A stretch of DNA of 64,000 bases, taken from positions 21,785-85,784 of the forward strand of contig NZ_JALUXE010000004.1 in the NCBI RefSeq assembly GCF_027019125.1. The letters run 5' to 3'. Made by a program: the position numbers and the translations under genes. Source of the stretch: Roseovarius sp. Its GTDB lineage: Bacteria; Pseudomonadota; Alphaproteobacteria; Rhodobacterales; Rhodobacteraceae. Position 1 is the first letter of the stretch. Every line of letters starts with the position of its first letter. Under the pieces are notes generated by a model. That model had not been told where the DNA came from and made no database searches. It was given only the letters and a program-made list of their open reading frames with translations. Positions 1 through 64,000 of the stretch are shown piece after piece.

Positions 1-917
1 CGCGCCTTCAACTCTGCCAGCGGCGTCGTCTGCGCCCCCGGCAACACCCCCAGATCATAGAGGTATCCGTGCAACCGCCCCGACAGGATCACCCGCAGAT
101 CGAACACCACCCCCTCCGCAACCTGCCGCACCAGCCGATAGGGCATCGTCGTGCAATTGGTCCAGAGCGTGTGATACCAGCGCGGCTCCCGCGCCAGAGC
201 ATTTCCATAGTCCAGAAACGCCTCGAACAGCGCCGCGCGCTGTGCCGCCCCCATCTGGACCGGATAGAGCGAGACCGCCTCGCCCCGCGCATCGGTGCGC
301 AGATGCACGATGTCGCGCTCGTCAGCAGCGATCAAGACCAACTCATACCGCTTGAAGAATCCGCCAATGGCCGAAAACTCTTCGCCCACCTCCCTGCGGA
401 TTTCCCCGGAAAAGACAATGTGCCGCCCATCCGCAAAGCCGAAGCTGACCAGCGTATGCGCAATCTCCGGGCTGTCCCAGACCGACATGATCATGTCAAC
501 AGACGTGATCTGCTCCGGATCAACCACGAGGTCATACCAGGTCTCGACTGCCTCGGTCGGGCTGGACCAGCGGAAGTCCCGGATATTGCGCACAAGCACC
601 AGACCATCGCCCTGCGCCTCAGCGGTGACACCGCGCGCAACCTCCGCCATCCAGTCCCGCTCCTGTCGCGGCGCAAGACTGCCCCACCACAGCGCCCAGA
701 CCGCCAGCACCACAGCGCTCAGCCCGAATGCCCGGCCCAGTTGCCCGCGCCAGAGCATCCGCAGAGCCCCCGGAATGGCTACCGCCAGACCACAGTAGAG
801 AAGATACACGAGCGGCGCGGCGATCTGGAAGTGCAGGCTCAGCCCGATCCAGACCCCAAGGATCAGAAGCAGCGCCCCCCCGACCCCCCGTCCGAGCAAG
901 CCTAGAAACCGGCGCAC
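1..917 (-). CDS. DUF4105 (Lnb N-terminal-like) membrane protein, 3' end runs off the window
   Basis: Not in the ORF track (truncated). Manual translation from GTG at 917: VRRFLGLLGRGVGGALLLILGVWIGL... with N-terminal TM helices, then RNIRDFRW...SPEIAHTLVSFGF...IAADERDIVHLRT, typical of DUF4105. Confidence 0.75.
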   Translation of the reverse strand, partial: MRRFLGLLGRGVGGALLLILGVWIGLSLHFQIAAPLVYLLYCGLAVAIPGALRMLWRGQLGRAFGLSAVVLAVWALWWGSLAPRQERDWMAEVARGVTAEAQGDGLVLVRNIRDFRWSSPTEAVETWYDLVVDPEQITSVDMIMSVWDSPEIAHTLVSFGFADGRHIVFSGEIRREVGEEFSAIGGFFKRYELVLIAADERDIVHLRTDARGEAVSLYPVQMGAAQRAALFEAFLDYGNALAREPRWYHTLWTNCTTMPYRLVRQVAEGVVFDLRVILSGRLHGYLYDLGVLPGAQTTPLAELKA

Positions 918-920
918 ACC

Positions 921-3779
921 CTATTCCGCCGCCACACGGCGCGCCGCCAATATCTCCTTGAGATAGCGCCCGGTATGGCTGCGCGGCTCTTCCGCCACCT
1001 CTTCGGGCGTGCCAAACGCCACGATCTCGCCACCGCCATCGCCACCCTCGGGGCCGATATCGATGATATGGTCGGCGGTCTTGATCACATCGAGGTTATG
1101 CTCGATCACCACCACCGAGTTGCCCTGATCCACCAGTTCGTGCAGCACTTCCAATAGCTTGTTCACATCCTCGAAATGCAACCCCGTGGTCGGTTCGTCG
1201 AGAATATAGAGCGTGCGGCCCGTGGACCGCTTCGACAACTCCTTCGACAGCTTCACCCGCTGCGCCTCACCGCCCGAGAGGGTCGTCGCCTGCTGGCCCA
1301 CCTTGATATAGCCAAGACCCACCCGCATCAGCGCATCCATCTTTTCGCGGATGCTTGGCACCGCCTTGAAAAATTCCTGCGCCTCTTCCACAGTCATATC
1401 AAGAACATCTGCTATGCTCTTGCCTTTGAACCGTATTTCCAGCGTCTCGCGGTTATAGCGCGCGCCCTTGCAGGTCTCGCATTCCACGTAGACATCGGGC
1501 AGGAAATGCATCTCGATCTTGATCAGCCCATCGCCCTGACAGGCCTCACAACGCCCGCCCTTGACGTTAAAGCTAAAGCGCCCGGGCTTGTAACCGCGCG
1601 CCTTGGCCTCGGGCAGACCGGCGAACCAATCCCGGATCGGCGTGAATGCCCCGGTATAGGTGGCCGGGTTGCTGCGCGGGGTGCGCCCGATAGGCCGCTG
1701 GTCAATGTCGATCACCTTGTCGAGATGTTCGAGCCCCTTGATCGTCTCACAGGGCGCGGGCGTCTGACGCGCCCCATTCAGACGCATCGAGGCGGTCTTG
1801 AACAGCGTTTCAATCGTCAGCGTGGATTTGCCCCCGCCCGACACGCCCGAAACACAGACAAACTGCCCCAGCGGGAATTCGGCCGTCACCTCCTTGAGGT
1901 TGTTGCCGGTCGCCTTGACCACGGTCAGCTTCTTCTTGTTGCCCTTGCGCCGCACCTCTGGCACCGCAATCTCGCGTGCCCCCGACAGGTATTGCCCGGT
2001 TAGCGAGGCCGGATCGGCGGCCACCGCCTCGGGCGTGCCGCGGCTGACCACGCGGCCGCCATGCACCCCGGCACCGGGACCGATATCGAACACGTAATCG
2101 GCGGTGCGAATGGCCTCCTCGTCATGCTCGACCACGATCACCGTATTGCCCTGATCCCGCAGATTGCGCAGCGTTTGCAACAGCCGCCCGTTGTCGCGCT
2201 GATGCAGGCCGATGGACGGCTCGTCGAGCACGTAGAGCACCCCGGTCAACCCGCTGCCGATCTGGCTGGCCAATCTGATCCGCTGGCTCTCGCCCCCTGA
2301 CAGCGTGCCCGCATTGCGGCTCAGCGTCAGGTAATCGAGGCCCACGTTGTTCAAGAACCCCAACCGCTCGCTGATCTCCTTGAGAATGGCACGCGCGATT
2401 TCGTTCTTCTGCTTGCCCAGATGATCCGGCACGGTGCCGCACCACTCCAGCGCCTCGCGGATCGACATCTGCACCACCTGCCCCACGTGCAGGCCCGCAA
2501 TGCGCACCGCAAGCGCCTCGGCCCGCAGGCGATAGCCGCCACAGGCGCCACAGGGCCTGTTGTTCTGGTAACGCTCGAACTCTTCGCGCACCCAGCTTGA
2601 ATCGGTCTCGCGATAGCGGCGTTCCATATTGGGAATGACGCCTTCAAAGACCCGGCTCACCTGATAAACGCGCCCGCCCTCGTCATAGCGGAAATTGATC
2701 TCTTCCTCGCCGGACCCATGCAGGAACACCTGCTTCACATGCGCCGGCAGGTCTTTCCACGGGCTGTTACGGTCGAATTCGTAATGCTTGGCAATGGAAT
2801 TGATGGTCTGCGTGAAATAGGGGCTCTTGCCCTTGCGCCAGGGTGCAATCGCCCCATCCGCCAGTTTCAGCGCCTCATCCGGCACCACCAACCGCTCGTC
2901 AAAGAACAGCTCCGCCCCCAGCCCGTCACATTCCGGGCAGGCGCCAAAGGGCGCGTTGAACGAAAAGAGCCGCGGCTCGATCTCTGGGATGGTGAACCCG
3001 CTGACCGGACAGGCGAATTTCTCGGAAAAGATCACCCGCTCCGGCTCGCCCTCCTTGGGCGCGGATTCCAGCACCGCAATCCCGTCCGCCAGGTCGAGCG
3101 CCGTTCGGAAACTGTCCGCAAGCCGCGTCTGCAACCCGTCCTTCACCACCAGACGATCCACCACCACGTCAATGTCATGGCGGAATTTCTTGTCGAGCGT
3201 GGGCGGCTCGTCCAACTCGTAGAACTTCCCGTCCACCTTGACCCGCTGAAACCCGGATTTGCGCAGTTCCAGAAATTCCTTGCGATACTCGCCCTTGCGG
3301 TCGCGCACGATGGGCGCCAGCAGATAGGCGCGTGTGCCCTCCTCCATCGCCATGACGCGATCCACCATATCCTGCACCTGCTGCGCCTCGATGGGCAGGC
3401 CGGTGGCGGGCGAATAGGGCGTGCCGACACGGGCAAAGAGCAGCCGGAGGTAATCGTAGATCTCCGTCACCGTGCCGACAGTGGAACGAGGGTTCTTGCT
3501 CGTCGTCTTTTGCTCGATGGAAATCGCCGGGCTCAGACCGCTGATATGGTCCACATCCGGCTTTTCCATCATGTCGAGGAACTGCCGCGCATAGGCGCTG
3601 AGGGATTCGACATAGCGCCGCTGCCCTTCGGCATAGATCGTGTCAAAGGCGAGGCTCGATTTCCCCGATCCCGACAGCCCGGTGATCACCACAAGCTGAT
3701 CGCGCGGAATATCCACGTCGATGTTCTTGAGGTTATGCTCGCGCGCGCCGCGCACCTCGATATATTTCAGATCGGCCAT
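921..3779 (-). CDS. uvrA: Excinuclease ABC subunit A
   Basis: 952 aa; two Walker A motifs ([18 protein letters not shown]), LSGGE signatures, CxxC zinc fingers. Confidence 0.99.
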
Positions 3780-3846
3780 TCTGACCCCCCGGACTCACCT
3801 CTCCCACACATAGGCGAGAGAGCCGCCGCTTCCAAGACAAATCTGA

Positions 3847-3861
3847 GAACATAAAGGGAAC
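3847..3861. promoter_or_regulatory. LexA (SOS) box, alphaproteobacterial GAAC-N7-GAAC / GTTC-N7-GTTC type
   Basis: GAAC-ATAAAGG-GAAC, perfect match, ~70 bp upstream of the uvrA start. Confidence 0.88.
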
Positions 3862-3891
3862 GCGCAAGTTTCCGTGAAATCCGCGCAAGGA

Positions 3892-4728
3892 TTAGACCGC
3901 GACGCCGCGCCGCCCCGCCAGATCGGTGAAATACTGCCACGCCACCCGGCCCGACCGCGCCCCGCGCGTGGCCTGCCATTCGATCGCCTCGGCGCGCAAT
4001 GTCTCGTCGTCGATCTCGACGCCGTAGGCATCGCAATAGCCCCGGATCATCGCCAGATACTGATCCTGATCGCAGGCATGGAATCCCAGCCACAGCCCGA
4101 ACCGATCCGAGAGCGAGACTTTTTCCTCGACCGCCTCGGACGGGTTGATCGCCGATGACCGCTCGTTCTCGATCATGTCGCGCGGCATCAGGTGGCGGCG
4201 GTTCGACGTGGCATAGAACACCACATTGTCGGGCCGCCCCTCGATCCCGCCATCCAGAACCGCCTTGAGCGACTTGTAATGCTGATCGTCATGGGAAAAC
4301 GACAGGTCGTCACAAAAGAGCAGGAACCGCGCCTCCGACCCGCGCAAGAGGTTCAACAAGCGGCTGACCGACGGCAGGTCCTCGCGCTGCAATTCCACGA
4401 TCTTGAGCGGCAGGTCCTGCGCCCGCACCGCCGCATGCACCGCTTTGACAAGGCTTGATTTGCCCATGCCCCGCGCCCCCCAGAGGAGCGCATTGTTCGC
4501 AGGCAATCCCCGCGCGAATTGCAGCGTGTTCTGCAACAGCGTGTCGCGCGACCGGTCCACCCCTACCAAGAGGGACATATCGACCCGGCTCACCTGCCGC
4601 ACCGGCTCCAGCCGATCGGGGCTGACATGCCAGACAAAGGCATCCGCCGCGTCAAAATCAGGGGCTGAAAGCGGTGCCGGGGCCATCCGCTCCAGCGCGG
4701 CGGCGATACGGTCCAACGGATCACTCAT
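3892..4728 (-). CDS. DUF815 family AAA+ ATPase
   Basis: Walker A GARGMGKSS, FCDDLSF, ATSNRRHL; usual position after tatC. Confidence 0.92.
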   Translation of the reverse strand: MSDPLDRIAAALERMAPAPLSAPDFDAADAFVWHVSPDRLEPVRQVSRVDMSLLVGVDRSRDTLLQNTLQFARGLPANNALLWGARGMGKSSLVKAVHAAVRAQDLPLKIVELQREDLPSVSRLLNLLRGSEARFLLFCDDLSFSHDDQHYKSLKAVLDGGIEGRPDNVVFYATSNRRHLMPRDMIENERSSAINPSEAVEEKVSLSDRFGLWLGFHACDQDQYLAMIRGYCDAYGVEIDDETLRAEAIEWQATRGARSGRVAWQYFTDLAGRRGVAV

Positions 4729-5658
4729 TCAGATCTTGCCTTTTTCCTCGGACGCCTCGGCCTCGGCTGCATCCTCAGCCTCTTCCTCGTCGAACCACAA
4801 GCCCTGTGCGCGCAGCTCCGCCTCCCGCTTTTTCTCGACCCAGGTCACAAGCTGGATGGAAACCTCATAGAGGCCATAAACCACCACGAAGAGGATCAAT
4901 TGCGTCATCACATCGGGCGGCGTCACCAACGCGGCGAGAACAAGAATCCCGATCACGGCATATTTGCGCACGGATTTGAGGCCACCCGCACTCACCAGCC
5001 CCGCCTTGCCCATCAGCGTCAGCAACACCGGCAACTGAAAGCAGAGACCAAAGGCAATGATGAATTTCAGCGTAATATCGAGGCTCTCGTTCACCTTGCC
5101 GAAAAAGGTGATGCGAATACCCGATGTCTCGGGCGCAGCAGCGACCCCCGGCACGGCCTCGGCCCCCACCAGCCCTGTCATCAGGTCCGCGATCAGCGAC
5201 GGCACATCGGCAAAGCCAAGAAAGAACGCCATCGCGAGCGGCGTCACCACGAAATGCGCAAAGGACGCCCCCAGAAGAAACATGATCGGCGAGGCGATCA
5301 TGAAGGGCAAAAATGCGTTCTTTTCCTGCTTGTAAAGACCGGGCGCCACAAAGCGCCACATCTGGAATCCGATGACCGGAAAGGCCAGAGCAAAGCCAAA
5401 GACCATCGAGATGCGAAACAGCGTAAACAGATATTCCTGCGGGCTGGTGTACTGCATCGTGGGCGAGGGATCGCCCAACTCGCGCAGCGTGGCCTCAATC
5501 GGTCCCAGCAGAAATTGCAGGATCGGCTCGGCCACGGCAAAGGCCAGCACGATCCCGATGACAAAGGCGATGACCGAACGGATCAGCCGCGTGCGCAGTT
5601 CCGCCAGATGCTCGATCAGCGGCGCGCTGCTGTCCTCGATCTCGTCCTGCGGGCTCAT
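4729..5658 (-). CDS. tatC: Twin-arginine translocase subunit TatC
   Basis: [20 protein letters not shown], multiple TM segments. Confidence 0.97.
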
Positions 5659-6149
5659 GCCTCATCCCCTGCCTTGGTCTTCTTGGCCTTGGCCGCCGCC
5701 TTGGGCTTGGCCGCCGTCTTGGGCTTGGCGGGTGCCTTGGGCTTTGCCGCCGCCTTCTCCGGCGCGGCTTCGGCTTTCGCCGCCTTGCGCGCCTCTGCCA
5801 TCTCGGCGGTCGCGGCGCGGGCCTTTTCGGCAGCCGCCTGCTGTTCGGCGCTGAGCGGCGGCTTGGTCGCCGCGTTCAGATCGCGCGTAACGCTGTCGGT
5901 GGTCTTGCGCACCTCATCCATCGCGGTTTTCATCGGGTTCGCGGCGGATTTGAAGGTCTTTTGAATGTCACCCACGCCGGACTGATCGGCGGCGTCATTC
6001 ATTGCCCGGCTGAATTCCCGGGCCATGCCCTTGGCCTTGCCCACGAAATTGCCCACGGCCCGGAACATTCCGGGCAAGTCCTTGGGCCCGACGACGATCA
6101 AGGCCACGATGCCGATGAGCAGAAGCTCCGTCCAGCCAAGATCGAACAT
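5655..6149 (-). CDS. tatB: Twin-arginine translocase subunit TatB
   Basis: [26 protein letters not shown]; Ala/Lys-rich tail. Confidence 0.97.
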
Positions 6150-6156
6150 CTAGGGA

Positions 6157-6381
6157 TCAGGCCTTGTCTTTGTCTTCGACCGGGGTCACGTCACGCGCCG
6201 ACTCGGCACTGTGCTTGTCCGCGTCCTCCAGCTCCTTGCTGCCTTCGGCGACGCCCTTCTTGAACGAGGTGATGCCCTTGCCCACTTCGCCCATGAGCGA
6301 GGAAATCTTGCCGCGCCCAAACAGCACAAGCACCACCACCGCGATCAGAAGAAGCCCCGGAAGGCCAATATTGTTCAGCAT
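6157..6381 (-). CDS. tatA: Twin-arginine translocase subunit TatA
   Basis: [26 protein letters not shown]. Confidence 0.96.
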
Positions 6382-6545
6382 TTCAATCTCTCCCTTTCTC
6401 GGGGGTCGGTTGCAGGGTCCCCGGGAATTTCATTTAACTATCTAGTCGCTCGTACCGGCGGTTGGAAGCGGCAAAGCACCAGAGCGCCCCGGATTCCACC
6501 ACAAATTTCCACGGACCGCACCCTAATCAGGCTGGCCCGCCCCGG

Positions 6546-7673
6546 TCAATCACTCCCCTGCGCCTCGGCGCGGCTCTTGCCGCTGACATTCATCGCCAGC
6601 GTGGCGGCCATGAATTCGTCCAGATCTCCATCGAGCACCCCCTTGGTATCCGATGTCTCGACCCCGGTGCGCAGGTCCTTGACCATCTGATAGGGCTGCA
6701 ACACATACGACCGGATCTGATTGCCCCAGCCGGCATCGCCCTTGGCATCATGCGCCTCGTTGATGGCGGCGTTGCGCCGGTCCAGTTCCAGCTGGTAGAG
6801 CCGCGATTTCAGCGCCTTCATGGCGATGTCGCGGTTCTGGTGCTGGGATTTCTGGCTACTCGTCACCACGATTCCCGTGGGAATATGGGTGATCCGCACC
6901 GCCGAGTCGGTGGTGTTCACGTGCTGCCCGCCCGCCCCGGAGCTGCGATAGGTGTCGATGCGAATATCCGACGGGTTGACCTCGATCTCGATATTGTCGT
7001 CCACCACCGGATAAACCCAAACCGAGGAAAACGACGTGTGCCGCTTGGCCGCCGAGTCAAAGGGCGAAATCCGCACCAGCCGGTGCACCCCCGATTCGGA
7101 CTTCAGCCAGCCATAGGCATTATGGCCGCTGATCTTGTAGGCGGCGGATTTGATTCCCGCCTCATCGCCCGCCGACTCCGACTGCAATTCCACGGTATAG
7201 CCGCGCTTCTCCGCCCAACGCACATACATCCGCGCCAGCATCGAGGCCCAGTCACAGCTTTCCGTGCCACCGGCCCCTGCGTTGATCTCCAGAAAGGTAT
7301 CGTTGGAATCCGCCTCACCATCAAGCAGCGCCTCCAGCTCCTTGGCGGCCGCCACCTTGGCCAGCGCCTTGATCGCGGCCTCGGCCTCGGCCACGACCTC
7401 GGTGTCGCTTTCGGCTTCGCCCAGTTCGATCAGACCCAGATGATCCTCCAACTCCTGCTTGATGCTGTCATGGGTCTCGAGCGCATCGACAAGCGCCTGC
7501 CGCTCCCGCATCAGCGCCTGCGCCCGGGCGGGATCATCCCAGAGCGTCGGATCCTCGACCCGCGCGTTGAATTCCTCCAGCCGGTGACGGGCGGTCTCCC
7601 ACCCAAGCCGCTGCCGCAACAGCTCCAACGACTTTTGGATCTCGGCCACGAGGTTCTGGGTTTCTGCGCGCAT
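6546..7673 (-). CDS. prfB: Peptide chain release factor 2 (single continuous ORF)
   Basis: GGQ motif (GAGGQHVN), SPF anticodon-mimic motif, WGNQIRSYV. Confidence 0.98.
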
Positions 7674-7737
7674 CGGAATGTCCTTGTCTGGTCAGGTGCG
7701 GGTGATAGCGCAGCGCGCCGGGCCGGGCAAGAGAGCC

Positions 7738-10242
7738 CTAGTACAAGCCACCCGAACTCAACGACCCGAAACTGGCCTTGTTGCCCACCTGAGCCTTCTC
7801 ACCGGTCGAGGTCGTGACCTCCTGCACCTGCTCGCGTTCGCCCGCAGAGAAGAGATCAAGGTCATTGCCCATGGCAAAGCCCCCGTCATAGGTCACACCA
7901 AAAATCGGCTCCTCGCCATCACGGAAATATTCGGACACCACATTGTCGCCGGTCGCATCATCCGAGAGGCGCGCGCCGGTGAACCGGTCGATCTTGAGGA
8001 AATGACCGCCCGGCGGCACTTCGAACGGACCGCCGCCGTATTTCTTGATCGCTTCCTCCATGAACTCCTGAAACACCGGCCCGCAGAGCGACGAGCCATA
8101 GGCCGACCGCCCAAGGCCGCGCGGCTGGTCATGGCCGATGTAACAGCCCGCCGCGATATTGCTGGTAAAGCCCACGAACCACACGTCGCGCGCGTCATTG
8201 GTGGTGCCGGTCTTGCCCGCCACGGGCACCGGCAGGTTGATCGCCCCCGCCGCCGTGCCACGATCCACCACGCCCTTGAGCATCGAGGTCAGCTGATAGG
8301 CCGTGACCGCATTCATCACGCGTTCCCGATCCGACACGATACGCGGCCCGCGATCGCCAGGAATGTCCGGGGTATCGCAATCGACGCAATCGCGCTGATC
8401 GTGGCGATAGACGGTCTTGCCATAGCGATCCTGCACGCGGTCCACGAGGGTGGGGCGCACCCGCTCACCGCCATTGGCAAACATCGCATAGGCCGCGACC
8501 ATATTGTAAAGCGTGGTTTCCTCGGACCCCAGCGAATTGGCCAGAAACCGCCCCATGTTCTCGTAGACACCAAAGCGCTCGGCATAATCCGCGATCACAT
8601 CCATACCCACCTCCTGCGCAAGGCGGATGGTCATCAGGTTGCGCGACTGTTCGATGCCCGTGCGCAGCGGTGTCGGGCCGTAAAACTTGTTTGACGAATT
8701 GCGCGGCCGCCACAGACCCTGAGGCGTGTTGATCTCGATCGGGGCGTCGATCACGATGGTCGCGGGCGAATAGCCGCTGTCAAGCGCGGCGGCATAAACG
8801 AACGGCTTGAAGGACGAACCCGGCTGCCGCAACGCCTGCGTGGTCCGGTTGAACACCGAGGCCTGATAGGAAAACCCGCCCTGCATGGAAATCACGCGGC
8901 CCGTGTTCACATCCATCGCGACAAAGCCGCCCTGCACCTCGGGCACCTGCCGCAGGGACCAGTTCACGAATTCCCCATCCTTGGTGACGGCGCGCACATG
9001 CACCACATCGCCCAGATCAAAGGTCGCTTTGAAATCCTTGGGCAGCCATTTGATGTCGCTGCGCGGCACCTCCTGCACACCCTCGACGCCCTCGATCCCC
9101 ACTTGCATGGCCTGATCGCCGATCCCCAGCACCACCGCCGGATGCCACACGCCATCCAGATCAATGTCCCGCGCCACGCTCAGCGCGGACAGCGCCGCGC
9201 GCCACGCGGCCTCATCGTCCAGAACCTCGGCAGGCAGGCTCTCGCCCGTGCCGCGCCAGCGCCCCTGGCCCCGGTCGTAATTCTCCAACTGGCGCCGCAG
9301 CGCCCGCGCGGCAAAGACCTGCATCTCGGGATCAATGGTCGCCCTCACCGACAGACCGCCGGTAAAGAATTCACCCTCGCCGAAATCGGCGCTCAACTGA
9401 CGCCGGATCTCATCGGTGAAATAATCGCGCGGCGGCAACTCGGCGCTGAACGGCGGGAAATCGCCATTCTGCACACTCCGCAGGGGCGCTTCGCGCTCCT
9501 GCTCATAGGCCGCCTGCGTCAGATAGCCATTCTCGAACATCTCCCGCAGCACGAAATTGCGGCGATCCAAGAGCCGCTCCTTCTCGCGCACCGGGTGATA
9601 ATCGCTCGGCGCTTTCGGCATCGCGGCGATGGTGGCGGCCTCATGCGGGGCCAATTCGGTCAGGGTCTTGTTGAAATAGGTCTGCGCGGCGGCAGTCACG
9701 CCATAGCTGTTCTGACCCAGAAAAATCTCGTTGAGATAGAGCTCGAGAATCTCGTCCTTGCTCAGCGTCTCCTCGATCCGCGTGGCCAGAATGATCTCCT
9801 TGATCTTGCGCTCCATCTGCCGGTCGCCGGACAAGAGGAAATTCTTCATCACCTGCTGCGTGATGGTCGAGGCCCCGCGCACATTGCGCCCCCGTGACTT
9901 GACCGCATCCACAATGGCCGAGGCGATACCCACCGCGTCGTAACCGCCATGTGTGTAGAAATTCTTGTCCTCCGCGCTGATGAATGCCTGTTTCACAAGG
10001 TCGGGAATATCCTCGGCCGGCGTGAACAACCGCCGCTCGCGCGCGAATTCGTCGATGATCCGCCCCTCGCCCGAATAAATCCGGCTGATGGTCGGTGGCG
10101 TGTAATTGGCAAGGCTCTCATGGCTGGGCAAATCCTGACCATAGATATGCAGCACGGCACCAATGCTCAGCCCGATCACCACCACCACGAGCGTGATCAA
10201 ACTAAAGACAGTGCCGAAAAGGCTGAGAATCGCACGTATCAA
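7738..10242 (-). CDS. mrcA: Penicillin-binding protein 1A (transglycosylase + transpeptidase)
   Basis: EDKNF, GASTITQQ, SxxK (GSSFKP), SRN, KTG; start moved to TTG 10242 just before the TM anchor. Confidence 0.95.
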   Translation of the reverse strand: MIRAILSLFGTVFSLITLVVVVIGLSIGAVLHIYGQDLPSHESLANYTPPTISRIYSGEGRIIDEFARERRLFTPAEDIPDLVKQAFISAEDKNFYTHGGYDAVGIASAIVDAVKSRGRNVRGASTITQQVMKNFLLSGDRQMERKIKEIILATRIEETLSKDEILELYLNEIFLGQNSYGVTAAAQTYFNKTLTELAPHEAATIAAMPKAPSDYHPVREKERLLDRRNFVLREMFENGYLTQAAYEQEREAPLRSVQNGDFPPFSAELPPRDYFTDEIRRQLSADFGEGEFFTGGLSVRATIDPEMQVFAARALRRQLENYDRGQGRWRGTGESLPAEVLDDEAAWRAALSALSVARDIDLDGVWHPAVVLGIGDQAMQVGIEGVEGVQEVPRSDIKWLPKDFKATFDLGDVVHVRAVTKDGEFVNWSLRQVPEVQGGFVAMDVNTGRVISMQGGFSYQASVFNRTTQALRQPGSSFKPFVYAAALDSGYSPATIVIDAPIEINTPQGLWRPRNSSNKFYGPTPLRTGIEQSRNLMTIRLAQEVGMDVIADYAERFGVYENMGRFLANSLGSEETTLYNMVAAYAMFANGGERVRPTLVDRVQDRYGKTVYRHDQRDCVDCDTPDIPGDRGPRIVSDRERVMNAVTAYQLTSMLKGVVDRGTAAGAINLPVPVAGKTGTTNDARDVWFVGFTSNIAAGCYIGHDQPRGLGRSAYGSSLCGPVFQEFMEEAIKKYGGGPFEVPPGGHFLKIDRFTGARLSDDATGDNVVSEYFRDGEEPIFGVTYDGGFAMGNDLDLFSAGEREQVQEVTTSTGEKAQVGNKASFGSLSSGGLY

Positions 10243-10354
10243 AAGCGCCCCCGCATGCTTGCTGGCCCCGATATAGGCATAGCGGCCCTCGGGGTCAAAA
10301 GGGAATGGGCGGACCCGCGCGCCACATTCCGCCGGGTCAGGGCCTCCGCCCCCG

Positions 10355-11590
10355 TCACTGGCGGACCAATCCCGCGCGCGCGACGTCCGCATCCCGCCAT
10401 GCGGTCAGCGCCATACGCAGGGCCGTGGCGATCCGGGCCCGCCCCTCTTCATCGCGCAACCGCGCCAGATCGCGCGGGCTGGACAGAAACCCCAATTCAA
10501 TCAGGACCGACGGAATATCGGGGGCCTTCAACACCGAAAACCCCGCCCGCCGCAACGGCCGCGTCAAGAGCGGCACATCCTGAGCGGCAAAGCTCTCGAT
10601 CAAGGCCTGCGCCAGATGCGCGGTGCGCGGCTGCGTCTCGACCCGCGCCAGATCCATCAGCACATCGGCCACCACATCGTCCTTGCCGCTCAGGTCCACA
10701 CCGGCCAGCATATCGGCACGATTGTGCCGTTCGGCGAGCGCAGCACTGGCCTTGTCCGAGGCACTCTCGGACAGCGTATAGACCGACAGCCCGCGCGCCT
10801 GCGCCCCCGAGAGCGCATCGGCATGAAGCGACAGAAACACATCCGCACCGGCCCAATGCGCCAGCGCCACGCGCCGCTCGAGGCTCACGAACTCGTCGCG
10901 CTCGCGCGTCAGAACCACCTCGAATCCCCCCGCCCGCAGCAATTCATCGCGCAATTCCTGCGCGAATTGCAGCATCAGCTCCTTTTCGGTCAACGCGCCC
11001 TCCTGGGCGCCCGGATCAATCCCGCCATGCCCCGGATCAAGCACCACCACCAGCGGCCCCGCGCCCGGCACCCGGACAGGTGCAGCCGCCAACGCGGTCT
11101 TGGGGTCGGGCAGGTCCCACCCGGGCAACGCAGGCGTGCCCGCCGTGGCGGCAAAGCGTTCGGCATCCGCCGCCCCAAGCACGACCCGCAGAGCCGCCCG
11201 CCCGCTTGCGCGGTCGATCTCCAGCCCGGCCCGATCCAGAGGATAGGGCGCGTCCAGGTCCGCCACCATGCGCGACCAACCGGGCCGGATCTGACCCAAT
11301 CGCAAGCCCTTGACCCGCGCCCCCGCAATCAGATCGCGCGCTCCGATCCCCTGCCAATCCACCTCTTGAAAATCAAGCACGAGGCGCGGCGGCGCATCGA
11401 GCGTATAGACACGGTAGGGCACGCCCTGCGACAGGCTCAGGGTCATCTCGACCCCGCGCGCCGTGTCCGCGATGGCGCTGCCTTCGGCATCGAGCCGCGC
11501 CAGACCGCTGAACGCAGCCTCCTGCGCGCGCACACCCGCGCCGCCGATCGCCAGCGCAAGCGCCAGCCCCATGCCAATGATCCTGCTCAT
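10355..11590 (-). CDS. amiC: N-acetylmuramoyl-L-alanine amidase (AMIN + Amidase_3)
   Basis: Signal peptide; LDPGHGG, SLHAD, VLIELGF; start moved to ATG 11590. Confidence 0.92.
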   Translation of the reverse strand: MSRIIGMGLALALAIGGAGVRAQEAAFSGLARLDAEGSAIADTARGVEMTLSLSQGVPYRVYTLDAPPRLVLDFQEVDWQGIGARDLIAGARVKGLRLGQIRPGWSRMVADLDAPYPLDRAGLEIDRASGRAALRVVLGAADAERFAATAGTPALPGWDLPDPKTALAAAPVRVPGAGPLVVVLDPGHGGIDPGAQEGALTEKELMLQFAQELRDELLRAGGFEVVLTRERDEFVSLERRVALAHWAGADVFLSLHADALSGAQARGLSVYTLSESASDKASAALAERHNRADMLAGVDLSGKDDVVADVLMDLARVETQPRTAHLAQALIESFAAQDVPLLTRPLRRAGFSVLKAPDIPSVLIELGFLSSPRDLARLRDEEGRARIATALRMALTAWRDADVARAGLVRQ

Positions 11591-11736
11591 CCGCCGTTTC
11601 CCGGTTCGTGTTCGCCCACAGGATACACGAGCACCGCTCGACGCAACAGCCCCGATGTCCCGTGCAACAAGCGCTTGATCCTGCCGCACGATCAATCAAG
11701 GTTTTTATCCCGCACATTCCGGTCTATAGAATCGCC

Positions 11737-12744
11737 ATGACCAGCCAAAGCCCACGCCCCATCGTCACCGCAGAGGACCCAAAGGTTCTCTTTGAAATCT
11801 TCGTGCAGCGCAAATACTGCGATCTCGAACTGGCCTCGATCATCCACACCCTGCAAATCGCCAACAAGGTGCATGGCGCTGAGCATTTCGGCTGGCGCAT
11901 CATCTCCGACCGTCCCGGCCTCGTGCAAAGCAGCGGTGCCGGGCTCGTGCGGGCCGAGCCGGTCATCCCCGATCACTGCCTCGCGGATTTCCTGATCGTC
12001 ATCGCCTCGAAAACGGCCGATCCGGCCGTCTGGATGGCACGAATCCGCAGCATGCGGCGGCTCGGGCGCTCGGTGATCCTGCTGGCGGATGCCGCGACCA
12101 CCTTCATTTCGCGCACCCAGATCGAAACCGGCGCCGTCACGACCCATTGGGCCGATGCCGTGATCCTGCGCGAGACCCAGGATCAGCCGCGCCTGACCGA
12201 GAACCTGTCGGAGTTTTCCAACGGCATCATCACCGCCGCCGGGCGCGCAGCCACGGCCGAGCTTGTGATCGGGCTCCTGGCCCGCGACCTGCCCGTGTCG
12301 GAAATCACCGAAATCGGCCGTCACCTGCTCTTGCCGGAAATCCGCACCAGTTCCAGCACACAGCCCTTCGCCCCCGAGGCGTTCCACAAATTCTTTGACA
12401 AGGCCGTGTCGGATGCCCTCGCCATCATGGAAGACAACCTGAGCGAGCCGCTCTCCATCGCGGACATCGCCGATGAGGTCGACACCTCGCAGCGCTGCCT
12501 CGAGCGCCGTTTCCGCGCCGTGTTCGAAACCTCGCCGGGGCATTACTACAAACAGTTGCGCGTGCGCCGCGCCCATCACCTGATCCAGAGCACGAAATTG
12601 CCGCTGATCGACATCGCCACCGCCACCGGCTTTGGCTCGACCGGCACGCTCTCCACGGCGTTCAAGAAATTCTACGGCGTGACGCCCTCTGACCTGCGCG
12701 GCAAACACCGCGAGCGCGTGCTCGACTACTCCGCCGAGGTGTGA
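11737..12744 (+). CDS. GlxA-family (DJ-1-like + AraC HTH) transcriptional regulator
   Basis: TTHW, IITAAG and C-terminal AraC HTH (LERRFR...IATATGF...FKKFYGVTPS). Confidence 0.88.
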   Translation: MTSQSPRPIVTAEDPKVLFEIFVQRKYCDLELASIIHTLQIANKVHGAEHFGWRIISDRPGLVQSSGAGLVRAEPVIPDHCLADFLIVIASKTADPAVWMARIRSMRRLGRSVILLADAATTFISRTQIETGAVTTHWADAVILRETQDQPRLTENLSEFSNGIITAAGRAATAELVIGLLARDLPVSEITEIGRHLLLPEIRTSSSTQPFAPEAFHKFFDKAVSDALAIMEDNLSEPLSIADIADEVDTSQRCLERRFRAVFETSPGHYYKQLRVRRAHHLIQSTKLPLIDIATATGFGSTGTLSTAFKKFYGVTPSDLRGKHRERVLDYSAEV

Positions 12745-13790
12745 ACCCGCACCGCGTCGGCCACCACCTGCGCCGCCGCCGCCCAATCGCCCAAGCCCGC
12801 CGCCGCCTGCCGCGCCGCCAAGGCGCAGCCTGCCCGCAACGCAGGCTCGTTCAGCATCCGCCGCAGCGCCTCGCCAAAGGCCGCGTCATCCTCGGGCGGC
12901 ACCAGAATGCCCGCGCCGGGGGCCACCGTCTCTGGCACCGCCCCCGCCTGCGTGCTGATGATCGGCAGCCCATGGCCCATCGCCTCGTCAAACACGATGC
13001 CATAGCCCTCGTAACGCGTCGCCAGCGCAAAGAGCGTGGCGCGCCCATACAGCGCCTCCAGCGCCGTCTGCGTAATCTCCCCCGCGATCTCGACCCGGTC
13101 CCACAACCCCAGATCGGCCCGCAGCGCGCGCAACGCCGCCACTGTCCCGGGCTCGTGCAAGCGCCCGACAATCACCGCCCGCCAATCCAGATCGGTGATC
13201 CGCGCCAAGGCCCGCAAGAGCACGTCATGCCCCTTGCGCCGCGCCAAGAGCCCCACCGACAGGATCAGCGGTGGCACCTCCGGCACCGGGCGCAGGTTCG
13301 GGGCCACAAACCCCGGCCGCGCCACGCTGATCCGTTCCGGTGCCACACCATAAGTCTCTTGCAAGAGGCCCGCGATATGCCCGCTCGTCACCACGATATG
13401 CCGCGCCCGGCTCAGGTTGGCCCGCTCCCGCGCGGCCATGGCCTGCGCCTGTGGCGCGCTCAGCCCCGGTTCCAGCGCGAGGGGATGATGCACCAGCGCC
13501 ACCATCGGGGCCGCCAGACGCGCCACCCCGTCCGGGTCGAGCGCGCCATAGGCCAGCCCGTCCACCAGGGCCGGACAGTCGCGCGGCAACGCACCCAGTT
13601 GCGCCAGCGCATCCGCCATGTCGCGCGCATCGGGATGCGGAAAACTGTCCCCCAACCGCAGATGCCGCAGCCTGATACCCCGCGCCACCAATGCCTCCGC
13701 CAACCGCCGGTCGTAGAGGTATCCCCCCGTCGTCAGCTCCGGATCACCCGGCACGGCAAAGGCCAACGCGCGCCCCGCCTCACGCGCCAT
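12726..13790 (-). CDS. Glycosyltransferase family 4
   Basis: TTGGYLYD, HHPL, EGYGIVFDEAMGHGLP (EX7E motif). Confidence 0.92.
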   Translation of the reverse strand: MAREAGRALAFAVPGDPELTTGGYLYDRRLAEALVARGIRLRHLRLGDSFPHPDARDMADALAQLGALPRDCPALVDGLAYGALDPDGVARLAAPMVALVHHPLALEPGLSAPQAQAMAARERANLSRARHIVVTSGHIAGLLQETYGVAPERISVARPGFVAPNLRPVPEVPPLILSVGLLARRKGHDVLLRALARITDLDWRAVIVGRLHEPGTVAALRALRADLGLWDRVEIAGEITQTALEALYGRATLFALATRYEGYGIVFDEAMGHGLPIISTQAGAVPETVAPGAGILVPPEDDAAFGEALRRMLNEPALRAGCALAARQAAAGLGDWAAAAQVVADAVRVHTSAE

Positions 13791-14745
13791 AGCGCACCCG
13801 ATGGCAGAGGGTGTCCGCCGCGGCCAGGATCGCCGGGTAGTCGCGCGGCAGATCGTCAAACCGGGTCTCGCCCGAAATCAACCGATCCAGCACCGGATCG
13901 GCCAAGAGCCGCAGCGCCACCTCCATCCGCCGCCGATAATCCCAGCGTGCCGCATGGCTGGCCGGGATACGCCCCACCTGGGACGAGATGATCTGCAACC
14001 GCCGCTGGTGAAACGCACCACCAAGGGCAACCCCGATCTCGCCGCTGCCATACCAGCTGGCCTCGACCACCCGCGCCTCGACCCCCGCAATCCTGATCGC
14101 CGTGCCAAGCCCTGCGGGGCTGGCCGTGGCATGGATCACCACATCCGCATCGCCCTGCGCCGCCTCAGGCTGCGCAAACCGACACCCGAACGCTTCGGCC
14201 AGCGCAGCCCGCGCCCCGTCGCGGTCAATCAAGGTGACATCCGTTCCCGGCACCCGCGCCGCAAGATAGCCCACGAGCGCCCCCACCGTGCCCGCGCCGA
14301 TCACCGCCACCCGGTCGCCAGGTGCCACCTGCGCATCCCACAGGATATTGAGCGCGGTTTCCATATTGGCCGCCAGCACCGCCCGCGCAGGCGGCACGCA
14401 ATCCGGCACCGGCACCGCCATTTGCGCGGGGCAGGCAAAGCATGTCTGATGCGGGTGCAGCACAAAGACCACCTGCCCCGCCCGATCCCCCGTGCTCACG
14501 CGCCCCACGGCGCAATAGCCGTATTTGACCGGCGCGGGAAACGCGCCCTCCTGCAATGGGGCGCGCATCGTGGCGTGCTCGCTCTCGGGCACCCGGCCCT
14601 CGAAAACCAGCCGCTCGGTGCCCCGGCTGATCCCGGTGTAGAGCGTGTCGACCACGACATCGTCCGGCCCCGGCTCTACCGCCACGGGGCGCAGCTCCAC
14701 CTGCCCCGGCGCCACGATCCAGAGCGCGCGCGCCGCTTGCGCCAT
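13780..14745 (-). CDS. MDR-family (zinc-binding ADH-like) dehydrogenase
   Basis: GISRGTE, KYGY, LHPHQ, Rossmann motif GAGTVG. Confidence 0.88.
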   Translation of the reverse strand: MAQAARALWIVAPGQVELRPVAVEPGPDDVVVDTLYTGISRGTERLVFEGRVPESEHATMRAPLQEGAFPAPVKYGYCAVGRVSTGDRAGQVVFVLHPHQTCFACPAQMAVPVPDCVPPARAVLAANMETALNILWDAQVAPGDRVAVIGAGTVGALVGYLAARVPGTDVTLIDRDGARAALAEAFGCRFAQPEAAQGDADVVIHATASPAGLGTAIRIAGVEARVVEASWYGSGEIGVALGGAFHQRRLQIISSQVGRIPASHAARWDYRRRMEVALRLLADPVLDRLISGETRFDDLPRDYPAILAAADTLCHRVRYGA

Positions 14746-14750
14746 GCCCC

Positions 14751-15569
14751 TCACCCCAGCCGCGCGGCCGGCTGGCGCGCATGCGGCCAGACCTCCGCCG
14801 CCACCCGCGCGCCCATCACGCAATCAAAGAGCACGTCCGAACCAAGTCCGTAAACCTGCGTTTCGGGCCGCCGCGCCTGCGCCAGCCGCGCCACGGGGCG
14901 CGTGGTCAGGCCCTGCGGCCCCGCCCCGATCAAGAGCGGCGCCACCGCCACATGCAGCCGCGCCAGCATATCCGCTTCTATGAAACGCGCGATCGTGATG
15001 GCCCCGCCCTCCACCATCAGATGATGCAGCCCCAGTTTGCGCAGGGCGCTGACAATGGCAGGGGGCGAAATCCAGTCCTTGCGCGGCAGGCGGATGATCT
15101 CGACACCCTCGGGGCGCGGCTTGTCCACCTCCTGAATGACGATCCGACGCGTGCCGTCCTCTGCGAACAAACGCGCGTCATTCGGCAACCGCCCCGAGGG
15201 ATCAATCACCACCCGCGCCGGATTCTGCCCCGGCACCAGACGTACGGTCAGGCGCGGGTCGTCGTGCAGGGCGGTCTTGACGCCCACGATCACCGCATCG
15301 ACCAGCGCGCGCATCCGGTGCAGATGCGCCAGCCCGTCCGGGCCTGACACATCCGCCGCATCGCCCGTGACGGTGGCCACCCGCCCGTCCAGCGATTGCC
15401 CGATCTGCGCCACGACCTGCGGCGTGCCGGGCGCGGCCAGCATCGACCCATAGAGCGCCATCGCCGCGCGCTCGCCCGTCGCCCACTCCCCGCAACACAG
15501 GCACGCCCGCCCCGCGCGCGCCGCAAGAATATGCTCCCAGACCTTGGGGGTGACTTCAGCACTCTGCAT
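14751..15569 (-). CDS. RibD C-terminal reductase-domain protein
   Basis: GQSLDGRVAT, LHRMRALVDAVIVGVKT, DDPRLTVR, MVEGG; no deaminase domain. Confidence 0.9.
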   Translation of the reverse strand: MQSAEVTPKVWEHILAARAGRACLCCGEWATGERAAMALYGSMLAAPGTPQVVAQIGQSLDGRVATVTGDAADVSGPDGLAHLHRMRALVDAVIVGVKTALHDDPRLTVRLVPGQNPARVVIDPSGRLPNDARLFAEDGTRRIVIQEVDKPRPEGVEIIRLPRKDWISPPAIVSALRKLGLHHLMVEGGAITIARFIEADMLARLHVAVAPLLIGAGPQGLTTRPVARLAQARRPETQVYGLGSDVLFDCVMGARVAAEVWPHARQPAARLG

Positions 15570-15676
15570 CCGGGTCTCCGTTTCGCGTTGCGTATCGGTT
15601 GATCGTCAGGGTTGCGCAGGCCAAGGCGGGTCGCGTTATGGTCTGCATAGCAGAGATAGACGGGTTTTCAAAAATG

Positions 15677-16456
15677 TCATGCCCGTCGGCCATCCCCCGG
15701 CGGCACCGCCAATAGGTCGAGATGGCCGATTTCCGCCCATCCCCCGGCAAGCGCCCGCAGGCGCCGCGCCTGCCAGCCCTCTGCCCCGGTGTATCCCGCC
15801 TCGCCCGCCGCCTGCGCAATCCCCGCGAGCAGCAGGCTCTGCATCTCCGCCACCTCCGGCCCCAACCGCCATGGGCTTGGCGCGAGATGCACCTCGTAAC
15901 CCAGCGACGCGAATATCCCGGCAGCGGTCTCTGCCGCCTCCGGGCCAAGGGCCGCGCCAAAGCCCTTGTCGCCCCGCTGATGCGCGTTGAACTGCGCGGT
16001 GATCGCCGCATCCTCCGCATCCTCGGGCGACCAGCGCATCACGCCGTCATAGCTGAGCGCGGCATAGAGCGCCGCGCCTTGCGCCGCCAACCGCGCCGCC
16101 AATGCCGCGACCCAGTCCCGCGACACGAGGTCAAAGAGCGCCGAGGCCGTCACCAGCCGCACACCCCCAAGCGGCAGGGCGTCGATCTCCGCCAGATCCC
16201 CCTGACAGATTTTCGCCTCCGGATGCAGCACCGCCGCCCGCGCCAGCAGGTCCGCGTCATTGTCGAAAAGACGCCACCCCGCGCCCGAGGCCCCGACATC
16301 CTCAAAGGCGCGCAAGGTCGATCCGGTGCCGCACCCAAGGTCGAGCACGCAGCCCCCCGGCCCAGCCAGCGCCACGGCGCGGCGCAAGAGCGACGCATCC
16401 CGCGCCACCCCGTCCGCCGGTTCCCGCAGCGCCAGCCATCGGGGGTCAAACCCCAT
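15677..16456 (-). CDS. Class I SAM-dependent methyltransferase
   Basis: WLALREPAD, VLDLGCGTGS, TASALFD. Confidence 0.88.
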   Translation of the reverse strand: MGFDPRWLALREPADGVARDASLLRRAVALAGPGGCVLDLGCGTGSTLRAFEDVGASGAGWRLFDNDADLLARAAVLHPEAKICQGDLAEIDALPLGGVRLVTASALFDLVSRDWVAALAARLAAQGAALYAALSYDGVMRWSPEDAEDAAITAQFNAHQRGDKGFGAALGPEAAETAAGIFASLGYEVHLAPSPWRLGPEVAEMQSLLLAGIAQAAGEAGYTGAEGWQARRLRALAGGWAEIGHLDLLAVPPGDGRRA

Positions 16457-16457
16457 C

Positions 16458-16853
16458 TCAGATGTCCGCCTCGTACCAGCCGCGCGCCACATGGCTTTCG
16501 TGCAGCATCACCCGGATACGGGCCAATCGCCCCGCATCGCCCAGACCCTCGGCGCGGGCAATGTCGCGCAGCCCGGTCCAGATGTGATGGCACAGGAATT
16601 CCGTTGTGGTGAACTTGCCCTTGAACTCGGGCTTGTCGTCCAGATTGCCATAGCGCAACGGTGCCAGCACCCGCGCCAGCGCCTCCGACGCAAGGCCGAT
16701 GTCCACCACCAGCCCATGCGCATCAATATCCTCGGTGTAGAATGCGGCATCGACCACGAATGTCGCCCCATGCACCCCCTGCGCGGGGCCAAAGACGGGA
16801 TCGGGCAGGGAATGGGCGATCATGATGTGATCGCGAACTTCGACGGCAAACAT
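16458..16853 (-). CDS. 6-pyruvoyl-tetrahydropterin synthase/QueD-fold protein (COG0720), non-canonical type
   Basis: 131 aa at the end of the 833-aa track ORF: MFAVEVRDHIMIAHSL..FGPAQGVHGATF...TTTEFLC...LHES. Confidence 0.88.
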   Translation of the reverse strand: MFAVEVRDHIMIAHSLPDPVFGPAQGVHGATFVVDAAFYTEDIDAHGLVVDIGLASEALARVLAPLRYGNLDDKPEFKGKFTTTEFLCHHIWTGLRDIARAEGLGDAGRLARIRVMLHESHVARGWYEADI

Positions 16854-16985
16854 GGGGCTTTCCTTCCTTGCATGGCAGGCGAGACGTAACACGCGCTCCG
16901 ATTGCGTCAAGCCTCGGGATCGCATCGGCAAAACCCCGCGCGCGCACAATAATTTCATTGGACCTGCGCCAGCATCGCCATAACT

Positions 16986-18806
16986 GTGGCACACAATCAG
17001 CGCGAGAGACCCATCGTGACAGAGTTGACCCCGAACCGACCGACCGCGCCTGCCGTGACGCCGATTGCGCCGCATCTGCGGCGTGCGCCCGCGCTGGCCA
17101 CCCGCCGCCGCATCGTGCTGGCGCTCAACGTGGTCACGGTCGCAGCACTCTTTGCCGCGATGTTCGCGCTCTTTCTGCCGCTCGGCATTACATGGGCCGA
17201 AGGTGCGATGCTCACGGCCTTCCTTCTGACCCTGCCCTGGCTTTCCATCGGTCTGTGGAACAGCATCCTTGGCCTCGCGCTCGACCTGCGCCATGGCGCG
17301 GCGGCCGCGGCTCATGTCACCCCGGCGCTTGCCCGCATCCGCGGCGACGAGCCGATCACGGCCCGGGTCGCCGTGGTCATGCCGCTGCGCAACGAAGACC
17401 CGGACGCCTCCATCGCCCGCCTGCGCCGCCTGGAAGAGGAAATCGCCCGCAGCCCCTATGCGGGGCGCTTTTCCTACCATGTGCTCAGCGATACCGATGA
17501 CGCCCGCGTCGCCCTCAAGGAAGAGGCGCGCATCGCGCAATGGCGTGCCGCACGGCCCATGGCGGCCATCTATTACCGCCGCCGCACCGACAACACCGGC
17601 TACAAGGCCGGCAATATCGCGGAATTCCTGCATGGTCCGCAAGGCGAGAGCGACCTTTTCCTGCCGCTCGACGCCGATAGCGAAATGGGGGCCGAAACCG
17701 TCTTTCGCCTGATCCGCGTGATGCAGGCCAGCCCCGAAATCGGCATGTTGCAAAGCCTCGTGACCGGCCTGCCCGCCCGCAGCTTCTTTACCCGCGCCTT
17801 TCAGTTCGGCATGCGCCACGGCATGCGCTCCTATACGCTTGGTTCCGCATGGTGGCAGGGCGATTGCGGCCCCAACTGGGGGCATAACATCGTGATCCGC
17901 ACCGCCCCCTTCCGCGACCATTGCATGTTGCCGGTGCTCGCCGGGCGCGGGCCGCTTTCGGGCGCGATCCTCAGCCATGATCAGGTCGAGGCGGTGCTCA
18001 TGCGCCGCGCCGGATACGAGGTGCGCGTTCTGGCCGAGGAATCCGAAAGCTACGAGGAAAATCCCCCCAGCCTGGTCGATTTCATCCGCCGCGAACTCCG
18101 CTGGATGAATGGCAACCTGCAGTATTTCAAACTGCTGTCCATGCCCGGCCTCAAACCCGTGAGCCGCCTGCAACTGGTGCTGGCAATCCTCATGTATATC
18201 AGCTCTCCCGCGTGGATTGCCTTCATCCTGATCGGCGCGGCCTTGGCTGGCACCGTCGACCAGATCAACGCCATTCCCGCCGCTGCCGGTCTCGCCCTCT
18301 TTGCCGTGCTGATGACGCTCAGCCTCAGCCCCAAACTCATGGGGCTGGCGCAAGTGCTGGCCTCGCCCGCGCGCTCGGCGGCCTATGGCGGGCGCGCCCG
18401 CGTGCTGGCGGGCGGGCTGGTCGAGATTGTCTTTTCGATGCTCACCTCGCCGGTCGTGGCGGTCGCGCTCACGCAATTCGCCATCGGTCTGATCTTTGGC
18501 CAGCGCATCGGCTGGAGCGCGCAACAACGCTCGCGCGAGCGCCTCGAATGGCATGAGGCCGCGCGCGTGCTCTGGCCGCAAACCCTGCTGGGCGCGGGGC
18601 TTTGCCTCTGGTTCTGGGTTCAGGCCCCTTGGGCGCTGATCTTTGGCGCGCCGGTGCTGCTGGCGCTGACCCTGTCCATTCCGGTGGCGGTGCTCACCAC
18701 CCTGCCCCGCCTCAGCCGCTGGTCGCAATCCACCGGCCTTTTCGACATCCCCGAGGATCGCCGCCCCGCGCGGCATGACCAGACCATCCACGCCAACACC
18801 GCCTGA
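16986..18806 (+). CDS. opgH: Glucans biosynthesis glucosyltransferase OpgH/MdoH-like (GT2)
   Basis: PLRNED, KAGNIAEF, LDADS, WGHN, SHDQVEA, RELRWMNGNLQ; multiple TM segments. Confidence 0.9.
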   Translation: MAHNQRERPIVTELTPNRPTAPAVTPIAPHLRRAPALATRRRIVLALNVVTVAALFAAMFALFLPLGITWAEGAMLTAFLLTLPWLSIGLWNSILGLALDLRHGAAAAAHVTPALARIRGDEPITARVAVVMPLRNEDPDASIARLRRLEEEIARSPYAGRFSYHVLSDTDDARVALKEEARIAQWRAARPMAAIYYRRRTDNTGYKAGNIAEFLHGPQGESDLFLPLDADSEMGAETVFRLIRVMQASPEIGMLQSLVTGLPARSFFTRAFQFGMRHGMRSYTLGSAWWQGDCGPNWGHNIVIRTAPFRDHCMLPVLAGRGPLSGAILSHDQVEAVLMRRAGYEVRVLAEESESYEENPPSLVDFIRRELRWMNGNLQYFKLLSMPGLKPVSRLQLVLAILMYISSPAWIAFILIGAALAGTVDQINAIPAAAGLALFAVLMTLSLSPKLMGLAQVLASPARSAAYGGRARVLAGGLVEIVFSMLTSPVVAVALTQFAIGLIFGQRIGWSAQQRSRERLEWHEAARVLWPQTLLGAGLCLWFWVQAPWALIFGAPVLLALTLSIPVAVLTTLPRLSRWSQSTGLFDIPEDRRPARHDQTIHANTA

Positions 18807-18834
18807 CGCCTGAGCCACACAAGGGAGATACCGC

Positions 18835-19425
18835 ATGACCGCCTTCAGACTGACAGCCCTCGGCGCAACGCTGGCCCTTGGCCTCGCGCCCCCCGCACAG
18901 GCCGAACCCGCGACATGGCAGATCGACCCCGACCATGCGGTCGTGGCCTTTACCATCATGCACGCAGGCTATGCCAAGGTCCTCGGCCGGTTTTCAGACA
19001 TCGAAGGCAGCTTTACCTACGATCCCGACACACAGGACCTGGGCGACGTGACCGCCCGCATCGGCGCGGGCAGCGTCGATACGGATCACGAGAAGCGCGA
19101 CGAGCATGTCCGCTCCACCGACTTTCTCGACGCGGGCGCCCATCCGATGATCACCTTCACCGCCACCGACAGCACCCCCACCTCCGAGACCACCGGCACC
19201 GTCACCGGCGATCTCACGATCCGGGGCGTGACCCAGCCCGTGACCCTCGATGTGACCCTCAACAAACGCGCCGACTACCCCTGTTGCCATGGCAAGGAAA
19301 CGCTCGGCATCTCCGCCACGGCTGAAATCCTGCGCAGCGATTTCGGCAGCACCTATGCCCTGCCCGATTTCGTGGGCGATGCGGTCAGCATCATTCTCGA
19401 ATTCGAGGCGATCCGCGCCGACTGA
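18835..19425 (+). CDS. YceI family periplasmic lipid/polyisoprenoid-binding protein
   Basis: Signal peptide; WQIDPDH, RDEHVRSTDFLD, GDLTIRGVT. Confidence 0.92.
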   Translation: MTAFRLTALGATLALGLAPPAQAEPATWQIDPDHAVVAFTIMHAGYAKVLGRFSDIEGSFTYDPDTQDLGDVTARIGAGSVDTDHEKRDEHVRSTDFLDAGAHPMITFTATDSTPTSETTGTVTGDLTIRGVTQPVTLDVTLNKRADYPCCHGKETLGISATAEILRSDFGSTYALPDFVGDAVSIILEFEAIRAD

Positions 19426-19553
19426 TCACCCGCCGCGCGACCAGCGCGCTCAATCATTTTGTCACAGAGTCCGATTTGAGACCTGCTTTGACCGAATTCG
19501 ATATACCATAGCCGCCCTTTTTCCCCGAAATTGGGGCAAAGGAGTCGGATACA

Positions 19554-20804
19554 ATGCGCTATTCAGGATTCAAGGTCATCAAAGAGGCCCTCACCGGCCA
19601 CCGCGGCTGGGGCCCCGCATGGCGCGATGCCGCGCCGCAATCATCCTATGATTACGTCATCATCGGCGGCGGCGGGCACGGCCTTGCCACGGCCTATTAC
19701 CTGGCCAAGGAATTCAAGCAGGCGCGCATCGCCGTGCTGGAAAAAGGCTGGATCGGCGGCGGCAACGTGGGGCGCAATACCACCATCATCCGCTCCAACT
19801 ACCTGCTCGACGGGAATGAGCCTTTCTATGAATTCTCGCTCAAGCTCTGGGAAGGTCTCGAACAGGACCTCAACTACAACGCCATGGTCAGCCAGCGCGG
19901 GATTCTGAACCTGATCCACACCGACGCGCAGCGCGATGCCTTTACCCGGCGCGGCAATGCGATGATGCTGAACGGCGCGGATGCCGAACTCATGACCACG
20001 GCGCAGATCGTCGCGCGCTATCCGTTTCTCAACGTGAATGACGCGCGCTTCCCGATCAAGGGCGGCCTCGCCCAGCATCGCGGCGGCACCGTGCGCCATG
20101 ATGCGGTCGCCTGGGGCTATGCCCGCGCCGCCGACCAGCGCGGCGTCGACATCATCCAGAATTGCGAAGTCACCGGCTTCCGCATCGAGAACGGCACATG
20201 CCTCGGGGTCGAAACCTCGCGCGGCTTCATCGGCGCGAAAAAGGTCGGCGCCTGCGTCGCAGGCTCGTCCTCGCGGCTCATGTCGCATGCGGGCATGCGC
20301 CTTCCGATCGAGAGCCACGTGTTGCAGGCCTTCGTGTCCGAGGGTCTCAAACCCGTCCTGCCGGGTGTCATCACCTTTGGCGCCGGTCATTTCTATTGCA
20401 GCCAGTCCGACAAGGGCGGGCTTGTGTTCGGCGGTGACATCGACGGCTACAATTCCTACGCCCAACGCGGCAACCTGCCCGTGGTCGAGGATGTCTGCGA
20501 AGGCGGCATGGCGATTTTCCCGATGATCGGGCGCGCGCGCCTCCTGCGCATGTGGGGCGGCATCATGGACATGAGCATGGACGGCTCGCCCATCATCGAC
20601 CGCACCCATATCGGCGGCCTCTATTTCAACGGCGGCTGGTGCTATGGCGGGTTCAAGGCCACGCCCGCGTCAGGCTTTGTCTACGCGCATCTGCTGGCCA
20701 CCGACACCCCCCATCCCACCGCCACCGCCTATCGTTTCGATCGCTTCGCCAAGGGGCTGATGATCGACGAAAAGGGCATGGGCAACCAGCCCAACCTGCA
20801 TTGA
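19554..20804 (+). CDS. soxB: Heterotetrameric sarcosine oxidase-family subunit beta
   Basis: GGGGHG FAD motif, GRNTTIIRSNY, RHDAVAW, GNQPNLH end. Confidence 0.95.
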   Translation: MRYSGFKVIKEALTGHRGWGPAWRDAAPQSSYDYVIIGGGGHGLATAYYLAKEFKQARIAVLEKGWIGGGNVGRNTTIIRSNYLLDGNEPFYEFSLKLWEGLEQDLNYNAMVSQRGILNLIHTDAQRDAFTRRGNAMMLNGADAELMTTAQIVARYPFLNVNDARFPIKGGLAQHRGGTVRHDAVAWGYARAADQRGVDIIQNCEVTGFRIENGTCLGVETSRGFIGAKKVGACVAGSSSRLMSHAGMRLPIESHVLQAFVSEGLKPVLPGVITFGAGHFYCSQSDKGGLVFGGDIDGYNSYAQRGNLPVVEDVCEGGMAIFPMIGRARLLRMWGGIMDMSMDGSPIIDRTHIGGLYFNGGWCYGGFKATPASGFVYAHLLATDTPHPTATAYRFDRFAKGLMIDEKGMGNQPNLH

Positions 20805-20817
20805 GGGAGCGCGCACC

Positions 20818-21105
20818 ATGCTGATCAATCACCCCCTCCTTGGCCCCCGCGACGCCAGCGAATTCGTCTACAAGGGCGACGCCGCCCTCATCAACCGGCC
20901 CGACCCCGACGCGCCCGACGCGTTGGAGCAGTTCATCGACTACGGCTATCTGCGCGACAACCCCGCCGGTGCCCATCGGGAACTATGGTTCCACGAACAG
21001 GGCGACCGAAGCTGGCTTGTCGTCACCCGCAACACACTCACCCATGAAATCACTTCGGTGGAATTGGCCCGTGACGTGGCCCGCCGCGAAGGACGCTCCA
21101 AATGA
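20818..21105 (+). CDS. soxD: Sarcosine oxidase-family subunit delta (Cys-free variant)
   Basis: GPRD.SEF, YLRDNPAG, ELW.H, RNTLTHEI; position in the operon. Confidence 0.92.
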   Translation: MLINHPLLGPRDASEFVYKGDAALINRPDPDAPDALEQFIDYGYLRDNPAGAHRELWFHEQGDRSWLVVTRNTLTHEITSVELARDVARREGRSK

Positions 21106-24056
21106 CCCAAGTTAATCGCCTCGCTGGCGGGTTGATCGACCGCAGCCGCACCATTTCCTTCCGCTTCGACGACAAATGGATGAAGGGCCATCCCGGCGAT
21201 ACCCTCGCCTCGGCGCTGCTGGCCAATGGCGTGCGCCTGATGGGCCGCTCGTTCAAATACCACCGCCCGCGCGGCCCCCTTTCGGCGGGCTCCGAAGAAC
21301 CCAACGCCATTGTCGAATTGCGCGACGGCGCGCGGCGCGAACCCAACACCCGCGCCACCACCGCCGAGCTTTTCGACGGCCTCACCGCGCAGTCGCAGAA
21401 CCGCTGGCCCTCGCTTGCCTTTGATGCGCTCGCGATCAACGACCGCCTGTCGAATTTCTTTGCCGCCGGGTTCTACTACAAAACCTTCATGTGGCCCGCG
21501 GCCTTCTGGGAAAAACTCTACGAGCCGATCATCCGCCGTGCCGCGGGCCTCGGCTCGCTCAGCCTGCAAGCCGACCCCGACAGCTACGACAAGGGCTATC
21601 TGCACTGCGACCTGCTGATCATCGGTGCTGGTCCCGCCGGTCTGGCGGCGGCGCTGACCGCGGGCGAATCCGGTCTCAACGTCATCCTCGCGGATGAAGA
21701 TTCCCTGCCCGGTGGCCGCCTCAACATCGAAACCTATGGACTTGGCCAACAATCTGGCGCCGATTGGGCCGCCGAGGCCACCGAGCGTCTGGCCGCCCTG
21801 CCCAATGTCCGCCTCATGACCCGCACCACCGTGCTCGGGGCTTTCGATCACGGCATCTACGGCGCGCTCGAACGCGTGAGCGATCACCTGCCCGTCCCCC
21901 CCGAGGGCAAGCCGCGCCAGATCCTGTGGCGCATCTATTCGCGCCGCGCCATCCTTGCCGCCGGGGCCACCGAACGCCCCATCGTGTTCGAGAACAACGA
22001 CCGCCCCGGCATCATGCTGGCAGGCTCGCTGCGCGCCTATGCCAACCGCTGGGCCGCCACCCCGGCACCGGAAATCGCCGTCTTTACCAACAACGACGAC
22101 GGCCACCGCACCGCACAGGACTTGCGCGCCAAGGGTGTCACCGTCGCCGCCGTGATCGACACGCGCGCGCAGGCCCCCAAGGGCAACGGGTACGAGGTGA
22201 TCGCGGGCGGCACCGTCACAAACACCTCGGGCCGCCTTGGCCTGTCACGGATCGAGGTGACGGATGCACGCGGCAGCCGCCGCACGATCCGCTGCGGCGC
22301 GCTCGGCGTCTCGGGCGGCTGGAACCCCAACGTCAGCCTCACCTGCCATCAGCGTGGCCGCCCCACATGGAACGCCGATATTCACGCCTTCGTCCCCGGC
22401 GGCACCCTGCCCGAGGGCATGGTGGTCGCAGGGGCGGCCAACGGTCTCTTCTCGACCCATGCCGCCCTCACCTCCGGGGCCGACATCGCGGCCCGGATCG
22501 CCACAGAGCTTGGCCACAGCGCCACCCGCCCCGACCTGCCGCAGGCCGAGGATACGCCGCTCGCCATCACCCCGTTCTGGCATGTCAAAGGGGCCAAGCG
22601 CGCCTGGGTCGACCAACAGAACGACGTGACCGCCAAGGATGTGAAACTGGCACATCAGGAGAATTTCGTCTCCGTCGAGCATCTCAAGCGCTATACCACG
22701 CTTGGCATGGCCACCGATCAGGGCAAGACCTCGAACACCGCCGGTCTCGCGATCATGGCCGAGGTGGCGGGCAAATCCATCCCCGAGGTGGGCACCACCA
22801 TGTTCCGCCCGCCCTATACCCCCACCGCCATCGGGGCCTTTGCGGGCCGCGCGCGCGGCAAGGATTTCCGCCCCACCCGCAAGACCCCGAGCCATTTCTG
22901 GGCCGAGGAACAGGGCGCGGTCTTTGTCGAGGTGGGCATGTGGCTGCGCGCCCAATGGTTCCCGCGCCCCGGCGAAACCCACTGGCGGCAGAGCGTGGAC
23001 CGCGAAGTCCTGCAAACCCGCGCTTCCGTCGGCATCTGCGATGTGACGACCCTGGGCAAGATCGACGTGCAGGGGGCGGATGCCGCCGCCTTCCTCAACA
23101 AGATCTATTGCAACGCCTTCGCCAAGCTGCCCGTCGGGCGCACCCGCTATGGCCTCATGCTGCGCGAGGACGGCATTGCCATGGATGACGGCACCGCCGC
23201 ACGCCTGGCCGAGGATCATTTCGTGGTCACGACCACCACCGCCAACGCGGTCACGGTCTATCGCCACATGGAATTCGTGCGCCAGTGCCTCTGCCCGGAC
23301 ATGGATGTGCAACTCATCTCCACGACCGAGGCCTGGGCGCAGTTTTCCGTGGCTGGCCCCAACGCCCGCAAACTGCTGCAAAAGGTGGTCGACCCCAAGT
23401 TCGACATCTCCAACGAGGGCTTCCCCTTCATGGCCTGCGGCGAGATCACGGTTTGCGGCGGCCTGCGCGCGCGGCTCTTCCGCATCTCCTTCTCGGGCGA
23501 ACTGGCCTATGAAATCGCCGTGCCCACGCGCTATGGCGATGCCATGATCCGCCGCCTGATGGAGGCGGGGCGCGAATTCGACGTGGTCGCCTACGGCACC
23601 GAGGCGCTCGGCGTCATGCGTATCGAAAAGGGCCACGCGGCCGGCAACGAGCTGAACGGCACCACCACCGCCCTCAATCTCGGAATGGGCAAGATGGTCT
23701 CGACCAACAAGGACTCGATCGGTGCCGTGCTCTCCCGCCGTGAGGGTCTCAATGCGCCGGACGCGCTGCGCCTCGTCGGCCTGCGCCCTGTGGATCGCTC
23801 CAAACCCGTGCCCGCCGGCGCGCACCTGATGACCAAGGGCAGCCCGGTCGATGCCGCCCATGATCAGGGCTATGTGACCTCTGCCTGCTACTCGCCCAAC
23901 CTGGGGCATTCCATTGCGCTGGCCTTCCTCAAATCGGGCGATACCCGCATGGGCGAAATCCTGCGCCTTGTCTCGCCCCTGACCGGCTTTGACCACGAAG
24001 TCGAAGTCGTCAGCGCCCATTTCGTCGATCCAGAAGGAGAGCGCCTCCGTGCATGA
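21102..24056 (+). CDS. soxA: Sarcosine oxidase-family subunit alpha
   Basis: 984 aa; GDTLASALLANG, GAGPAG, KRYTTLGMATDQGK, GcvT-like C-terminal half. Confidence 0.96.
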   Translation: MTQVNRLAGGLIDRSRTISFRFDDKWMKGHPGDTLASALLANGVRLMGRSFKYHRPRGPLSAGSEEPNAIVELRDGARREPNTRATTAELFDGLTAQSQNRWPSLAFDALAINDRLSNFFAAGFYYKTFMWPAAFWEKLYEPIIRRAAGLGSLSLQADPDSYDKGYLHCDLLIIGAGPAGLAAALTAGESGLNVILADEDSLPGGRLNIETYGLGQQSGADWAAEATERLAALPNVRLMTRTTVLGAFDHGIYGALERVSDHLPVPPEGKPRQILWRIYSRRAILAAGATERPIVFENNDRPGIMLAGSLRAYANRWAATPAPEIAVFTNNDDGHRTAQDLRAKGVTVAAVIDTRAQAPKGNGYEVIAGGTVTNTSGRLGLSRIEVTDARGSRRTIRCGALGVSGGWNPNVSLTCHQRGRPTWNADIHAFVPGGTLPEGMVVAGAANGLFSTHAALTSGADIAARIATELGHSATRPDLPQAEDTPLAITPFWHVKGAKRAWVDQQNDVTAKDVKLAHQENFVSVEHLKRYTTLGMATDQGKTSNTAGLAIMAEVAGKSIPEVGTTMFRPPYTPTAIGAFAGRARGKDFRPTRKTPSHFWAEEQGAVFVEVGMWLRAQWFPRPGETHWRQSVDREVLQTRASVGICDVTTLGKIDVQGADAAAFLNKIYCNAFAKLPVGRTRYGLMLREDGIAMDDGTAARLAEDHFVVTTTTANAVTVYRHMEFVRQCLCPDMDVQLISTTEAWAQFSVAGPNARKLLQKVVDPKFDISNEGFPFMACGEITVCGGLRARLFRISFSGELAYEIAVPTRYGDAMIRRLMEAGREFDVVAYGTEALGVMRIEKGHAAGNELNGTTTALNLGMGKMVSTNKDSIGAVLSRREGLNAPDALRLVGLRPVDRSKPVPAGAHLMTKGSPVDAAHDQGYVTSACYSPNLGHSIALAFLKSGDTRMGEILRLVSPLTGFDHEVEVVSAHFVDPEGERLRA

Positions 24057-24609
24057 TCTCATCGCCATCAGCCCGCTCGGGGCCACCCGTCCCCGCATCG
24101 ACAACCACGGTCCCGTGACCCTGACCGAAGTCACCGACCGCGCGCTGGCCTCCGTCGCTGCCCGCCTCGGGCACGAGGCGCAGGCCACGGCCCTTGTGAC
24201 CGCCCTGATCGGCGCCCCGGCCCCCGGCCCTGCCCGCATGGCGGGCGATACCCTTACCGCCTTCTGGATGGGACCGGATCAATGGATGCTGGACGCGCCG
24301 ATTGACAGCCACGAAGATCTGGCAGAGCGGATCACGGCAGAGGCCAAAGGCTCCGCCAGCGTCACCGACCAGACCGGCGCCTGGTGCCGCTTTGATCTGA
24401 CGGGGGACGGATTGGCCGATGTCTTGGAACGCCTCACAAACGCCAATACCCGCGCCTTCGCAGGCGGCGAGGCGCAGCGCGCAGCGGTCGAACATATGGG
24501 ATGCTTTCTGCTCTGCCACAGCCCGCGCCATATCTCGGTGATCGGTCCGCGCTCGTCAGCCGGCTCGCTGCATCACGCGCTCCTGACCGCGATCCGCTCG
24601 GCGCACTAG
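24049..24609 (+). CDS. soxG: Sarcosine oxidase-family subunit gamma
   Basis: WMGPDQW, VTDQTGAW, RSSAGSL; GTG start overlaps the soxA end. Confidence 0.9.
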   Translation: MHDLIAISPLGATRPRIDNHGPVTLTEVTDRALASVAARLGHEAQATALVTALIGAPAPGPARMAGDTLTAFWMGPDQWMLDAPIDSHEDLAERITAEAKGSASVTDQTGAWCRFDLTGDGLADVLERLTNANTRAFAGGEAQRAAVEHMGCFLLCHSPRHISVIGPRSSAGSLHHALLTAIRSAH

Positions 24610-24612
24610 CCC

Positions 24613-24716
24613 CGTCCCGGGCTTGCCCCGGGACCTCACCATTCCCAAAAAAAGGCCCCGGCTCAAGGCCGGGGCGCTCCCCATCCGCAACCATGCCGGG
24701 CCTGCCCCGGGACCTC
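24613..24716. repeat. Cluster of three REP-like palindromic units (+,-,+), CGTC-tagged type
   Basis: CGTCCCGGGCTTGCCCCGGGACCTC (24613-24637), AGGCCCCGGCTCAAGGCCGGGGCG (24653-24676, inverted), TGCCGGGCCTGCCCCGGGACCTC (24694-24716), between convergent genes. Confidence 0.72.
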
Positions 24717-24736
24717 AAAAAGCCCCGAGACTTCCC

Positions 24737-25879
24737 CTACCCATCCAGCGCCTGCGCCAGATCGGCGATCAGGTCGCCCGCATCCTCGATCCCCACCGAA
24801 AACCGCAACAGCCCCTCGGGGATGCCCGTATGCGGCTCGATCGTATGGCGATGCTCCACCAGGCTCTCGACCCCGCCCAGCGACGTCGCCCGATGGAAAA
24901 GCTGCAACCGCCCCGCCACCTGCAACGCCCGCTCGCGCCCGCCTGCCACCACGGCCGACAGCAGATAGCCATAGCCGCCGCACATCTGCCGCGTGGCAAT
25001 GGCATGGCCCGCGTGGCTCTCCAATCCGGGGTAAAGCACCGTCTCGACCTGCGAATGCCCCTCCAGATACCTTGCCACGGCCAGCGCATTCTCGCACATC
25101 CGCTCCATCCTGAGCGGCAGCGTGCGCATCCCCCGCATCAAGAGCCACGCCTCGAACGGCCCCATCACCGCCCCCGCATCATGCCGGTCGGTCACGATCT
25201 CCTGCCACATGGGATTGCCCGGCTCGCGGCAGGACAGCACCCCCGCCAACACATCGGAATGCCCGTTCAGCGCCTTGGTGCCCGAATGCATGACAATATC
25301 CGCGCCCAGATCCAGCGCCCGCGTCAGCACCGGCGTCGCCGCCGTGCCATCGACCACCAGAATGGCCCCCGCCTTATGCGCCATCCCCGCCGCTGTGGCG
25401 ATCTCGACCGTTTTCAGCCACGGGTTCGACGGTGTCTCGATCCAGACCATATCCGCCGAAGACCGGCACGCCGCCGCCAGGGCCGCCGGGTCCGACGCGT
25501 CAATCTCGTCCAGCAGGATCGCGCGGCGCACACAATAGGCCCGCACCCATTTCAGCGTGCCCCAGTAAATGCCGGTCTGCATCACCACCCGCGCACCACT
25601 GGGCAGCGCGCGAAACACCGCCGCCACCGCCGCCATGCCGCTGGGAAAGAGCAGCGTCGCCGCAGCCCCCTCCAACTGCCGGATCACCTCTTCGGCCTGC
25701 CTCACCGTGTCGTTCTGATCGCGCCCATACATGTTGTCAGGCCGCAGCAGCGCATAGTCTGCATCCCGCGTATAGGTCGTGGCCAGCGAGATGCCCGGCA
25801 CCACGCCGCCTGTCGCCGTGTCCTTGGCCCCAGCCGCCTGCGCGGCAATCGTTGCGGGTTTCAGCGGTTCATTCTTCAT
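24737..25879 (-). CDS. PLP-dependent transferase, Cys/Met metabolism family (cystathionine gamma-synthase/lyase-like)
   Basis: FPSGMAAV, WIETPSNP, HSGTKALNGHSD (PLP lysine), TSLGGVESL. Confidence 0.92.
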   Translation of the reverse strand: MKNEPLKPATIAAQAAGAKDTATGGVVPGISLATTYTRDADYALLRPDNMYGRDQNDTVRQAEEVIRQLEGAAATLLFPSGMAAVAAVFRALPSGARVVMQTGIYWGTLKWVRAYCVRRAILLDEIDASDPAALAAACRSSADMVWIETPSNPWLKTVEIATAAGMAHKAGAILVVDGTAATPVLTRALDLGADIVMHSGTKALNGHSDVLAGVLSCREPGNPMWQEIVTDRHDAGAVMGPFEAWLLMRGMRTLPLRMERMCENALAVARYLEGHSQVETVLYPGLESHAGHAIATRQMCGGYGYLLSAVVAGGRERALQVAGRLQLFHRATSLGGVESLVEHRHTIEPHTGIPEGLLRFSVGIEDAGDLIADLAQALDG

Positions 25880-26628
25880 GCGTCGATCTTTCCATGTTCC
25901 ATCGCAAAGAGCCGCCCCGGCCCCCATCCCCGCGCATCGGCCCCGGCCCGGCGCAGCATATCCCACAAGAGTGCCTGATTCGAGGTGACGACCGGCAGGC
26001 CCAATTCCGCCTCCACCGCCCCGATCACGCCGAAGGTGCGCAAATTGGTGCAACTGGCGAAAACCGCCTCCACCCCCGGCACACGTCCCGCCTCCAGCAT
26101 GGCCCGCCGCGTGCTGGCCTCGGTGATGCGCGCCACGGTCCAATCCTCTTTCTGCCCGAAACTGACCGCATGGATCACTTCGATCCCCGCCGCGCCAAGC
26201 GCCGCCGCCATCGGCCCGCTCACCTCGCGCACATAGGGCGTGACCATCGCGATGCGCCGCACCTGCAACCGATGCAGCGCCGCGATCACGGCGCTCAGCG
26301 GGTTCGTGACCGGAACGCCGGGATGCGCCAGATGGATCAGCCGCGCCACCTCGTCCGATCCGATGATCGTCGCCCCCGAGGTGCAGGCATAGGCCACCGC
26401 CTGCAACCCGCGCGGCAAGAGCGCCGCCGTGCGCGTCATCTCGGGCGCCATGCGCGCCAGATCCTCGGGCGTCACATCGGCCTGCGCCGGAATGCGCGCG
26501 TGCAGCAGGTTCACATCCCGCCCCGCCAGCGCCATCCGCGCCTCGTATTCCACCGTTTCATCGGTGCTGAGCACGATCATCCCAAGCCGCAGCCCAGACC
26601 CCGCTCCACCATCCAGATCATACTCCAT
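25876..26628 (-). CDS. Asp/Glu racemase / maleate cis-trans isomerase family protein
   Basis: [15 protein letters not shown] and SCTNL cysteine motifs, VTSNQA. Confidence 0.88.
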
Positions 26629-27728
26629 CACCGCCCCTCCACCCGGCTGATTGTCCCGCCCGACACGGCGGCGCGCACCCCCGTGGTGCTGGCGCAGGAC
26701 GTAGGCAGTCCCCGCGCCACCCGCACCGCCAGATAGGCAAAGGCCTGCGCCTCCAGCATATCCCCATCGAGCCCCACCGCCTCGACCGGCTCCACCGGGC
26801 AATCGAGGGCCGCGCGCAGCATCTGCATCATCACGGCGTTATGCCGCCCGCCGCCCGTCACCAGCAAGCGCGCGGGCGGGCGCGGGCAATGCTCCATCCC
26901 GCGCAGGATCGCCGCCGCCGCCATGCCGGTCAGCGTCGCCACCGCATCCGCATCGCCCAACTCGCCCACCAATCCGATCATGTCGGCGAATGTGTCCCGA
27001 TCCAGCGACTTGGGCGGCATCCGCAGGAAGTAGGGCTCATCCAGGAACAGCTCCAACGCCCCTTGCGCCACCTCGCCCTGTCGCGCCAAGGCGCCATCGC
27101 GGTCAAACGCCTCTCCGCGCCGCGCCAGCATGAGATCGTTGATCGGCGCATTGGCCGGGCCGGTATCAAAGGCCAGAATGGCCCCCGGCTCCTCTGGCCG
27201 CGCAAACCTCGGATCAAGCCAGGTGATATTCCCGACCCCGCCAAGGTTCAGAAACGCCAGCGGCTCCTCAGCCCCGATCCACTTGGCACAGGCGAAATGA
27301 AAGAACGGGGCCAGGGGCGCGCCCTCGCCCCCCAGCCGAATATCCGCGCTGCGAAAATCCCAGACCACCGGCAGGCCCAGACCCTCGGCCAAACGCGCGC
27401 CATCGCCCAACTGATGCGTGCCCCGCCCGCGCGGCTCATGCGCCAGCGTCTGCCCGTGAAACCCCACCAGCGCCGCGCCCTCGAACTGGCTCAGGACCTC
27501 CAGATGCGCGCGTTCAACCAGCGCTTGCGCCTCTTCCAGATCTTCGCCCGGCCACTTCCCCAGGGCGGCGGACAAAACCGCCTGCTCCTCGGCGGAATAT
27601 CCACGATAAGCGGTTGGCCCAAAGGCAAAAATCGTCTCGCCATCGGTCTCGACCATGGCCGCATCCACCCCATCCAACGAGGTGCCCGACATCGCCCCCA
27701 ACGCCCAGAGGCGCTCCGCCTTCAACAT
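26628..27728 (-). CDS. anmK: Anhydro-N-acetylmuramic acid kinase
   Basis: [43 protein letters not shown]. Confidence 0.96.
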
Positions 27729-27791
27729 GGCCTTTTCCTTTGCCCACCGACTGCATATACATGCCGCGCAAACCAAGCCGGGACAAGCATT

Positions 27792-29045
27792 ATGACCTAT
27801 CGCCCCAAATCCGATTTCCTGAACGTGATGACGTCGCGCGGCTATCTCGCCGACTGCACCGATTATCAGGGTCTGGACGAGGCGCTGCAGGCTGGAACCG
27901 TCACCGCCTATATCGGCTACGACGCCACGGCAAAATCTCTGCATGTCGGGCACCTGCTCAACATCATGATGCTGCGCTGGCTGCAAAAGACCGGGCACCG
28001 CCCCATCACGCTCATGGGCGGCGGCACCACCAAGGTGGGCGATCCTTCGTTCCGCTCGGATGAACGTCCGCTGCTCTCACCTGCGCAGATCGACGAAAAT
28101 ATCGCCGGCATGAACCGCGTCTTTGCCCGCTACCTCGCCTATGGCGACGGGCCGCAGGATGCCATGATGCTCAACAACGCCGAATGGCTCGACGGGCTGA
28201 ACTACCTCGAATTCCTGCGCGACATCGGGCGGCATTTCTCGGTGAACCGGATGCTCAGCTTTGAATCGGTGAAATCGCGCCTCGACCGCGAGCAATCGCT
28301 GTCGTTCCTCGAATTCAACTACATGATCCTGCAAGCCTATGATTTCCTTGAACTGAACCGCCGTCATGGCTGCGTCCTGCAGATGGGCGGCTCGGATCAA
28401 TGGGGCAATATCATCAACGGCATCGACCTCACCCGCCGCGTGATCGACCACGAGGTCTTTGGCCTCACCTCGCCGCTGCTGACCACCTCGGACGGGCGCA
28501 AGATGGGCAAATCGGCGGGCGGCGCGGTCTGGCTTTCGGCCGACATGCTCAGCCCCTATGAATTCTGGCAGTTCTGGCGCAACACCACCGACGCCGATAC
28601 CGGACGCTTCCTCAAACTCTACACCGAACTGCCGATCGAGGAATGCGAGCGCCTTGGCGCCCTGGAAGGCTCCGAGATCAATGCCGCCAAGATCATTCTC
28701 GCCAATGAGGTCACGACCCTCCTGCACGGGGCCGAGGCAGCAGCCGCCGCCGAGGCGACCGCCCGCGAAGTGTTCGAGCGGGGTGGCGTGGGTGATGATC
28801 TCCCCACCGTCGAGGTGACAGCCGAGGAAGTGTCCGAGGGAATTTCCATCGTGCAACTCATCGTGCGCGCCGGACTCGCCAAATCCGGCAAAGAGGCCAA
28901 ACGCCTCATCACTGAAAACGGCGCGCGTCTGGATGACGAACCGTTAACCGACGCAGGCCTGATGATCGACGCCGCCGCCCTCCAATCACCGATCAAGCTG
29001 TCGGCGGGCAAGAAGCGGCACGCCCTCGTCAAGCTGTCCGATTGA
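27792..29045 (+). CDS. tyrS: Tyrosine--tRNA ligase
   Basis: [17 protein letters not shown]; true ATG at 27792 inside the long track ORF. Confidence 0.98.
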
Positions 29046-29064
29046 GCGGCAAATCCTGACACCG

Positions 29065-29098
29065 GACCTTACAAAATCGGCCTCCGATTTGTAAGGTC
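29065..29098. terminator. Long palindrome between convergent tyrS and aroB (bidirectional terminator or REP-like)
   Basis: GACCTTACAAAATCGG-cct-CCGATTTGTAAGGTC, 15-bp stem with one bulge. Confidence 0.6.
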
Positions 29099-29106
29099 TG
29101 TAAGGT

Positions 29107-30225
29107 TCACCCCCGCCCGCGCAGCGCCTCTTTCAGCACGTCACGCACCGCTTCCGGCGGCACATCCGAGGTGATGAACGCCTCGCCGATACCGCGCGCA
29201 AGAATAAAGCGCAGCTTGCCATCGACGACCTTTTTATCCTGCCCCATGAGCGCGATCAGCCCATCGGCATCCGGCAAATCTCCTGATATATCAGATAGAT
29301 CAACCTTCATCTTCATGTCGCGAAAATGCGCCCGCACCCGGCTTGGGTCCTCTTGCGAGCACAGCCCCAACCGCGCCGACACCTCGAACGCGAGCGCACA
29401 GCCAATCGCCACCCCTTCCCCATGCAAGAGCCGCGACCCATCATAGTGTGTGGCCGACTCCAGTGCATGACAAAATGTATGCCCCAGATTGAGCAACGCC
29501 CTGTCGCCCTGCTCGGTCTCGTCGCGGGTCACGATCTCGGCCTTCATCTCGACCGAGCGTTTGACCAGATGGATACGCGCCGCCATATCACCGCTTGCCG
29601 CACGTGAAGCATTGACCTCAAGCCATTGAAAAAATTCACTATCCCCAAGCAATCCGTATTTGGCGACCTCACCGTATCCCGCAAGGTAGTCCCGCTCTGT
29701 CAGCGTGCCCAGGACCTCGGTATCAGCCAGAACCAGGCTCGGTTGATGGAACGCTCCGATCAGGTTCTTGCCTTGGGGTGCATTGATCCCGGTCTTGCCC
29801 CCCACCGAACTGTCCACTTGCGCGAGCAAACTCGTGGGAACCTGAACAAACCGCACGCCCCGCCGCAGCACTGCCGCCGCAAAGCCCACCAGATCGCCGA
29901 TCACGCCGCCGCCAAAGGCAATCACCACGTCATTGCGCTCGATCTTTTCCTCCAGCAACCATTCGACCACCCGCTCGAAATGCGGCCAGGATTTGGTCGC
30001 CTCTCCCGCCGGAAGGGTCAAGGAAACCGACGAAATCCCCTGAATTTCCAATCCTTTGCAGAGCGTTTCCAGATGCAATGGCCCAACCGTGGCATCGGTC
30101 ACGATCGCCACGCACGGACGCCGCAAGAGCGGCCCGATCAACGCCCCGGCCTGTCCCAACAGTCCCGGTCCGATGTGGATGTCATACTCCCGCCCCGGCA
30201 GGCCCACATGCACGATCTCGGTCAT
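29107..30225 (-). CDS. aroB: 3-dehydroquinate synthase
   Basis: GGGVIGD, DSSVGGKTG, LNLGHTF. Confidence 0.97.
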   Translation of the reverse strand: MTEIVHVGLPGREYDIHIGPGLLGQAGALIGPLLRRPCVAIVTDATVGPLHLETLCKGLEIQGISSVSLTLPAGEATKSWPHFERVVEWLLEEKIERNDVVIAFGGGVIGDLVGFAAAVLRRGVRFVQVPTSLLAQVDSSVGGKTGINAPQGKNLIGAFHQPSLVLADTEVLGTLTERDYLAGYGEVAKYGLLGDSEFFQWLEVNASRAASGDMAARIHLVKRSVEMKAEIVTRDETEQGDRALLNLGHTFCHALESATHYDGSRLLHGEGVAIGCALAFEVSARLGLCSQEDPSRVRAHFRDMKMKVDLSDISGDLPDADGLIALMGQDKKVVDGKLRFILARGIGEAFITSDVPPEAVRDVLKEALRGRG

Positions 30226-30803
30226 TTCACCCACTCCAATATGTCCTTGCGAGCGCTGAGCGCGTTAAGAACTTGCTCGGCCATCGCCTCGACGCTGTAT
30301 TCCGGTCGCGCCTGCACCCGTATCTCGGCCAACTGATAGATCGGCACGCGGGCATTGTAGATCTGTGTCAGCGTCTCGAATGGATGAGCTGTGCGCAGTA
30401 AGGGTCTGGTATTCTTTCCTTTTACCCGCGACCACAAAAGCGGCAAGTCCGCATCGAGCCAGACCGAAACGCCCTTGCGCGCCACCAGTTCGCGGTTGCG
30501 CTCGGCCAGAAACGCGCCACCCCCGGTGGACAGGATCGCCTTCGGCCCATCGAGCAGCCTGTCAATCACCTCGGTTTCTCGCGCACGAAAGAATGTCTCT
30601 CCATCCCTTTGAAATATCTCGGAAATTGCCATGTTTGCGGCCTTCTCGATCTCGGCATCCGAATCAAGAAACGGCACGCCAAGACGCGCCGCCAGTGCCT
30701 TGCCCACCGCCGTCTTGCCTGCCCCCATCATGCCCACCAGCACGACCGTCTTGCCCAATTTCCAGTGCCCCTTGGCCGACACTTTCGGCGCTCCCTTGCC
30801 CAT
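30222..30803 (-). CDS. aroK: Shikimate kinase
   Basis: GMMGAGKT, FLDSD, STGGG, RPLL. Confidence 0.97.
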   Translation of the reverse strand: MGKGAPKVSAKGHWKLGKTVVLVGMMGAGKTAVGKALAARLGVPFLDSDAEIEKAANMAISEIFQRDGETFFRARETEVIDRLLDGPKAILSTGGGAFLAERNRELVARKGVSVWLDADLPLLWSRVKGKNTRPLLRTAHPFETLTQIYNARVPIYQLAEIRVQARPEYSVEAMAEQVLNALSARKDILEWVK

Positions 30804-30893
30804 TCACAAAGTTTTTCACTCAATGACGTGATCTTGCGCAAAAGGCCAGTTATAACTTGGGAAAAAGAACAGGCAAAAGAGGCAGGGGATGAC

Positions 30894-31043
30894 ATGCTAA
30901 GATTGATCAAATGGCTGATTTATCTGGCAATTCTTGGATTTATCGCTTTGGTTGCCTATGCCTATATCGGGCCGTTTTTTGGCGCGGACTTCTCGCCTGA
31001 TCAGATCGAGATTCGGCAGGACATCATTCTTGATACGGATTAG
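30894..31043 (+). CDS. Small single-TM hypothetical protein (49 aa)
   Basis: MLRLIKWLIYLAILGFIALVAYAYIGPFFGADF; usual arrangement before the xerD operon in this family. Confidence 0.75.
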   Translation: MLRLIKWLIYLAILGFIALVAYAYIGPFFGADFSPDQIEIRQDIILDTD

Positions 31044-32562
31044 TGCAGCAGTTTTTCTGGGTTTGACCTCAACGGGTGCCGCCCTCGCGCAGCAGCCTCT
31101 CTCGGCCATCGACTGGCTGGATCAGGCCAGCACCGCCGCTGTCACCACCGTGCCACGCGCCTCGCTTACCGAACCCCCCGCTGCCGATACGGTGACCGTG
31201 CCGAACGTCACCGTCACCGCACTTGATGCGCCGCGCGCCGATGCGGTTGGCCTGCTTCCCAGAACCACCACGGGATTGCCTGTAACCCTCTGGGAAAAAA
31301 GCACAAACTCTAGGCTCCTGTGGGCTCTGTCTCAGCTTGAATCGGAACCTTTGCCCGCGATTCAGGCGCTCTATTACACTCTGCTGCTGGCCGAGGCGAA
31401 TGCCCCCCTCGACGCCGGATCAGAGGCCGCCTTTCTGCAAGCCCGCCTCAAGGCCCTGCGTGACTTTGGCGCAATCGAGCCCGCACAAGCCATGGCCGAG
31501 CGCGCCGGCCCGATGACAAAATCTCTTTTTGACCAATGGTTTGATCTGTCACTCTTGCTGGGACAAGAGGACCCGGCCTGCGCCATGCTCAGTCGCAAAC
31601 CGCGCCTGACCTCGGATATCGGCGCGCGGATTTACTGCGCGGCGCGCACCGGCGACTGGAACACGGCGGCCCTGACCTATCACAGCGCCACAGCCCTTGA
31701 CACCCTGACGGAGACCGATGCCACCCTTCTTGCGCTCTACCTGGATCCCGAATTGATCGACGTAACGGAGCCACCAGAACCGCCCCAATCCCTCACCGCG
31801 TTGCAGTTCCGCCTGTTTGAGGCCATCGGCACCGCCTTGCCCACCCACAATCTGCCCCGCGCCTTCGCCATGGCCGACCTGCGCGGCAATTCAGGCTGGA
31901 AGGCCGAAATCGAAGCAGCAGAGCGCCTCGCGCGCACCGGTGCCGTTCCCGCCTCGCGCCTCTTGGGGCTCTACACGGATCGCCGCCCTGCGGCCTCGGG
32001 CGGGGTGTGGGATCGGGTTGCTGCGGTTCAGGCGCTTGATCTGGCGCTGAGTGAAGGGGCCACGGAAGATCTCGTTCAGGCGCTACCGAGGGCCTGGCGC
32101 GCCGCGCAGGACCAACGACTAGAGGTCACCTTCGCAGAGCTTTTCGCAGAACGCCTGAACGAAGCGGAAATTCCGCCGAGTATCGCGTCGCAAGTCTTTG
32201 AAATCACGCTATTGTCGGATCAGTATGAAACGGCTGCCGCTCGGGTCGAGTCACCGTCGTCGGATCAACGCTTCCTGATTGAAACCGCGCTTGGAACCCC
32301 CTCTGCCGAGACCGCGCGCACCGCGCTTCAAGGGGCCATCGCCGCGGGTTTTGCCAGCGTCACGCCCCCGCCAGAGCATCAGGCGTTGATTGATGCCGGT
32401 CGGCTGGGCGAAGCGATTCTGGCCGCCGCCCGACAGATCGGTCACAGCGACCGTGCCCGCGATGCCCTGCCGGGCGCGATTGCCACACTGCGGGCTCTGG
32501 GCCTAGAGGACACAGCGCGCCGCGCCGCCCTGCAACTCCTCCTGCTGGGGTCACGCGGGTGA
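31030..32562 (+). CDS. Conserved exported hypothetical protein (helical)
   Basis: Signal peptide then AQQPLSAIDWL; long ORF coupled to xerD; start uncertain (TTG 31030). Confidence 0.75.
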   Translation: MIRISAAVFLGLTSTGAALAQQPLSAIDWLDQASTAAVTTVPRASLTEPPAADTVTVPNVTVTALDAPRADAVGLLPRTTTGLPVTLWEKSTNSRLLWALSQLESEPLPAIQALYYTLLLAEANAPLDAGSEAAFLQARLKALRDFGAIEPAQAMAERAGPMTKSLFDQWFDLSLLLGQEDPACAMLSRKPRLTSDIGARIYCAARTGDWNTAALTYHSATALDTLTETDATLLALYLDPELIDVTEPPEPPQSLTALQFRLFEAIGTALPTHNLPRAFAMADLRGNSGWKAEIEAAERLARTGAVPASRLLGLYTDRRPAASGGVWDRVAAVQALDLALSEGATEDLVQALPRAWRAAQDQRLEVTFAELFAERLNEAEIPPSIASQVFEITLLSDQYETAAARVESPSSDQRFLIETALGTPSAETARTALQGAIAAGFASVTPPPEHQALIDAGRLGEAILAAARQIGHSDRARDALPGAIATLRALGLEDTARRAALQLLLLGSRG

Positions 32563-33530
32563 ACGCCGCGGCACGTTGGGTCAATCTCTTTCTCGAGGCG
32601 CAAGCTGCCGAAGTCGGAGCCGCAAGAAACACCCTTCTGGCCTATGCGCGGGATCTTAATGACTTTGTTGATTGGGTTTCAAATCAACAGCTTTCGTTGG
32701 AAACGCTGTCCCAGGCGGATATTGATCGCTATTTGATCCATTGCGACGCGCAGGGCCTGGCAAGGGCCACGCGGGCGCGCAGGCTCTCCGCAATCCGCCA
32801 GCTCTACCGATTTGCCTTTGACGAGCGGTTGCGCGCGGATAACCCCGCCATACGCATCAAGGGGCCCGGCAAGGCGCAGCGCCTGCCGAAGACTCTGAGC
32901 GAAGACGAGGTCAACCGCCTGCTGGACAGTGCCCCGGCCCACGGGCGCACCGCCTCCGAACGCTGCCGCAATGCCTGCCTGATCGCCCTGCTCTATGCTA
33001 CCGGCATGCGCGTGAGCGAACTGGTGTCACTGCCCCTTGCCGCCGCGCGGGGCGATCCGCGCATGATCTTGGTCCGCGGCAAGGGGGGCAAGGAACGTAT
33101 GGTGCCCCTCTCGCCGCCCGCGCGCGCGGCCCTGGCAAACTGGCTTGCGATTCGCGAAGCCGAAGAGAGCACGCGCCGCGCCAAAGGCCTGCAACCCGCG
33201 CCCTATCTTTTCGCATCAGGTGGGGCGACTGGGCACCTGACGCGTCACAGGTTTTATAACCTTATCAAGGAAATATCTGTCAAAGCTCATGTCGATCCAG
33301 ACAAGGTGACGCCGCATACCCTGCGCCATGCCTTTGCCACGCATCTTTTGGCCAACGGTGCCGACCTGAGAGTGATCCAGACCCTGCTTGGCCATGCCGA
33401 TGTCGCCACAACCGAGATTTATACCCATGTGCTTGAGGCCCGACTCCAAGCACTGGTGCAAGAGCATCACCCGTTGGCGCAGGCCGCCCGGCGCAAGACC
33501 GGGGGCAAAACCTCTTCTGAGGGCCAATAG
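32559..33530 (+). CDS. xerD: Site-specific tyrosine recombinase XerD
   Basis: LYATGMRVSEL, RGKGGKER, PHTLRHAFATHLL, LGH, TTEIYTH; aroK-adjacent synteny. Confidence 0.92.
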   Translation: MNAAARWVNLFLEAQAAEVGAARNTLLAYARDLNDFVDWVSNQQLSLETLSQADIDRYLIHCDAQGLARATRARRLSAIRQLYRFAFDERLRADNPAIRIKGPGKAQRLPKTLSEDEVNRLLDSAPAHGRTASERCRNACLIALLYATGMRVSELVSLPLAAARGDPRMILVRGKGGKERMVPLSPPARAALANWLAIREAEESTRRAKGLQPAPYLFASGGATGHLTRHRFYNLIKEISVKAHVDPDKVTPHTLRHAFATHLLANGADLRVIQTLLGHADVATTEIYTHVLEARLQALVQEHHPLAQAARRKTGGKTSSEGQ

Positions 33531-34282
33531 CCGGTCGTCAACGCCACATCATAACCCTGCACCAGCCCCGCCGCCCGCATTGCTGCCTCCGCGCCACGAT
33601 GATCATAGCTGAGGCGGTGAAAGCTGACCCGCTCATCCAATACCGCAAAGCCGGTCTCAACCCGACCATCATGCGGCGGCATGCCGATTGCCCCGGCATT
33701 TATCCACTCCACCGTGCCGATGCGCCGCTGAAACATCAATCCGGAGTGACCCGCGAAAACCAGATCAATATGGCCTGCAACCTCCTGAATCCGTTCGATT
33801 TCATCCAAAAACACCTCATCACTGGATACTGACCATAGAAAGCGGCTGATGTCCGTCAGGCCACCATGGATCACCGCCGCGCGTCGACCGGCATGGGTGA
33901 AGAGGATGAGATCCGGCAGCGCCCCCATCCAGCGGCGCGCCTCTCCGCCAACCGCACGGTCCGCGTGTCGGTACCACCCGGCAGACAAGAGGTCGCAGGT
34001 CGTGCCCGTATCAAACCCACATCCGCAATCCATCGCGTTGCGCGCCAATTGTTTCTCGCAATTTCCCGCAAGCACGACACAACCAGCGGCGCGGATCAAC
34101 GCTACGGTCTCGGCCGGCTCGGCGCAGTAGGCCACGACATCGCCCGTGCAGATCATACGTTCCGGGGGAATTTCATGGGCAGTTGCCCAAGCCAGAACCG
34201 CCTGCGTCGCCTGCAAATTGGAATATGGCCCGCCAAAAATCAGCACAGGCCCAGACAACGCGCCCAAATCTGTGATTTGCAT
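33467..34282 (-). CDS. Metallophosphoesterase-family protein (atypical motif 1, Cys-rich insert)
   Basis: GGPYSN, TGDVV, GNCE, IHGG, GHSG, NAGAIG. Confidence 0.82.
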   Translation of the reverse strand: MQITDLGALSGPVLIFGGPYSNLQATQAVLAWATAHEIPPERMICTGDVVAYCAEPAETVALIRAAGCVVLAGNCEKQLARNAMDCGCGFDTGTTCDLLSAGWYRHADRAVGGEARRWMGALPDLILFTHAGRRAAVIHGGLTDISRFLWSVSSDEVFLDEIERIQEVAGHIDLVFAGHSGLMFQRRIGTVEWINAGAIGMPPHDGRVETGFAVLDERVSFHRLSYDHRGAEAAMRAAGLVQGYDVALTTGYWPSEEVLPPVLRRAACANG

Positions 34283-34352
34283 CGGCCATGCTCCCTTGAA
34301 TGCAGGGGGCGCACGCCCCATAACCCTGTAAACTAAAAGGGACCGCACAGAG

Positions 34353-35660
34353 ATGGAAGCCGCGTCAAGCGCAACCGACCTTACATTCTGGATCACAAGT
34401 GGCGCGATCGTGCTGCTTCTGGTGATGTCCGCCTATTTCTCGGGCAGCGAAACCGCCCTCACCGCCGCCTCACGCGGAAAACTGCGCGCGCAGGCTGAAA
34501 AGGGCTCTCGCGGAGCGGAAACAGCTCTCAAGATCACCGAAGACAACGAGCGTCTGATCGGATCGGTCCTGCTCGGCAACAACATGGTGAATATTCTCGC
34601 CGCCTCGCTGGCCACCGCGCTCTTCACCCGCCTCTTTGGCGAAGGCGGTGTGGCGCTGGCCACCCTCGTGATGACCCTTCTGGTGCTGGTCTTTGCCGAG
34701 GTTCTGCCCAAAACCTATGCAATCACCAATGCCGAGGCCGCCGCAGCCCGCACGGCGCCGCTGATCGTCTGGGTGATCAAGGTCTTTTCCCCCATCGTCA
34801 CCGCCGTGCGCTGGTTTGTGCGCCGGGTTCTGGCGCTTTTTGGCGTGCAGACCGATCCCGACAGCCACATTCTTGCGGTGCGCGAAGAAATCGCGGGCGC
34901 GCTCTATCTGGGGCAATCCGAAGGCGTGGTGGAAAAGGAAGACCGCGACCGGATCCTGGGCGCGCTTGACCTGGGCGAACGCGCAGTCGAGGAAATCATG
35001 CTGCATCGCTCGCGGATCGAGATGATCGACGCCGAGGCAGACCCCGATGCAATCCTCGATCAATGCCTCAAGAGCAATCACACACGCCTGCCACTCTATC
35101 GCGACGACCCCGACAACATCATTGGCGTCGTCCACGCCAAGGACCTCTTGCGCGCCATGCACAAACTGGTGACGGAATCGCAGGACGGGGCGGCGGCGCT
35201 CAAGAATTTCGACGTGTGCAGCATCGCGCGCAAACCCTATTTCGTGCCCGAAACCACCACGCTGGATGACCAGATGCGGCAGTTCCTGCGTATGCGCAGC
35301 CATTTCGCCATGGTGGTGGACGAATATGGCACACTTCAGGGCCTGATAACGCTGGAGGATATCCTAGAAGAGATCGTCGGCGAGATCACCGATGAATTCG
35401 ACCCCGATGCCGAACATCCCGTGCGCCGGACCGAGGATAATCAGTTTCTCGTCGATGGCGCCATGACCATCCGCGACCTCAACCGTGCCAATGACTGGAA
35501 CCTGCCCGACGAGGCCGCAAATACCGTGGCGGGCTTGGTGATCCATGAGGCCCAGATGATCCCGAAGGTCGATCAGGTCTTCATCTTTCACGGTTTCCGG
35601 TTCCAGGTCATGGCCCGCAAGGACAATCGCATCACGCGTCTCAAGGTGCGCAAGCTCTGA
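34353..35660 (+). CDS. HlyC/CorC family transporter (CNNM + CBS + CorC)
   Basis: FSGSETA, FAEVLPK, HTRLPLY, VVDEYG, TLEDILEEIVGEI. Confidence 0.95.
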   Translation: MEAASSATDLTFWITSGAIVLLLVMSAYFSGSETALTAASRGKLRAQAEKGSRGAETALKITEDNERLIGSVLLGNNMVNILAASLATALFTRLFGEGGVALATLVMTLLVLVFAEVLPKTYAITNAEAAAARTAPLIVWVIKVFSPIVTAVRWFVRRVLALFGVQTDPDSHILAVREEIAGALYLGQSEGVVEKEDRDRILGALDLGERAVEEIMLHRSRIEMIDAEADPDAILDQCLKSNHTRLPLYRDDPDNIIGVVHAKDLLRAMHKLVTESQDGAAALKNFDVCSIARKPYFVPETTTLDDQMRQFLRMRSHFAMVVDEYGTLQGLITLEDILEEIVGEITDEFDPDAEHPVRRTEDNQFLVDGAMTIRDLNRANDWNLPDEAANTVAGLVIHEAQMIPKVDQVFIFHGFRFQVMARKDNRITRLKVRKL

Positions 35661-35669
35661 GAGCCTCGC

Positions 35670-36248
35670 TTAACGCGGTTCCTTGTACTTGAGAACGTCG
35701 CGATCCACCCCCAGACCGATGATGGGGCTCAACAAGTCGCGCCACAGGCTCTGACGTGGCTTGTCCTTGGCGGACGGATCGCGCGGCAGGCGCAGATCAT
35801 CCTCCAGCATCGGTGCCAGAATCCGCTCGTCCAGCATCCAGCGGCCCCGCCGCCCTTCGGCGCGATCTGCCTGCTGATAACTCAGCCACGCCGACAAACG
35901 CGTCTGACAGCACAGGGCCTTGCCGGGATAGATCAGGTAAAAGCCGCTGTTGACCCGCAAACAGATATTGTCCAGCACCCGAGCCACGCCGTGATACGCC
36001 TCGGGAACATGCGCCTTGGGCATATAATTGAACCGCCCGGGATCGCCATTGAAAAACACAGCAAGCGCCGTGCACAGATCAATGCCGCGCTGCGCCATGG
36101 CCCAACCCAGAACCGGCTCTGGTGCCAGCCTCCAGTCGTATTCGACAATCGCTCGATGAAACGCCTCGGGTGAGAGGCCGCGCAAATGCTCGATCTGCTC
36201 GGCAACAGGGCTTGCGGACCAATCAAACGGACTGGCATGCGGCATCAT
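35670..36248 (-). CDS. Hypothetical protein, DUF4274-like
   Basis: Y-D-W...W...DLCTALAVFF pattern resembles DUF4274. Confidence 0.55.
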   Translation of the reverse strand: MMPHASPFDWSASPVAEQIEHLRGLSPEAFHRAIVEYDWRLAPEPVLGWAMAQRGIDLCTALAVFFNGDPGRFNYMPKAHVPEAYHGVARVLDNICLRVNSGFYLIYPGKALCCQTRLSAWLSYQQADRAEGRRGRWMLDERILAPMLEDDLRLPRDPSAKDKPRQSLWRDLLSPIIGLGVDRDVLKYKEPR

Positions 36249-36389
36249 CGGCTCCGTAACTAAAGCGAAAAATCAATACTGTGTATGTGAGCGGCGAAAG
36301 TGCGTTTTGTGCGGAACAACTGTGACACCAATTAGGCAAACACAAAAGTTTCGCTTGGGGCGCGGGGTTTTGGCGACTAGGCTTGATTC

Positions 36390-36827
36390 ATGCTCACCCG
36401 TATTCTGCATTCCTTCTCCTCCCCGAAACCGGCCCCGCTGCCCGAGCCGGACGACAAATTGGCGCTGGCCGCCTTGATGGTGCGGGTGGCGAAATCCGAC
36501 CATCATTACGACCTTGCCGAGATCAAACGGATCGACCGCCTTTTGGCGCGGCTTTACGGGCTTGGCCCGGTCGAGGCGGCCAAGATGCGCGCCCTCTCGG
36601 AGCGGATCGAGCATGCCGCCCCTGAAACCGACCGCTTTGGCCATATCATCCGCGAGACCGTCAGCCTCGAGGCCCGCCTTGCCGCGCTCGAGGCTCTGTG
36701 GGAGGTGGTGTTGTCCGACGGCGCGAGCCAGCCAGAGGAATTGCACGTGATTGACGCCGCGCGCGAGGCAATGGGTCTGAGCCATGCCGATAGCGATGCC
36801 GCGCGCGCCTTGGCCGAGGCGCAGTAA
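36390..36827 (+). CDS. TerB family (DjlA N-terminal-like) protein
   Basis: LMVRVAKSD...E...LWEVVLSDG...E. Confidence 0.88.
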   Translation: MLTRILHSFSSPKPAPLPEPDDKLALAALMVRVAKSDHHYDLAEIKRIDRLLARLYGLGPVEAAKMRALSERIEHAAPETDRFGHIIRETVSLEARLAALEALWEVVLSDGASQPEELHVIDAAREAMGLSHADSDAARALAEAQ

Positions 36828-36869
36828 TTCCCCATTGGCGCGCCGCGCATGGCATCCTATACCAGAGCC

Positions 36870-37310
36870 ATGTTTGCAGATTTCCTGAAGCGGCTGATCC
36901 AACCAGCCCCCGAGCCTCTGACCGGCGGTGATGCCCGTCTGGCGCTCTGTGCCCTCCTCGTCCGCGTCGCGCGCACCGATGGAGATTACGCTGCGGCCGA
37001 GATCATCCGCATCACGCGCATCATCTCAGCCCGTTACAACCTGTCTCAACCCGAGGCAGAGGCCCTGCGCCAACAGGCCGAAAATCTCGAGAGCGAGGCA
37101 CCCGACACTGTCCGCTTTACCCGCGCGATCAAGGATGCAGTACCACATGAGGACCGTCTCGGCGTGATCGAGGCGCTCTGGCAAGTGGCCTTGGCCGATG
37201 GGGTGCGAGAGGCGGATGAGGACGCGCTGTTGCGTTTGGTGGCCAGCCTTTTGGGCATCACCGATCAGGAAAGTGCCCGCGCCCGTCAGCGCATCATGGG
37301 TCAAACATGA
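36870..37310 (+). CDS. TerB family protein (tandem paralog)
   Basis: LLVRVARTDG, DTVRFTRAIK, LWQVALADG. Confidence 0.9.
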   Translation: MFADFLKRLIQPAPEPLTGGDARLALCALLVRVARTDGDYAAAEIIRITRIISARYNLSQPEAEALRQQAENLESEAPDTVRFTRAIKDAVPHEDRLGVIEALWQVALADGVREADEDALLRLVASLLGITDQESARARQRIMGQT

Positions 37311-38062
37311 TTGCCAGCCTGCCGATGTATGACCGCCCCGAAACCGCGGCGGCCAATGATGCCCTCTGGCAGGGAATTCGCGACGCCTTGGGCACAGGTC
37401 CAGAGCATCTGACCCGCGAAGGCGATCTCTGGAATCACTGGCAAAGCCCCGATCTCCTGCTCTCGCAGACCTGCGGTTATCCCTACCGCGCGCGGCTGCA
37501 TGGCCAGGTGACGCTGGTGGGCAGCCCTGTGCTGGATTTGCCCGACTGTCCACCGGGCTATTACTATAGCGTCTTTGTCGTCCGCGCCGATGATCCCCGC
37601 ACTGACCCGCAGGAGTTTGCCACCGCGCGCCTGGCCTATAACGATGCCCTGTCGCAATCCGGCTGGGCCGCACCGCAGAACTGGGCCACCGCGCGCGGCT
37701 TTGCCTTCACCACCCCCATCCACACCGGCACGCACCGCGCCTCTGCCTTGACCGTGGCCGAGGGGGGCGCCGATATTGCGGCGCTCGACGCGCTTACCTG
37801 GAAGTTGATGCAGGCGCATGACCCGTTCACGACAGGGCTGCGGGTGTTGGCCCGTACCAATCCCACGCCAACCCTGCCCTATATCACCGCCCTTGGGCGC
37901 GATGCAGACGCGATGCGCGCGGCGGTGGCGCATGCAATCGAGGCGCTCCCCTCAGACACGCGCGCAACTCTTGGGCTAAAGGGCGTCACCTTTATCGCCG
38001 CAACAGATTATCTGGCCCAGCCCAATCCCGCGCCGCCGCCTTTGTCTGCGCCTCCGATTTGA
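37307..38062 (+). CDS. PhnD/SsuA-like substrate-binding-fold protein, no obvious signal peptide
   Basis: MIASLPMYD, SQTCGYP, YYSVFVV, SQSG, DIAALD. Confidence 0.8.
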   Translation: MIASLPMYDRPETAAANDALWQGIRDALGTGPEHLTREGDLWNHWQSPDLLLSQTCGYPYRARLHGQVTLVGSPVLDLPDCPPGYYYSVFVVRADDPRTDPQEFATARLAYNDALSQSGWAAPQNWATARGFAFTTPIHTGTHRASALTVAEGGADIAALDALTWKLMQAHDPFTTGLRVLARTNPTPTLPYITALGRDADAMRAAVAHAIEALPSDTRATLGLKGVTFIAATDYLAQPNPAPPPLSAPPI

Positions 38063-38184
38063 GCTAACGGCACGTCAATTCGCACAAACAGCCCCCCAAT
38101 CGCCCGCTTTGCAAGTTGCATCGGCCCATTTTTTCGGCCCTATTGTCACAAAGCCGTCAAAACTCACCGAAACGGAAGCTGCCC

Positions 38185-38961
38185 TTGTCCGACACGCCCC
38201 CGGTTATCGAGATCCGCAACCTGCACAAGGCCTATGGCGCGCTTGAGGTGATCAAGGGGGTCGATATTGCCGCCCACCGTGGCGAAGTCGTCTCACTCAT
38301 CGGTTCTTCGGGCTCGGGCAAATCGACCATCCTGCGGTGCGCCAATCTGCTTGAGGATAGCCAGCAGGGCGACATCCTGTTCAAGGGCGAACCGGTTCTT
38401 TGGAAAGGTGCGGGATTGGCCCGCCACCCCGCTGATCCCAAGCAGGTTCTGCGCATTCGCACGAATCTCAGCATGGTGTTCCAGCAATTCAATCTCTGGG
38501 CGCATCTTACGATCCTGCAAAACGTCATGGAGGCGCCCGTGACCGTGCTTGGCCGCAACCGGCACGAGGTCGAGGCTGCCGCACGCAAACATCTCGACAA
38601 GGTGGGCATTGGCGACAAATGCGATGTCTACCCCGCTCAATTGTCCGGCGGCCAGCAACAGCGCGCGGCCATCGCCCGCGCCCTCTGCATGGAGCCCGAG
38701 GCGCTCCTCTTCGACGAACCCACGTCGGCGCTCGACCCCGAATTGGAACAAGAGGTGATTCGCGTCATCAAGGATCTGGCCAACGAGGGCCGCACCATGA
38801 TGATCGTCACCCATGACATGAAAATGGCCGCCGATGTCAGCGACCATGTCGTGTTCCTGCATCAGGGACTGATCGAGGAGCAAGGCCCACCCGACGCGCT
38901 CTTTGGCGCACCGAAATCGGCGCGCCTGCAACAATTCCTCAGCTCCACCAGCGGCGACTGA
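38185..38961 (+). CDS. Polar amino-acid ABC transporter ATP-binding protein (HisP-like)
   Basis: GSSGSGKST, LSGGQQQR, FDEPTSALD. Confidence 0.95.
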   Translation: MSDTPPVIEIRNLHKAYGALEVIKGVDIAAHRGEVVSLIGSSGSGKSTILRCANLLEDSQQGDILFKGEPVLWKGAGLARHPADPKQVLRIRTNLSMVFQQFNLWAHLTILQNVMEAPVTVLGRNRHEVEAAARKHLDKVGIGDKCDVYPAQLSGGQQQRAAIARALCMEPEALLFDEPTSALDPELEQEVIRVIKDLANEGRTMMIVTHDMKMAADVSDHVVFLHQGLIEEQGPPDALFGAPKSARLQQFLSSTSGD

Positions 38962-38992
38962 GGCAAGACCACCACTCAAAAGGGAGAAAACC

Positions 38993-39706
38993 ATGAAGAA
39001 ACTGCTACTCACCACCGCCGCACTGGCGCTCTCGGCTGGCTTTGCCATGGCCGATACCGTGCGACTTGGCACCGAAGGTGCCTACCCTCCGTATAACTTC
39101 ATCAACGACAAGGGCGAAGTCGACGGGTTCGAGCGCGAATTGGGCGATGAGCTATGCAAGCGCGCCGAACTGACCTGCGAATGGGTCACGAATGACTGGG
39201 ACAGCATCATCCCGAACCTCGTGTCCGGGAACTATGACGTGATCATCGCCGGCATGTCGATCACCGACGAACGGGATCAGGTGATTGATTTCACCCAGAA
39301 CTATACCCAGCCCGATCCCTCGGCCTATCTCGCCCCCTCCGCGGATGTCGATGTGAAATCCGGTGTGATCGCGGCTCAGTCCGGAACGATTCAGGCATCC
39401 TATGTGGCCAGCAGCGGTGCCACGCTGGTGGAATATGCGACCCCCGAGGAATCCATCGCAGCCGTGCGCAATGGCGAAGCCGATGCCGTTCTGGCCGACC
39501 GTGCCTTCCTTCTGCCCGTGGCCGAAGAGGATGCCGGGCTGGAACTCCTCGAAGAGCTGGTCATGATCGGGGGCGGCGTGGGTCTGGGCCTGCGCGAGAG
39601 CGACACCGAACTCAAGGCCAAGTTCGATGCCGCCATTCAGTCGATGAAGGACGATGGCAGCCTGAACGCCCTGATCGAGAAATGGGAAATCGGCCTGACC
39701 TTCTGA
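38993..39706 (+). CDS. Polar amino-acid ABC transporter substrate-binding protein
   Basis: Signal peptide; GTEGAYPPYN, WDSIIPNL, MSITDER. Confidence 0.95.
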   Translation: MKKLLLTTAALALSAGFAMADTVRLGTEGAYPPYNFINDKGEVDGFERELGDELCKRAELTCEWVTNDWDSIIPNLVSGNYDVIIAGMSITDERDQVIDFTQNYTQPDPSAYLAPSADVDVKSGVIAAQSGTIQASYVASSGATLVEYATPEESIAAVRNGEADAVLADRAFLLPVAEEDAGLELLEELVMIGGGVGLGLRESDTELKAKFDAAIQSMKDDGSLNALIEKWEIGLTF

Positions 39707-39718
39707 GGTTGGCCGACA

Positions 39719-39742
39719 GGCGGGGTCCAATGCGGCCCCGCC
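39719..39742 (+). terminator. GC-rich stem-loop after the binding-protein gene (partial terminator or mRNA stabiliser)
   Basis: GGCGGGGTC-caatgc-GGCCCCGCC. Confidence 0.45.
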
Positions 39743-39764
39743 CCCTCCAACAAGGCTCTTTGCG

Positions 39765-40646
39765 ATGTTTGCCTTTTGCTCCGATCCAGCCAGCCTTGAC
39801 GGTCTTGCGTGGATTTCCTGCTACCTGACCACGTCCAAACACCTGCAACTTTACTATGCGGTGGGCACGGTTCTGTTGCTGCTGGCGATCACTGCACCGG
39901 CTGCGCTTGCCTTTGGATTTGGTGGGGCAATGGCCGCGCGGGCGCATCTGGCCCCCCTGCGCTGGTTCGGCAAGTCCTATATCGCCGTCGTGCGCGGCGT
40001 GCCCGACATCGCGTTCTTTCTCTTTTTCGTCATCGCGCTGGATCAGGCGTTTGAATGGACGCGGCATCAGATCCTGTGCCCAGATTGGGACCAACCGATC
40101 CGTCAGGGCAATGACTTTGTGGTCTGTCAGGCCGCGAAACTCCCCCTCGGCACAGCCCCGCAATGGGTGCATGAAACCTACGGCTTTGCCCTTGCTGTGC
40201 TGACCTTTGCCATCGTCTTTGGGGCCTTTGCCGCGAATGTGCTCTTTGGGGCCATGCGCGCCGTGCCCCGTGCCCAGATGGAAACCGCCGAGGCCTATGG
40301 CATGTCCCGTCGTCAGGCCTTCTGGCGGATCATGGTGCCGCAGATGTGGGTTTACGCCCTGCCCGGTCTTGGCAATCTCTGGATGGTGCTGATCAAGGCC
40401 ACACCGCTGCTCTTCCTGCTCGGGGTCGAGGATATCGTCTATTGGGCGCGCGAACTCGGCGCCACGGCCAATCCGCGATTTACCGACTATCCGCATGGCG
40501 ACTGGCGGATGTGGTATTTTCTGGGGCTGATGGTGTTCTATCTCGGCTTCACCCGCGTGTCAGAGGTCATGCTGGAGCGCCTCATGCAGCGCCTTACATT
40601 CGGGCAGGCCACGACCGGCGGTGAAGCGCAAAGGAAAGCGGCATGA
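39765..40646 (+). CDS. Polar amino-acid ABC transporter permease (HisQ-like)
   Basis: RGVPD, AVPRAQMETAEAYG, KATPL. Confidence 0.93.
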   Translation: MFAFCSDPASLDGLAWISCYLTTSKHLQLYYAVGTVLLLLAITAPAALAFGFGGAMAARAHLAPLRWFGKSYIAVVRGVPDIAFFLFFVIALDQAFEWTRHQILCPDWDQPIRQGNDFVVCQAAKLPLGTAPQWVHETYGFALAVLTFAIVFGAFAANVLFGAMRAVPRAQMETAEAYGMSRRQAFWRIMVPQMWVYALPGLGNLWMVLIKATPLLFLLGVEDIVYWARELGATANPRFTDYPHGDWRMWYFLGLMVFYLGFTRVSEVMLERLMQRLTFGQATTGGEAQRKAA

Positions 40647-41630
40647 GCTGCATACCTTTGCGAACCACACTAAGCCATTTTGGATGCGCACCCTTCCAAC
40701 CATTCGGATATGTCTCTGATAAAATCATCCTCGTCTTGGGTGATGATGCCATCCGCTTGAACTACGCCTACGGCTGCCTTAAAAAGTCGCTCAATGCGCT
40801 TAATTGGCCAATTCGCTATTTCTGCAAGAGCCTCGTCCAATTCCGTTTGCGTTGGACGCGTTCGTCGCACCAAACGTCCGAGTTTCTCAAAGCCGTCCAG
40901 ACCGGGCAGAACATCCAGAACACCTTCATTCTTAAGGCATTCAGCTTCAGTTTCGGTAAATTGCATGATCCTATCAACCTCTTCAATGTGAAGCAGATCA
41001 TCCGCACGCGCAGCTGCCGAAAGCACGACAATCGCTGCTTTGAGTTCTCGCCGAAGCATTGTGTAAGGAGAACTAGAATAGCTGGATTTACCGACGCTAT
41101 CTTCTTTCAAACTTGTAAGTTCAACCTCGTAACCAGAATCCCCTGCGATCAGTTCACCAATGAGAAGCTGTGCGTCTTCAACGACGCCGTCATCATCAAT
41201 AACCCCTTCGATTCGATCCAACCTGAACGTTCTGTGAGCCCTTCGTTCATGGCAAATCGCACCGACATAGAATATTCCCCCGCGGTTCTCTACCCACCGC
41301 GTAGTTATTCGTCTTCGGCTGAAGTTATCTCCCGCGTCGCGGTAGTCGATGACAAGGAAAAGAGGCTCCAAGTTATAGCGGCGAGTTTGAGGAACAATTG
41401 GGTTATTTTCATGCTGGAGTTCGCGGCACTCGTGCTCAATGTCAATTCCGAGTTCGACGTCAACAAATCCACTTGGTGGAAGTTCAAAAACTACAGTAAC
41501 TGCTTCAGTTTCGCTCGGCGTCCGGCCTCTCAACCAAGAAAAAAATCTCATTCACTCGTTCCCCTTAATCAAAGTAAGCGCATGGAATTTAAGCTGCACA
41601 TCTGTCAACTGAGGTGTCAAGCATGAGCTG
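40641..41630. mobile_element. AT-richer single-gene cassette bounded by a 10-bp direct repeat, inserted between two permease genes
   Basis: GCATGAGCTG at 40641-40650 and 41621-41630; hand counts of three 60-nt lines give 43-55% GC vs 60% on one flanking line; no transposase or terminal inverted repeats. Confidence 0.85.
40670..41551 (-). CDS. WYL domain + TerB-like domain fusion protein, no HTH
   Basis: WYL: IDYRDAGDNFSRRRI...YVGAICHERRAHRTFRLDRI; TerB-like: LSAAARADD...EE...AAVGVVQADG...E; SD-like AAGGGGA upstream. Confidence 0.85.
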   Translation of the reverse strand: MRFFSWLRGRTPSETEAVTVVFELPPSGFVDVELGIDIEHECRELQHENNPIVPQTRRYNLEPLFLVIDYRDAGDNFSRRRITTRWVENRGGIFYVGAICHERRAHRTFRLDRIEGVIDDDGVVEDAQLLIGELIAGDSGYEVELTSLKEDSVGKSSYSSSPYTMLRRELKAAIVVLSAAARADDLLHIEEVDRIMQFTETEAECLKNEGVLDVLPGLDGFEKLGRLVRRTRPTQTELDEALAEIANWPIKRIERLFKAAVGVVQADGIITQDEDDFIRDISEWLEGCASKMA

Positions 41631-42429
41631 TCTGGAGACCATTCAGGCCTATGGGCTGCGCGCCATCGGCATCGGCGAGCGCCTCTTGCCGCAAAGCGAT
41701 TTCACCCTCTGCCAGCAGGTCACGCTGATCGGCTCCGGCCTGATCTGGAATATCTATTTCGGCTTGTTCGCCCTCGTCAGCGGCTTCATCCTCGCGACTG
41801 CCGTGGCACTTGGCAAAGGCTCACGCAACCGCGTGATCCGCAAACTGTCCGAGTGGTTCATCTTTGTCTTTCGCGGCTCGCCGCTCTTCATCCAGTTTTT
41901 CTTTGCCTATTTCTTCTTTCTTTCTCTCAAATCGGTCTCGCCCTTCTTTGATATCCTGACCTCGGCCTGGCTTGGCGCGTTGATCGTGCTTTTCCTCAAC
42001 ACGGCCGCCTATTCCGGCGAGATCTTCTATGGCGCGCTGCGGTCCATTCCCAAAGGCGATGTCGAGGCCGCAGATGCCTATGGGTTTTCCGGTTGGCCCC
42101 GCTTTCGCCGGATCATCTGGCCCACCATGCTGCGGCTCGCATGGCCTGCCTATACCAATGAGGCGATCTTTCTCTTTCATGCCACGACGCTGGTCTTTTT
42201 CTCGGGCTTTCCGGTCTGGCAACAGCGCGGCGATGCGCTCTACTATGCCAAGTATTTCGCCGACAAGACGTTTAACCCCTTCGTACCCTACCCGATCCTT
42301 GCGGGCTATTTCATCCTGCTCACGCTGGTGGTGATCGGCGTCTTTGGCCTGATCAATCGTCGGCTCAACCGTCACCTGCCGCAGGAATATCGCCGCAAGC
42401 TTAGCCTGCGGGTGAACCTGATCCGCTGA
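41623..42429 (+). CDS. Polar amino-acid ABC transporter permease (HisM-like)
   Basis: FRGSPLFIQ, NTAAYSGEI, EAADAYG. Confidence 0.93.
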   Translation: MSCLETIQAYGLRAIGIGERLLPQSDFTLCQQVTLIGSGLIWNIYFGLFALVSGFILATAVALGKGSRNRVIRKLSEWFIFVFRGSPLFIQFFFAYFFFLSLKSVSPFFDILTSAWLGALIVLFLNTAAYSGEIFYGALRSIPKGDVEAADAYGFSGWPRFRRIIWPTMLRLAWPAYTNEAIFLFHATTLVFFSGFPVWQQRGDALYYAKYFADKTFNPFVPYPILAGYFILLTLVVIGVFGLINRRLNRHLPQEYRRKLSLRVNLIR

Positions 42430-43016
42430 TGGGCGGGGTCGCGATCCTCGTTCCCGCCGCTGGCGCGTCGTCGCGGATGCGGGGCAAGGACAAACTATTG
42501 CAAACCGTGCGCGGTCAACCGCTCCTGCGCGACCGCGTGACGCTCGCCCTTGGCACGGGCTGCGCCGTGGCCGTGACCCTGCCACCAGAGGACGCCGCCC
42601 GCCGCGCGGCTCTGGACGGGCTCCATGTCACCCTTTTGCCCGTGCCCGACGCTGCCTCCGGCATGTCAGCTTCGCTGCGCACCGGCGCGGCCTGGGCGAT
42701 GACCCAAGATGCGGCCGCCCTTATGGTGCTGCTCCCGGATTTGCCAGACCTGACGGCAGAGGATTTGCAAACCCTCCTTCACACGAATGATCATTCCGGA
42801 ATCTTTCGCGCTTGCGATGCAGATGGCACCCCCGGCCATCCTGTCATCCTGCCTGCACGCCTTTTGCCGGACCTCACGCGCGTTACCGGCGACACCGGCG
42901 CGCGCGACCTCTTGCGCGCCCATCCCGTGACACCCGTTCCCCTACCCGGACGACATGCCACAACCGACCTTGACACGCCCGAGGCTTGGGCGGCATGGCG
43001 CGCCGCGAATCCCTAA
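42429..43016 (+). CDS. MobA/MocA-like nucleotidyltransferase family protein
   Basis: PAAGASSRM, GMSASL, LPDLP, GHPV, GDTGAR, DLDTPE. Confidence 0.9.
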   Translation: MGGVAILVPAAGASSRMRGKDKLLQTVRGQPLLRDRVTLALGTGCAVAVTLPPEDAARRAALDGLHVTLLPVPDAASGMSASLRTGAAWAMTQDAAALMVLLPDLPDLTAEDLQTLLHTNDHSGIFRACDADGTPGHPVILPARLLPDLTRVTGDTGARDLLRAHPVTPVPLPGRHATTDLDTPEAWAAWRAANP

Positions 43017-45652
43017 GCCGCATCGCGGCCCATATGCTCGGCGATGCGCCGGTTGAGCCAGGCAAGCCCCGCCAGCGACAGCCCCAAGCCAAGGAAAGAC
43101 GCCACCCGCACCAACCCCGACAACCCGGACATATCCACCAGGAACACCTTGGCCACGGTCAGCGCGACCCCGGCCATGGCCACCCGGCGCAAGGTCTCGG
43201 ATCGCCGCACCAGCGCCAAGCCCAACAGCACGACCGAGATCAGAATAAGCGCGACCGTATAGCTGTATAGCTCGCCATCGCTCACCCCCGGCACGCTCAG
43301 GTCATCCCCCTGCCAAAGCCGCCGAATTTCGAGCGCGAGATACCATGCCCCATACCCCGCCCCCGCCACAGCAAACGCCAGCCGAGGCAAACGCCGCAGG
43401 TGATCCAGTTTCCACGCCGCCAGTGCAAAGACCAGCGCCACCGGCAAATAGGCCGCCGCCAATGTATCGAGGATCAGAGGCCCGCTCACAAACTCCTTGC
43501 GCCAGAGCAGCGGCACCAGCGGATTGGTCAGCACCGCCTGCGCCACCAGCGTCACCAGCGCCACCGCCCCCATGATACAGCCAAGCGCCAGCCGCAGCCA
43601 CCGCACCACGCGCCCCCCCGCGCGTAACCGCCAGAGCTGCACCACGCTGGACGCAAGCCAGACCACCGCCGTCAGACCAAGCCCCGCATGTCCCATCGCC
43701 CCCGGTCCGCCCAGCCATCGCTGCAAGACGACGCTGAGAAAGATCGCCGCGATACTCCAGACGGCGCTTTCGATCACCACCCGCGTGGCACCCCCGGCGC
43801 GCGCCGCCATCGCCCCCCATGCTGCTGCCAGCAGGGCCAACGGCCCCAGATGCGACAGGAGCACATCGCTTGCGCTTGCCTCGCGCACGGCCCAAACCAG
43901 ACCGGGATCAATCACCAGCCGATAGCCGATCACTGCAACGCCCACCTGCGCCAGCCCCCCCAGCAGCGGCAGATTGAACCGTCGGTCAATCACCGCCGTG
44001 GCCAGAATCATCAGCCCGAGCGCCAGCGTCAGCGCCGCCTTGCTCAGCACCACAAAAAGCGCCAGCGTGATCAGCACCAAGGCCGCCGCCGCGAACAGCG
44101 CCGCACCGACTGCCCCCTCCGGCCCGCGCGAACGCACCGCAAACACCACCATCAGCGCCGCCAAGGCCATCACCTGCAAGGCCCACGCATAGGCCCCGAG
44201 CACCACGGCGGGGATCCAGAACAGCTCAAGGATCAGCGCAACCCCCGGAGCCATAACCGCCGCGCCAAGGCTCCAGAGGATCACCGGCACCGCGCCCGCC
44301 GCATATCTCGCTCGAAACGCACAAAGGATCGAGACCACCGCCCCGCCCGTCAGGATCACACTCACCTCTAGCGGCGTCTTGGATTCGGGCAATCGCTCGG
44401 CCCCGGCCATGAACGCCGACCAGACCGGCCCCTGTCCAAATCCTTCGAGTGCCACCAGCAGCAGCGTCGCCACGGCCGGAACCACCGGCACATCTTCCAG
44501 CGCCGAGGCCCGTCGCGTGCCGAGAATCAGCGCCGCCAGCATCCCCGCCAGCAGGCTCAGCGCGCCCCAAACCACCAGTGCCTCGCGCGCCTCCTGTGCC
44601 AGCCAGAGAGCGGCAAAGCTTGCCAGAGCCACCACCCCCCACACAAGACGGACCGGGAAGTCGGGATAGCTCCCCCCTGCCAGTACCCGGCGCAGCAGCG
44701 AATTGCCCGCGTGCTGAGGCACCACCCGCGCCTCGGGTACCAGCACGGTCAGCACCCCCAGAATAGCCCAGAACATGAGGTAAAGCAGCGCGCCCGCCTG
44801 CGCCAAATAGAGCAACGTTGCGCCACCTATACTGATTGCCAAGGCCAGAACCGAAATCCAGGCCCATCGCCGCGCGGCATCCACCGCCAGACCGACCGCT
44901 GCCAAGACGACGAAGTATCCGTAGAGGACGCCGGGCATGTCCGACTGTCCCCCCACCAGGAATGGCGCCGCCCCCGCGCCCACAAGACCAAGTGCCGTCA
45001 GAACCGGCCCATGGAACCAGCCAAGGATCACAGCCCCCGTACCAACCCCAACCAGACCAGCCAGAGCCACGCCCGGCCCGATCAGATCATAGAGCCCCCG
45101 CGCCGCCAGCACCCCCGAAAAGAGCGCGATCAGCCCCGCCCCGGACAAAACCGAAGGCAGCCCGGTGACCGCGCCGGCCGCCTCGTCGCCGTAGCGCCGC
45201 CGCAGCCGCTCGCCCGAAGCAATCAGCGCAGCCCCAAGTGTCAGCGCGCCCATCACGCGCCAGAATGGCGTGAGCAATCCTTGCTCGACGCCGTATTGCA
45301 CCATGAACACCCCGGCCAAGGCCAGCGACACGCCCGCCACCGCCAGCGCCCAATTGGCACGCGCCCAAGCCATCAGCGCCGCCATCCGGCCCGCGCCGAG
45401 CACAAAGGCACGCGGCGGCGTGACGTCCTGACTTGCCTCTGGCGTATCAACAGGGTCAACGGCCCAGGGACCAGCCCGTTCCTCGACCACGGGCGCAACC
45501 TCTGCCACCGCTTCGGGACGCGCCTGTGCCAGCCCCGCCTCAAGCCGCGCAACCCGCGCCTTGAGACGCAAATGCGAAATCAGGAGATAGGGCACTCCGA
45601 TCACGAGGAGCGCCAGTAATCCAAGCCCGAAAAGAACGGCGAGTGCATCCAT
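43013..45652 (-). CDS. DUF2339 polytopic membrane protein
   Basis: 879 aa, highly hydrophobic; ends KVFLVDMSGLSGLVRVASFLGLG. Confidence 0.9.
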   Translation of the reverse strand: MDALAVLFGLGLLALLVIGVPYLLISHLRLKARVARLEAGLAQARPEAVAEVAPVVEERAGPWAVDPVDTPEASQDVTPPRAFVLGAGRMAALMAWARANWALAVAGVSLALAGVFMVQYGVEQGLLTPFWRVMGALTLGAALIASGERLRRRYGDEAAGAVTGLPSVLSGAGLIALFSGVLAARGLYDLIGPGVALAGLVGVGTGAVILGWFHGPVLTALGLVGAGAAPFLVGGQSDMPGVLYGYFVVLAAVGLAVDAARRWAWISVLALAISIGGATLLYLAQAGALLYLMFWAILGVLTVLVPEARVVPQHAGNSLLRRVLAGGSYPDFPVRLVWGVVALASFAALWLAQEAREALVVWGALSLLAGMLAALILGTRRASALEDVPVVPAVATLLLVALEGFGQGPVWSAFMAGAERLPESKTPLEVSVILTGGAVVSILCAFRARYAAGAVPVILWSLGAAVMAPGVALILELFWIPAVVLGAYAWALQVMALAALMVVFAVRSRGPEGAVGAALFAAAALVLITLALFVVLSKAALTLALGLMILATAVIDRRFNLPLLGGLAQVGVAVIGYRLVIDPGLVWAVREASASDVLLSHLGPLALLAAAWGAMAARAGGATRVVIESAVWSIAAIFLSVVLQRWLGGPGAMGHAGLGLTAVVWLASSVVQLWRLRAGGRVVRWLRLALGCIMGAVALVTLVAQAVLTNPLVPLLWRKEFVSGPLILDTLAAAYLPVALVFALAAWKLDHLRRLPRLAFAVAGAGYGAWYLALEIRRLWQGDDLSVPGVSDGELYSYTVALILISVVLLGLALVRRSETLRRVAMAGVALTVAKVFLVDMSGLSGLVRVASFLGLGLSLAGLAWLNRRIAEHMGRDAA

Positions 45653-45655
45653 GGA

Positions 45656-46657
45656 TCACCCCTGCCCGAAAAGTCCGGTCAACGCCCGGTGCACCACCCC
45701 TGTCACCGAGGGCCTGCGTCCGCGCTGAAACGGCAGCGGGCGGCACACCTCGATCGCGGCCACGCCCACGCGTGCCGTCAGCGCGCCGTTAACCACGCCC
45801 TCCCCGAACCGACGCGACACCTTGGAGAGCACGCCGCCACCGGCCACGCTGCTGATCATATCATCGCCCACCGCCACGGCCCCCGTGGCCAGGAGATGGG
45901 CCATGACCGCCCGAGCCAGTCGCCAACTGCCCAGGACACCGGCGCGCCCCCCATAGATCTCGGCCACCGCCCGGATCATGCGCAGATTTGCGACAAACGC
46001 CCCCACGACATCGGCCAGGGCCAGCGGCACCAGCGCCGTGACCATCGCCACCTGCCGCGCCGCGACCTCCACTTCGCGCAAAGCCTGCGCATCGAGAGGG
46101 GCCAGAATCTCGACTTCCGCCAATCCGAGCAGCGCCTCGGCGTCGAATTGTTCCTCCTGCCGCTCTGCCAGCCGTTCCAGCCCCCAGGACGCTTCGGGAC
46201 GCTTGGCGTAAAGCGTACGCAGCCGCGCCACCACCCGACGTGCCGCCTCCAGATCTTCGGTGGCACGCGCAGCCCCGGCCTCGCGCCGCAGGGTATCGAG
46301 CCGACCCAATCGGGCAAATCCAGCCAGTTCGCGCAACCCGATGATCGCCGCCACAATCAAGAGGCCCGCGCCCATCGCTGCCACGCCGTAGCCCAGCACC
46401 GGCACACGCGCGATCAAGCCCATCGCAAAATCCCACGCCGCGACAGAAACCGCCGCCCCCATCAAGCCAAGCGCCAAGCCCCAGAAAAGCCGCCCCAGCC
46501 ATGACGGCCCCGCCGCCCCGCGCGAGATCACCGTCCGCATGGCCCGCCCGTCGGGCCGATCCATCAGATCGGGCACCGGCGGCGCACGGTCTGGCCCCTC
46601 GGCGGCCTGCGCGTCCATCTCGATCAGAACCGGCCCCTTTGCCTTGTTGCCGCTCAC
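45656..46657 (-). CDS. ycjF: YcjF family membrane protein
   Basis: TALVPLALAD, SRRFGEGVVNGALTARVG, CRPLPF. Confidence 0.92.
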   Translation of the reverse strand: MSGNKAKGPVLIEMDAQAAEGPDRAPPVPDLMDRPDGRAMRTVISRGAAGPSWLGRLFWGLALGLMGAAVSVAAWDFAMGLIARVPVLGYGVAAMGAGLLIVAAIIGLRELAGFARLGRLDTLRREAGAARATEDLEAARRVVARLRTLYAKRPEASWGLERLAERQEEQFDAEALLGLAEVEILAPLDAQALREVEVAARQVAMVTALVPLALADVVGAFVANLRMIRAVAEIYGGRAGVLGSWRLARAVMAHLLATGAVAVGDDMISSVAGGGVLSKVSRRFGEGVVNGALTARVGVAAIEVCRPLPFQRGRRPSVTGVVHRALTGLFGQG

Positions 46658-47100
46658 GCGCTCTCTCCTTTGCCGTGCCAGACCATCAGGACATCCGGCA
46701 GCCCCTCGTCATTGCCCATACCCATGCTGCGCGCGGCCTCGACAAAGCCTTGCCGGGCATAGAACGCGCGCGCGGCTGCATTCGCCTCGAGCACCCAGAG
46801 GCGCAATACACCTGCTTCGGCCTTGGCCTCGGCCAAGAGCGCCCGGCCCAATCCCTGTCCCTGCCGCAGCGGATGCACGTAGAGCGCATGCAGAATATCG
46901 CCGTCGCGGACCACGAATCCGGCCACGCGACCCTGCTTGCGGATCACCCTCACCCAACCCCAGCGGATCACCTTGAAGAGCGCGCGAAGGTCGTCCCAAT
47001 GGCTGCGCACCTGCGGCAACCACGGCGTCGCACGGGTAAACCCCCACAGGATCATAGCCAGTTGCGGCAGATGCCAAAGCTGCCCGCGCGCCGTTCTCAT
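46654..47100 (-). CDS. GNAT family N-acetyltransferase
   Basis: LYVHPLRQGQGLG, N..AR.FY...GF, NDEGLPD. Confidence 0.88.
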   Translation of the reverse strand: MRTARGQLWHLPQLAMILWGFTRATPWLPQVRSHWDDLRALFKVIRWGWVRVIRKQGRVAGFVVRDGDILHALYVHPLRQGQGLGRALLAEAKAEAGVLRLWVLEANAAARAFYARQGFVEAARSMGMGNDEGLPDVLMVWHGKGESA

Positions 47101-48509
47101 AGCTTGTCCCCGATCAGGAATTGCGCGGCGCGATCCAGCCGGATATGCGGCGGCCCCTCACCGGGCCGCAGGTTGAGCGGCGCTGGCGCAAAGCGCATGA
47201 CACGGTAATCCTGCCCCAGCCACTCGGTCGCCCCCGCCCGCGCCGGGGATAGCAATTGACCGGGGTCCTCGGGCAGATCGCCGGGATAGAACGCCGCCTG
47301 TCGCCCGGTATCTAGCAACCGCCCGCGCACACAATCGAGCATCTCGCCGTTGTGGCTCACCCGTTCCTCGACCGTGGCGCGCAACGCGGCCAAGGCCATT
47401 GCCTCTGTCTTAGCCCCGGCAAACTCCGCCCGGTCGCGCGCCTCGCGCAAGAGCGCGGCCATGATCCCCGTCAACCGCCCGTGCTGCGCATGATGCAGAT
47501 GGTCTGCCTTGGTTGCGGCAAAGAGGATACGTTCCACCCGCCGGCCAAGCAGCAATTGCGTCAGGAACGCATTGCGGCCGGGCCGGAACGCGCCCAGAAT
47601 ATCCGCCATTGCCCGGCGCATGTCCTCGACCGCCTGCGGTCCCTTGTGGATCGCGTCGAGTGCGTCCACCAGCACCACCTGCCGGTCAATCCTCGCGAAA
47701 TGATCGCGAAAAAAGGGTTTCACCACCTCGCGCTTGTAAGCGTCATAGCGCCGTGCCATCTCGGCGCGCAGGCTGCCGCGCCCCGCCTTGCCTTCGGGCA
47801 GCGGCGCGAATGTCACGACGGGCGAGCCTGCCAGATCACCGGGCAGAATGAAACGCCCCGGCGTGCAATCATAGAATCCGGCGGCCCGCGCCGCCTGCAA
47901 ATAGGCGGTAAACCCTGCGGCCAGCGCCTGTGCGACCGGCTCGTCCAACCGCGCCGCCGCATCCATATTGGCCACCTGTGCCAGATACCCAGCCGCTTCG
48001 GCGCGCGGGGCAATCCGTGTCAAAACTTCGGATGCCCATTGATCATAGCTCTTGTCCAGCAACGCCAGATCAAGCAGCCATTCGCCCGGGTAATCCACGA
48101 TATCGAGATGAACCACCCTCGGCCCTGCGACCCCCGCCAAGAGCCCCGCGGGCCGAACCCGCAACGACAGGCGCAATTCAGAAACCGTGCGCGTGCTCTC
48201 GGGCCAATGCGGCGTGGGGCCGGTCAGGGCCGCCAGATGCGCCTCGTAGTCAAAGCGCGGCAGCGTCACATCAGGCTGTGGTTGCAAATAGGCCGCGAGA
48301 ATCCGCCCTTCGCCCTGCGCCAAGAGCCCCGGCATCCGCCCCCGGTTCATCAGATTGGCGATGAGCGAGGTGATGAACACCGTCTTGCCCGCCCGTGCAA
48401 GGCCCGTCACCCCGACGCGGATTACCGGCTCCAAGAACGCTTGGCTCACGCGGTCGCCCAAGCCCTCGATGCCGCGCACCACGCCCTCTGCCATGCCTGC
48501 TACTGCCAA
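47097..48509 (-). CDS. ycjX: YcjX family P-loop protein
   Basis: GVTGLARAGKTVFITSL, DYPGEWLLD, FAATKADH; start may be ATG 48494. Confidence 0.94.
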   Translation of the reverse strand: MAVAGMAEGVVRGIEGLGDRVSQAFLEPVIRVGVTGLARAGKTVFITSLIANLMNRGRMPGLLAQGEGRILAAYLQPQPDVTLPRFDYEAHLAALTGPTPHWPESTRTVSELRLSLRVRPAGLLAGVAGPRVVHLDIVDYPGEWLLDLALLDKSYDQWASEVLTRIAPRAEAAGYLAQVANMDAAARLDEPVAQALAAGFTAYLQAARAAGFYDCTPGRFILPGDLAGSPVVTFAPLPEGKAGRGSLRAEMARRYDAYKREVVKPFFRDHFARIDRQVVLVDALDAIHKGPQAVEDMRRAMADILGAFRPGRNAFLTQLLLGRRVERILFAATKADHLHHAQHGRLTGIMAALLREARDRAEFAGAKTEAMALAALRATVEERVSHNGEMLDCVRGRLLDTGRQAAFYPGDLPEDPGQLLSPARAGATEWLGQDYRVMRFAPAPLNLRPGEGPPHIRLDRAAQFLIGDKL

Positions 48510-48689
48510 GAACCGCCCCTTTTCCCGTTGCCCTCAAGATAGAGACCCACCAGAGGGGTTGCTAGGGGCAATTGCGCCCCCGTGTCCCCGGACCGTCGGC
48601 GCAAGCACCCCGACAAGAAGCCGGACCAGCCCAATGGTCAACGCCGCAATTCCGCGTTATAGGAGCAAAAATCCAGCAGGAGCGCCCCG

Positions 48690-49310
48690 ATGGCCGAGAC
48701 CGAGCAGCCGCAGATTTACCTTATCACCCCGACCGAATTCGAGTTGAGCCTCTTTCCCGACACGCTGGCCCGCGTGCTCGACGCCCATCCTGTCGCCTGC
48801 GTGCGCCTTGGCCTCGCCAGCCGTGACGAGGATCGCATTGCACGCGCCGCCGATGCCTGTCGCGAAGTGACACACGCCCGCGACGTGGCCTTGGTGATCG
48901 AGCGTCATCTGATGCTCGTCGAGCGGCACGGCCTCGACGGCGTGCACCTGCCAGACGCCGGTCGCTCGGTCCGCGCCGCGCGCAAGGAACTGGGCGAAGA
49001 CGCCATTGTCGGCTGTTTCTGCGGCACCTCGCGCCATGACGGCATGACCGCCGGTGAGGCGGGAGCGGACTACATCAGCTTCGGGCCGGTCGGAGCAAGC
49101 CCCCTCGACGCCGGAGAGCAGGTCGATCCGGAGGTCTTCGACTGGTGGTCGCAAATGATCGAATTGCCAGTTGTCGCCGAGGGCGCTCTTGATCTGGCAC
49201 TTGTCAAACAACTCGCACCCGTGACGGATTTTCTGGCTTTTGGCGACGAAATCTGGCGCGAAGACGATCCGGCCCAAGCTCTTGGTCGCTTTATCGCTGC
49301 CATGGGCTAA
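48690..49310 (+). CDS. Thiamine phosphate synthase-like TIM-barrel protein
   Basis: YLITP, LDGVHL, SRHDGM..GE.GADYISFG, PVVAEG. Confidence 0.85.
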   Translation: MAETEQPQIYLITPTEFELSLFPDTLARVLDAHPVACVRLGLASRDEDRIARAADACREVTHARDVALVIERHLMLVERHGLDGVHLPDAGRSVRAARKELGEDAIVGCFCGTSRHDGMTAGEAGADYISFGPVGASPLDAGEQVDPEVFDWWSQMIELPVVAEGALDLALVKQLAPVTDFLAFGDEIWREDDPAQALGRFIAAMG

Positions 49311-49319
49311 GCCCCGCCC

Positions 49320-50153
49320 CTATCGCCCCCGGCGCTCTGCGGGCATGCCGGACCGCACCTGCGCCTCGGCCCAGGCTGCCAGCGTCTTGCGGTCCGCAAA
49401 GGCATCCACCCGCGCCGGGGCGTGGTAGACCACCCGCACCCGGCCATGACGCCGCACCGCAAGGACGCGCAGCAAATGCGTGCCAAAATCCATATCGCCC
49501 CACCAGCCATAGAACCGGGAGTCTTGCCCCTTGGGGGATTCGTAGATCACCGAAACCGGCTGAACGTGCATCGCATGCTCCAGTTTTTGGCTGAAGAAAG
49601 CCTGAAAGAGCGTTGATTTAAAAGGAATAACGCGCATGCCATCTGTCGAGCTGCCTTCGGGAAAGAACAAGAGCTTGTGCCCCGCCAACAGGCGCGATTC
49701 GAAAATATCGGTCTGCGCCTTGGCCTCTTTCGGATCACGGGTGATGAACACCGTGCCCACCAGACGTGCCAGATACCCGATGCCGGGCCAGCCCGCCACC
49801 TCGGATTTTGACACGAAATACACGCGCTTGCGCGCATTGAGTGCGAAGATATCCAGCCACGAGGCATGATTGGCCACCACCGCCCCCGGCACGCGCATCG
49901 GCGTGCCCTGCACCTCATGGCCCATGCCCAATATGCGAAACACTGCCCAGCAGACCCATTGCGTCACATAGGGCGTCCAGGGACGGTGCAGCCCATGCAG
50001 GGGCCGCTCGATCAGGCGCAATGCGACCGTGATGATCACGCCCAAGAGAATCACCAGCGCCATGCACAGCCCGCGCATCCCCGCACGCAACCAACCGCCC
50101 GGTGTCAGCGTGAAATCAGCGGGTGGCACGTCGGAGTTCCACCTGAACTTCAA
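49320..50153 (-). CDS. olsA: Lyso-ornithine lipid / lysophospholipid acyltransferase
   Basis: NHASWLD, FFPEG, WWGDM; directly downstream of olsB. Confidence 0.85.
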   Translation of the reverse strand: MKFRWNSDVPPADFTLTPGGWLRAGMRGLCMALVILLGVIITVALRLIERPLHGLHRPWTPYVTQWVCWAVFRILGMGHEVQGTPMRVPGAVVANHASWLDIFALNARKRVYFVSKSEVAGWPGIGYLARLVGTVFITRDPKEAKAQTDIFESRLLAGHKLLFFPEGSSTDGMRVIPFKSTLFQAFFSQKLEHAMHVQPVSVIYESPKGQDSRFYGWWGDMDFGTHLLRVLAVRRHGRVRVVYHAPARVDAFADRKTLAAWAEAQVRSGMPAERRGR

Positions 50154-50917
50154 GACATAAGACCTTGCTGATAGGTTGATTTTTGTTTCTCACTCAGCCG
50201 ATCGGTATCCAGAATCAGGCAGACATCGGTGGTGTTGAACTGATGATCCACAAAGGCCCCATCGCCAACATATCCCCCCAATCGCAGATAGGCCTTGATC
50301 AGCGCAGGCACCTGGCGCATCGCCGCGGGCCGATCCAGATCCCCGGCAGCGATCAGGTCCATGCGTTGAAAATGCCCCTCCCGCGCCCGCACACGCAAGC
50401 CCTCTGGCGCCAGATGCCGCTCATGCAACAGACTGAGAGAAGGGGCAAGTTCCGCGATGTCGGTGCCATGAAAACTAGCCACGCCGAACAGGATCTCGAT
50501 ACCATGATCCGTCACATAACGACCCAGACCGTTCCACAGATGATACATGCCCGGCCCCCCGCGATAGGATTTCGCGAGGCAAGAACGCCCCAACTCCATC
50601 AACCGCCGCCCACTGGCCTTGAGCGCGCTCAGGTCATATTCATCCTCGGAATAGAATTGCCCCGCGCGCGCCGCCTGATCATCGCGAAGCAGGCGGTAAA
50701 CCCCGACCACTGCGCCATTATTCGCATCGTCCAGCAACAGCAGATGATCAAAGAACGGATCGAACCGATCACATTCCAGCCGCGCGGCGTGATCCACCAA
50801 CGGCCCGTCGCCGCCCAATTCCTCGACGAAAACCTCGTAGCGCAGACGTTGCGCCGCGCGCAATTCCTCGGGCGTTTCGGCCAGCTTCACACGGAACTTG
50901 GGGGCGCTTGCGGTCAT
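50150..50917 (-). CDS. olsB: Ornithine N-acyltransferase (GNAT family)
   Basis: AQRLRYEVF, DRFD..FDHL, ELGRSC, LIKAYLRLG. Confidence 0.9.
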   Translation of the reverse strand: MTASAPKFRVKLAETPEELRAAQRLRYEVFVEELGGDGPLVDHAARLECDRFDPFFDHLLLLDDANNGAVVGVYRLLRDDQAARAGQFYSEDEYDLSALKASGRRLMELGRSCLAKSYRGGPGMYHLWNGLGRYVTDHGIEILFGVASFHGTDIAELAPSLSLLHERHLAPEGLRVRAREGHFQRMDLIAAGDLDRPAAMRQVPALIKAYLRLGGYVGDGAFVDHQFNTTDVCLILDTDRLSEKQKSTYQQGLMS

Positions 50918-51004
50918 CGGCCTTGCCTCTCGGGTCTGCGCCGCCTTTTAGGCAAGAGCACGGCCAAGTGCAACGATACCGCTGGTCGCACTGCCCGACG
51001 GTTG

Positions 51005-51020
51005 TTAACCTTTTGCTAAC
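51005..51020. promoter_or_regulatory. Candidate CtrA box (one mismatch)
   Basis: TTAA-CCTTTTG-CTAAC vs consensus TTAA-N7-TTAAC; intergenic, ~90 bp upstream of olsB. Confidence 0.35.
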
Positions 51021-51025
51021 CCGGA

Positions 51026-51208
51026 TCAGGGATCAAGAAGAGGTATCAGTTCGACGCGAGTGCCATCAATCACCACTTTACCCTCTTCACGAAAATTGAC
51101 GGTGATACGCCCGCCGATGTTGGATTGCACCTGCCCCGTTCCCCAATCCGGCCTCTGCGGATGCCGCACCAGCATTCCCGGCTCAAGTATCGAATTCATA
51201 TCCGTCAT
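51026..51208 (-). CDS. DUF3553 small protein
   Basis: LEPGMLVRHP.RPDWG.GQVQSNIG.RITVNF. Confidence 0.88.
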   Translation of the reverse strand: MTDMNSILEPGMLVRHPQRPDWGTGQVQSNIGGRITVNFREEGKVVIDGTRVELIPLLDP

Positions 51209-51233
51209 GCCGCATCTCACCCCGGAGTGTCCA

Positions 51234-51863
51234 ATGCCCCAACATACCCATGCTATTGGCGCTTTGATAGCCTCTCGCATCTGCCATGACCTCGTCAGCC
51301 CCTTGGGCGCGATCGACAATGGCCTCGAATTGATGGGCCTTGCCGGGGCTTCGACAGGGCCGGAAATGGCACTTGTCACGGCATCGGCAAGCCAGGCATT
51401 GGCCCGCGTGCGATTTTTTCGGCTGGCTTTTGGTCACGCCGAGGCGGATCAGGCCACGCGGACCGACGAGTTGCGCGATATCCTTGGCATCTTGCACGAG
51501 GGGGGGCGCATCGCCCTTGCACTTCAGATCACCGGCAACTTGCCGCGCCCCACGGCGCAGATTCTGCTGCTTGGTCTGCTTTGCGTCGAGCAGGCGCTGC
51601 CCCAGGGCGGTCATATCGTGCTTGGCGAAACCTCCGGCGGGTGGCAGGTCACGGCCACCGCCCCGCGCCTTGCCCCGAACCCTGACCTCTGGCAAGCGCT
51701 CGACGCGGGCGGGCCATGGCCAAAGGTCAGCCCCGCACAGGTGCATTTCCTGCTCCTGCATCACTGTCTCGCGGCACAGGGCCTGACCATTCAACGCAGG
51801 CTCAGCGAAACAGAGTTCTGCGTCACGCTCTCACGGCGCCATCTGCCTCAACCAGATATTTGA
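51234..51863 (+). CDS. chpT: Histidine phosphotransferase ChpT
   Basis: [34 protein letters not shown]. Confidence 0.9.
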
Positions 51864-53088
51864 AACTGGTCAGTTGCGCCGCCCCTACAGGGCCGCGCGC
51901 GTGCATCTTGCCGGTGGCAATCCCGATTTCCGCCCCCATACCGAATTCGCCGCCATCGGCGAACTGGGTCGAGGCGTTGCGCATCAGGATGGCACTGTCG
52001 AGCCGGGTAAAAAACCGCGCCGCCGCCGCATCATCCTCGGTCACGATGCAATCGGTGTGGTTGGACCCATAGCGCCGAATATGCGCGATGGCGTCATCCA
52101 GGCTGTCCACAACCCTGACGGCGATGATACTGTCGAGATATTCGCGCCCCCAATCCTCTTCGGTGGCCGCAACCGTGCCCGCGATCCCCTGCAGGGCCGC
52201 GTCGGCGCGCACTTCGACCCCGGCGTCGATCAGCGCGCGGATCACACCCTGACCAATGGTCTCGACAATATCGCGATGAATGAGCAGACATTCCGCCGCT
52301 CCGCAAATCCCCGTGCGCCGGGTCTTGGCATTCAGCACCACGCGCAGCGCCTTGGCCGGGTCCGCCGCCGCATCCAGGAAAATATGCACGATGCCTTCAA
52401 GATGGGCAAAGACGGGCACCCGCGCCTCGCGCTGCACAAGACCCACAAGGCCCTTGCCGCCACGCGGGATGATCACGTCAATCGTGTCGGTCATGGTCAG
52501 CATCTCTTGCACCGCTGCCCGGTCCCGTGTGGGCACAAGCTGAATCGCATCCTCCGGTAGCCCTGCCGCGCGCAACCCCGCCACGAGACAGGCGTGAATC
52601 GCGCCCGAGGAATGAAAGCTCTCCGACCCGCCGCGCAGGATCACCGCATTGCCGGACTTCACGCAGAGCGCCCCGGCATCCGCCGTCACATTGGGACGGC
52701 TTTCATAGATCACGCCGACCACGCCCAAAGGTGTGCGAACCCGGCGGATATGCAGGCCCGTGGGCTGATCCCATTCCGCCAGAACCTCGCCCACCGGATC
52801 GTCCTGCGCCGCCACGGCGCGCAATCCGTCCACGATCCCCTTGATCCGCGCCTCGTCGAGCGCCAGACGGTCCATCATCGCCTCGGACAGCCCCTTGTCG
52901 CGGCCATAGTCCAGATCGCGCGCGTTGGCCGCCATGATCTCGGCCCGGCCGTCCCAGACCGCATCGGCTGCCGCCTCCAGCGCCGCGCGCTTGGTCGCGG
53001 CATCTGCAACCGCCAGATCGGCCGCCGCCGCACGGGCGCGCGCGCCAATTTCGGCCATCAGCGCCGTAATCTCTGCCTGATCCTTCAT
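51823..53088 (-). CDS. proA: Gamma-glutamyl phosphate reductase
   Basis: [32 protein letters not shown]. Confidence 0.97.
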
Positions 53089-53106
53089 CCGCTGCCCTCC
53101 CGCGTG

Positions 53107-55253
<2,147 letters not shown>

Positions 55254-55279
55254 TTATCGCAAAGGCCCCTGTCCGAGCC

Positions 55280-55819
55280 TCAGATCATCTTTTTACTATA
55301 GGTCCAGGTCAAGACCTTGGCGCCACGTGCAACGCTGAACGCTTCGGCATCCCCAAGATACTGAAACCCGCAATTCGTCAAGACCCGCGCCGAAGCGGCA
55401 TTGTCCTGAAACACCGAGGCAAAGATCGTCCGTGCCCGATGCGGATTGGCCGACAACAGCGCCTCGACCGCCGCCGACGCGACACCCGTATTCCAATAGG
55501 CCGGGGCCACCCAATAGGCGATCTCGGATTGGCCGTCATCCACCCGCTCCAGGCTGACGAGGCCCATCACCTCGGAGCCACCCGCCTTGGTGCCGTCAAT
55601 GGCCCAGATATCCTCGGACCGGCCCTCGGCCTGCGCCCGCGCAATCAACGCCTCGGTCGCGCCCGGTGGCAGGGGGTGCGGAATGCTGCGGGTAAAGCGC
55701 GCAACGCGCACATCCCCGGCATTCATCCCGATCAGACCTGCATCCGACACCCGCAAGGGCCGCAGATCGAACCGCTCCGCCGAAATCACCGGCTGGTTCA
55801 CAATCGTCTCGTACTTCAT
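55280..55819 (-). CDS. RimJ/RimL-like GNAT acetyltransferase
   Basis: SIPHP, EIAYW, N.AS..VL...GF; usual position between rpmA and obgE. Confidence 0.88.
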   Translation of the reverse strand: MKYETIVNQPVISAERFDLRPLRVSDAGLIGMNAGDVRVARFTRSIPHPLPPGATEALIARAQAEGRSEDIWAIDGTKAGGSEVMGLVSLERVDDGQSEIAYWVAPAYWNTGVASAAVEALLSANPHRARTIFASVFQDNAASARVLTNCGFQYLGDAEAFSVARGAKVLTWTYSKKMI

Positions 55820-55950
55820 GCGCCTGCTCCTCCGATCAGCGCCAGGATCATGGCAAGAGATGGCCTCTCTCCGCCAAAGCACAACGGCTCCGTCGCGCAA
55901 TTGTGCAGTAATGTCACCCTCGCGAACCCTTCCTCCAGCCCACAAAAGTG

Positions 55951-55980
55951 AAAAGGGACCGGCGGTCTCGCCGATCCCCT
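55951..55980 (-). terminator. Rho-independent terminator after rpmA
   Basis: Minus strand GGGATCGGCG-aga-c-CGCCGGTCCC followed by TTTT. Confidence 0.78.
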
Positions 55981-56005
55981 CTAGTGTCAAAACCCTAAGG
56001 ACGGC

Positions 56006-56275
56006 TTACTCAGCGGCCTCCGCCACTGGCAGAACCGAAACAAAGGTGCGGCCCTTGAGGCCCTTGTGGAACTTCACGGCGCCTTCCGCCACGGCAAAGA
56101 GCGTGTGATCCTTGCCCTCGCCCACGTTCAGACCCGGCCAGAACTTGTTGCCGCGCTGACGCACGAGGATGTTGCCGGAAATTACGGATTCGCCACCGTA
56201 TTTCTTGACGCCAAGGCGACGACCGTCAGAGTCGCGCCCGTTACGGGATGAACCGCCTGCTTTTTTATGTGCCAT
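56006..56275 (-). CDS. rpmA: 50S ribosomal protein L27
   Basis: [16 protein letters not shown]. Confidence 0.99.
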
Positions 56276-56286
56276 TTGGTCTCTCC

Positions 56287-56901
56287 TTAGCCTTTAGCCA
56301 GCTCTTTGGCCTGTTCGATCCAGCCTTCACGCTCGATCCGGCCCTTGAACGACAGTTTTTCGTCCATCGCGGCCACATCGGCCTCGGTCCATGCGGCCAC
56401 TTGGGCAAAGGTGGTCACACCTGCCTCATGAAGCTTTTTCTCAAGCGCGGGGCCAACACCCGACAACCGCTTGAGGTCGTCGCCACCTGCTGCGGCCTTG
56501 GCGCTGGATTTCTTGGCGGGTTTCGCCTCGACCACAGGGGCCACCGAGCCGGAGCCGACAGCCGCCTTGACGCCTGTTGATTCTGCACCGCTGGCCAGGA
56601 TCTCGGTCACGCGCAGCAACGTCAGCTTCTGACGGTGACCACGGGTGCGCTGCGAGCCGTGCTTACGGCGACGTTTGACAAAGTTGATAACCTTGTCGGC
56701 CTTGATTTGATCAACGACCTCGGCCTGCACGGCCGCACCCGCCACAAAGGGCGCACCGATGACGGGGGCATCGCCGCCCAGCATCAGGATATCGTTGAAC
56801 TGAACTTTTTCACCGGCATCGGCTGCAAGTTTCTCAACACGAAGAATGTCACCCGACGACACCTTGTATTGCTTGCCACCGGTCTTGAGGACCGCAAACA
56901 T
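56287..56901 (-). CDS. rplU: 50S ribosomal protein L21 with C-terminal HhH-like extension
   Basis: [14 protein letters not shown]...GHRQ, then [11 protein letters not shown]...WIEQAKEL. Confidence 0.97.
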
Positions 56902-57071
56902 GGGCTCTTCCTTTTCTCTCCGCGCTCTGTGGTCCCCGGATGCTCCGGGCGTTCTCGGCCCTTGGGCCACCTCGAACTGCGCCCCCTTTTAGGGGTGTAT
57001 ATCAAAGACAAACCCGGCAAGATCATCCCGCCGGGTTGCGCGCTCTTGCCAAACTCTGCCCCCCGAGTCAA
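56902..57071 (-). promoter_or_regulatory. rplU-rpmA candidate promoter and structured 5' leader
   Basis: TTGACT-N17-CAAGAG (57071-57043); hairpins at 57011-57037, 56983-56995, 56957-56968, 56935-56949. Confidence 0.5.
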
Positions 57072-57102
57072 GGGCAAGCACGTCAAAACCGCGCCAAAAC
57101 CC

Positions 57103-57915
57103 TCATAAATCCTCGCCTTCCATGGTCAAGGCGGTGGCCAGCCCCAGCTGATACGACAGGTCGACATACATCGCATCAAAGGCCGCGAACAGCGCGCGGT
57201 TCAACTGCTGGCCCTCGGGGCTTCGGTAAAGCGCGATATAGGCCTCGAGCACCTCTTGTGCCAGCGGTTGATAGGCCATGGTCAGATAGGCCTGCATCCA
57301 GTCGCGCGTTTCTTCACGCATCTCGGGCTCTTGCGCCCAGATCTCGGCCAGCATCTCGGCTTCGCTCAACTCCAGACCGCCACCATCGGCCAGCCCGCGA
57401 TAGAATCCGAGGTTGGCATTGAGCGCCCCCGCGACATTGCGCTCGATCAGATCGCTATCGTCAATGAGGGCCGCGACATGGCGCACGATCGGCGCATCCT
57501 CTGCCGCAAGCTCTGCATAGCGTGCCTCTGCCGCGGCCTCGGTGCCATCGTCCAGGAGCGCCCGACGCCCCGCGATTTCGAGCGCCACGACTTCGGCCCC
57601 CTGCCCCTCGAAAAAGCCCAGCAGCGGTCCCGTGTCGGCCCCCTCCATCGCCTGCGTGAACCGGCTCTGCACCTGTGCCAGCATCCGCTCGACATCATAG
57701 ACCCGTCCGACCACCCGATCCCAACGGGCCCGCTCGACCGTGCTCAGCATCTCGTCGCCCACATCGCCGCCATAGCGCAGCCCCTCGGCGCGCATGATCT
57801 CGACGGTCTCTTCAAAGTGCAGCGCGGTCATCAGCCGGTCGATCTCGCCCGCGCGCAGCGGCAGCGCCGCGAGGAGCAGCGCCGCACAGGCCCAGAGAAC
57901 CGCCCGCACCGTCAC
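57103..57915 (-). CDS. DUF2059 domain exported protein
   Basis: Signal peptide; YI.LY.SPEGQ.LN.ALF.AF. Confidence 0.8.
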   Translation of the reverse strand: MTVRAVLWACAALLLAALPLRAGEIDRLMTALHFEETVEIMRAEGLRYGGDVGDEMLSTVERARWDRVVGRVYDVERMLAQVQSRFTQAMEGADTGPLLGFFEGQGAEVVALEIAGRRALLDDGTEAAAEARYAELAAEDAPIVRHVAALIDDSDLIERNVAGALNANLGFYRGLADGGGLELSEAEMLAEIWAQEPEMREETRDWMQAYLTMAYQPLAQEVLEAYIALYRSPEGQQLNRALFAAFDAMYVDLSYQLGLATALTMEGEDL

Positions 57916-58757
57916 AACTCCTGTGCCGGGGTCAGCCCCCGCATCCTGGCGGCCAGAACCTCGAACCGGTTGGCCATGATCTCGTATTGCACGGCATTCA
58001 TCAATTCATAGACCCGCGCCATGGTCGGATGCTCGAGCGCGGCCACATAGGCGCGCAAATCCTCGATGGGCAGGCTCTGATAGGTATAGGCGGCACTGGC
58101 CAGCGCCGAAGCCTGCAGGCTCTCGCGCAACTCCTCCTCGCCCTCAGCCATCACCGCGCGCAGCATACCCTCGTCGATCTCGCTCTCCAGCACCCCGGCA
58201 TAAGAGGCCGCCAGCAGGAACCGCACCTGGATTTCCTGCACCGCCCGCACACCAGAGCCGGCACTGTCCACCGCCGCATTCATGGCCCGCAACACCTCGA
58301 CCCGCTCTGGCGACATGGCGGCCAACAGCGCCTCGCCCTCGGCCCGCTTGGCATCGTCGTCCTCATGCAGATGCGCCGCGTTCTCGACCGCAACCAGACG
58401 CTGCCCAAGGTCCGACGCATAGAACTCCGCGGCATGGCCCAACATCTCGTCGTCCAGCGCCTGCTCCAGAATACTCAGCCCCATCTCACGCATCCGGTCG
58501 GTGTCAAACACCTCTTCGGCCAGCGTTGTCCAGCCCTGGCCGAAATCGCTGGTCGACAGGCCCAGCATCGCGGGCGCGCCAGAGGCCGAGAGCGCGATGC
58601 TATCCAGCGCCACGCCAAAGCCCGTCACCTCCAGAAACGCCTCAAGCCGTGCCCGATCCGCCGCGCGCAGGGGCTGTGCCACCAGCAGGGCCAGAAGCAG
58701 CACCAATGCCCCCCACGTGATGCCCCGCCCGCATGACCGCAAGGCTACTCCGCCCAT
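57912..58757 (-). CDS. DUF2059 domain exported protein (tandem paralog)
   Basis: FL..TGF.VALDS, FY.SDLGQRLV.VEN; start approximate. Confidence 0.8.
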   Translation of the reverse strand: MGGVALRSCGRGITWGALVLLLALLVAQPLRAADRARLEAFLEVTGFGVALDSIALSASGAPAMLGLSTSDFGQGWTTLAEEVFDTDRMREMGLSILEQALDDEMLGHAAEFYASDLGQRLVAVENAAHLHEDDDAKRAEGEALLAAMSPERVEVLRAMNAAVDSAGSGVRAVQEIQVRFLLAASYAGVLESEIDEGMLRAVMAEGEEELRESLQASALASAAYTYQSLPIEDLRAYVAALEHPTMARVYELMNAVQYEIMANRFEVLAARMRGLTPAQEL

Positions 58758-58890
58758 GACACCTCATCCTTTCCAGATTGCTTCAGCCAGACCTGACCCC
58801 AACCTAGGCAAATTATCCCGCGAAACAATGCAAATCCCCCTTGCCCCTCCGGCGAAAGGCAAATAAACGCTTGCCCCACCAGACCCCCGC

Positions 58891-58980
58891 GGAGAGGTGC
58901 CGGAGTGGTCGAACGGGGCGGTCTCGAAAACCGTTGTGGGGGCAACTCCACCCAGGGTTCGAATCCCTGTCTCTCCGCCA
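58891..58980 (+). tRNA. tRNA-Ser(CGA)
   Basis: Acceptor GGAGAGG/TCTCTCC, anticodon arm GCGGT-CT-CGA-AA-ACCGT, long variable arm, T-arm CAGGG-TTCGAAT-CCCTG, encoded CCA. Confidence 0.97.
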
Positions 58981-59325
58981 CAAATCTTTATTTTCATATT
59001 GTTTAACAACAAGTTACCATACTTTAAGAGATTGTCTTCCCACACTTTTTCCCACGCTTATATTTGAGTGGTAGGGGCTTTTCCGAGCATCGGACTTTTA
59101 AGCTTTGAACTGACATTGTGAGAATGTTGCCATCCACGCCGGTCCTCAAACAAAGCTGTCAGACTTTCACCCCGCCCCCCCTTTCAATAGCATTGCCTAC
59201 GGTGGAGCACAAAGAGCAGGACTTAACCTTCCGGCCATTCTCTCGAATTAAAATTCTTGGATTGCTCAAGTCGGTGCTCTGACGCACGTGGAAATAGCGG
59301 TCGAGGAGCCGCGCACTCCTATAAC

Positions 59326-60303
59326 TCAATCAGATTTGATATCTGCCGTTTTCGATTGATTGTAGCCGTAGGCTGAATCAAGATTTTCAGTAACGATCTC
59401 ATCGATGACTTTTATCTGCGCATCTTCAAAGTAGTCTCGATATCCACCGACTTTGGCACGCCGAACCTTGTAGCTATCTGGAATACTCTTATCGCCCGGG
59501 TTTAAACGCGCACCGCTAGTTCGAAAACTCTGCTCGGCCTCTTTCTTCTTCATGTTTTCGTACGAGGCGTAATCGACCGCCTCTGTTATCTGCGCTGCAC
59601 TGGCGGGAATTTCTAGGAACCGAGCGACCCGGGCTAACTCATTGACCGGGTCGGCCCGCATGTTCTCGTATTTGACAATTTCATGCGCGCGGGTGTTTAC
59701 CAATTCCTCTGCCCAGCTATTCATGAAGTTAATGATCCTGCGTAGCCCGCTTCTGTCATCTTGCACAAACTCGAACATCGAAAGATCGCTTCCGTGAGGT
59801 GGATAAAAGCTAAGCTGCTTCTTCCATGGTTGTGTGCGAAAGCGCCAATGAAAAAAACTTGAGACCACAACATCGCGAGGGTCCCGCACCATCAAAAGGA
59901 CCTTCTTGTCGTAGAAATCGAGCTTCGTCGATGTATTGCCAGAATAATCCCGGATAAACTCGTCATGTGTGAAAAGCAGACGTGGAATGCGACGGTCTAT
60001 GTAATGGAAATTGTCGAATCCGATCACAGCATCTTTTGGCAGATCATATACCTGTTGATAGAGCCGCGAGATCATTACTCTTAGCCAGGTGCGTCCGCTT
60101 TTTGCGTAAGAAACAATGACCGCATCAGCGCTTTGAAGCTGATCATACTGCTCGCGTCCTCTCAATTGCCGCTCGGCACCAAGACGTTGTTCATGATTTG
60201 CTCTCGTCAGGCTGAGATGCAATCTAACAATGCTGCGTCGCGCTCTTCTTCGGGCTTGATGAATGAGCTGGGGGAGCGCTGCACGCATGGTTCTTGTGCT
60301 CAT
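59326..60303 (-). CDS. PAPS-dependent sulfotransferase (Sulfotransfer_1-like)
   Basis: 5'-PSB SYAKSGRTWL, 3'-PB VRDPRDVVVS, KYENM, KVRRAKVGGY. Confidence 0.9.
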   Translation of the reverse strand: MSTRTMRAALPQLIHQARRRARRSIVRLHLSLTRANHEQRLGAERQLRGREQYDQLQSADAVIVSYAKSGRTWLRVMISRLYQQVYDLPKDAVIGFDNFHYIDRRIPRLLFTHDEFIRDYSGNTSTKLDFYDKKVLLMVRDPRDVVVSSFFHWRFRTQPWKKQLSFYPPHGSDLSMFEFVQDDRSGLRRIINFMNSWAEELVNTRAHEIVKYENMRADPVNELARVARFLEIPASAAQITEAVDYASYENMKKKEAEQSFRTSGARLNPGDKSIPDSYKVRRAKVGGYRDYFEDAQIKVIDEIVTENLDSAYGYNQSKTADIKSD

Positions 60304-60516
60304 TGAGAATTCATCCGATCATCGAATACGAAATGCGCGCTTTCTTGAGGCCCGGGTCGTATGGGGCGGCATTTCGTGCTAATCAACCCACCCTATGATT
60401 TCTCTGACTCCGGTCTGTATGTCCATGCTAATTTCACCGAACTTAGTGCTTTTCTTATTGCATACCGTTGGCTTATATCTAGCCGCTCAACTAACACCAC
60501 TACGATAGCGGAAACC

Positions 60517-61446
60517 ATGACTATAAAATTTAGAGATATTGACGAGACAACGTTAGCTCTTTCTCCTGATACAGTAATTTCGTCGTTCTCCCCGTTCGTC
60601 TGTAATGATCAAAAATCTGAAGGTCGTATCCGCCGGATCATCAAGATTTGGTTCAAGACTGCGAAGCGGGTCGTGAGGCGCCTTTTCGGTAGAAAAAGTT
60701 CATCTAGCACTCGCAGCAAGGACGTGATCAAGGACGAGTACGAGGTCACTTGGTCGCGTGGTTATGCGGCGTATGATCTAGATGTAGGGTGCCGCAAGCC
60801 CGAACCTTGGCTTGTGCGAGGTAAAGGTATAATGGCTGACCGATCTGGCGTGCCGAGATGGCGCAACTTGATCCTCAACGCGGCTATAAAATCAATCAAG
60901 CCGCGTCGCGTGCTTGAAGTTGGGTGCGGTAATGGAATAAACCTCATCCTCCTCGCAAATCAGTTCCCCGATATTTCCTTCACCGGGCTTGAGTTGACAG
61001 ACGCAGGAAATCGTGTTGCACGTGATTTACAGAACGTTGCTACGTTTCCTTCCGCTCTCGCTGCATATCCTTTTATCCCCGCGACTGATCCCGAGGCGTT
61101 CCGCAGAATCAACTTTGTGCGTGGTGATGCGACCGCCATGCCGTTTGATGATGGCGAATTCGATTTGGTATTTACGGTGCTATCAATCGAACAGATGGAG
61201 CGCGTACGCGATAAAGCGCTGGCCGAAATCGGGCGCGTCAGCGGTGGCCATGTTCTGAATATGGAGCCATTCGCAGAGGCCAATTCTTCGCTGCTGCGTC
61301 GCGCTCACGTATTTGGACGTGACTATTTTCGCGGGAAGATAGATGATCTGAGCCAATACGGATTAGAACCCATCTGGGCCACGATGGATTTTCCTCAGGA
61401 GGTTCAGCTAGGAGCAGCACTCGTGTTGAGCCACAAGAGCATTTGA
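60517..61446 (+). CDS. Class I SAM-dependent methyltransferase
   Basis: VLEVGCGNG, GLE, GDATAMPFDDGEFDLVFT; start uncertain (60361 or 60517). Confidence 0.88.
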   Translation: MTIKFRDIDETTLALSPDTVISSFSPFVCNDQKSEGRIRRIIKIWFKTAKRVVRRLFGRKSSSSTRSKDVIKDEYEVTWSRGYAAYDLDVGCRKPEPWLVRGKGIMADRSGVPRWRNLILNAAIKSIKPRRVLEVGCGNGINLILLANQFPDISFTGLELTDAGNRVARDLQNVATFPSALAAYPFIPATDPEAFRRINFVRGDATAMPFDDGEFDLVFTVLSIEQMERVRDKALAEIGRVSGGHVLNMEPFAEANSSLLRRAHVFGRDYFRGKIDDLSQYGLEPIWATMDFPQEVQLGAALVLSHKSI

Positions 61447-61657
61447 TCTTTAAAGGGAAGGATATTGCTGGTCCTAGATCGGCTTTGGGACCTTAACTAG
61501 GATATGTGTATGTTCCCTAATCCCGAGTTCCACCATTTCGAATCTTTTTGTGTATTTTCCGAGAATTATAAGAACATTTCTAAAGTCCGAAAGTTCCTTG
61601 CCCTCCGAGATTATTGGCTGGGTCAAGAGCAAGGTTTCCATCCAAAAGAGCCCCCTC

Positions 61658-61736
61658 TGACAAAACCGACATAACCGACAAAACCCATCCGACGCGGCTT
61701 GCCCGCGAGGTTCTGTCGGTTTTGTCAGTTCTGTCA
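61658..61736. repeat. Two inverted arrays of three 9-bp repeats (iteron-like origin)
   Basis: TGACAAAAC-CGACATAAC-CGACAAAAC, 25-bp spacer, GTTCTGTCG-GTTTTGTCA-GTTCTGTCA. Confidence 0.85.
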
Positions 61737-61816
61737 GCCGCCCAAAGCGCACTTCGTTTTCGTGGTGAGAGACCCGCACAATGTTGCGAATTCAATGAAA
61801 ACCGTACGAAATAAAG

Positions 61817-62101
61817 CTAATTCCCAATCAGCGCATCCAACTCTTTCTGCTCTTCAATGAACTCACGCACGGACTTGCGCATATCGTCCAATTCGCGCGA
61901 CCTGCCACCGTGCTTCCACTGGGGGTGTGATGGCCCGGCCTTGTGACCACCGCCAGCGCCATGAACGCGACACACGGCCCAGCCACGCACTGCTGGGCAC
62001 TTGCAGCGCTCTCCAGAGCGCTTGGCCTTGGCACGGCACCTGGGGGCGTCTCTGAGGCGCTGTACCGGGCTGATGGGGTTAGCGTTACTTTTTCTCGCCA
62101 T
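61817..62101 (-). CDS. HGGxSTG-like zinc-finger protein (small-terminase-related)
   Basis: PRCRAKAKRSGERCKCPAVRGWAVCRVHGAGGG...WKHG. Confidence 0.78.
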   Translation of the reverse strand: MARKSNANPISPVQRLRDAPRCRAKAKRSGERCKCPAVRGWAVCRVHGAGGGHKAGPSHPQWKHGGRSRELDDMRKSVREFIEEQKELDALIGN

Positions 62102-62615
62102 CCCCACCCCCATGGCTCACGGTGCCGACAATGGCCTGCCCGCCATCTTCCACTGTCACACGCTCCACCCGGACAACCTGCTGCGCCTTGGCCCGGTATT
62201 TTTTCAACGCTTCGGTCTGGCTGATGAATGTCCGCGCCAGACGCGTGGCGGCCCGCTCGTAGACTTCGAACCTTTGCAGCGTGTCCGAGTCCATCATGCG
62301 CTGTGACGTCACCGCTAGCGCTGCGTTGGTGGCAACCATCTGATTAACCAGCATCGCCTCGACCGCATCCTGCGGCTCCATTTCAGCAGGCATCGCCGCC
62401 ATCATGTCCCGGTATAGCTCCCCCTTGTTGCCCAAGCTGTCTATGGCTGTCAGCAACAACCCCTTGCCAGCTTCTCGGGTTTTGATGCCATAGAGGGCCT
62501 TCAGTTCATCATCGCCGTGAAGAGTGACTTCAACATCACCGTCATCGTTCACACCGAACTTGGGAAATCTGCGGAGTTGTTTGGCTTTGGAGATGTCTTG
62601 TTTCGGTTTGGTCAT
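62085..62615 (-). CDS. Conserved hypothetical protein of integrative elements
   Basis: EPQDAVEAML..QMVAT...LARTF..Q.EAL..YR...QQVVRVERVTV.DGGQAIVG; overlaps the HGGxSTG-like gene. Confidence 0.8.
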   Translation of the reverse strand: MTKPKQDISKAKQLRRFPKFGVNDDGDVEVTLHGDDELKALYGIKTREAGKGLLLTAIDSLGNKGELYRDMMAAMPAEMEPQDAVEAMLVNQMVATNAALAVTSQRMMDSDTLQRFEVYERAATRLARTFISQTEALKKYRAKAQQVVRVERVTVEDGGQAIVGTVSHGGGDGEKK

Positions 62616-62956
62616 TGCTTCGATTCCCCTTCAGTGGCCGGTATGTGTTTTACGTCCGTTCCTGACCCCGAGCGCGGCCCATGCCTTTCCCAGTCTGATA
62701 AATTGCGCCAAGTCGCTCGCGACACGACGCGCCCGGTATAGGTTAGCAGTCTTCTCCCTACGGATGCGCCATAGGGAGAGGTCGTTTCCGGCTCTATTTC
62801 TCTGAGCGAGGTATTGGAATTTTCAACCGCACCCCCTGCTACATCCGCTACATTCGCTACACTTGGACGGGCAGGTTTCGCAGGGGCGGCAAGTTCGGAA
62901 CGGGGCGTTTCTGCCCCACCCAGGCCTTGCAGCGCGGCTTGCGCATCAAACCACAT
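62612..62956 (-). CDS. Small hypothetical protein carrying the second repeat array
   Basis: ATG overlaps the DUF3987 stop; MWFDAQAAL...VANVADVA...TYTGRVVS..TW..LSDWERHGP. Confidence 0.55.
   Translation of the reverse strand: MWFDAQAALQGLGGAETPRSELAAPAKPARPSVANVADVAGGAVENSNTSLREIEPETTSPYGASVGRRLLTYTGRVVSRATWRNLSDWERHGPRSGSGTDVKHIPATEGESKQ
62838..62864. repeat. Three tandem 9-bp repeats (second iteron-like array)
   Basis: GCTACATCC-GCTACATTC-GCTACACTT, preceded by CCCCCT like the first array. Confidence 0.75.
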
Positions 62957-64000
62957 CGCCGGCCCCCCGCACGATCCGCCATGCTGTCTTGCGCGCCGCG
63001 CCTCGAACAACCGTGCCGGGTTCGAGCACCACCAGCCAGCTGTGCTTTTCCAAGAGTTTCAAAGCCGCTGTTGCCTTCGGACTGTCGCGTAAAGCACTTG
63101 GCCCATATTGCAGCACATCGCGCGGGGTGATTTCAGGCTCCGTCCAGCTTTCCAGAAGCCATGTGCGCAACCGTTCCGCCCGGTCGATTTCAACCGATAC
63201 GGTTGCTGCATCAGCCAGCCGCGCAGCTTCTGACAGATAGAACTGCGCCAGCGTAATAGCATTCGCCATATCTGGCGCAGCCACCTCAGCCGCATGCAGA
63301 TCACGCCAGAGCGTTAGAACACCGGAGATCCGCGCGGCCTGTTCGGCTGCTTTGGATGCCGTACCTGTGACATGTTCGAGATTGCCGCCCTTTGCCTGTG
63401 CCACCTCGATTGCATCTGCAAACTGGATCAAAAGCTTTCGCGCACCGCTGCCTAGCGCAAGAACGCGCGGCTGTAGTTCACGGGTTTCTGCGTCCATCGG
63501 CAGGGGTGTTTCCAAGATTTCCCGCAACCTGTGTGAGAATGCCGCCAATGCGCCTTCATCGGGGCGTATGTGCGCATGCAGCCGTGTCCCTATGCGGCTT
63601 GGCGGTTCGCAGATCAAAAAGCGGGGGAGAAAGCCGCTATCTGCGGCCATTGGATCAGACATGAACGCCCGCGCGACACCGGGCTGCGCCATCAGGTGCA
63701 CCGCAAGCCGCCGCCCATAGAGCGTATATGCACCGTCACCTGCCCGCGTGCGCCGGATCGGATTGCCCTGCCAAAGGTCATTCAAAGCCGTCAGCGTCTT
63801 TTGCCGGTTGTCGCTGTTCATGGCATGCCCGCCCAGGAATTGTCCGCCTTCATCCGAAAAGATGCCAAGCGATGGCTGTCCGGTTGCATAGAGCCGGGTC
63901 AGTCCTTCAAAGGTCGGTTCCGTCACAACGCGATCAGGATAGGGGGGCGCAGCCGGTTCTTTCTCCAAGTCGTCCATATCGGCTTGCGCCGCAACCCGCT
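62946..64000 (-). CDS. DUF3987/YfjI family replication (helicase/primase-associated) protein, 5' part off the window
   Basis: EPTFEGL, IFSDEGGQFLGG, LNDLWQG.PIRRTRAG, SGFLPRFL, C-terminal wHTH-like region; frame stays open past 64000. Confidence 0.85.
   Translation of the reverse strand, partial: RVAAQADMDDLEKEPAAPPYPDRVVTEPTFEGLTRLYATGQPSLGIFSDEGGQFLGGHAMNSDNRQKTLTALNDLWQGNPIRRTRAGDGAYTLYGRRLAVHLMAQPGVARAFMSDPMAADSGFLPRFLICEPPSRIGTRLHAHIRPDEGALAAFSHRLREILETPLPMDAETRELQPRVLALGSGARKLLIQFADAIEVAQAKGGNLEHVTGTASKAAEQAARISGVLTLWRDLHAAEVAAPDMANAITLAQFYLSEAARLADAATVSVEIDRAERLRTWLLESWTEPEITPRDVLQYGPSALRDSPKATAALKLLEKHSWLVVLEPGTVVRGAARKTAWRIVRGAGDVV

Follow-up and report, generated by a model that had tools for sequence, protein, structure and literature searches.

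The PTPS-fold gene and its neighbors in Roseovarius sp., in the 64,000-nucleotide stretch of its genome that was analyzed (the window), are best explained, with a probability we put at roughly one half, as the core of a PTPS-IV/SCO6650-type pathway in a reduced form. In this form, which we call 'type A', the core is accompanied by a paralogue of MdoH/OpgH and a YceI-family protein, and the product would go to a periplasmic glucan. The starting point of the pathway is probably an early, GTP-derived intermediate of riboflavin synthesis, to be converted to a compound that is methylated and bears a sugar; its product is most likely a GTP-derived glycoside delivered to the periplasmic glucan or the envelope.

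The core consists of five intact, co-oriented genes on the minus strand (12726-16853). In order of transcription they code for a 131 aa SCO6650-like PTPS-IV protein of the COG0720 T-fold (16458-16853; PF01242, 71.7 bits), a 271 aa class I SAM-dependent methyltransferase (15677-16492; Methyltransf_25, with a VLDLGCGTG motif), a 272 aa reductase-only RibD_C protein resembling the archaeal-type pyrimidine reductases (14751-15569; PF01872, 129.6 bits), a 321 aa zinc-less, BchC-like dehydrogenase of the MDR family (13780-14745; TIGR01202 BchC, 56 bits, below its cut-off) and a 354 aa retaining glycosyltransferase of the GT4 family (12726-13790; Glycos_transf_1, 107.7 bits). In the profile search none of the five rose above an NCBIfam equivalog cut-off. 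The methyltransferase gene overlaps that of the PTPS by 35 nt, as it also does in relatives, the RibD_C and MDR genes are 5 nt apart, and the MDR and GT4 genes overlap by 11 nt; a single gap of 107 bp separates the methyltransferase and RibD_C genes. This layout, with the same families and the one gap, had been described in an earlier note made from the sequence, and both coordinates and domains were confirmed. That note drew the boundaries too narrowly, however, omitting two genes transcribed divergently from the PTPS gene on the plus strand. Beyond a 132 bp intergenic region (16854-16985), which contains one weak sigma-70-like match on the plus strand and no Rfam match, lie the genes for the MdoH/OpgH paralogue, a cluster-linked membrane GT2 of 606 aa (16986-18806; NF003958, 504 bits), and, 28 bp further on, for a 196 aa YceI-family periplasmic protein (18835-19425; PF04264, 151.9 bits). 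The seven genes are all intact, and dN/dS values of 0.06-0.33 against two other Roseovarius species show purifying selection on each.

Comparison with 80 related loci across the Alpha- and Gammaproteobacteria and Actinobacteria establishes the five genes as a real, conserved operon. The PTPS, methyltransferase, RibD_C and MDR genes are kept together in 76-80 of the 80, a grouping that far exceeds chance expectation and bears out the proposal that these genes co-occur across genomes. Individually, the methyltransferase is present in 78 loci, always adjoining the PTPS or the GT4, RibD_C and the MDR dehydrogenase in 76 each, the latter mostly directly upstream of the PTPS, and the GT4 in 54. An IMPase-type phosphatase is found in 47/80 loci, and the GT4 gene adjoins it in every locus that has both. 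GTP cyclohydrolase II (GCH II) is encoded within the cluster in 41 of the loci, with a Tyr at the product-determining position in 40/40; this supports the GTP origin suggested earlier. Most relatives further possess a lipid module comprising a CDP-alcohol phosphatidyltransferase (46/80), a flippase-like protein and a sulfatase-family transferase (one or the other in 35-45). Within 10 kb, 23 loci have OpgH-like genes and 16 have MdoG, and YceI adjoins the system in 11, in two different gene orders. No gene for lumazine synthase or riboflavin synthase was seen, either here or in the relatives' loci. Seven Roseovarius-type loci share the reduced layout, which also turns up in two other families. 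More broadly, the bacterial species that carry the PTPS-IV/SCO6650 gene set number in the hundreds; among them are rhizobia, Streptomyces, a model methanotroph and numerous marine bacteria. The set has been pointed out as a functional orphan from about 2006-2012 onward, and our literature search found no published function for it.

Judged by its sequence, the PTPS protein is a member of the PTPS-IV subfamily of COG0720. Its residues 21-30 read FGPAQGVHGA, as had been noticed before, and the first five of them (FGPAQ, residues 21-25) are invariant in an alignment of 18 orthologues and constitute the published PTPS-IV signature (PMC5445326). Genes with PF00925 and PF01872 domains have been reported beside members of the subfamily (PMC5445326), in line with the RibA/RibD-type neighbors that the earlier note had named; here RibD_C lies inside the operon, and GCH II is absent from the locus and present in the related loci counted above. 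Among relatives of solved structure, the orphan SCO6650 (PDB 3D7J; E=1.5e-34 over residues 1-128) is the nearest. In an alignment, neither the Cys/Asp-His triad nor the third of the zinc-binding His residues is preserved, with Ala24 in the position of the Cys, Arg67-Tyr68 in that of the Asp-His pair and Ala30 in that of the zinc-binding His, such that the CxxxHGH region takes the form A24...H28-G-A30. The ring-anchoring residues of PTPS-IV, namely TTTE and E119, are kept and invariant, and the gene has a dN/dS of 0.06. Automated annotation (PGAP) names the orthologues '6-carboxytetrahydropterin synthase', with the GO term queuosine biosynthesis.

The MdoH paralogue passes the NCBIfam MdoH model NF003958 (cut-off 419) and scores 727 bits against its closest model, NF003963 (cut-off 884). 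It is 33% identical to the canonical OpgH, which is encoded beside OpgG on another contig (C34); no MdoG/OpgG gene lies next to the paralogue itself. In a survey of the genus, the paralogue was recovered in 21 PTPS-positive genomes and one PTPS-negative genome (Fisher p=6e-11), with 10 of the 31 PTPS-positive genomes lacking it. In a phylogenetic tree the type A MdoH proteins form their own clade (100/100), which includes the MdoH proteins encoded beside the cluster in Methylosinus and Neorhizobium and stands apart from canonical OpgH. In Neorhizobium, mdoH-MDR-PTPS-GT4-MT is a single co-directional operon, and in Methylosinus OB3b mdoH adjoins the core in divergent orientation. In strain SC52 the system is divided between two plasmids, one with MDR-PTPS-MT-RibD and the other (pSC52_3) with GT4-MdoH-YceI, and the GT4 of the latter is 52% identical to that of our locus; one Rhizobium plasmid encodes a related MdoH with no cluster nearby. 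Based on this co-occurrence and adjacency, the MdoH paralogue appears to belong to the system, and YceI is a probable member. As the conserved partners are membrane or envelope proteins, we infer an envelope product rather than a soluble cofactor or pigment; nothing points to the soluble cofactor, pigment or UV protectant that was originally envisaged.

The RibD_C protein has no deaminase domain in the domain search; its nearest structures are the DARP reductases 6p8c and 2azn, its DDPRLT motif is conserved, and it scores 101.6 bits against TIGR01508 (equivalog cut-off 186.45). The MDR dehydrogenase, with BchC as its best NCBIfam match, displays a conserved GISRGTE motif where the zinc-binding Cys motif is expected, the zinc Cys being missing. 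The nearest structures of the GT4 are sucrose-phosphate synthase Tll1590, MshA and PimB'; the methyltransferase has no PDB relative at E<=0.01. The cluster had been noted to lack a GCH II paralogue, and our search of the genome for a ribA paralogue likewise yielded as its only strong hit the housekeeping GCH II (contig C2, 415479-416570). This copy groups with the non-cluster versions and carries the Tyr motif, pointing to the same product as the in-cluster enzymes. The genome has only housekeeping IMPases and no homologues of the lipid module, and altogether seven or more genes of the relatives are missing from both locus and genome. In the absence of a dedicated GCH II or IMPase, the flux would depend on housekeeping enzymes.

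We infer the route that follows as a whole; both the part given to PTPS-IV and the order of the third to fifth steps are guesswork. GCH II would convert GTP to 2,5-diamino-6-ribosylamino-4(3H)-pyrimidinone 5'-phosphate (DARP), which here must be supplied by the housekeeping RibA, since there is no dedicated enzyme. The reductase-only RibD_C would then reduce DARP to the ribitylamino form, in the archaeal/fungal order; with no deamination, the intermediate would be diverted from riboflavin synthesis. Next, the zinc-less BchC-like dehydrogenase may oxidize a side-chain hydroxyl and PTPS-IV, which has lost PTPS/QueD catalysis and kept the residues anchoring a 2-amino-4-oxopyrimidine ring, may rearrange or cyclize the intermediate. 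Methylation by the SAM-dependent enzyme would be followed by glycosylation by the GT4, which would use a phosphorylated polyol much as sucrose-phosphate synthase or MshA does, and by removal of the phosphate, for which relatives have the dedicated IMPase and this organism only housekeeping ones. Finally, the glycoside would pass to the dedicated MdoH paralogue, which may extend it, export it or both, placing the product on or in a periplasmic glucan with YceI as periplasmic partner. Most relatives would instead reach the envelope via the CDP-alcohol phosphatidyltransferase, the flippase-like protein and the sulfatase-family transferase, which is OpgB/LtaS-like. The product could be an uncyclized ribitylaminopyrimidine, 'pterin-like' being only a candidate label. 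We tentatively raise the possibility that the system makes an envelope decoration of a previously unknown class, in which a pyrimidine- or pterin-polyol glycoside that derives from GTP and may be redox-active is linked to a periplasmic glucan, here through the MdoH paralogue and in most relatives by way of a phospholipid head group that is then flipped and transferred, with cytochrome b561 and YceI as periplasmic or membrane partners.

The pairing of a GT4 with a PTPS-fold protein resembles the pteridine glycoside pathways. The system might make a soluble, reduced and methylated pterin glycoside that serves in the cytoplasm as cofactor, pigment or UV protectant, like the pteridine glycosides of cyanobacteria and Chlorobium, and to which the MdoH paralogue would be unrelated. 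The missing lipid module allows for a soluble end product, and many carriers, such as Roseovarius, Congregibacter and Pontimonas, come from sunlit water; however, soil Streptomyces, rhizobia and a methanotroph are carriers too, the PTPS catalytic residues are gone, and the relatives' phosphatidyltransferase, flippase-like and sulfatase-family genes point to the envelope. Given also that the MdoH paralogue tracks the cluster by statistics and phylogeny, and shares its operon in Neorhizobium, we regard this reading as doubtful. The many absent genes might alternatively mark a decaying remnant that, deprived of GCH II, IMPase and lipid module, no longer forms a finished product. This is unlikely for a set of intact genes under purifying selection, whose reduced layout recurs in other loci and for which the housekeeping RibA would yield the same GCH II product.

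Very improbable, in our estimate, is a role of PTPS-IV and RibD_C in F420/FO or riboflavin synthesis through an alternative archaeal-type early route. A remark citing unpublished work does link PTPS-IV to F420 synthesis (PMC5041015), RibD_C resembles the archaeal reductases, and in the versions from Streptomyces a GCH II of the Met type is accompanied by a creatininase-family (ArfB-like) gene. Yet the FO synthase CofH/FbiC was above cut-off in none of the 11 cluster-bearing genomes, Roseovarius sp. included, a normal bifunctional RibD match lies on contig C27, and neither FO nor riboflavin synthesis has a use for the GT4, methyltransferase and membrane partners. The PGAP name and its queuosine term would make the PTPS-fold gene simply a QueD or FolB replacement, an option with next to no probability: the protein reaches 28.8 bits against the QueD model TIGR03367 (equivalog cut-off 89.25), the CxxxHGH motif and catalytic triad are absent, neither queC nor queE is among the neighbors, and a canonical CxxxHGH QueD is encoded elsewhere (contig C33, 48287-48628). 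The earlier view that this is unlikely to be QueD is thereby upheld, and the PTPS-IV/SCO6650 gene is routinely misannotated as such.

Knowing what the PTPS-IV/SCO6650 gene set makes would define a new branch of GTP/riboflavin-precursor metabolism and, probably, a novel way of modifying the envelope or the periplasmic glucan. The version in this genome is naturally minimal, with five enzymes, a membrane glucosyltransferase and YceI, and lacks a GCH II, phosphatase and lipid module of its own; as the organism is culturable, the pathway lends itself unusually well to gene deletion, expression in other hosts and reconstitution in vitro.

Among known systems, the early steps of archaeal and fungal riboflavin/F420 synthesis (GCH II/III, ArfB and the ArfC/Rib7 reductase acting before deamination) share a GCH II-fed, reductase-only RibD_C closest to the DARP reductases with no deaminase in the cluster; however, RibD_C falls below the equivalog cut-offs, FO synthase is absent from the checked genomes, and the T-fold, MDR, methyltransferase and GT4 proteins have no counterpart there. 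The pteridine glycoside pathways of cyanobacteria and Chlorobium (GCH I, PTPS, sepiapterin reductase and pteridine glycosyltransferase) also build on a heterocycle derived from GTP and use both a PTPS-fold enzyme and a glycosyltransferase of group 1, but the entry proposed here is via GCH II rather than GCH I, the residues needed for PTPS catalysis are lost, and membrane and glucan partners are present. The GT4 recalls sucrose-phosphate synthase/SPP and MshA/MshA2 pairs, being closest to SPS and MshA and adjoining an IMPase-family phosphatase in relatives, whereas our locus has no dedicated phosphatase. With the synthesis and decoration of OPG (OpgH/OpgG, and OpgB transferring phosphoglycerol from phospholipid) the system shares an MdoH-family GT2 and, in relatives, MdoG and a sulfatase-family transferase of the OpgB/LtaS superfamily; the paralogue differs in its separate clade and lack of an adjacent OpgG, and we know of no OPG substituent that is GTP-derived. 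The locus SCO6650-SCO6655 of S. coelicolor has a clear PTPS-IV homologue bearing the FGPAQ motif. Loci of the Streptomyces type keep MDR-PTPS-GT4-MT and add a Met-type GCH II, a CDP-alcohol phosphatidyltransferase, a flippase-like protein and a creatininase-family gene, none of which is found here, where the MdoH paralogue and YceI stand instead.

The five genes at 12726-16853, all on the minus strand and exactly as the earlier note had described them, start with one for a PTPS-fold protein (PF01242; 16458-16853) and continue with those for a class I SAM methyltransferase (15677-16492), a reductase-only RibD_C protein (14751-15569), an MDR-family dehydrogenase (13780-14745) and a GT4 glycosyltransferase (12726-13790). 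The PTPS and methyltransferase genes overlap by 35 nt, 107 bp separate the latter from the RibD_C gene, 5 nt separate this from the MDR gene, and the MDR and GT4 genes overlap by 11 nt. None of the five products reaches an NCBIfam equivalog cut-off, no riboswitch or other RNA element was found within the locus, and scans of it for promoters and terminators gave no informative signal.

Residues 21-30 of the PTPS-fold protein read FGPAQGVHGA. The first five of them, FGPAQ, are the signature published for PTPS-IV within COG0720, a subfamily reported to have genes with PF00925 and PF01872 in its neighborhood (PMC5445326). When its residues are mapped by profile alignment to rat PTPS and QueD, Ala24 stands in place of the catalytic Cys, Arg67-Tyr68 in place of the Asp-His pair and Ala30 in place of the final histidine of HGH; the first two zinc-binding His (H14, H28), the ring-anchoring TTTE and Glu119 are invariant across 18 PTPS-IV orthologues. 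The protein scores 28.8 bits with the QueD model against a cut-off of 89.25, and a canonical QueD with the CARLHGH and DHRH motifs is encoded elsewhere in the genome (contig C33, 48287-48628). Motif, model score and this true QueD together rule out a role as QueD or FolB, as the earlier note had surmised for QueD; because the canonical QueD sits on C33, the window gene is a paralogue with another function. In the relatives' loci L111-L114 the public PGAP annotation nevertheless gives the orthologues of PTPS-IV the name '6-carboxytetrahydropterin synthase' along with a queuosine biosynthesis GO term, and the proteins so named lack the QueD motif; this naming is almost certainly wrong and a systematic misannotation. 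The nearest solved structure is that of the uncharacterised SCO6650 (3D7J; E=1.5e-34), which reportedly lacks both zinc and PTPS activity and has a pocket fit for a pterin-like ligand. We relied on this homology and set aside an AlphaFold model of PTPS-IV made from one sequence (pLDDT 67). Fusions among 1.8 billion representative proteins are confined to a single protein joining MDR to PTPS and some proteins with PTPS in triplicate, and are uninformative on the order of the pathway steps. P0135, P0146 and P0138 from the representative library (488-855 aa) each carry three tandem PTPS-IV-like domains.

Scanning one genome per species for relatives yielded 80 loci from Rhodobacterales, Hyphomicrobiales/Rhizobiales, Halieaceae (Gammaproteobacteria) and Microbacteriaceae (Actinobacteria), across which the cluster genes do co-occur: PTPS-IV is present in all 80, the methyltransferase in 78, the RibD_C protein and the MDR dehydrogenase in 76 each, and GT4 in 54. 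One of the loci, L001, is that of R. mucosus DSM 17069, whose PTPS gene is 99% identical to that of the window. Streptomyces-like genomes keep MDR-PTPS-GT4-MT together with GTP cyclohydrolase II (GCH II, the RibA enzyme). The gene family is patchy: 12 genera out of 151 in the taxonomic family have it, as do 31 species out of 81 in the genus and 7 Actinobacteriota genomes out of 301, and a plasmid or chromid location is common. Such a distribution, combined with 63-80% identity across classes, suggests that the pathway is mobile and accessory and at the same time strongly constrained.

Relatives usually have two more enzymes in the operon. GCH II, of roughly 380 aa, lies in the operon of 41/80 loci and an IMPase-family phosphatase in 47/80, the latter adjoining GT4 whenever both occur; the compact seven-gene form of locus L085 reads GT4-PTPS-MT-RibD_C-GCH II-MDR-IMPase. 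Genomes with an in-cluster GCH II have two strong copies of the enzyme, against one strong copy apiece in the source genome, in R. tolerans and in Ruegeria lacuscaerulensis. The sole strong copy of the source genome (contig C2, 415479-416570) groups in the tree with non-cluster copies at 75-84% identity, as against only 49-54% to the cluster copies; a second match, on contig C27, is weak (open frame of 406 aa). The earlier note had pointed out that the cluster holds no GCH II paralogue, and with the genome now checked the single strong copy proves to be of the housekeeping type. There is no dedicated ribA paralogue anywhere in the source genome, and the pathway there must draw on the housekeeping enzyme. 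An N-terminal domain of roughly 200 aa, which matches no Pfam family, is shared by housekeeping and cluster GCH II of Rhodobacterales (the C2 copy; L008:12091-13266; L086:12016-12660). The Tyr of the NK(M)R.Y motif is present in 40/40 proteobacterial cluster copies, as in housekeeping RibA; the Streptomyces-type cluster copies have Met at this position (KLRAMALQ; L105:14678-15337, L114:12645-14138), a change that Spoonamore et al. are said to have found in 2006 to make SCO6655 release a formylated product. In Streptomyces loci a creatininase-family gene adjoins ribA, and this family we take to be that of the archaeal deformylase ArfB, so that the Met-type GCH II with its neighbor matches the logic of archaeal GCH III plus ArfB. 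The Tyr-type and the Met-type plus creatininase routes both converge on 2,5-diamino-6-ribosylamino-4(3H)-pyrimidinone 5'-phosphate (DARP), which supports the view that the pathway truly starts from DARP or from DARP once reduced. The best structural relatives of the RibD_C protein are the archaeal DARP reductases 6p8c and 2azn, ahead of bacterial RibD, which by homology fits a predicted reduction without deamination.

What the boundaries drawn in the earlier note left out is the membrane side of the system. Added genes, first seen in the annotation of Roseobacter sp. CCS2 and a Congregibacter relative, were counted over the 80 loci: a CDP-alcohol phosphatidyltransferase (46), a sulfatase-family protein of the OpgB/LtaS superfamily (45), an FkbM methyltransferase (44), a flippase-like LPG_synthase_TM protein (35), cytochrome b561 (31), an MdoH-like GT2 (23, of which 7 are of the window OpgH type and 16 of the GT2x type), an exo/endo-phosphatase (EEP; 21) and MdoG (16). 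Parts of this module recur on an Agrobacterium pAt plasmid, on a Thiodictyon plasmid and in Streptomyces. For the phosphatidyltransferase, the sulfatase-family protein, the flippase-like protein, the FkbM methyltransferase and EEP, no homologue could be detected anywhere in the source genome.

Divergent from the PTPS gene, with 132 bp between them, lies a gene for an MdoH/OpgH-family protein of 606 aa (16986-18806), and 28 bp past it a YceI gene. Contig C34 carries a canonical opgG-opgH pair. The OpgH of that pair shares only 33% identity with the window paralogue, which, judged by sequence, is not canonical OpgH. Among 81 species of the genus, 22 genomes have the paralogue and 21 of these also have PTPS-IV (Fisher p=6e-11), the two lying a few kb apart at most in almost every case; the sole genome with the paralogue and no PTPS-IV is an 80%-complete assembly. 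The association persists despite changed gene order: loci L001-L004 have OpgH upstream and divergent, and loci L022, L050 and L057 have it downstream and convergent. On plasmid pOB3b1 of Methylosinus trichosporium OB3b a divergent mdoH adjoins MDR-PTPS-GT4-MT with RibD, and on a Neorhizobium plasmid mdoH-MDR-PTPS-GT4-MT is one co-directional operon with spacers of 2-16 bp or small overlaps; these two MdoH proteins and those of Roseovarius form a 100/100 clade separate from the MdoG-adjoining OpgH genes. Rhodobacteraceae strain SC52 splits the system over two plasmids, pSC52_1 (L118) with MDR-PTPS-MT-RibD and pSC52_3 (L117) with GT4, MdoH and YceI (GT4 and MdoH being 52% and 61% identical to the window proteins), which suggests one module for making the aglycone and another for glycosylation and export. 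The link is strong and not absolute, because one related MdoH on a Rhizobium plasmid stands with no cluster nearby.

On the other side of the operon, a GbdR-like AraC regulator (11608-12744) is convergent with the GT4 gene, their 3' ends overlapping by 19 nt, and past YceI lie soxB and soxD for sarcosine oxidase beta and delta (19554-21105). The regulator and these betaine-catabolism genes are conserved beside the cluster in the closest strains only, and are accordingly rejected as parts of the system. Further away, within 58891-64000, a low-GC stretch (50-56% vs about 63-69% elsewhere) comes after tRNA-Ser(CGA) (58891-58980). Two minus-strand genes in it specify a sulfotransferase (59326-60303) and a DUF3987 protein (62946-63977) and another specifies a methyltransferase (60361-61446); the stretch is probably a genomic island that inserted at the tRNA gene. 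GC also dips locally to 54% at 40001-42000, the rest of the window being at 60-70%.

From enzyme families and gene context throughout, we propose that DARP made by RibA would be reduced by RibD_C and so diverted from riboflavin synthesis ahead of deamination. The BchC-like dehydrogenase and PTPS-IV might then remodel the ribityl-diaminopyrimidinone, first by oxidizing it and then by rearranging it or closing a ring; conservation of the TTTE/Glu anchor implies that the 2-amino-4-oxo ring is kept. The methyltransferase would add a methyl group. GT4 would glycosylate the intermediate before a phosphatase removes the phosphate; the nearest relatives of GT4, namely SPS, MshA and PimB', have phosphorylated polyols or the head groups of lipids as their substrates. 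In the source genome the glycoside would probably be extended or exported into the periplasm by the MdoH paralogue. In most relatives the phosphorylated polyol may become a phospholipid head group that is flipped and transferred by an OpgB-like enzyme, often near opgGH. Both routes point to the periplasmic glucan or envelope as the destination.

We put the probability that this orphan pathway yields a DARP-derived methylated glycoside at about 0.75; the fuller statement, with the glucan as destination, we hold at roughly even odds. The soluble cofactor or pigment envisaged in the earlier note would sit well with the missing lipid module of the source genome, and we consider it doubtful. Were the cluster instead a decaying remnant, which is unlikely, its genes should not be under purifying selection (dN/dS in this lineage of 0.06 for PTPS and 0.12-0.33 for the remaining genes), nor should the same reduced layout recur in three families. 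The reachable literature makes a single functional statement, a remark in PMC5041015, based on unpublished work, that ties PTPS-IV to F420; an F420/FO role is rejected, no CofH/FbiC (FO synthase) being found in 11 cluster genomes.

The literature notes the PTPS-IV/SCO6650 gene set, and we found in it no functional study of SCO6650/6655 or PTPS-IV and no report of a product. The locus described here represents this already noted orphan in a minimal form that is new, and the new information it brings is that a dedicated MdoH subfamily and YceI take the place of the lipid module in the source genome.

Follow-up and report, generated by a model that had tools for sequence, protein, structure and literature searches.

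A single-gene cassette inserted antisense in a Roseovarius ABC transporter operon and the stop-free frame on its opposite strand

Introduction

How can a foreign gene lie on the wrong strand within a tightly coupled operon and leave this operon intact? The question is raised by a 64,000-nucleotide stretch of the genome of Roseovarius sp. (GCF_027019125.1, NZ_JALUXE010000004.1:21785-85784), which is referred to below as the window and from whose first nucleotide all coordinates are counted. A preliminary description of the window had proposed that a minimal mobile cassette with a single gene is inserted at the overlap of two permease genes without damage to the operon. Here, this locus is compared with its relatives, with particular attention to a reading frame on the operon strand, termed the bridge ORF, that runs through the entire insert.

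Results

An AT-rich insert at a conserved start/stop overlap

The host operon of Roseovarius sp. encodes an ATPase, an SBP_bac_3 protein, permease 1 and permease 2 of a polar-amino-acid-type ABC transporter, in this order. Permease 1 (39765–40646, plus strand; BPD_transp_1, Pfam 6.4e-16) comprises 293 amino acids, of which residues 1–293 align to relatives, and its gene ends with the TGA of an ATGA at positions 40643–40646. Permease 2 (41623–42429, plus strand; BPD_transp_1, Pfam 1.6e-19) comprises 268 amino acids and shows 98% identity to R. mucosus. Both permeases are full length despite the insert, as had been claimed. The window contains two exact copies, and no more, of the 10-bp direct repeat GCATGAGCTG, spaced 980 bp apart; in a shuffle control, two or more matches anywhere were obtained in 5 of 100 shuffles. 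In the left copy (40641–40650), permease 1 stops and the bridge ORF starts; in the right copy (41621–41630), the bridge ORF stops and permease 2 starts. The inserted DNA (40651–41620; 970 bp, GC 0.49) is absent from all sampled congeners and, in agreement with the preliminary description, richer in A and T than its surroundings (GC 0.486 compared with 0.616 and 0.576 in the flanks).

Removal of the insert and one repeat copy had been predicted to restore a normal overlap of the permease genes, and this very junction exists in relatives. The nearest relatives carry AAAGCGGCATGAGCTGTCT, which is identical to the predicted empty site; the empty junction reads AAAGCGGCATGAGCTGTCTCGAG in G044 and aaagcggcATGAgctgtcttgag in R. 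mucosus DSM 17069, which together with the MAG TamC05-29 is closest to the window strain. A single ATGA permease overlap was found in nearly all of approximately 30 genomes of the same genus, including R. mucosus, and a plain ATGA overlap at 56 of 80 Roseobacter-group loci. The insert is present as a single copy in the genome. Its flanks are the core ABC operon, which is syntenic genus-wide, and no prophage surrounds it. Divergence from R. mucosus is uniform (approximately 9%) up to the junction, which is no evidence for or against recombination with a donor outside the sample. An assembly artefact, which the preliminary description had considered, or a chimeric contig is suggested by the low GC content of the insert only. 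A second, independent assembly of a near-identical strain (GCA_052826165.1, L034) contains the same insert with 99.89% identity over 10.9 kb, hence the structure is not an assembly artefact, and many metagenomes as well as the genome of an isolate from another genus share this architecture. The probability of an artefact is negligible.

The perfect 10-bp direct repeat is what a target-site duplication would leave; however, an insert can leave the two overlapping genes whole only if at least the ATGA is duplicated. As in site-specific elements, the two ends share a 10-bp core and an empty attB is conserved across the genus. Neither transposase nor integrase nor terminal inverted repeats had been seen previously, and this held true: Pfam detected WYL and TerB only and no recombinase inside the insert, and the ends do not pair. 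These properties, the single copy and the location of all close homologues at the same junction led us to reject a transposon or MITE. No imperfect palindrome was found at the cassette 3′ end beyond the host–cassette hairpin described below. With integron cassettes the insert shares a size of approximately 1 kb, one ORF, the lack of an own recombinase and one specific site. It was rejected as such a cassette because matches to GTTRRRY lie only in its interior and do not exceed the chance frequency; neither this core nor attC is present at the boundaries. Moreover, unlike integron cassettes, it opposes the host transcript, has its own expression signals and targets a start/stop overlap inside an operon instead of attI. 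An RNA element was also dismissed, the only Rfam match being one sub-threshold chance match, as was an origin from a plasmid or a sequenced phage, since P0001 had no match in plasmid and phage collections.

The cassette gene encodes a WYL–TerB protein

The cassette gene (40670–41551, minus strand) encodes a protein of 293 amino acids with a WYL domain at residues 66–117 and a TerB domain at residues 172–285. Pfam scores were 34.4 bits for WYL (PF13280; cut-off 21.8) and 28.4 bits for TerB (cut-off 24.4). The protein was also matched by the WYL models of PADLOC, and within the PHROGs it belongs to an unannotated family only. An AF2 model (mean pLDDT 74) gave Foldseek matches to the WYL domains of PafBC, CapW, BrxR and DriD. 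The cassette protein shares the WYL fold and sequence signature with these sensors but not their N-terminal winged-helix DNA-binding domain, and its C-terminal domain is TerB-like and helical. Pfam detected no N-terminal winged helix or HTH, and residues 1–56 form two short low-confidence helices in the model. A role in sensing or stress is a guess from these domains.

The gene is preceded by a 5′ leader of 69 nt (41552–41620, minus strand), which presumably includes the promoter region and contains TTGACA twice. The corresponding TGTCAA copies on the plus strand are located at 41603–41608 and 41615–41620. No canonical sigma-70 promoter with a −35/−10 pair was called for the cassette gene. The right end of the cassette also provides the Shine-Dalgarno-like sequence GAGGTG (41611–41616, plus strand), 6 nt upstream of the permease 2 ATG at 41623, which may serve as the Shine-Dalgarno sequence of permease 2. 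Both motifs lie where they had been reported. In every one of the eight junction cassettes, the gene start lies 72 nt from the bridge ORF stop.

At the left junction, an inverted repeat (40627–40662) with the arms CGCAAAGGAAAGCGGC and GCTGCATACCTTTGCG is predicted to form a terminator-like hairpin, of which one arm is host DNA and the other cassette DNA, with the ATGA in the loop. The predicted fold has −27.9 kcal/mol, with z scores of −4.6 on the plus and −3.5 on the minus strand, where it has the appearance of a terminator of the cassette gene. Similar pairings between host and cassette were found at the junctions of L147 and L049. The hairpin could be either selected or a footprint of DNA joining. 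It could also partly hold the perfect 10-bp repeat, which would then not necessarily be young.

The operon strand is open throughout the insert

The bridge ORF (40643–41626, plus strand; 327 codons) begins and ends within an ATGA, its ATG overlapping the stop of permease 1 and its TGA the start of permease 2. Its ATG is still preceded by AGGAAAG, the native context of permease 2. Neither Pfam nor PHROG gave a match to this ORF. It is antisense to the cassette gene codon for codon, and because the frames are codon-aligned, stops in the bridge ORF would appear as TTA, CTA and TCA codons in the WYL gene. The cassette gene contains none of these codons, compared with approximately 13 expected (P ~1.7e-8). 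Its GC3 is 0.44, and A-ending codons account for 29% in four-fold and 67% in two-fold families. A null derived from the own genome gave approximately 11 such codons per 293 for ORFs with a GC3 below 0.5, none of 16 being free of them, and among ORFs with a GC3 of 0.5–0.6 only 1 of 140 lacked TTA, CTA and TCA. Genome-wide, no stretch with both strands open in the codon-aligned register has a lower GC content than the cassette; other low-GC stretches of this kind are ordinary genes (response regulator, DnaA) without a bridge. GC skew is negative over the operon strand of the insert.

The same was found in other lineages with a homologue at this junction. The sum of TTA, CTA and TCA is zero in every junction cassette compared with 4–13 expected, with per-gene P(0) values from 1.7e-8 to 0.008, the null based on A-ending codons overestimating expected counts at high GC3. 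The distances from xTGA to xTGA at nine junction loci are 980, 983, 983, 974, 1082, 974, 1052, 1052 and 1052, all of which are 2 mod 3. From the permease 1 xTG to the TGA at the permease 2 ATG, the bridge frame is unbroken at all nine loci (326–362 codons). It stays open despite saturated synonymous divergence and differing lengths, and the non-coding ends are open too. Most likely, selection maintains the open frame on the operon strand across the cassette, and this is probably why the operon is undamaged.

Homologues at the same junction in other Roseobacters

Homologues of the cassette at the same junction and in the same orientation, diverged to 39–60% amino acid identity, were detected in at least seven other Roseobacter lineages. 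These include the cultured isolate Lutimaribacter saemankumensis DSM 28010 (L048), a TARA scaffold likewise assigned to Lutimaribacter (L035), the metagenomic lineages L039, L050, L147, L047 and L049 and a Nioella-type contig (L133). All eight junction cassettes fall into a single clade (support 100/98). In the permease 2 tree, occupied loci are scattered (5 changes), each with empty nearest neighbours, and carriers of the cassette make up less than 1% of the sampled genera. Identities of cassettes and permeases co-vary (96/99, 59/81, 51–54/78–80 and 40–46/70–77 for cassette/permease), and among all sampled cassettes no pair is closer than its flanks, which would fit an old insertion inherited with the locus. 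Cassette and host trees are mildly incongruent, the L035 cassette grouping with that of the window and not with that of L039.

The flanking repeats differ between lineages. They extend from −2 to +8 in the window (GCATGAGCTG), from −10 to +4 in L049 (GG[A/C]AAGCGGCATGA) and from −4 to +5 in L133 (CGGCATGAG), and L035 has GCATGA. The left copy has four unconstrained bases, of which all four are intact in the window and about one in four elsewhere. We found no cassette end sequence conserved between lineages and no recombination site or recombinase. The proposal of a minimal mobile cassette that spares the operon thus stands with regard to the one-gene insertion relative to the empty site, the lack of a recombinase and the intact permeases. 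The word mobile goes beyond the data, as no recent movement is documented among the sampled cassettes.

The junction also accommodates other cargo, a possibility raised in the preliminary description, in the form of small unrelated inserts in other genera. Approximately 16 of the 80 Roseobacter-group loci have short junction inserts of 5–184 nt, which mostly consist of GC-rich repeat. Among the longer unrelated inserts (16–184 nt), 11 of 14 contain a mini-ORF that connects the xTGA of permease 1 with the ATGA of permease 2. The gap lengths of bridged inserts are 1 mod 3, and the remainder end 1–2 bases from the start. That short unrelated inserts are bridged likewise points to selection on coupling itself.

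Phage-type relatives and non-nested controls

Homologues at other sites had been envisaged as well. A second subfamily, which is approximately 33% identical, was found on IMG/VR viral contigs and in prophage-like regions of Roseobacters, where its neighbours are a Peptidase_S24 repressor, GapR, replication genes and HNH. These copies, too, run against the direction of the small genes that surround them in a chain (prophage early operons). Antisense stops are absent from all 16 viral, prophage or short-contig loci, the context of one of them, L145, resting on a 1.2-kb contig. Overlaps of 4 nt join phage-type bridge ORFs to flanking genes on the opposite strand (L153, L165, L160, L170 and L158), and the bridge start is coupled to the stop of the upstream gene at the phage-type loci as well as at nine of nine junction loci.

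Altogether, 24 of 24 nested relatives are without antisense stops, whereas non-nested relatives have 1–9. Among the non-nested controls, L003 (beside gyrB) has nine, L052 five and L144 one. L140, which falls inside the junction clade and lies co-directionally upstream of prfA, has one. Four further homologues (L139, L141, L142 and L143), which were labelled 'free' without a close check of their context and group with the phage type, have no antisense stop, and this counts against the stop-avoidance argument. A true empty-site phage for the prophage version was not found; the search gave only distant (37–38%) relatives of the upstream gene, whose ATGA junction leads into another downstream gene and which are suggestive without being a true empty site. 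The cassette is best read as an accessory gene that would derive from an otherwise prophage-borne family.

Discussion

The insertion is polymorphic, it recurs at the same site, stops are avoided family-wide and the ends of the open frame are coupled. We think it fairly probable that these observations reflect a phage-derived accessory gene that is nested antisense in the operon and made harmless by a translated bridge, which relays coupling and prevents polarity. Ribosomes ending permease 1 would re-initiate at the duplicated ATG with the native ribosome-binding context of permease 2, read 327 codons antisense across the cassette and terminate at the TGA overlapping the permease 2 ATG, by which the start/stop coupling would be relayed. 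Continuous translation would spare 1 kb of foreign, C-rich operon mRNA from Rho-dependent polarity, and the cassette gene would be read from its own start on the opposite strand. According to this proposal, the operon is unharmed because the opposite strand of the cassette is a selected, stop-free bridge ORF. We infer from the sequences both that the bridge ORF is translated and that translation is the selected trait.

The open frame could be explained in two other ways. It might be a by-product of codon usage or chance, the insert being tolerated since the duplication kept the genes whole; the codon-aligned antisense frame is the stop-poorest frame in GC-rich genomes, and long antisense ORFs are common nearby, for example at 39612–40496 on the minus strand. 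However, the cassette gene has a low GC3 and uses A-ending codons freely, yet TTA, CTA and TCA are missing, and genome-matched genes have approximately 11 of them. Likewise, the division between nested and non-nested relatives, the open non-coding ends and the phase kept at every length are not expected from codon usage or chance. The stop counts, the genome null and the frame phase already contradict this explanation, which is highly improbable. Alternatively, the plus-strand ORF might be a functional coding gene, so that it forms a true antiparallel overlapping pair with the cassette gene and is selected for its product. In favour of this idea, its start has a native Shine-Dalgarno context, the frame is open in all relatives and functional antiparallel overlaps have been reported in phage immunity regions (PMC9936078). 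On the other hand, the ORF is without a match in Pfam and PHROG, and bridges vary in length (326–362 codons) and contain unrelated filler such as GC-rich hairpin repeats. As unrelated short inserts are bridged too, selection seems to act on openness and not on sequence, which makes a selected product unlikely, albeit less so than chance.

With regard to the origin of the insertion, site-specific integration, microhomology integration and one old insertion spread by flanking homology stand side by side. We favour recombination at the short junction core with functions provided in trans, an old insertion that was inherited or exchanged being nearly as likely. In the latter case, a single ancient insertion at the junction in an early Roseobacter would have diverged in place, and its patchiness would result from homologous recombination of the flanks (e.g. 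by gene transfer agents), which turned occupied sites into empty ones and occasionally the reverse. This is a serious candidate, although we rate it at somewhat below an even chance. The single clade of junction cassettes, the parallel identities of cassettes and permeases and the consistently greater divergence of inserts than of flanks agree with it, and the constant 72-nt leader next to non-conserved ends fits common descent. By contrast, the occupied loci are scattered among empty nearest neighbours, and the rarity of carriers would require dozens of base-perfect losses. The extent of the repeat, which varies between the window, L049 and L133, the intact unconstrained bases of the left copy in the window and the mild incongruence concerning the L035 cassette also speak against a single old event.

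A broader and more tentative possibility, which we consider rather unlikely as it stands, is that the WYL–TerB family consists of 'operon-compatible' mobile genes. A unit of this kind would reach from ATGA to ATGA, have a length of 2 mod 3 and a stop-free reverse strand, and could be inserted backwards at any ATGA-type overlap by recombination there. It would have entered phage early operons first, and one lineage would have gone on to reach the transporter operon of a host. In that case, accessory genes would integrate at start/stop overlaps, and antisense cargo would generally escape polarity by means of translated bridge ORFs.

In kind, the bridge ORF belongs with anti-polarity ORFs like eta of P4 and with antiparallel overlapping genes; what is new is the setting in a core chromosomal operon. 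As described in section 20 of PMC10111431, eta is coupled to alpA, and translation of this ORF prevents termination and lets the operon be read through. There, too, the operon is read through a region with opposing or regulatory functions (the nested genes eta and kil). In P4, however, eta spans the immunity RNA region of a mobile element, and one portion of it, Kil, is a genuine protein, whereas the Roseovarius bridge spans an entire protein gene on the antisense strand, belongs to a housekeeping ABC transporter operon of the chromosome and ends in a second ATGA coupling. In Pseudomonas phage Fc02, gene 10 and olg1 overlap antiparallel in the lysis–lysogeny region and both products are reported to be active (PMC9936078). 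The prophage relatives of the cassette look similar to this arrangement of a lytic-operon gene antisense to an accessory gene expressed from the repressor side, but the frame opposite the cassette is without a recognisable product, and one lineage now resides in a host operon instead of a phage. Ambigrammatic narnaviruses keep a full-length, codon-aligned reverse frame stop-free, and translation itself, not the product, is thought to matter (PMC8316113). They resemble the bridge in their selection-maintained reverse ORF and differ in being eukaryotic RNA viruses with no operon, coupling relay or insertion. Finally, a survey found statistically supported stop avoidance opposite many genes (bioRxiv 10.1101/724807); the survey did not tie those ORFs to a relay of coupling between neighbouring operon genes, whereas the cassette bridge is coupled at both ends and its context would account for the selection.

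The locus provides a concrete case of a foreign gene that lies on the wrong strand inside a tightly coupled operon without breaking it, and it links the bridge to a gene family that does likewise in prophage early operons. It would mean strong selection on a 1-kb frame whose product is probably irrelevant and which annotation pipelines would discard. As Lutimaribacter saemankumensis DSM 28010 is a cultured isolate with the same arrangement, bench tests are feasible. ATGA gene junctions appear to be tolerated, and possibly targeted, insertion points.

Inserts at the permease junction

In the longer versions of the cassette (1052-1082 nt), an additional stretch of approximately 100 nt separates the stop codon of permease 1 from that of the WYL gene. 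This extra stretch lies in the left part of the insert, at positions 3877-4001 in the relative's locus L050, and is likewise present in L147 and L049. It contains a CCCGGG-type hairpin and in this respect is similar to the small insert that stands alone at L067. This resemblance implies that the permease junction has been struck more than once.

Other types of insert occupy the same junction in relatives. A GC-rich repeat family with the pattern GGGGGCGCTGCCCCC...CCCCCGAGGTATTT..GGCCAGATGAAG, of which at least 36 copies are dispersed in the window's own genome (for example at C2:129760 and C27:226551), was also found at the permease ATGA junction in seven loci of other Roseobacter genera (L062, L065, L081, L106, L110, L118 and L132). 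Where the repeat is inserted at the junction in these genera, a short coupled ORF reads through it. Very short inserts of 5-35 nt are located at the junction in L024 (genome G014), L029 (genome G041), L072 (Roseovarius albus) and L092. Within them the motif GCATGA(G) is repeated, as in GGCATGAacatgaggtacatgGCATGAGC; such inserts may be minor duplications or the traces of earlier insertions.

The bridge ORF of the phage-type locus L151 (positions 2196-3203) carries the 9-bp repeat GCGGCATGA at both of its ends. This repeat is the core also present at the ABC permease junction (AAAGCGGCATGAG).

Other loci in the window and in the genome

Two small TerB-domain genes are encoded on the plus strand of the window (about 36390-36827 and 36870-37310), just ahead of the gene for the phosphonate-binding protein and of the ABC operon, and are kept at the same position in the relative's locus L035. 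At about 59325-61446 of the window, two adjoining ORFs of low GC (about 0.49-0.50), the minus-strand one encoding 325 aa and the plus-strand one 361 aa, probably represent a further foreign island.

In two Roseovarius genomes, G010 and that of the window, gyrB is followed by a single low-GC gene. The gene in G010 (L003) is a distant relative of the WYL-TerB gene, and that in the window's genome (C8:127169-127805) is a different ORF of 211 aa. The stretch after gyrB may be another insertion hotspot.

Follow-up and report, generated by a model that had tools for sequence, protein, structure and literature searches.

The stretch of Roseovarius sp. DNA that was analysed, 64,000 nucleotides long and called the window here, contains a polar-amino-acid-type ABC transporter operon in which a gene on the opposite strand lies between two permease genes (Table 1). 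The C terminus of permease 1 (...GGEAQRKAA) is kept among relatives. Permease 2 has 98% amino acid identity to its counterpart in R. mucosus DSM 17069 and starts at ATG 41623 (MSC...), as in every relative; the start given in the list of open reading frames, GTG 41614, was corrected accordingly. The opposite-strand gene, which encodes a protein with WYL and TerB-like domains, is referred to below as the cargo gene, and the long plus-strand frame that crosses it is referred to as the relay ORF.

Table 1. Features of the permease junction and its insert, in window coordinates
Feature	Position	Strand	Remarks
Permease 1, polar-amino-acid-type ABC transporter operon	39765..40646	+	Pfam BPD_transp_1, 6.4e-16
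AGGA, Shine-Dalgarno-like motif	40632..40635	+	7 nt 5' of ATG 40643
Terminator-like hairpin for the cargo gene	40640..40656	-	GGTATG-CAGCT-CATGCC, then GCTTTCCTTT
Left copy of the 10-bp duplicated target	40641..40650		GCATGAGCTG, direct repeat
Relay ORF	40643..41626	+	327 codons, stop-free, ATGA to ATGA; no Pfam or PHROG match
Cassette	40651..41620		970 bp; GC about 48% versus about 60% in the flanks
Cargo gene (WYL-TerB)	40670..41551	-	293 aa; WYL beta-barrel and TerB-like helical bundle, no HTH
Spacer	41552..41622		71 nt; on the minus strand, cargo RBS AAGGGGA and -35-like TTGACA (41620-41615)
GAGG, Shine-Dalgarno-like motif, cassette-supplied	41611..41614	+	8 nt 5' of the permease 2 ATG
Right copy of the 10-bp duplication	41621..41630		GCATGAGCTG, direct repeat
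Permease 2, intact	41623..42429	+	Pfam BPD_transp_1, 1.7e-19
MobA-like nucleotidyltransferase gene, next in the operon	42429..43016	+	Start overlaps the permease 2 stop

The cargo gene is the sole gene of a cassette that is present in a single copy in the genome and is bounded by two copies of GCATGAGCTG, a sequence found in one copy only in R. mucosus DSM 17069 and congeners. The site is empty in Roseovarius mucosus and in 24 further congeners, and the flanks were 95 to 97% identical to R. mucosus DSM 17069 up to the junction; the insertion is recent and precise. The empty site in R. mucosus, together with the undiminished flank identity, indicates that the open frame arrived with the cassette. 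Target duplications were also found elsewhere in the family (10 bp in L059, 9 bp in L024 and L158, and 8 bp in L062), and both permeases were intact at all filled loci whose contig spans them. No terminal inverted repeats were found at the cassette ends, and no transposase or nuclease domain was found in the cassette; among the features by which insertion sequences, MITEs, and transposons are recognized, it thus has the target-site duplication and lacks the inverted repeats and the transposase. As with homing elements, the same site was filled in diverged hosts (Roseovarius, Lutimaribacter, Nioella, and several metagenomic lineages); one carrier of the cassette is Lutimaribacter saemankumensis DSM 28010 (L034). 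A free-standing homing endonuclease gene was rejected on the basis of the lack of a nuclease fold or family and of the steady flank identity at the junction, and homologous replacement of the whole allele (by homing, or by a gene transfer agent and recombination) was rejected on the basis of the lack of a co-conversion tract in comparisons with 11 congeners or R. mucosus.

The spacer upstream of the cargo gene probably contains the cargo promoter, given its ribosome-binding site and -35-like hexamer; a consensus scan found no full promoter in it. Read on the plus strand, the same spacer makes up the stop-free 3' portion of the relay ORF. The terminator-like hairpin at the left junction, formed by the junction sequence itself, was a weak match, with 3 such sites in the region versus 1.4 +/- 1.4 in shuffles; such a hairpin would count against transcription-translation relay across the insert. 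No RNA family from Rfam was found in the region.

The initial annotation had described a 327-codon plus-strand frame, leading from an ATG at the permease 1 stop to a TGA at the permease 2 start, in exact antisense register with a cargo gene that uses no TTA, CTA, or TCA among its 293 codons; the coordinates were confirmed, as were, from the codon table, the register and the missing codons. The ATG of the relay ORF (40643-40645) overlaps the TGA of permease 1 (40644-40646), and its TGA (41624-41626) overlaps the ATG of permease 2 (41623-41625). Both overlaps follow from the duplication of 10 bp that include ATGA: the upstream copy supplies the permease 1 stop plus an ATG behind the old ribosome-binding site, and the downstream copy supplies the permease 2 ATG plus the overlapping TGA. 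The length of the inserted unit, 980 bp (2 mod 3), places the relay ATG and TGA in one frame. The upstream AGGA motif is probably the original ribosome-binding site of permease 2, now serving the relay ORF; AAGG(A/C) also precedes ATGA in empty sites. The cassette-supplied GAGG motif presumably acts as the Shine-Dalgarno sequence of permease 2, and a G-rich motif (GAGG, GGAG, AGGG, AGGA, or GGG) was present 7 to 11 nt before the permease 2 ATG or GTG in all eight lineages of the permease clade, the family members at this junction.

The remaining two plus-strand frames of the insert contained 13 and 22 stops. The cargo gene has a GC content of 48.8%, includes 28 leucine and 15 serine codons, and makes common use of other codons ending in A (GAA, 22; GCA, 8; CGA, 8; ATA, 4; and GTA, 4). 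The synonymous shuffles proposed in the initial annotation were run on third positions and predicted 10.9 antisense stops versus 0 observed; none of 20,000 shuffles was free of antisense stops (P<5e-5), and the binomial P value was 1.7e-8. Elsewhere in this genome, low-GC ORFs (GC <=0.51) contained 1.6 to 5.5 TTA, CTA, or TCA codons per 100 codons, typically about 3.5.

Across 19 antisense-embedded genes (the window's gene and 18 relatives; 5,538 codons), there were 0 TTA, CTA, or TCA codons versus about 149 expected, and the sister codons were used throughout (GTA, 40; ATA, 37; GCA, 91; CCA, 71; and ACA, 49). All 19 genes lie inside an operon, at either the permease junction or a position in a prophage early operon. 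Their identities range from 26 to 60% with saturated synonymous sites, and four-fold sites showed identities of 0.19 to 0.35 between lineages; this saturation implies that each lineage keeps the stop-free state on its own. Because of their common ancestry, the lineages are less independent than products of P values would imply. Most family members have a GC content of 0.48 to 0.56, and the zero stops of the high-GC members L062 and L159 (GC 0.69 to 0.74) are uninformative (P of 0.16 and 0.04, respectively).

According to the initial annotation, an equal lack of these codons in homologues outside operons would refute its reading. Of the homologues outside an opposite-strand operon, L060 alone is clear and full-length; it carries one CTA codon and hence an antisense stop (1 versus 2.9 expected, which alone is not significant). 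Its neighbors are a divergent DUF59 gene and prfA, and thus no opposite-strand operon runs across it. This natural control is thin: a distant partial homologue, L063, lies antisense between minus-strand genes and yet had 1 stop.

The ends of the frame were phased with the neighboring genes in both contexts. In the permease clade, the frame ended at a TGA overlapping the permease 2 ATG or GTG in 8/8 lineages, and an in-frame ATG or GTG overlapped the permease 1 TGA in 7; in the eighth, L028, the in-frame link is made by a 22-codon ORF ending in TGATG. The 3' spacers in those seven lineages, at 23, 26, 104, and 125 nt, are all 2 mod 3, and the 5' spacer is 71 nt in all eight lineages despite diverged sequence. 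Spacer indels in this clade preserve phase. In the prophage context, a cro-like HTH gene lies upstream and a CI/S24 repressor gene is divergent; the cargo lies within early operons, against the operon direction and co-oriented with the repressor gene, in contrast to the window's copy in a chromosomal transporter operon. The prophage copies may be morons, accessory genes with transcription of their own within a prophage operon. The frame started with ATGA, GTGA, or TGATG on the upstream stop at 7 of the 11 prophage loci. Among the other prophage loci, the frame of L031 starts 4 nt past the upstream stop, that of L076 starts at its own strong Shine-Dalgarno sequence and ATG (GAGGAGG-N8-ATG), and the gene upstream of L158 was not called. 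Eight prophage loci ended the frame with ATGA, GTGA, or ATGCTTGA on the start of the next gene; the L158 frame terminates at an ATGA with an ATG that is not in the frame of the next called gene, and the downstream junction is unreadable in L031 (the contig ends) and L061 (disrupted by an IS21 insertion). A survey of the permease junction in roseobacters found ATGA at 55 of 80 loci. Of the 80 loci, 15 had small inserts of 16 to 184 nt, and all 15 contained complete relay ORFs, with gaps of 1 mod 3 in 13.

The insert is an accessory gene cassette that consists of a putative promoter of its own, the WYL-TerB gene, and little else. It lies antisense within an operon and is probably built for translatability on the opposite strand. 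Ribosomes leaving permease 1 would reinitiate at 40643, translate the 327 codons as filler, terminate at 41624-41626, and then reinitiate on permease 2. With the transcript translated throughout, no naked RNA would be exposed to Rho, and permease 2 and the downstream genes would escape polarity. The cassette would then be nearly neutral to the host operon and, in the prophage relatives, to the phage early (lytic) operon, with the WYL-TerB gene remaining under its own, opposite promoter. The stop-free frames, phase-locked ends, phase-preserving spacer indels, and unconstrained peptide seen in the comparison, together with the antisense stop of L060 and the relay ORFs of the small inserts, favor the suggestion in the initial annotation that the frame relays coupling and avoids Rho polarity. 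Sequence alone would fit coupling relay and Rho avoidance alike. The Shine-Dalgarno-like motif that the cassette supplies before permease 2 could permit independent initiation there, which would make coupling unnecessary and leave the anti-Rho role alone.

Antisense translation could instead benefit the cassette and not the host operon, which we consider unlikely. Ribosomes on the operon transcript could guard against duplexes of sense and antisense RNA and against cleavage by RNase III, or the expression of WYL-TerB could be linked, through transcriptional or translational interference, to how active the host or phage operon is. Stop avoidance and a lack of constraint on the peptide would be expected on either route; shielding of RNA by ribosomes is the hypothesis put forward for the ambigrammatic narnaviruses (PMC8316113), and because the prophage cargo is oriented like the repressor gene and opposite to the early operon, a lysogenic/lytic switch is plausible. 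However, a benefit to the cassette is in itself no explanation for a frame that starts at the upstream stop and ends exactly at the downstream start in both contexts, or for the relay ORFs of those inserts at this junction that contain no gene.

Still less probable is a functional protein product of the plus-strand ORF, which would make the cassette the carrier of a genuine pair of overlapping antisense genes. In favor of this are the length of the frame, its start behind a ribosome-binding site, and its openness in every lineage, together with a strong Shine-Dalgarno sequence of its own in L076. However, identities of the antisense peptide between lineages, at 0.15 to 0.26, equal the null obtained from the sense protein with random synonymous codons, with z values of about 0 for distant pairs in this resampling test, and thus match the constraint on the sense protein alone. 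Furthermore, the non-overlapping ends differ in sequence and in length (23 to 125 nt), the composition resembles that of a shadow frame, and seven orthologous antisense peptides had no Pfam or PHROG match. The resampling null and the absent family matches led us to reject a gene pair with two conserved, functional products.

Codon-usage bias or chance, which the initial annotation had allowed for, has a negligible probability: although TTA, CTA, and TCA are rare and shadow ORFs are common in GC-rich alphaproteobacteria such as these hosts, long antiparallel ORFs generally exceed their expected frequency (10.1101/724807), and the absence of these codons is expected for L062 and L159, this reading was rejected by the shuffles, by the low-GC genes of the same genome (about 3.5 such codons per 100), and by the pooled sister codons, as most members, with their GC contents near one-half, freely use ATA, GTA, ACA, CCA, and GCA, and it leaves unexplained the open spacers, the multiple-of-three indels, and the stop/start overlaps at both ends. 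The family holds the stop-free state under selection in two unrelated operon contexts, with the peptide unconstrained.

Several known systems share parts of this arrangement with the opposite-strand relay proposed here. Mycobacterial interspersed repetitive units (MIRUs; Supply et al. 1997, summarized in PMC12548453) are 40- to 100-bp gene-free repeats that are present in many copies; they are mobile inserts at the start codon of an operon-internal gene, each with an ORF coupled by -4 (ATGA) spacing, so that expression of the flanking genes is little disturbed. Like MIRUs, the cassette lies between co-directional operon genes and has an ORF overlapping the stop of the first and the start of the second; unlike them, it is single-copy, 970 bp long, and carries a full 293-aa gene on the other strand, which means that the relay frame is bought by codon choice over 293 codons. 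Closer analogues of MIRUs are the small REP-like inserts that other roseobacters have at this junction. Culex narnavirus 1 has a stop-free complementary ORF over nearly the whole gene, which by polymorphism tests apparently encodes no functional protein, and translation itself seems to be important (PMC8316113, PMC8155312). The WYL-TerB gene shares with such ambigrammatic genes a stop-free complement in codon register without protein-level purifying selection. However, narnaviruses are RNA virus genomes in eukaryotic hosts, with no neighboring genes to be served, whereas the cassette is DNA in bacterial or prophage operons, with a frame held in phase with the stop before it and the start after it. 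The reported statistical excess of stop-free antisense frames likewise concerns translations without purifying selection; its authors speculated that translation has a non-protein-coding role and gave no mechanism or rule of genomic context, whereas the context of the cassette, antisense in an operon with overlapping junctions, suggests a reason for the stop-free frame. Translation of a dispensable product is required for expression of a coupled downstream gene in the case of comEB, which precedes comEC in Bacillus subtilis (10.1101/2020.12.30.424838), and of "delivery" uORFs (PMC12548453), but these are short uORFs or resident genes read in the sense direction, whereas the relay ORF is the complement of a foreign gene.

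We tentatively propose that WYL-TerB cassettes might be the first recognized "ambigrammatic" DNA genes: a class of mobile, transposase-free accessory genes that target and duplicate GC(G/C)GCATGA stop/start junctions and have evolved a stop-free reverse frame, phased for translation of the host or phage operon right across it. If so, a foreign gene could reside in an expression unit without a phenotype by a third route, after self-splicing introns (at the RNA level) and inteins (at the protein level), and the cassettes would point to a site-specific, transposase-free route of insertion at ATGA junctions. The need of a host operon for translation would then shape synonymous codon choice throughout a foreign gene on the opposite strand, a constraint absent from current gene-finding and codon-usage models. 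It would account in mechanistic terms for some of the unexplained excess of long, stop-avoiding antiparallel ORFs among prokaryotes and give a concrete, testable explanation for some stop-avoiding "shadow" ORFs; annotators should in that case neither call the 327-codon frame a protein gene nor dismiss it as meaningless. Antisense genes would also be embeddable in tightly coupled operons without polarity, which would be useful for synthetic operon design.

The cargo protein had Pfam matches to WYL (PF13280, 2.2e-8; about residues 57 to 118) and TerB (PF05099, 2.2e-6, above the gathering score), the TerB-like bundle spanning about residues 162 to 292. An AlphaFold2 model (pLDDT 71) predicted a helical bundle over residues 162 to 292, and in the FRxDRI motif of the WYL domain, F109, R110, D112, and R113 were invariant. 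The best Foldseek matches of the model were the WYL domains of PafBC, CapW, BrxR, and DriD. The cargo shares the WYL barrel with these wHTH-WYL-WCX regulators and the helical bundle with TerB-domain proteins; unlike the regulators, it lacks an HTH or WCX domain and has no partner defence genes nearby. Defence-system libraries matched it at the level of the WYL domain only, and the literature searched contained no WYL-TerB protein as a lone cargo gene. Kinship of the cargo TerB domain with the host TerB gene at 36849-37310 was rejected, a generic motif being all that they have in common. Phage records contained one partial match. The cargo may be a ligand- or single-stranded-DNA-sensing WYL module joined to a TerB module and is perhaps expressed in the lysogen.

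The low-GC cassette between the two permease genes of the ABC transporter operon was crossed on the plus strand by one open frame (the relay ORF). The initial annotation's account of this 327-codon frame, of its overlaps with the permease genes at both junctions, of its register with the minus-strand WYL-TerB gene (the cargo gene), and of the lack of TTA, CTA, and TCA codons in that gene was borne out by the sequence. Since the codon boundaries coincided, the relay ORF and the cargo gene (40670..41551, -) were in exact antisense register. The cargo gene was real (Pfam WYL, 2.2e-8; TerB, 2.2e-6), and the plus-strand peptide had no match in Pfam or PHROG. The remaining two plus-strand frames of the insert contained 13 and 22 stops.

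Coordinates of the relay ORF and its stop in the window
Feature	Position	Strand	Detail
Relay ORF, 327 codons	40643..41626	+	ATG 40643-45 overlapping permease 1 TGA 40644-46
Relay ORF stop TGA	41624-26	+	Overlaps permease 2 ATG 41623-25

Of the 28 Leu and 15 Ser codons in the cargo gene (GC, 48.8%), not one was TTA, CTA, or TCA (antisense stops), and A-ending codons were otherwise frequent. Third positions were shuffled among four-fold and among NNR boxes, which preserved protein and composition. The shuffles predicted 10.9 antisense stops, and zero was never reached in 20,000 of them (binomial estimate, 1.7e-8), which excludes chance, a reading that the initial annotation had allowed. Other ORFs in the same genome (≥200 codons; GC, ≤0.51) had 1.6 to 5.5 such codons per 100, from which about 10 would be expected in the cargo gene.

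The cargo protein family was rare, with 11 clusters among 5.8 billion proteins and occurrence in 6 of 400 genera of the host family. Every member of the closer clade (39 to 60% identity) lay at the same place, antisense between two BPD_transp_1 genes, in hosts that included Lutimaribacter saemankumensis DSM 28010, a Nioella sp., and several metagenomic lineages. In all eight lineages of this permease clade (GC, 0.48 to 0.56), TTA, CTA, and TCA were absent, the reverse frame stopped at a TGA overlapping the ATG or GTG of permease 2, and the spacer between the cargo gene and permease 2 starts was exactly 71 nt despite sequence divergence, with an SD-like G-rich motif 7 to 11 nt before the permease 2 start. 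Seven of the eight had an ATG or GTG overlapping the permease 1 TGA in antisense register, with spacers from the permease 1 stop to the cargo stop of 23, 26, 104, or 125 nt, all 2 mod 3. The exception, L028 (also L029), differed from the related locus L035 by 1 nt in a C7 run, so that the junction ATG was out of phase and opened a 22-codon ORF whose TGA overlapped the antisense-register ATG (TGATG); this ORF could be a real two-step relay, a homopolymer assembly error, or slippage. The permease genes were intact in filled loci wherever the contig covered them.

Profile searches found a second clade (26 to 37% identity), whose split from the permease clade was supported at 97/83 in the tree. 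All 11 phage-clade members examined (L031, L058, L059, L061, L062, L074-L077, L158, and L159) lay antisense within a prophage-like early operon, with a cro-like or YdaS-like HTH gene upstream on the operon strand, replication-type genes downstream, and a divergent repressor gene (CI/S24 or XRE) co-oriented with the cargo gene. At seven loci, the reverse frame began on the stop of the upstream gene (ATGA, GTGA, or TGATG). It began 4 nt past that stop in L031, whereas L076 had its own GAGGAGG-N8-ATG and L158, where the upstream gene was not called, an ATGA. It ended on the next gene's start at eight loci (ATGA, GTGA; ATGCTTGA in L058) and in L158 on an ATGA whose ATG was out of frame with the next called gene; these ends exclude L031, whose contig stops short of the junction, and L061, disrupted by an IS21 insertion. 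In L061 (genome G375), an IS21-family transposase gene was inserted downstream of the cassette, and the reverse frame extended 404 nt, with no partner gene. The 11 phage-clade genes contained no antisense stops, and the lower-GC members were expected to have 4 to 13 (P from 1e-2 to 1e-8).

The initial annotation had proposed a survey of homologues for antisense stops. The 19 embedded genes, pooled, comprised 5,538 codons, of which 500 encoded Leu and 247 encoded Ser; TTA, CTA, and TCA occurred 0, 0, and 0 times versus about 149 expected, and the sister codons GTA, ATA, GCA, CCA, and ACA occurred 40, 37, 91, 71, and 49 times. L060 (genome G059), a full-length homologue grouping weakly with the permease clade in the tree, has a divergent DUF59 gene on one side and prfA on the other and is therefore not crossed by an opposite-strand operon; its coding sequence had one CTA versus 2.9 expected. 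An ambiguous case is the distant partial homologue L063, with opposite-strand neighbours 86 and ~500 nt away, which also had one CTA. The natural control is weak and points in the expected direction.

In distant pairs, four-fold sites were saturated (identity, 0.19 to 0.35), and reverse-frame amino acid identity (0.15 to 0.26) equalled the null expectation when synonymous codons were drawn anew for both sense proteins of a pair (z about 0). The reverse-frame ends outside the cargo gene differed in length and sequence among lineages, and seven orthologous reverse peptides had no Pfam or PHROG match. The reverse frame thus stays open, and its product is not conserved.

A 10-bp direct repeat, GCATGAGCTG, bounded the 970 bp of low-GC DNA. 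In all 24 congeners searched, the permease genes abutted and the 10 bp occurred once; Roseovarius mucosus DSM 17069 had an empty site (...AAAGCGGCATGAGCTGTCTTGAG); its permease 2 was 98% identical, and its flanks were 92%/89% identical at the nucleotide level. Flank identity to the congeners and R. mucosus was steady up to the junction (95 to 97% in the adjacent 60 bp). The cassette therefore entered a resident junction with precision and did not arrive with foreign flanks. The geometry follows from the duplication: the upstream copy retains the permease 1 stop together with the old permease 2 start (ATG, with AGGA as ribosome-binding site), the permease 2 ATG is retained in the downstream copy, which adds the TGA, and the unit length of 980 bp (2 mod 3) places ATG and TGA in one frame. 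Because insertion postdates the split from R. mucosus, the open frame was brought by the cassette and did not evolve in place.

The cassette was single-copy in its genome; its ends lacked terminal inverted repeats, it contained no transposase, and its region had no Rfam match. Several phage-clade copies were flanked by direct repeats centred on GC(G/C)GCATGA (10 bp in L059, 9 bp in L158, and 8 bp in L062). The cassette finds and duplicates such junctions with no evident recombinase of its own. The flanking repeats of the window's copy, L024, L059, L062, L158, and L159 had GC(G/C)GC(A/G)TGA in common, and the upstream host gene at these loci terminated in Ala-Ala-stop in both operon contexts; these shared features suggest a sequence-specific target of 8 to 10 bp. 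The sole terminator-like hairpin 3' of the cargo gene (window 40640-40656, -) was made up of the duplicated target plus the cassette's first 6 nt and was followed by the complement of permease 1 AAAGGAAAGC; the cassette's own 3' end may depend on the target site.

Termination-reinitiation coupling occurs at -4 and -1 overlaps, and Rho-dependent polarity acts on untranslated RNA (reviewed in PMC12548453). Ribosomes finishing permease 1 would restart at 40643, translate the filler frame, terminate at its TGA, and then restart on permease 2, and RNA covered by translation would escape Rho. This relay and antipolarity reading, put forward in the initial annotation, is backed by comparison: stops are selected against in the reverse frame, its overlaps are phase-locked at either end in both of the unrelated operon types, its peptide is unconstrained, and the permeases are intact; coupling and an anti-Rho role are inseparable at the sequence level. 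The SD-like motif supplied by the cassette would permit some independent initiation on permease 2 too.

Among 80 roseobacter-group loci, the junction was ATGA in 55 and TGATG in 2, and 15 had small inserts of 16 to 184 nt. Each of these 15 formed a complete relay ORF from the permease 1 stop to a stop on or adjoining the permease 2 start, and the gap was 1 mod 3 in 13, as is the window's 976-nt gap; the pattern indicates that the junction itself is under a relay constraint. A palindromic, REP-like repeat (GGGGGCGCTGCCCCC ... CCCCCGAGGTATTT..GGCCAGATGAA), present in at least 33 copies in the window's own genome (e.g., C2:129760 and C5:39983), accounted for many of the small inserts; at the ATGA junctions of L087, L090, L106, L131, L135, L143, and L157, all in other roseobacter genomes, each copy formed a 31- to 47-codon relay ORF. 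At the DNA level, the nearest precedent for a relay insert is the MIRUs, mobile repeats that insert at start codons and whose ORF is coupled at -4 (Supply 1997, as described in PMC12548453), and the REP-like insertions in the Roseobacter group are MIRU-like. Another small palindrome, CCCCGGGCCTGACCCGGGG (read ..PAPGLTRGL..), occurred in L064 (G017) and L092 and in the 3' spacer of each of L035, L028, and L036. Alone at the junction in the Roseovarius genome G017, it formed a 35-codon relay ORF (ATGA to TGATG); between permease 1 and the cassette, it added 81 or 102 nt with the frame unbroken in two lineages and was 1 nt out of phase in the third, L028. In L069 (G014), a 29-nt insert with duplicated GCATGAG formed a 10-codon ORF (MSFAHPGNMA-stop, ATGA to ATGA); this is perhaps a mini-insert, or else a scar left behind when an insertion was lost.

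The closest precedent for the whole-length stop-free complementary frame is found in ambigrammatic narnaviruses, in which translation of that frame seems to matter and its product does not (PMC8316113, PMC8155312). Stop avoidance in long antiparallel prokaryotic ORFs has been documented and left unexplained (preprint 10.1101/724807). No bacterial or phage gene cassette uniting a relay insert with a stop-free complementary frame was found described in the open-access literature searched; the comparative evidence supports such a combination of two known principles here.

An AlphaFold2 model of the cargo protein (pLDDT, 71) had a WYL barrel spanning residues 57-118, followed by a TerB-like bundle of helices (162-292), and its best structural matches were the WYL domains of PafBC, CapW, BrxR, and DriD, which sense single-stranded DNA or other ligands. 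Searches of Pfam and defence-system libraries gave no HTH, nuclease, or defence-system partner. In prophages the cargo gene points the same way as the repressor gene, which hints that it may be expressed in lysogens. A host TerB-domain gene lay just upstream of the transporter operon (window 36849-37310, +), and likewise in a Lutimaribacter-like lineage (L014 8269-8709); it resembled the cassette protein only in the generic TerB motif (BLASTP E, 0.017), and its proximity is therefore probably coincidence. Elsewhere in the genome, C34:344377-345243 had another mutually antisense pair of long open frames (274 and 288 codons; GC, 0.55), of which the one on the minus strand apparently encodes a membrane-anchored receiver-like protein.

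What the first reader, a model, noticed from the sequence alone, without database searches (positions are those of the whole stretch)
40670..41551. HTH-less WYL-TerB fusion as sole cargo: candidate stand-alone defence or stress sensor-effector
Seen: a clear WYL motif (Y-x-D...R-R-I...Y...C-x-x-R...R-T-F-R-L-D-R-I) fused to a TerB-like helical domain, with no DNA-binding HTH. Established: WYL domains sense nucleic acids and regulate defence systems and DNA-damage responses; TerB-like domains recur in stress and anti-phage loci. Inference: a one-gene system in which nucleic-acid binding by WYL switches on a TerB-like effector. I do not recognise it as a named defence system.
Basis: partly seen in the sequence, partly recalled or inferred. 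Interest (0 to 1): 0.72.

Follow-up and report, generated by a model that had tools for sequence, protein, structure and literature searches.

The report
WYL–TerB gene nested antisense in operon
A 1-kb foreign insert between two amino-acid-transporter permease genes carries one real gene, a sensor-type WYL–TerB protein, on the opposite strand, and selection keeps the insert's operon strand free of stop codons, apparently so that ribosomes can read straight through to the next permease gene.

Summary
ORF 40670-41551(-) encodes a 293-aa protein with WYL and TerB domains, both above Pfam cut-offs, and no HTH. It is the only gene of a 970-bp, 49%-GC insert flanked by an exact 10-bp repeat (GCATGAGCTG). 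The repeat contains the ATGA stop/start overlap of two HisQ/HisM-like permease genes. All 30 congeners searched have the empty site.

The new result concerns the operon strand. There the whole insert is one stop-free frame (40643-41626, 327 codons). It starts on the ATGA at permease 1's stop and ends on the ATGA at permease 2's start. This needs zero TTA/CTA/TCA codons in the cargo. All nine perm-junction lineages scored have zero, against 83 expected in total, and so do relatives nested in prophage-like operons. Family members outside this clade carry 4-14, with one exception. The WYL–TerB frame is under purifying selection (dN/dS 0.11-0.34). The mirror frame is not (0.93-7.6).

Best reading: a gene of probable prophage origin nested antisense in an operon, tolerated because a "translation bridge" preserves coupling and avoids polarity. 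The defence or stress-sensor function is plausible but untested. No named defence system matches. The WYL+TerB architecture was already listed in 2014.

The parts
38116..38961 (+). ABC transporter ATPase (HisP-like), the first gene of the host operon examined here
   Evidence: NCBIfam HisP/GlnQ-type hits, E 4e-97
38993..39706 (+). Periplasmic substrate-binding protein (Lys/Arg/Orn/His type)
   Evidence: NCBIfam TIGR01096, E 4e-50
39765..40646 (+). Permease 1 (HisQ/ArtQ-like), intact. Its stop TGA is at 40644-40646.
   Evidence: NCBIfam ArtQ/HisQ. Aligns at full length, 293 aa, at 82-96% identity to congeners.
40641..40650 (.). Left copy of the exact 10-bp direct repeat GCATGAGCTG. It contains the ATGA where permease 1's stop overlaps the start of the bridge ORF.
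   Evidence: the repeat finder D12. The empty sites of congeners have one copy, GCGGCATGAGCTG.
40651..41620 (.). 970-bp insert, 45-53% GC in a genome of about 62% GC. Absent from 30 of 30 congeners and single-copy in this genome.
40670..41551 (-). WYL–TerB gene, 293 aa, the only conventional gene of the insert
   Evidence: Pfam; conserved in homologues; sense dN/dS 0.11-0.34
41201..41356 (-). WYL domain (residues 66-117) with the invariant S78, R80, T83, R85, C100, H101, R103, R107, F109, R110, D112 and R113
40697..41038 (-). TerB-like six-helix domain (residues 172-285), with the conserved motifs AAARxDxxLHxEExDRI and vvxADGxIxxxE
40643..41626 (+). Mirror ('bridge') ORF of 327 codons, codon-in-phase complement of the WYL–TerB gene. 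It starts at the ATG of the ATGA overlapping permease 1's stop and ends at the TGA of the ATGA overlapping permease 2's start.
   Evidence: Zero TTA/CTA/TCA in the cargo against 13.3 expected; 0 of 20,000 third-base shuffles gave zero. The other two antisense frames have 11 and 19 stops.
41611..41614 (+). GAGG Shine-Dalgarno-like motif 8 nt upstream of permease 2's ATG, supplied by the end of the insert
   Evidence: read from the sequence. The equivalent TGAGG motif is conserved in the leaders of the other lineages.
41621..41630 (.). Right copy of the 10-bp repeat GCATGAGCTG. It contains the ATGA where the bridge ORF's stop overlaps permease 2's start.
41623..42429 (+). Permease 2 (HisM-like), intact. 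The start is taken as the ATG at 41623, by homology with the empty sites.
   Evidence: NCBIfam HisM, E 2e-40

Best explanation
Shown: a 970-bp foreign module carrying one gene for an HTH-less WYL–TerB protein lies antisense exactly at the ATGA stop/start overlap of two permease genes of a polar-amino-acid ABC-transporter operon. A 10-bp duplication restores both the stop and the start. Shown: on the operon strand the whole module is one stop-free frame, joined by ATGA overlaps to permease 1 upstream and permease 2 downstream. Selection keeps this frame open, but does not conserve its amino-acid sequence, across a whole clade of WYL–TerB genes. Inferred: the open frame is a 'translation bridge'. 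Ribosomes finishing permease 1 re-initiate on it, translate across the insert and hand over to permease 2. The operon thereby escapes Rho-type polarity and keeps translational coupling, which makes an antisense passenger gene tolerable inside an operon. Inferred: the module comes from temperate-phage operons, where its sister clade is nested in the same way. At the permease junction it is an old presence/absence polymorphism, lost often. Inferred, weakest step: the protein is a non-enzymatic sensor. Its Arg-rich WYL barrel would bind a single-stranded nucleic acid or nucleotide signal (DNA damage or infection), and its TerB bundle would pass this on to a partner or the membrane. Convergent operon transcription would keep it down while the operon is on.
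For: Domains and fold.

Insert, repeat and empty sites: (30 of 30 congeners empty; the window's flanks are native right up to the junction).

Same junction and same layout in at least 9 lineages with 39-60% identical cargo.

Bridge ORF at the permease junction: the in-phase antisense frame has 0 stops in all 10 perm-junction loci, while the other two frames have 6-19. Start and end (A/G)TGA overlaps are verified by script in 7 lineages and by hand in an eighth; a ninth (L072) is broken by a frameshift. The seven 3' spacers measured by script are 23, 26, 26, 23, 104, 104 and 125 nt, all equal to 2 mod 3.

Stop avoidance: TTA+CTA+TCA observed 0 against 3.8-13.3 expected per gene, summing to 82.7 over nine genes. 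Shuffles give zero in at most 1.6% of trials, mostly under 1e-4.

Controls: same-window low-GC genes give 7 against 9.8 and 11 against 10.6. Clade-B relatives carry 4-14.

Selection: sense dN/dS 0.11-0.34, mirror dN/dS 0.93-7.6. Mirror-protein identity is 21-40% against 40-67% for the sense protein. Cargo dS equals flank dS in the L016/L031 pair. The mirror products have no Pfam hit.

Same design in unrelated operons: G396 has ATGA at both ends plus an exact 10-bp repeat GCCGCATGAC. L111, L093, L096 and L113 also show overlaps.

Clade structure. Prophage-type neighbours.

Precedent for an ORF that must be translated only for coupling: comEB/comEC (10.1101/2020.12.30.424838, abstract).
Against: No expression data.

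One lineage (L072, a Logan contig) has a frameshift in a G-run of the 3' spacer, so its ATGA start is out of frame.

L110 shows an open mirror frame without clear coupling at either end, and L113 is coupled only at its end, so bridging may not be the whole reason.

A 327-aa junk polypeptide made with every operon transcript looks costly.

The insertion mechanism is unknown: no transposase, no terminal inverted repeats, no attC-like site.

Persistently low GC3 (0.45-0.62 against 0.73-0.89 in the flanks) is odd for an old resident.

Nothing ties the protein to defence directly: no PADLOC system, no phage or plasmid hit, no conserved partner.
Confidence: 0.55

Rival explanations
1. The mirror ORF is a genuine second protein-coding gene, a full-length antisense overlapping gene. 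Its product functions in the operon or the phage, and the locus encodes two proteins on the same DNA.
For: The frame is kept open over 316-453 codons in 15 lineages and has proper start and stop overlaps with neighbouring genes. Antisense overlapping genes with exclusion activity exist in the immunity region of phage Fc02 (PMC9936078).
Against: Mirror-frame dN/dS is 0.93-7.6, and mirror identity is only 21-40% between lineages. The cargo's synonymous rate is not depressed relative to its flanks. There are no Pfam hits. The composition is Cys, Arg, Phe and Asn-rich, as expected of antisense translation.
Confidence: 0.12
2. The insert is a currently active, transposase-free cassette that repeatedly and selectively integrates at ATGA stop/start overlaps with a 10-bp target duplication. 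The permease-junction copies in different lineages would then be independent insertions rather than one old event.
For: Exact 10-bp repeats containing ATGA occur at two unrelated sites, the window and G396. On the flank tree the occupied loci are scattered among empty ones, needing at least 5 changes, and the nearest relatives of both the window genome and Lutimaribacter saemankumensis are empty. The window's flanks are native up to the junction. Junction repeats differ in offset between lineages. GC3 is not ameliorated.
Against: No recombinase, inverted repeats or second copy were found. Leader and spacer layout is homologous in all junction lineages. The cargo tree roughly follows the flank relationships, and cargo dS equals flank dS in the one close pair. 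Loss by recombination between the flanking repeats is mechanistically easy. No empty site could be found for G396.
Confidence: 0.25
3. One reading: a stand-alone one-gene anti-phage or stress system in which ligand binding by WYL activates a TerB effector. The genomic nesting would be incidental.
For: WYL domains sense ssDNA or ssRNA in PafBC, DriD, CapW, BrxR and WYL1, which are the fold matches. The sister clade lies beside repressor-like genes in prophage-like regions, where exclusion genes often sit. The gene evolves fast but under constraint (dN/dS 0.11-0.34). There is no conserved partner, which is consistent with a single-gene system.
Against: No defence model matches beyond the generic WYL models. 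The window copy is not in a defence island. TerB has no demonstrated effector activity. There are no phage or plasmid hits. This view does not explain the mirror-frame selection.
Confidence: 0.25
4. The open mirror frame is a by-product of codon usage in GC-rich hosts (a 'shadow ORF') with no function.
For: Long in-phase antisense ORFs are common in this GC-rich window, for example opposite the ATPase and both permeases.
Against: The cargo has GC3 of 0.45-0.62 and uses A-ending codons freely, except for the three that would be mirror stops. Other low-GC genes of the same window and clade-B relatives in the same bacterial family do use them. Shuffles almost never give zero. Non-coding leaders and spacers are also open and keep their length modulo 3, with ATGA overlaps at both ends.
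Confidence: 0.03

Closest known systems
WYL-domain regulators PafBC, DriD, CapW and BrxR (HTH-WYL-WCX)
   Same: Same Sm-like WYL barrel with a conserved Arg-rich face. Best fold matches: 9fnd, 7tb5, 6sj9, 7qfz, 9cu3. Pfam WYL is above its cut-off.
   Different: No N-terminal winged HTH and no WCX domain, so it cannot be a DNA-binding transcription factor of that type. The output module is a TerB bundle.
TerB / DjlA-N family (PF05099; 2OU3, 2H5N)
   Same: Helical bundle with the repeated ADG...E acidic motifs. Pfam TerB is above its cut-off. Top fold hit is 2H5N and top profile hit is 2OU3.
   Different: Fused to WYL. Not part of a ter operon. Unrelated to the two TerB-family genes 4 kb upstream (BLAST E 0.016-0.21).
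WYL+TerB fusion listed by Makarova et al. 2014 (PMC4012209, citing Anantharaman 2012)
   Same: The same two-domain architecture. Public annotations call relatives 'TerB family tellurite resistance protein' or 'WYL domain-containing protein'.
   Different: That work lists the fusion only. No function, genomic nesting or mirror frame was described in the papers found.
Antisense overlapping exclusion genes olg1 / gene 10 of Pseudomonas phage Fc02 (PMC9936078)
   Same: A gene in a prophage regulatory region lies antisense to a gene of the opposite operon.
   Different: There both products are reported to be active. Here the mirror product is not conserved (dN/dS about 1 or higher) and only freedom from stops is selected.
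comEB-comEC translational coupling in Bacillus subtilis (10.1101/2020.12.30.424838)
   Same: An ORF whose translation, not its product, is needed for synthesis of the downstream protein (abstract).
   Different: comEB is a normal sense gene. Here the coupling ORF is the complement of another gene and travels with it.
Phage morons and transposase-free cassettes (MITEs, integron cassettes)
   Same: A single accessory gene of about 1 kb, with atypical GC, inserted between conserved genes and flanked by a short direct repeat.
   Different: No inverted repeats, attC site, transposase or second copy. No terminator-bounded independent unit: instead it is integrated into the host operon's reading frame.

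Membership tests
WYL domain (PF13280) | Profile match above the curated cut-off | tested here: met
   34.4 bits against 21.8, residues 66-117
WYL domain (PF13280) | Sm/SH3-like beta-barrel fold | tested here: met
   Five strands between residues 57 and 118 in the AF2 model. Foldseek prob 0.99-1.0 to the WYL domains of PafBC, CapW, BrxR and DriD, although E is only 3e-3 to 1e-2.
WYL domain (PF13280) | Binding of single-stranded nucleic acid or another anionic ligand | not testable with these tools
   Only conservation of the basic residues S78, R80, R85, R103, R107, R110 and R113 is shown.
YafY/PafBC-type WYL transcription regulators | N-terminal winged-helix DNA-binding domain | tested here: not met
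   No HTH in Pfam or NCBIfam. The N-terminus is a short helix plus a low-confidence region.
TerB (PF05099) | Profile match above the curated cut-off | tested here: met
   28.4 bits against 24.4, residues 172-285. PF05099 is also precomputed for several homologues.
TerB (PF05099) | TerB-like helical fold | tested here: inconclusive
   The domain model has pLDDT 92. Best hit is 2H5N (prob 1.0, TM 0.52-0.62, E 0.08). The profile hit to 2OU3 has E 0.018. This is consistent but not statistically strong.
Named anti-phage defence systems (PADLOC 2.0) | Match to a system-specific protein model, and the presence of that system's partner genes | tested here: not met
   Only generic WYL models matched (CRISPR-associated WYL, and the WYL part of a DRT model). 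No partner genes are in the insert.
Insertion sequence / MITE | Target-site duplication | tested here: met
   Exact 10-bp repeat in the window and a single copy at the empty sites. A second 10-bp case is in G396.
Insertion sequence / MITE | Terminal inverted repeats, a transposase, and multiple copies | tested here: not met
   No inverted repeat at the ends. The only ORF products are WYL–TerB and its mirror. One copy in the genome.
Antisense overlapping protein-coding gene (for the mirror ORF) | Open frame conserved across relatives | tested here: met
   0 stops in 17 of the clade-A loci examined; L094 has 1.
Antisense overlapping protein-coding gene (for the mirror ORF) | Purifying selection on the encoded protein | tested here: not met
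   Mirror dN/dS is 7.6, 1.11 and 0.93 in three pairs, against 0.34, 0.12 and 0.11 for the sense frame.
Translationally coupled operon gene (for the mirror ORF) | Start codon overlapping the upstream stop, and stop overlapping the downstream start | tested here: met
   (A/G)TGA at both ends in the window, L016, L020, L026, L030, L068, L069 and L074, and also in G396. ATGA at the start with a stop adjacent to or overlapping the next start (TGAtATG, ATGCTTGA) in L111 and L093. One end only in L096 and L113.
Translationally coupled operon gene (for the mirror ORF) | Actual translation, and dependence of the downstream gene on it | not testable with these tools

The most novel reading that the evidence does not exclude
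Clade-A WYL–TerB genes are a class of passenger genes built to be 'translationally transparent'. Their complementary strand is kept as a stop-free, frame-matched ORF that plugs by ATGA overlaps into a host or phage operon. The gene can therefore live, and perhaps move with a 10-bp duplication, inside tightly coupled operons without polar damage, while operon transcription in turn gates the passenger. This would be a previously undescribed way for accessory or selfish genes to colonise operons, and a case of selection on a reading frame for its translatability alone.
Probability: 0.45. Interest if true: 0.85.

Novelty: new variant of a known kind. Interest (0 to 1): 0.66.

Why it matters
If the bridge reading is right, three consequences follow.

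First, natural selection can maintain a 300-450-codon reading frame purely so that ribosomes can pass. That affects how 'shadow' ORFs and antisense overlapping ORFs are interpreted in annotation and in Ribo-seq.

Second, it gives a concrete, testable case of how an accessory gene can invade a translationally coupled operon without polarity. A single synonymous base change in the cargo should break it.

Third, it gives the uncharacterised WYL–TerB family a defined evolutionary setting in Rhodobacteraceae: temperate-phage regulatory regions, with one offshoot fixed in a transporter operon. The 50%-identity library holds 135 clusters at E<1e-30. This setting narrows its likely role to phage-host conflict or damage sensing, and suggests that its expression is gated by antisense operon transcription.

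If the bridge reading is wrong, the locus is still a clean example of a single-gene insertion polymorphism with exact empty sites.

Tried and rejected
- **Local origin of the TerB domain.** I compared the cargo with the two TerB-family genes 4 kb upstream. There is no meaningful similarity.
- **Mobile-element signatures.** I looked for terminal inverted repeats, attC-like or dif-like sites, tRNAs and other copies. I found none. Rfam gives only a chance sub-threshold miRNA hit. The consensus scan finds no convincing promoter or terminator.
- **Import by homologous recombination with donor flanks.** Rejected for the window. Its flanks share lineage-specific indels and substitutions with the nearest empty relative to within 15-30 nt of the junction.
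- **One old insertion or many.** I could not decide this. The flank tree needs at least 5 changes, but cargo and flanks co-diverge where that can be measured.
- **The ~90-bp spacers at the same junction in G450 and G452.** I could not show them to be remnants of the cargo.
- **Target duplications around other family members.** Only chance-level 9-10-mers turned up, except in G396.
- **An empty site for G396.** None was found in 400 genera.
- **Phage and plasmid databases.** No match. IMG/VR gave only distant partial relatives, which I did not analyse.
Full report
**1. Observation.** The ORF at 40670-41551 on the minus strand encodes 293 aa. Pfam finds WYL (residues 66-117, E 2.2e-8) and TerB (residues 172-285, E 2.2e-6), both above their gathering scores, and nothing else. 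PADLOC returns only generic WYL models, NCBIfam returns nothing, and PHROGs returns two families of unknown function. An AF2 model of the whole protein (pLDDT 74) matches the WYL domains of PafBC, CapW, BrxR and DriD. A model of the C-terminal 139 residues (pLDDT 92, six helices) is closest to 2H5N, and its profile weakly finds the COG3793 tellurite-resistance protein 2OU3. There is no HTH. The N-terminus carries only a short conserved helix, M..SWL..RTPSE.

**2. The insert.** The gene lies in a stretch of 45-53% GC within a genome of about 62% GC. It sits between two plus-strand permease genes of a HisP/ArgT/HisQ/HisM-type ABC transporter. An exact 10-bp repeat, GCATGAGCTG, stands at 40641-40650 and 41621-41630. 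It contains the ATGA in which permease 1's stop overlaps permease 2's start. All 30 genomes of the same genus that were searched have the two genes abutting, with a single copy of this sequence. The insert is single-copy in its own genome. Both permeases are intact. The window's flanks share a 3-nt indel and other lineage-specific bases with the nearest empty relative right up to the junction. No donor flank therefore came in with the insert.

**3. Relatives at the same junction.** The word-indexed search found only 11 clusters. Every relative of 39-60% identity for which DNA could be fetched lies at the same permease junction, antisense and with the same layout. That layout is a leader of about 70 nt next to permease 2 and a spacer of 23-125 nt next to permease 1. 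The carriers are Lutimaribacter saemankumensis and several metagenomic lineages. The nearest relatives of Lutimaribacter are again empty. On a tree of the permease flanks the occupied loci are scattered among empty ones, and at least 5 gains or losses are needed. On the other hand, the cargo tree roughly follows flank relatedness. In the one close pair the cargo's dS (0.059) equals that of the flanks (0.068, 0.069). I read this as an old presence/absence polymorphism with frequent precise loss. Repeated targeted insertion is not excluded.

**4. The mirror frame: what is seen.** On the operon strand the window has an ORF at 40643-41626 of 327 codons. It starts at the ATG of the first ATGA and ends at the TGA of the second. 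It is the codon-by-codon complement of the WYL–TerB gene, so it can only be open if that gene has no TTA, CTA or TCA codon.
- All ten perm-junction loci have zero stops in this frame, while the other two antisense frames have 6-19 stops.
- Each gene's own use of A at degenerate third positions predicts 3.8-13.3 such codons, summing to 82.7 over the nine perm-junction genes scored.
- Third-base shuffles give zero in at most 1.6% of trials, usually fewer than 1 in 10,000.
- Two other low-GC genes in this window carry 7 and 11 such codons, as expected.
- The non-coding leaders and spacers are open too.
- The seven spacer lengths measured by script (23, 26, 26, 23, 104, 104, 125) all equal 2 mod 3.
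- The (A/G)TGA overlaps at both ends are in frame in eight lineages (and L074 checked by hand). One Logan contig (L072) has a frameshift in a G-run.

**5. The mirror frame: what is selected.** The sense frame has dN/dS of 0.34, 0.12 and 0.11 in three pairs. The mirror frame has 7.6, 1.11 and 0.93. Mirror proteins are 21-40% identical where the sense proteins are 40-67% identical. They have no Pfam match. Freedom from stops is therefore selected, and the product is not. The native Shine-Dalgarno region and ATGA of permease 2 now serve the mirror ORF. A new GAGG inside the end of the insert serves permease 2. The simplest explanation is a translation bridge that keeps ribosomes on the operon mRNA across an otherwise untranslated 970 nt. 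This would preserve coupling and avoid Rho-type polarity. This step is inference. An ORF needed only for its translation has a precedent in comEB/comEC.

**6. The wider family.** The exhaustive profile search shows the architecture is not rare: 135 clusters at E<1e-30 cover the full length. Makarova et al. 2014 already list a WYL–TerB fusion. A tree of 21 members splits with strong support into two clades.
- Clade A comprises the permease-junction clade plus a prophage-region clade. Mirror stops are absent in 14 of its 15 members.
- Clade B has 4-14 mirror stops in five of its six members.

Clade-A genes outside the permease junction sit in prophage-like regions beside XRE/HTH_3 repressor-like genes, integrases and small phage genes. 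Several of them show the same plug-in design in unrelated operons.
- Maritimibacter sp. 55A14 (G396): a 75-aa gene, ATGA, a 332-codon mirror ORF, ATGA, a 117-aa gene, with an exact 10-bp repeat GCCGCATGAC at the two junctions.
- L111: 95 aa, ATGA, 397 codons, TGAtATG, 206 aa.
- Pukyongiella litopenaei (L093): 76 aa, ATGA, 386 codons, ATGCTTGA, 149 aa.
- L096 and L113 show one overlap each. L110 shows none clearly.

Antisense gene pairs in a phage immunity region are known from Fc02, but there both products are reported to be active.

**7. Function of the protein.** Nothing here tests it. Several points favour a role in phage-host conflict or damage sensing. The WYL fold has its basic face conserved. 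The sister clade has a prophage setting. The gene evolves quickly but under constraint. It has no conserved partner. Against a recognised defence role, several points weigh. No system model matches. The window copy is in a housekeeping operon. Only a few of 147 neighbours at other loci hit defence models (one LmuA, one methyltransferase, and a few others). There is no match in phage or plasmid records. I commit, at low confidence, to a non-enzymatic ligand sensor whose TerB bundle relays the signal to a partner or the membrane. Its expression would be held down by convergent operon transcription.

**8. Limits.** The insertion mechanism is unknown. No empty site was found for the G396 case. The number of insertion events at the permease junction is unresolved. 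My gene calls in the relatives' loci were crude.

**9. Verdict.** Its functional reading is plausible but unproven, and the domain architecture is not new. The finding gains interest from the selected, frame-matched, stop-free mirror ORF that stitches the insert into the operon. I did not find this described in the literature searched. A single synonymous mutation would test it.

Noticed in passing
window 36390-36827 (+) and 36849-37310 (+): Two small TerB-family genes lie 4 kb upstream of the insert. They are syntenic with the L. saemankumensis-like locus L016 (PF05099). They are unrelated to the cargo's TerB domain (BLAST E 0.21 and 0.016).
   Followed up: partly
window 59000-62000: A second low-GC stretch (48-52% GC) holds two ORFs, 59326-60303 (-) and 60361-61446 (+). 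I used them only as codon-usage controls and did not examine their identity.
   Followed up: no
L079 (G450) 2093-2182 and L081 (G452) 2086-2174: Two relatives of Lutimaribacter have unrelated GC-rich spacers of about 90 bp at exactly the same permease 1/permease 2 junction. In G452 the spacer contains a CCCGGGGG...CCCCC hairpin and is flanked by a repeated CTCATGC. This junction therefore accepts other small inserts too.
   Followed up: partly
L003 / L097 (G010, same genus) about 8027-8839 of L097: A clade-B relative (about 30% identity by tblastn) is a low-GC (46%) single gene just after parE. It has 6 mirror-frame stops and no clear target duplication. Nearby are elements of about 135 bp and about 50 bp that recur many times in several genomes of the genus.
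   Followed up: partly
L072 (Logan contig) 3' spacer: A run of seven G shifts the ATGA start out of the otherwise open mirror frame. This is either an assembly error or a recent frameshift.
   Followed up: no
L068, L072, L069, L074, L030: 3' spacers: In one sub-clade the spacer between the cargo stop and permease 1's stop is 104-125 nt where measured (L030, L068, L069). It contains a CCCGGG...CCCGGG-type hairpin, yet stays stop-free and in frame on the operon strand in all but L072 (see the L072 item).
   Followed up: partly
alignment A2 (147 neighbours of distant family members): One neighbour matches Lamassu LmuA (E 3e-64). Others match DrmD, MzaA, mad2/mad3 and type II methyltransferase models. 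I did not map these hits back to individual loci.
   Followed up: no
window 43013-45652 (-): An 879-aa protein with many predicted membrane spans has no NCBIfam match.
   Followed up: no
L103-L109 (IMG/VR): Seven viral contigs encode distant or partial relatives (28-47% identity over the WYL part or more). I did not analyse them.
   Followed up: no
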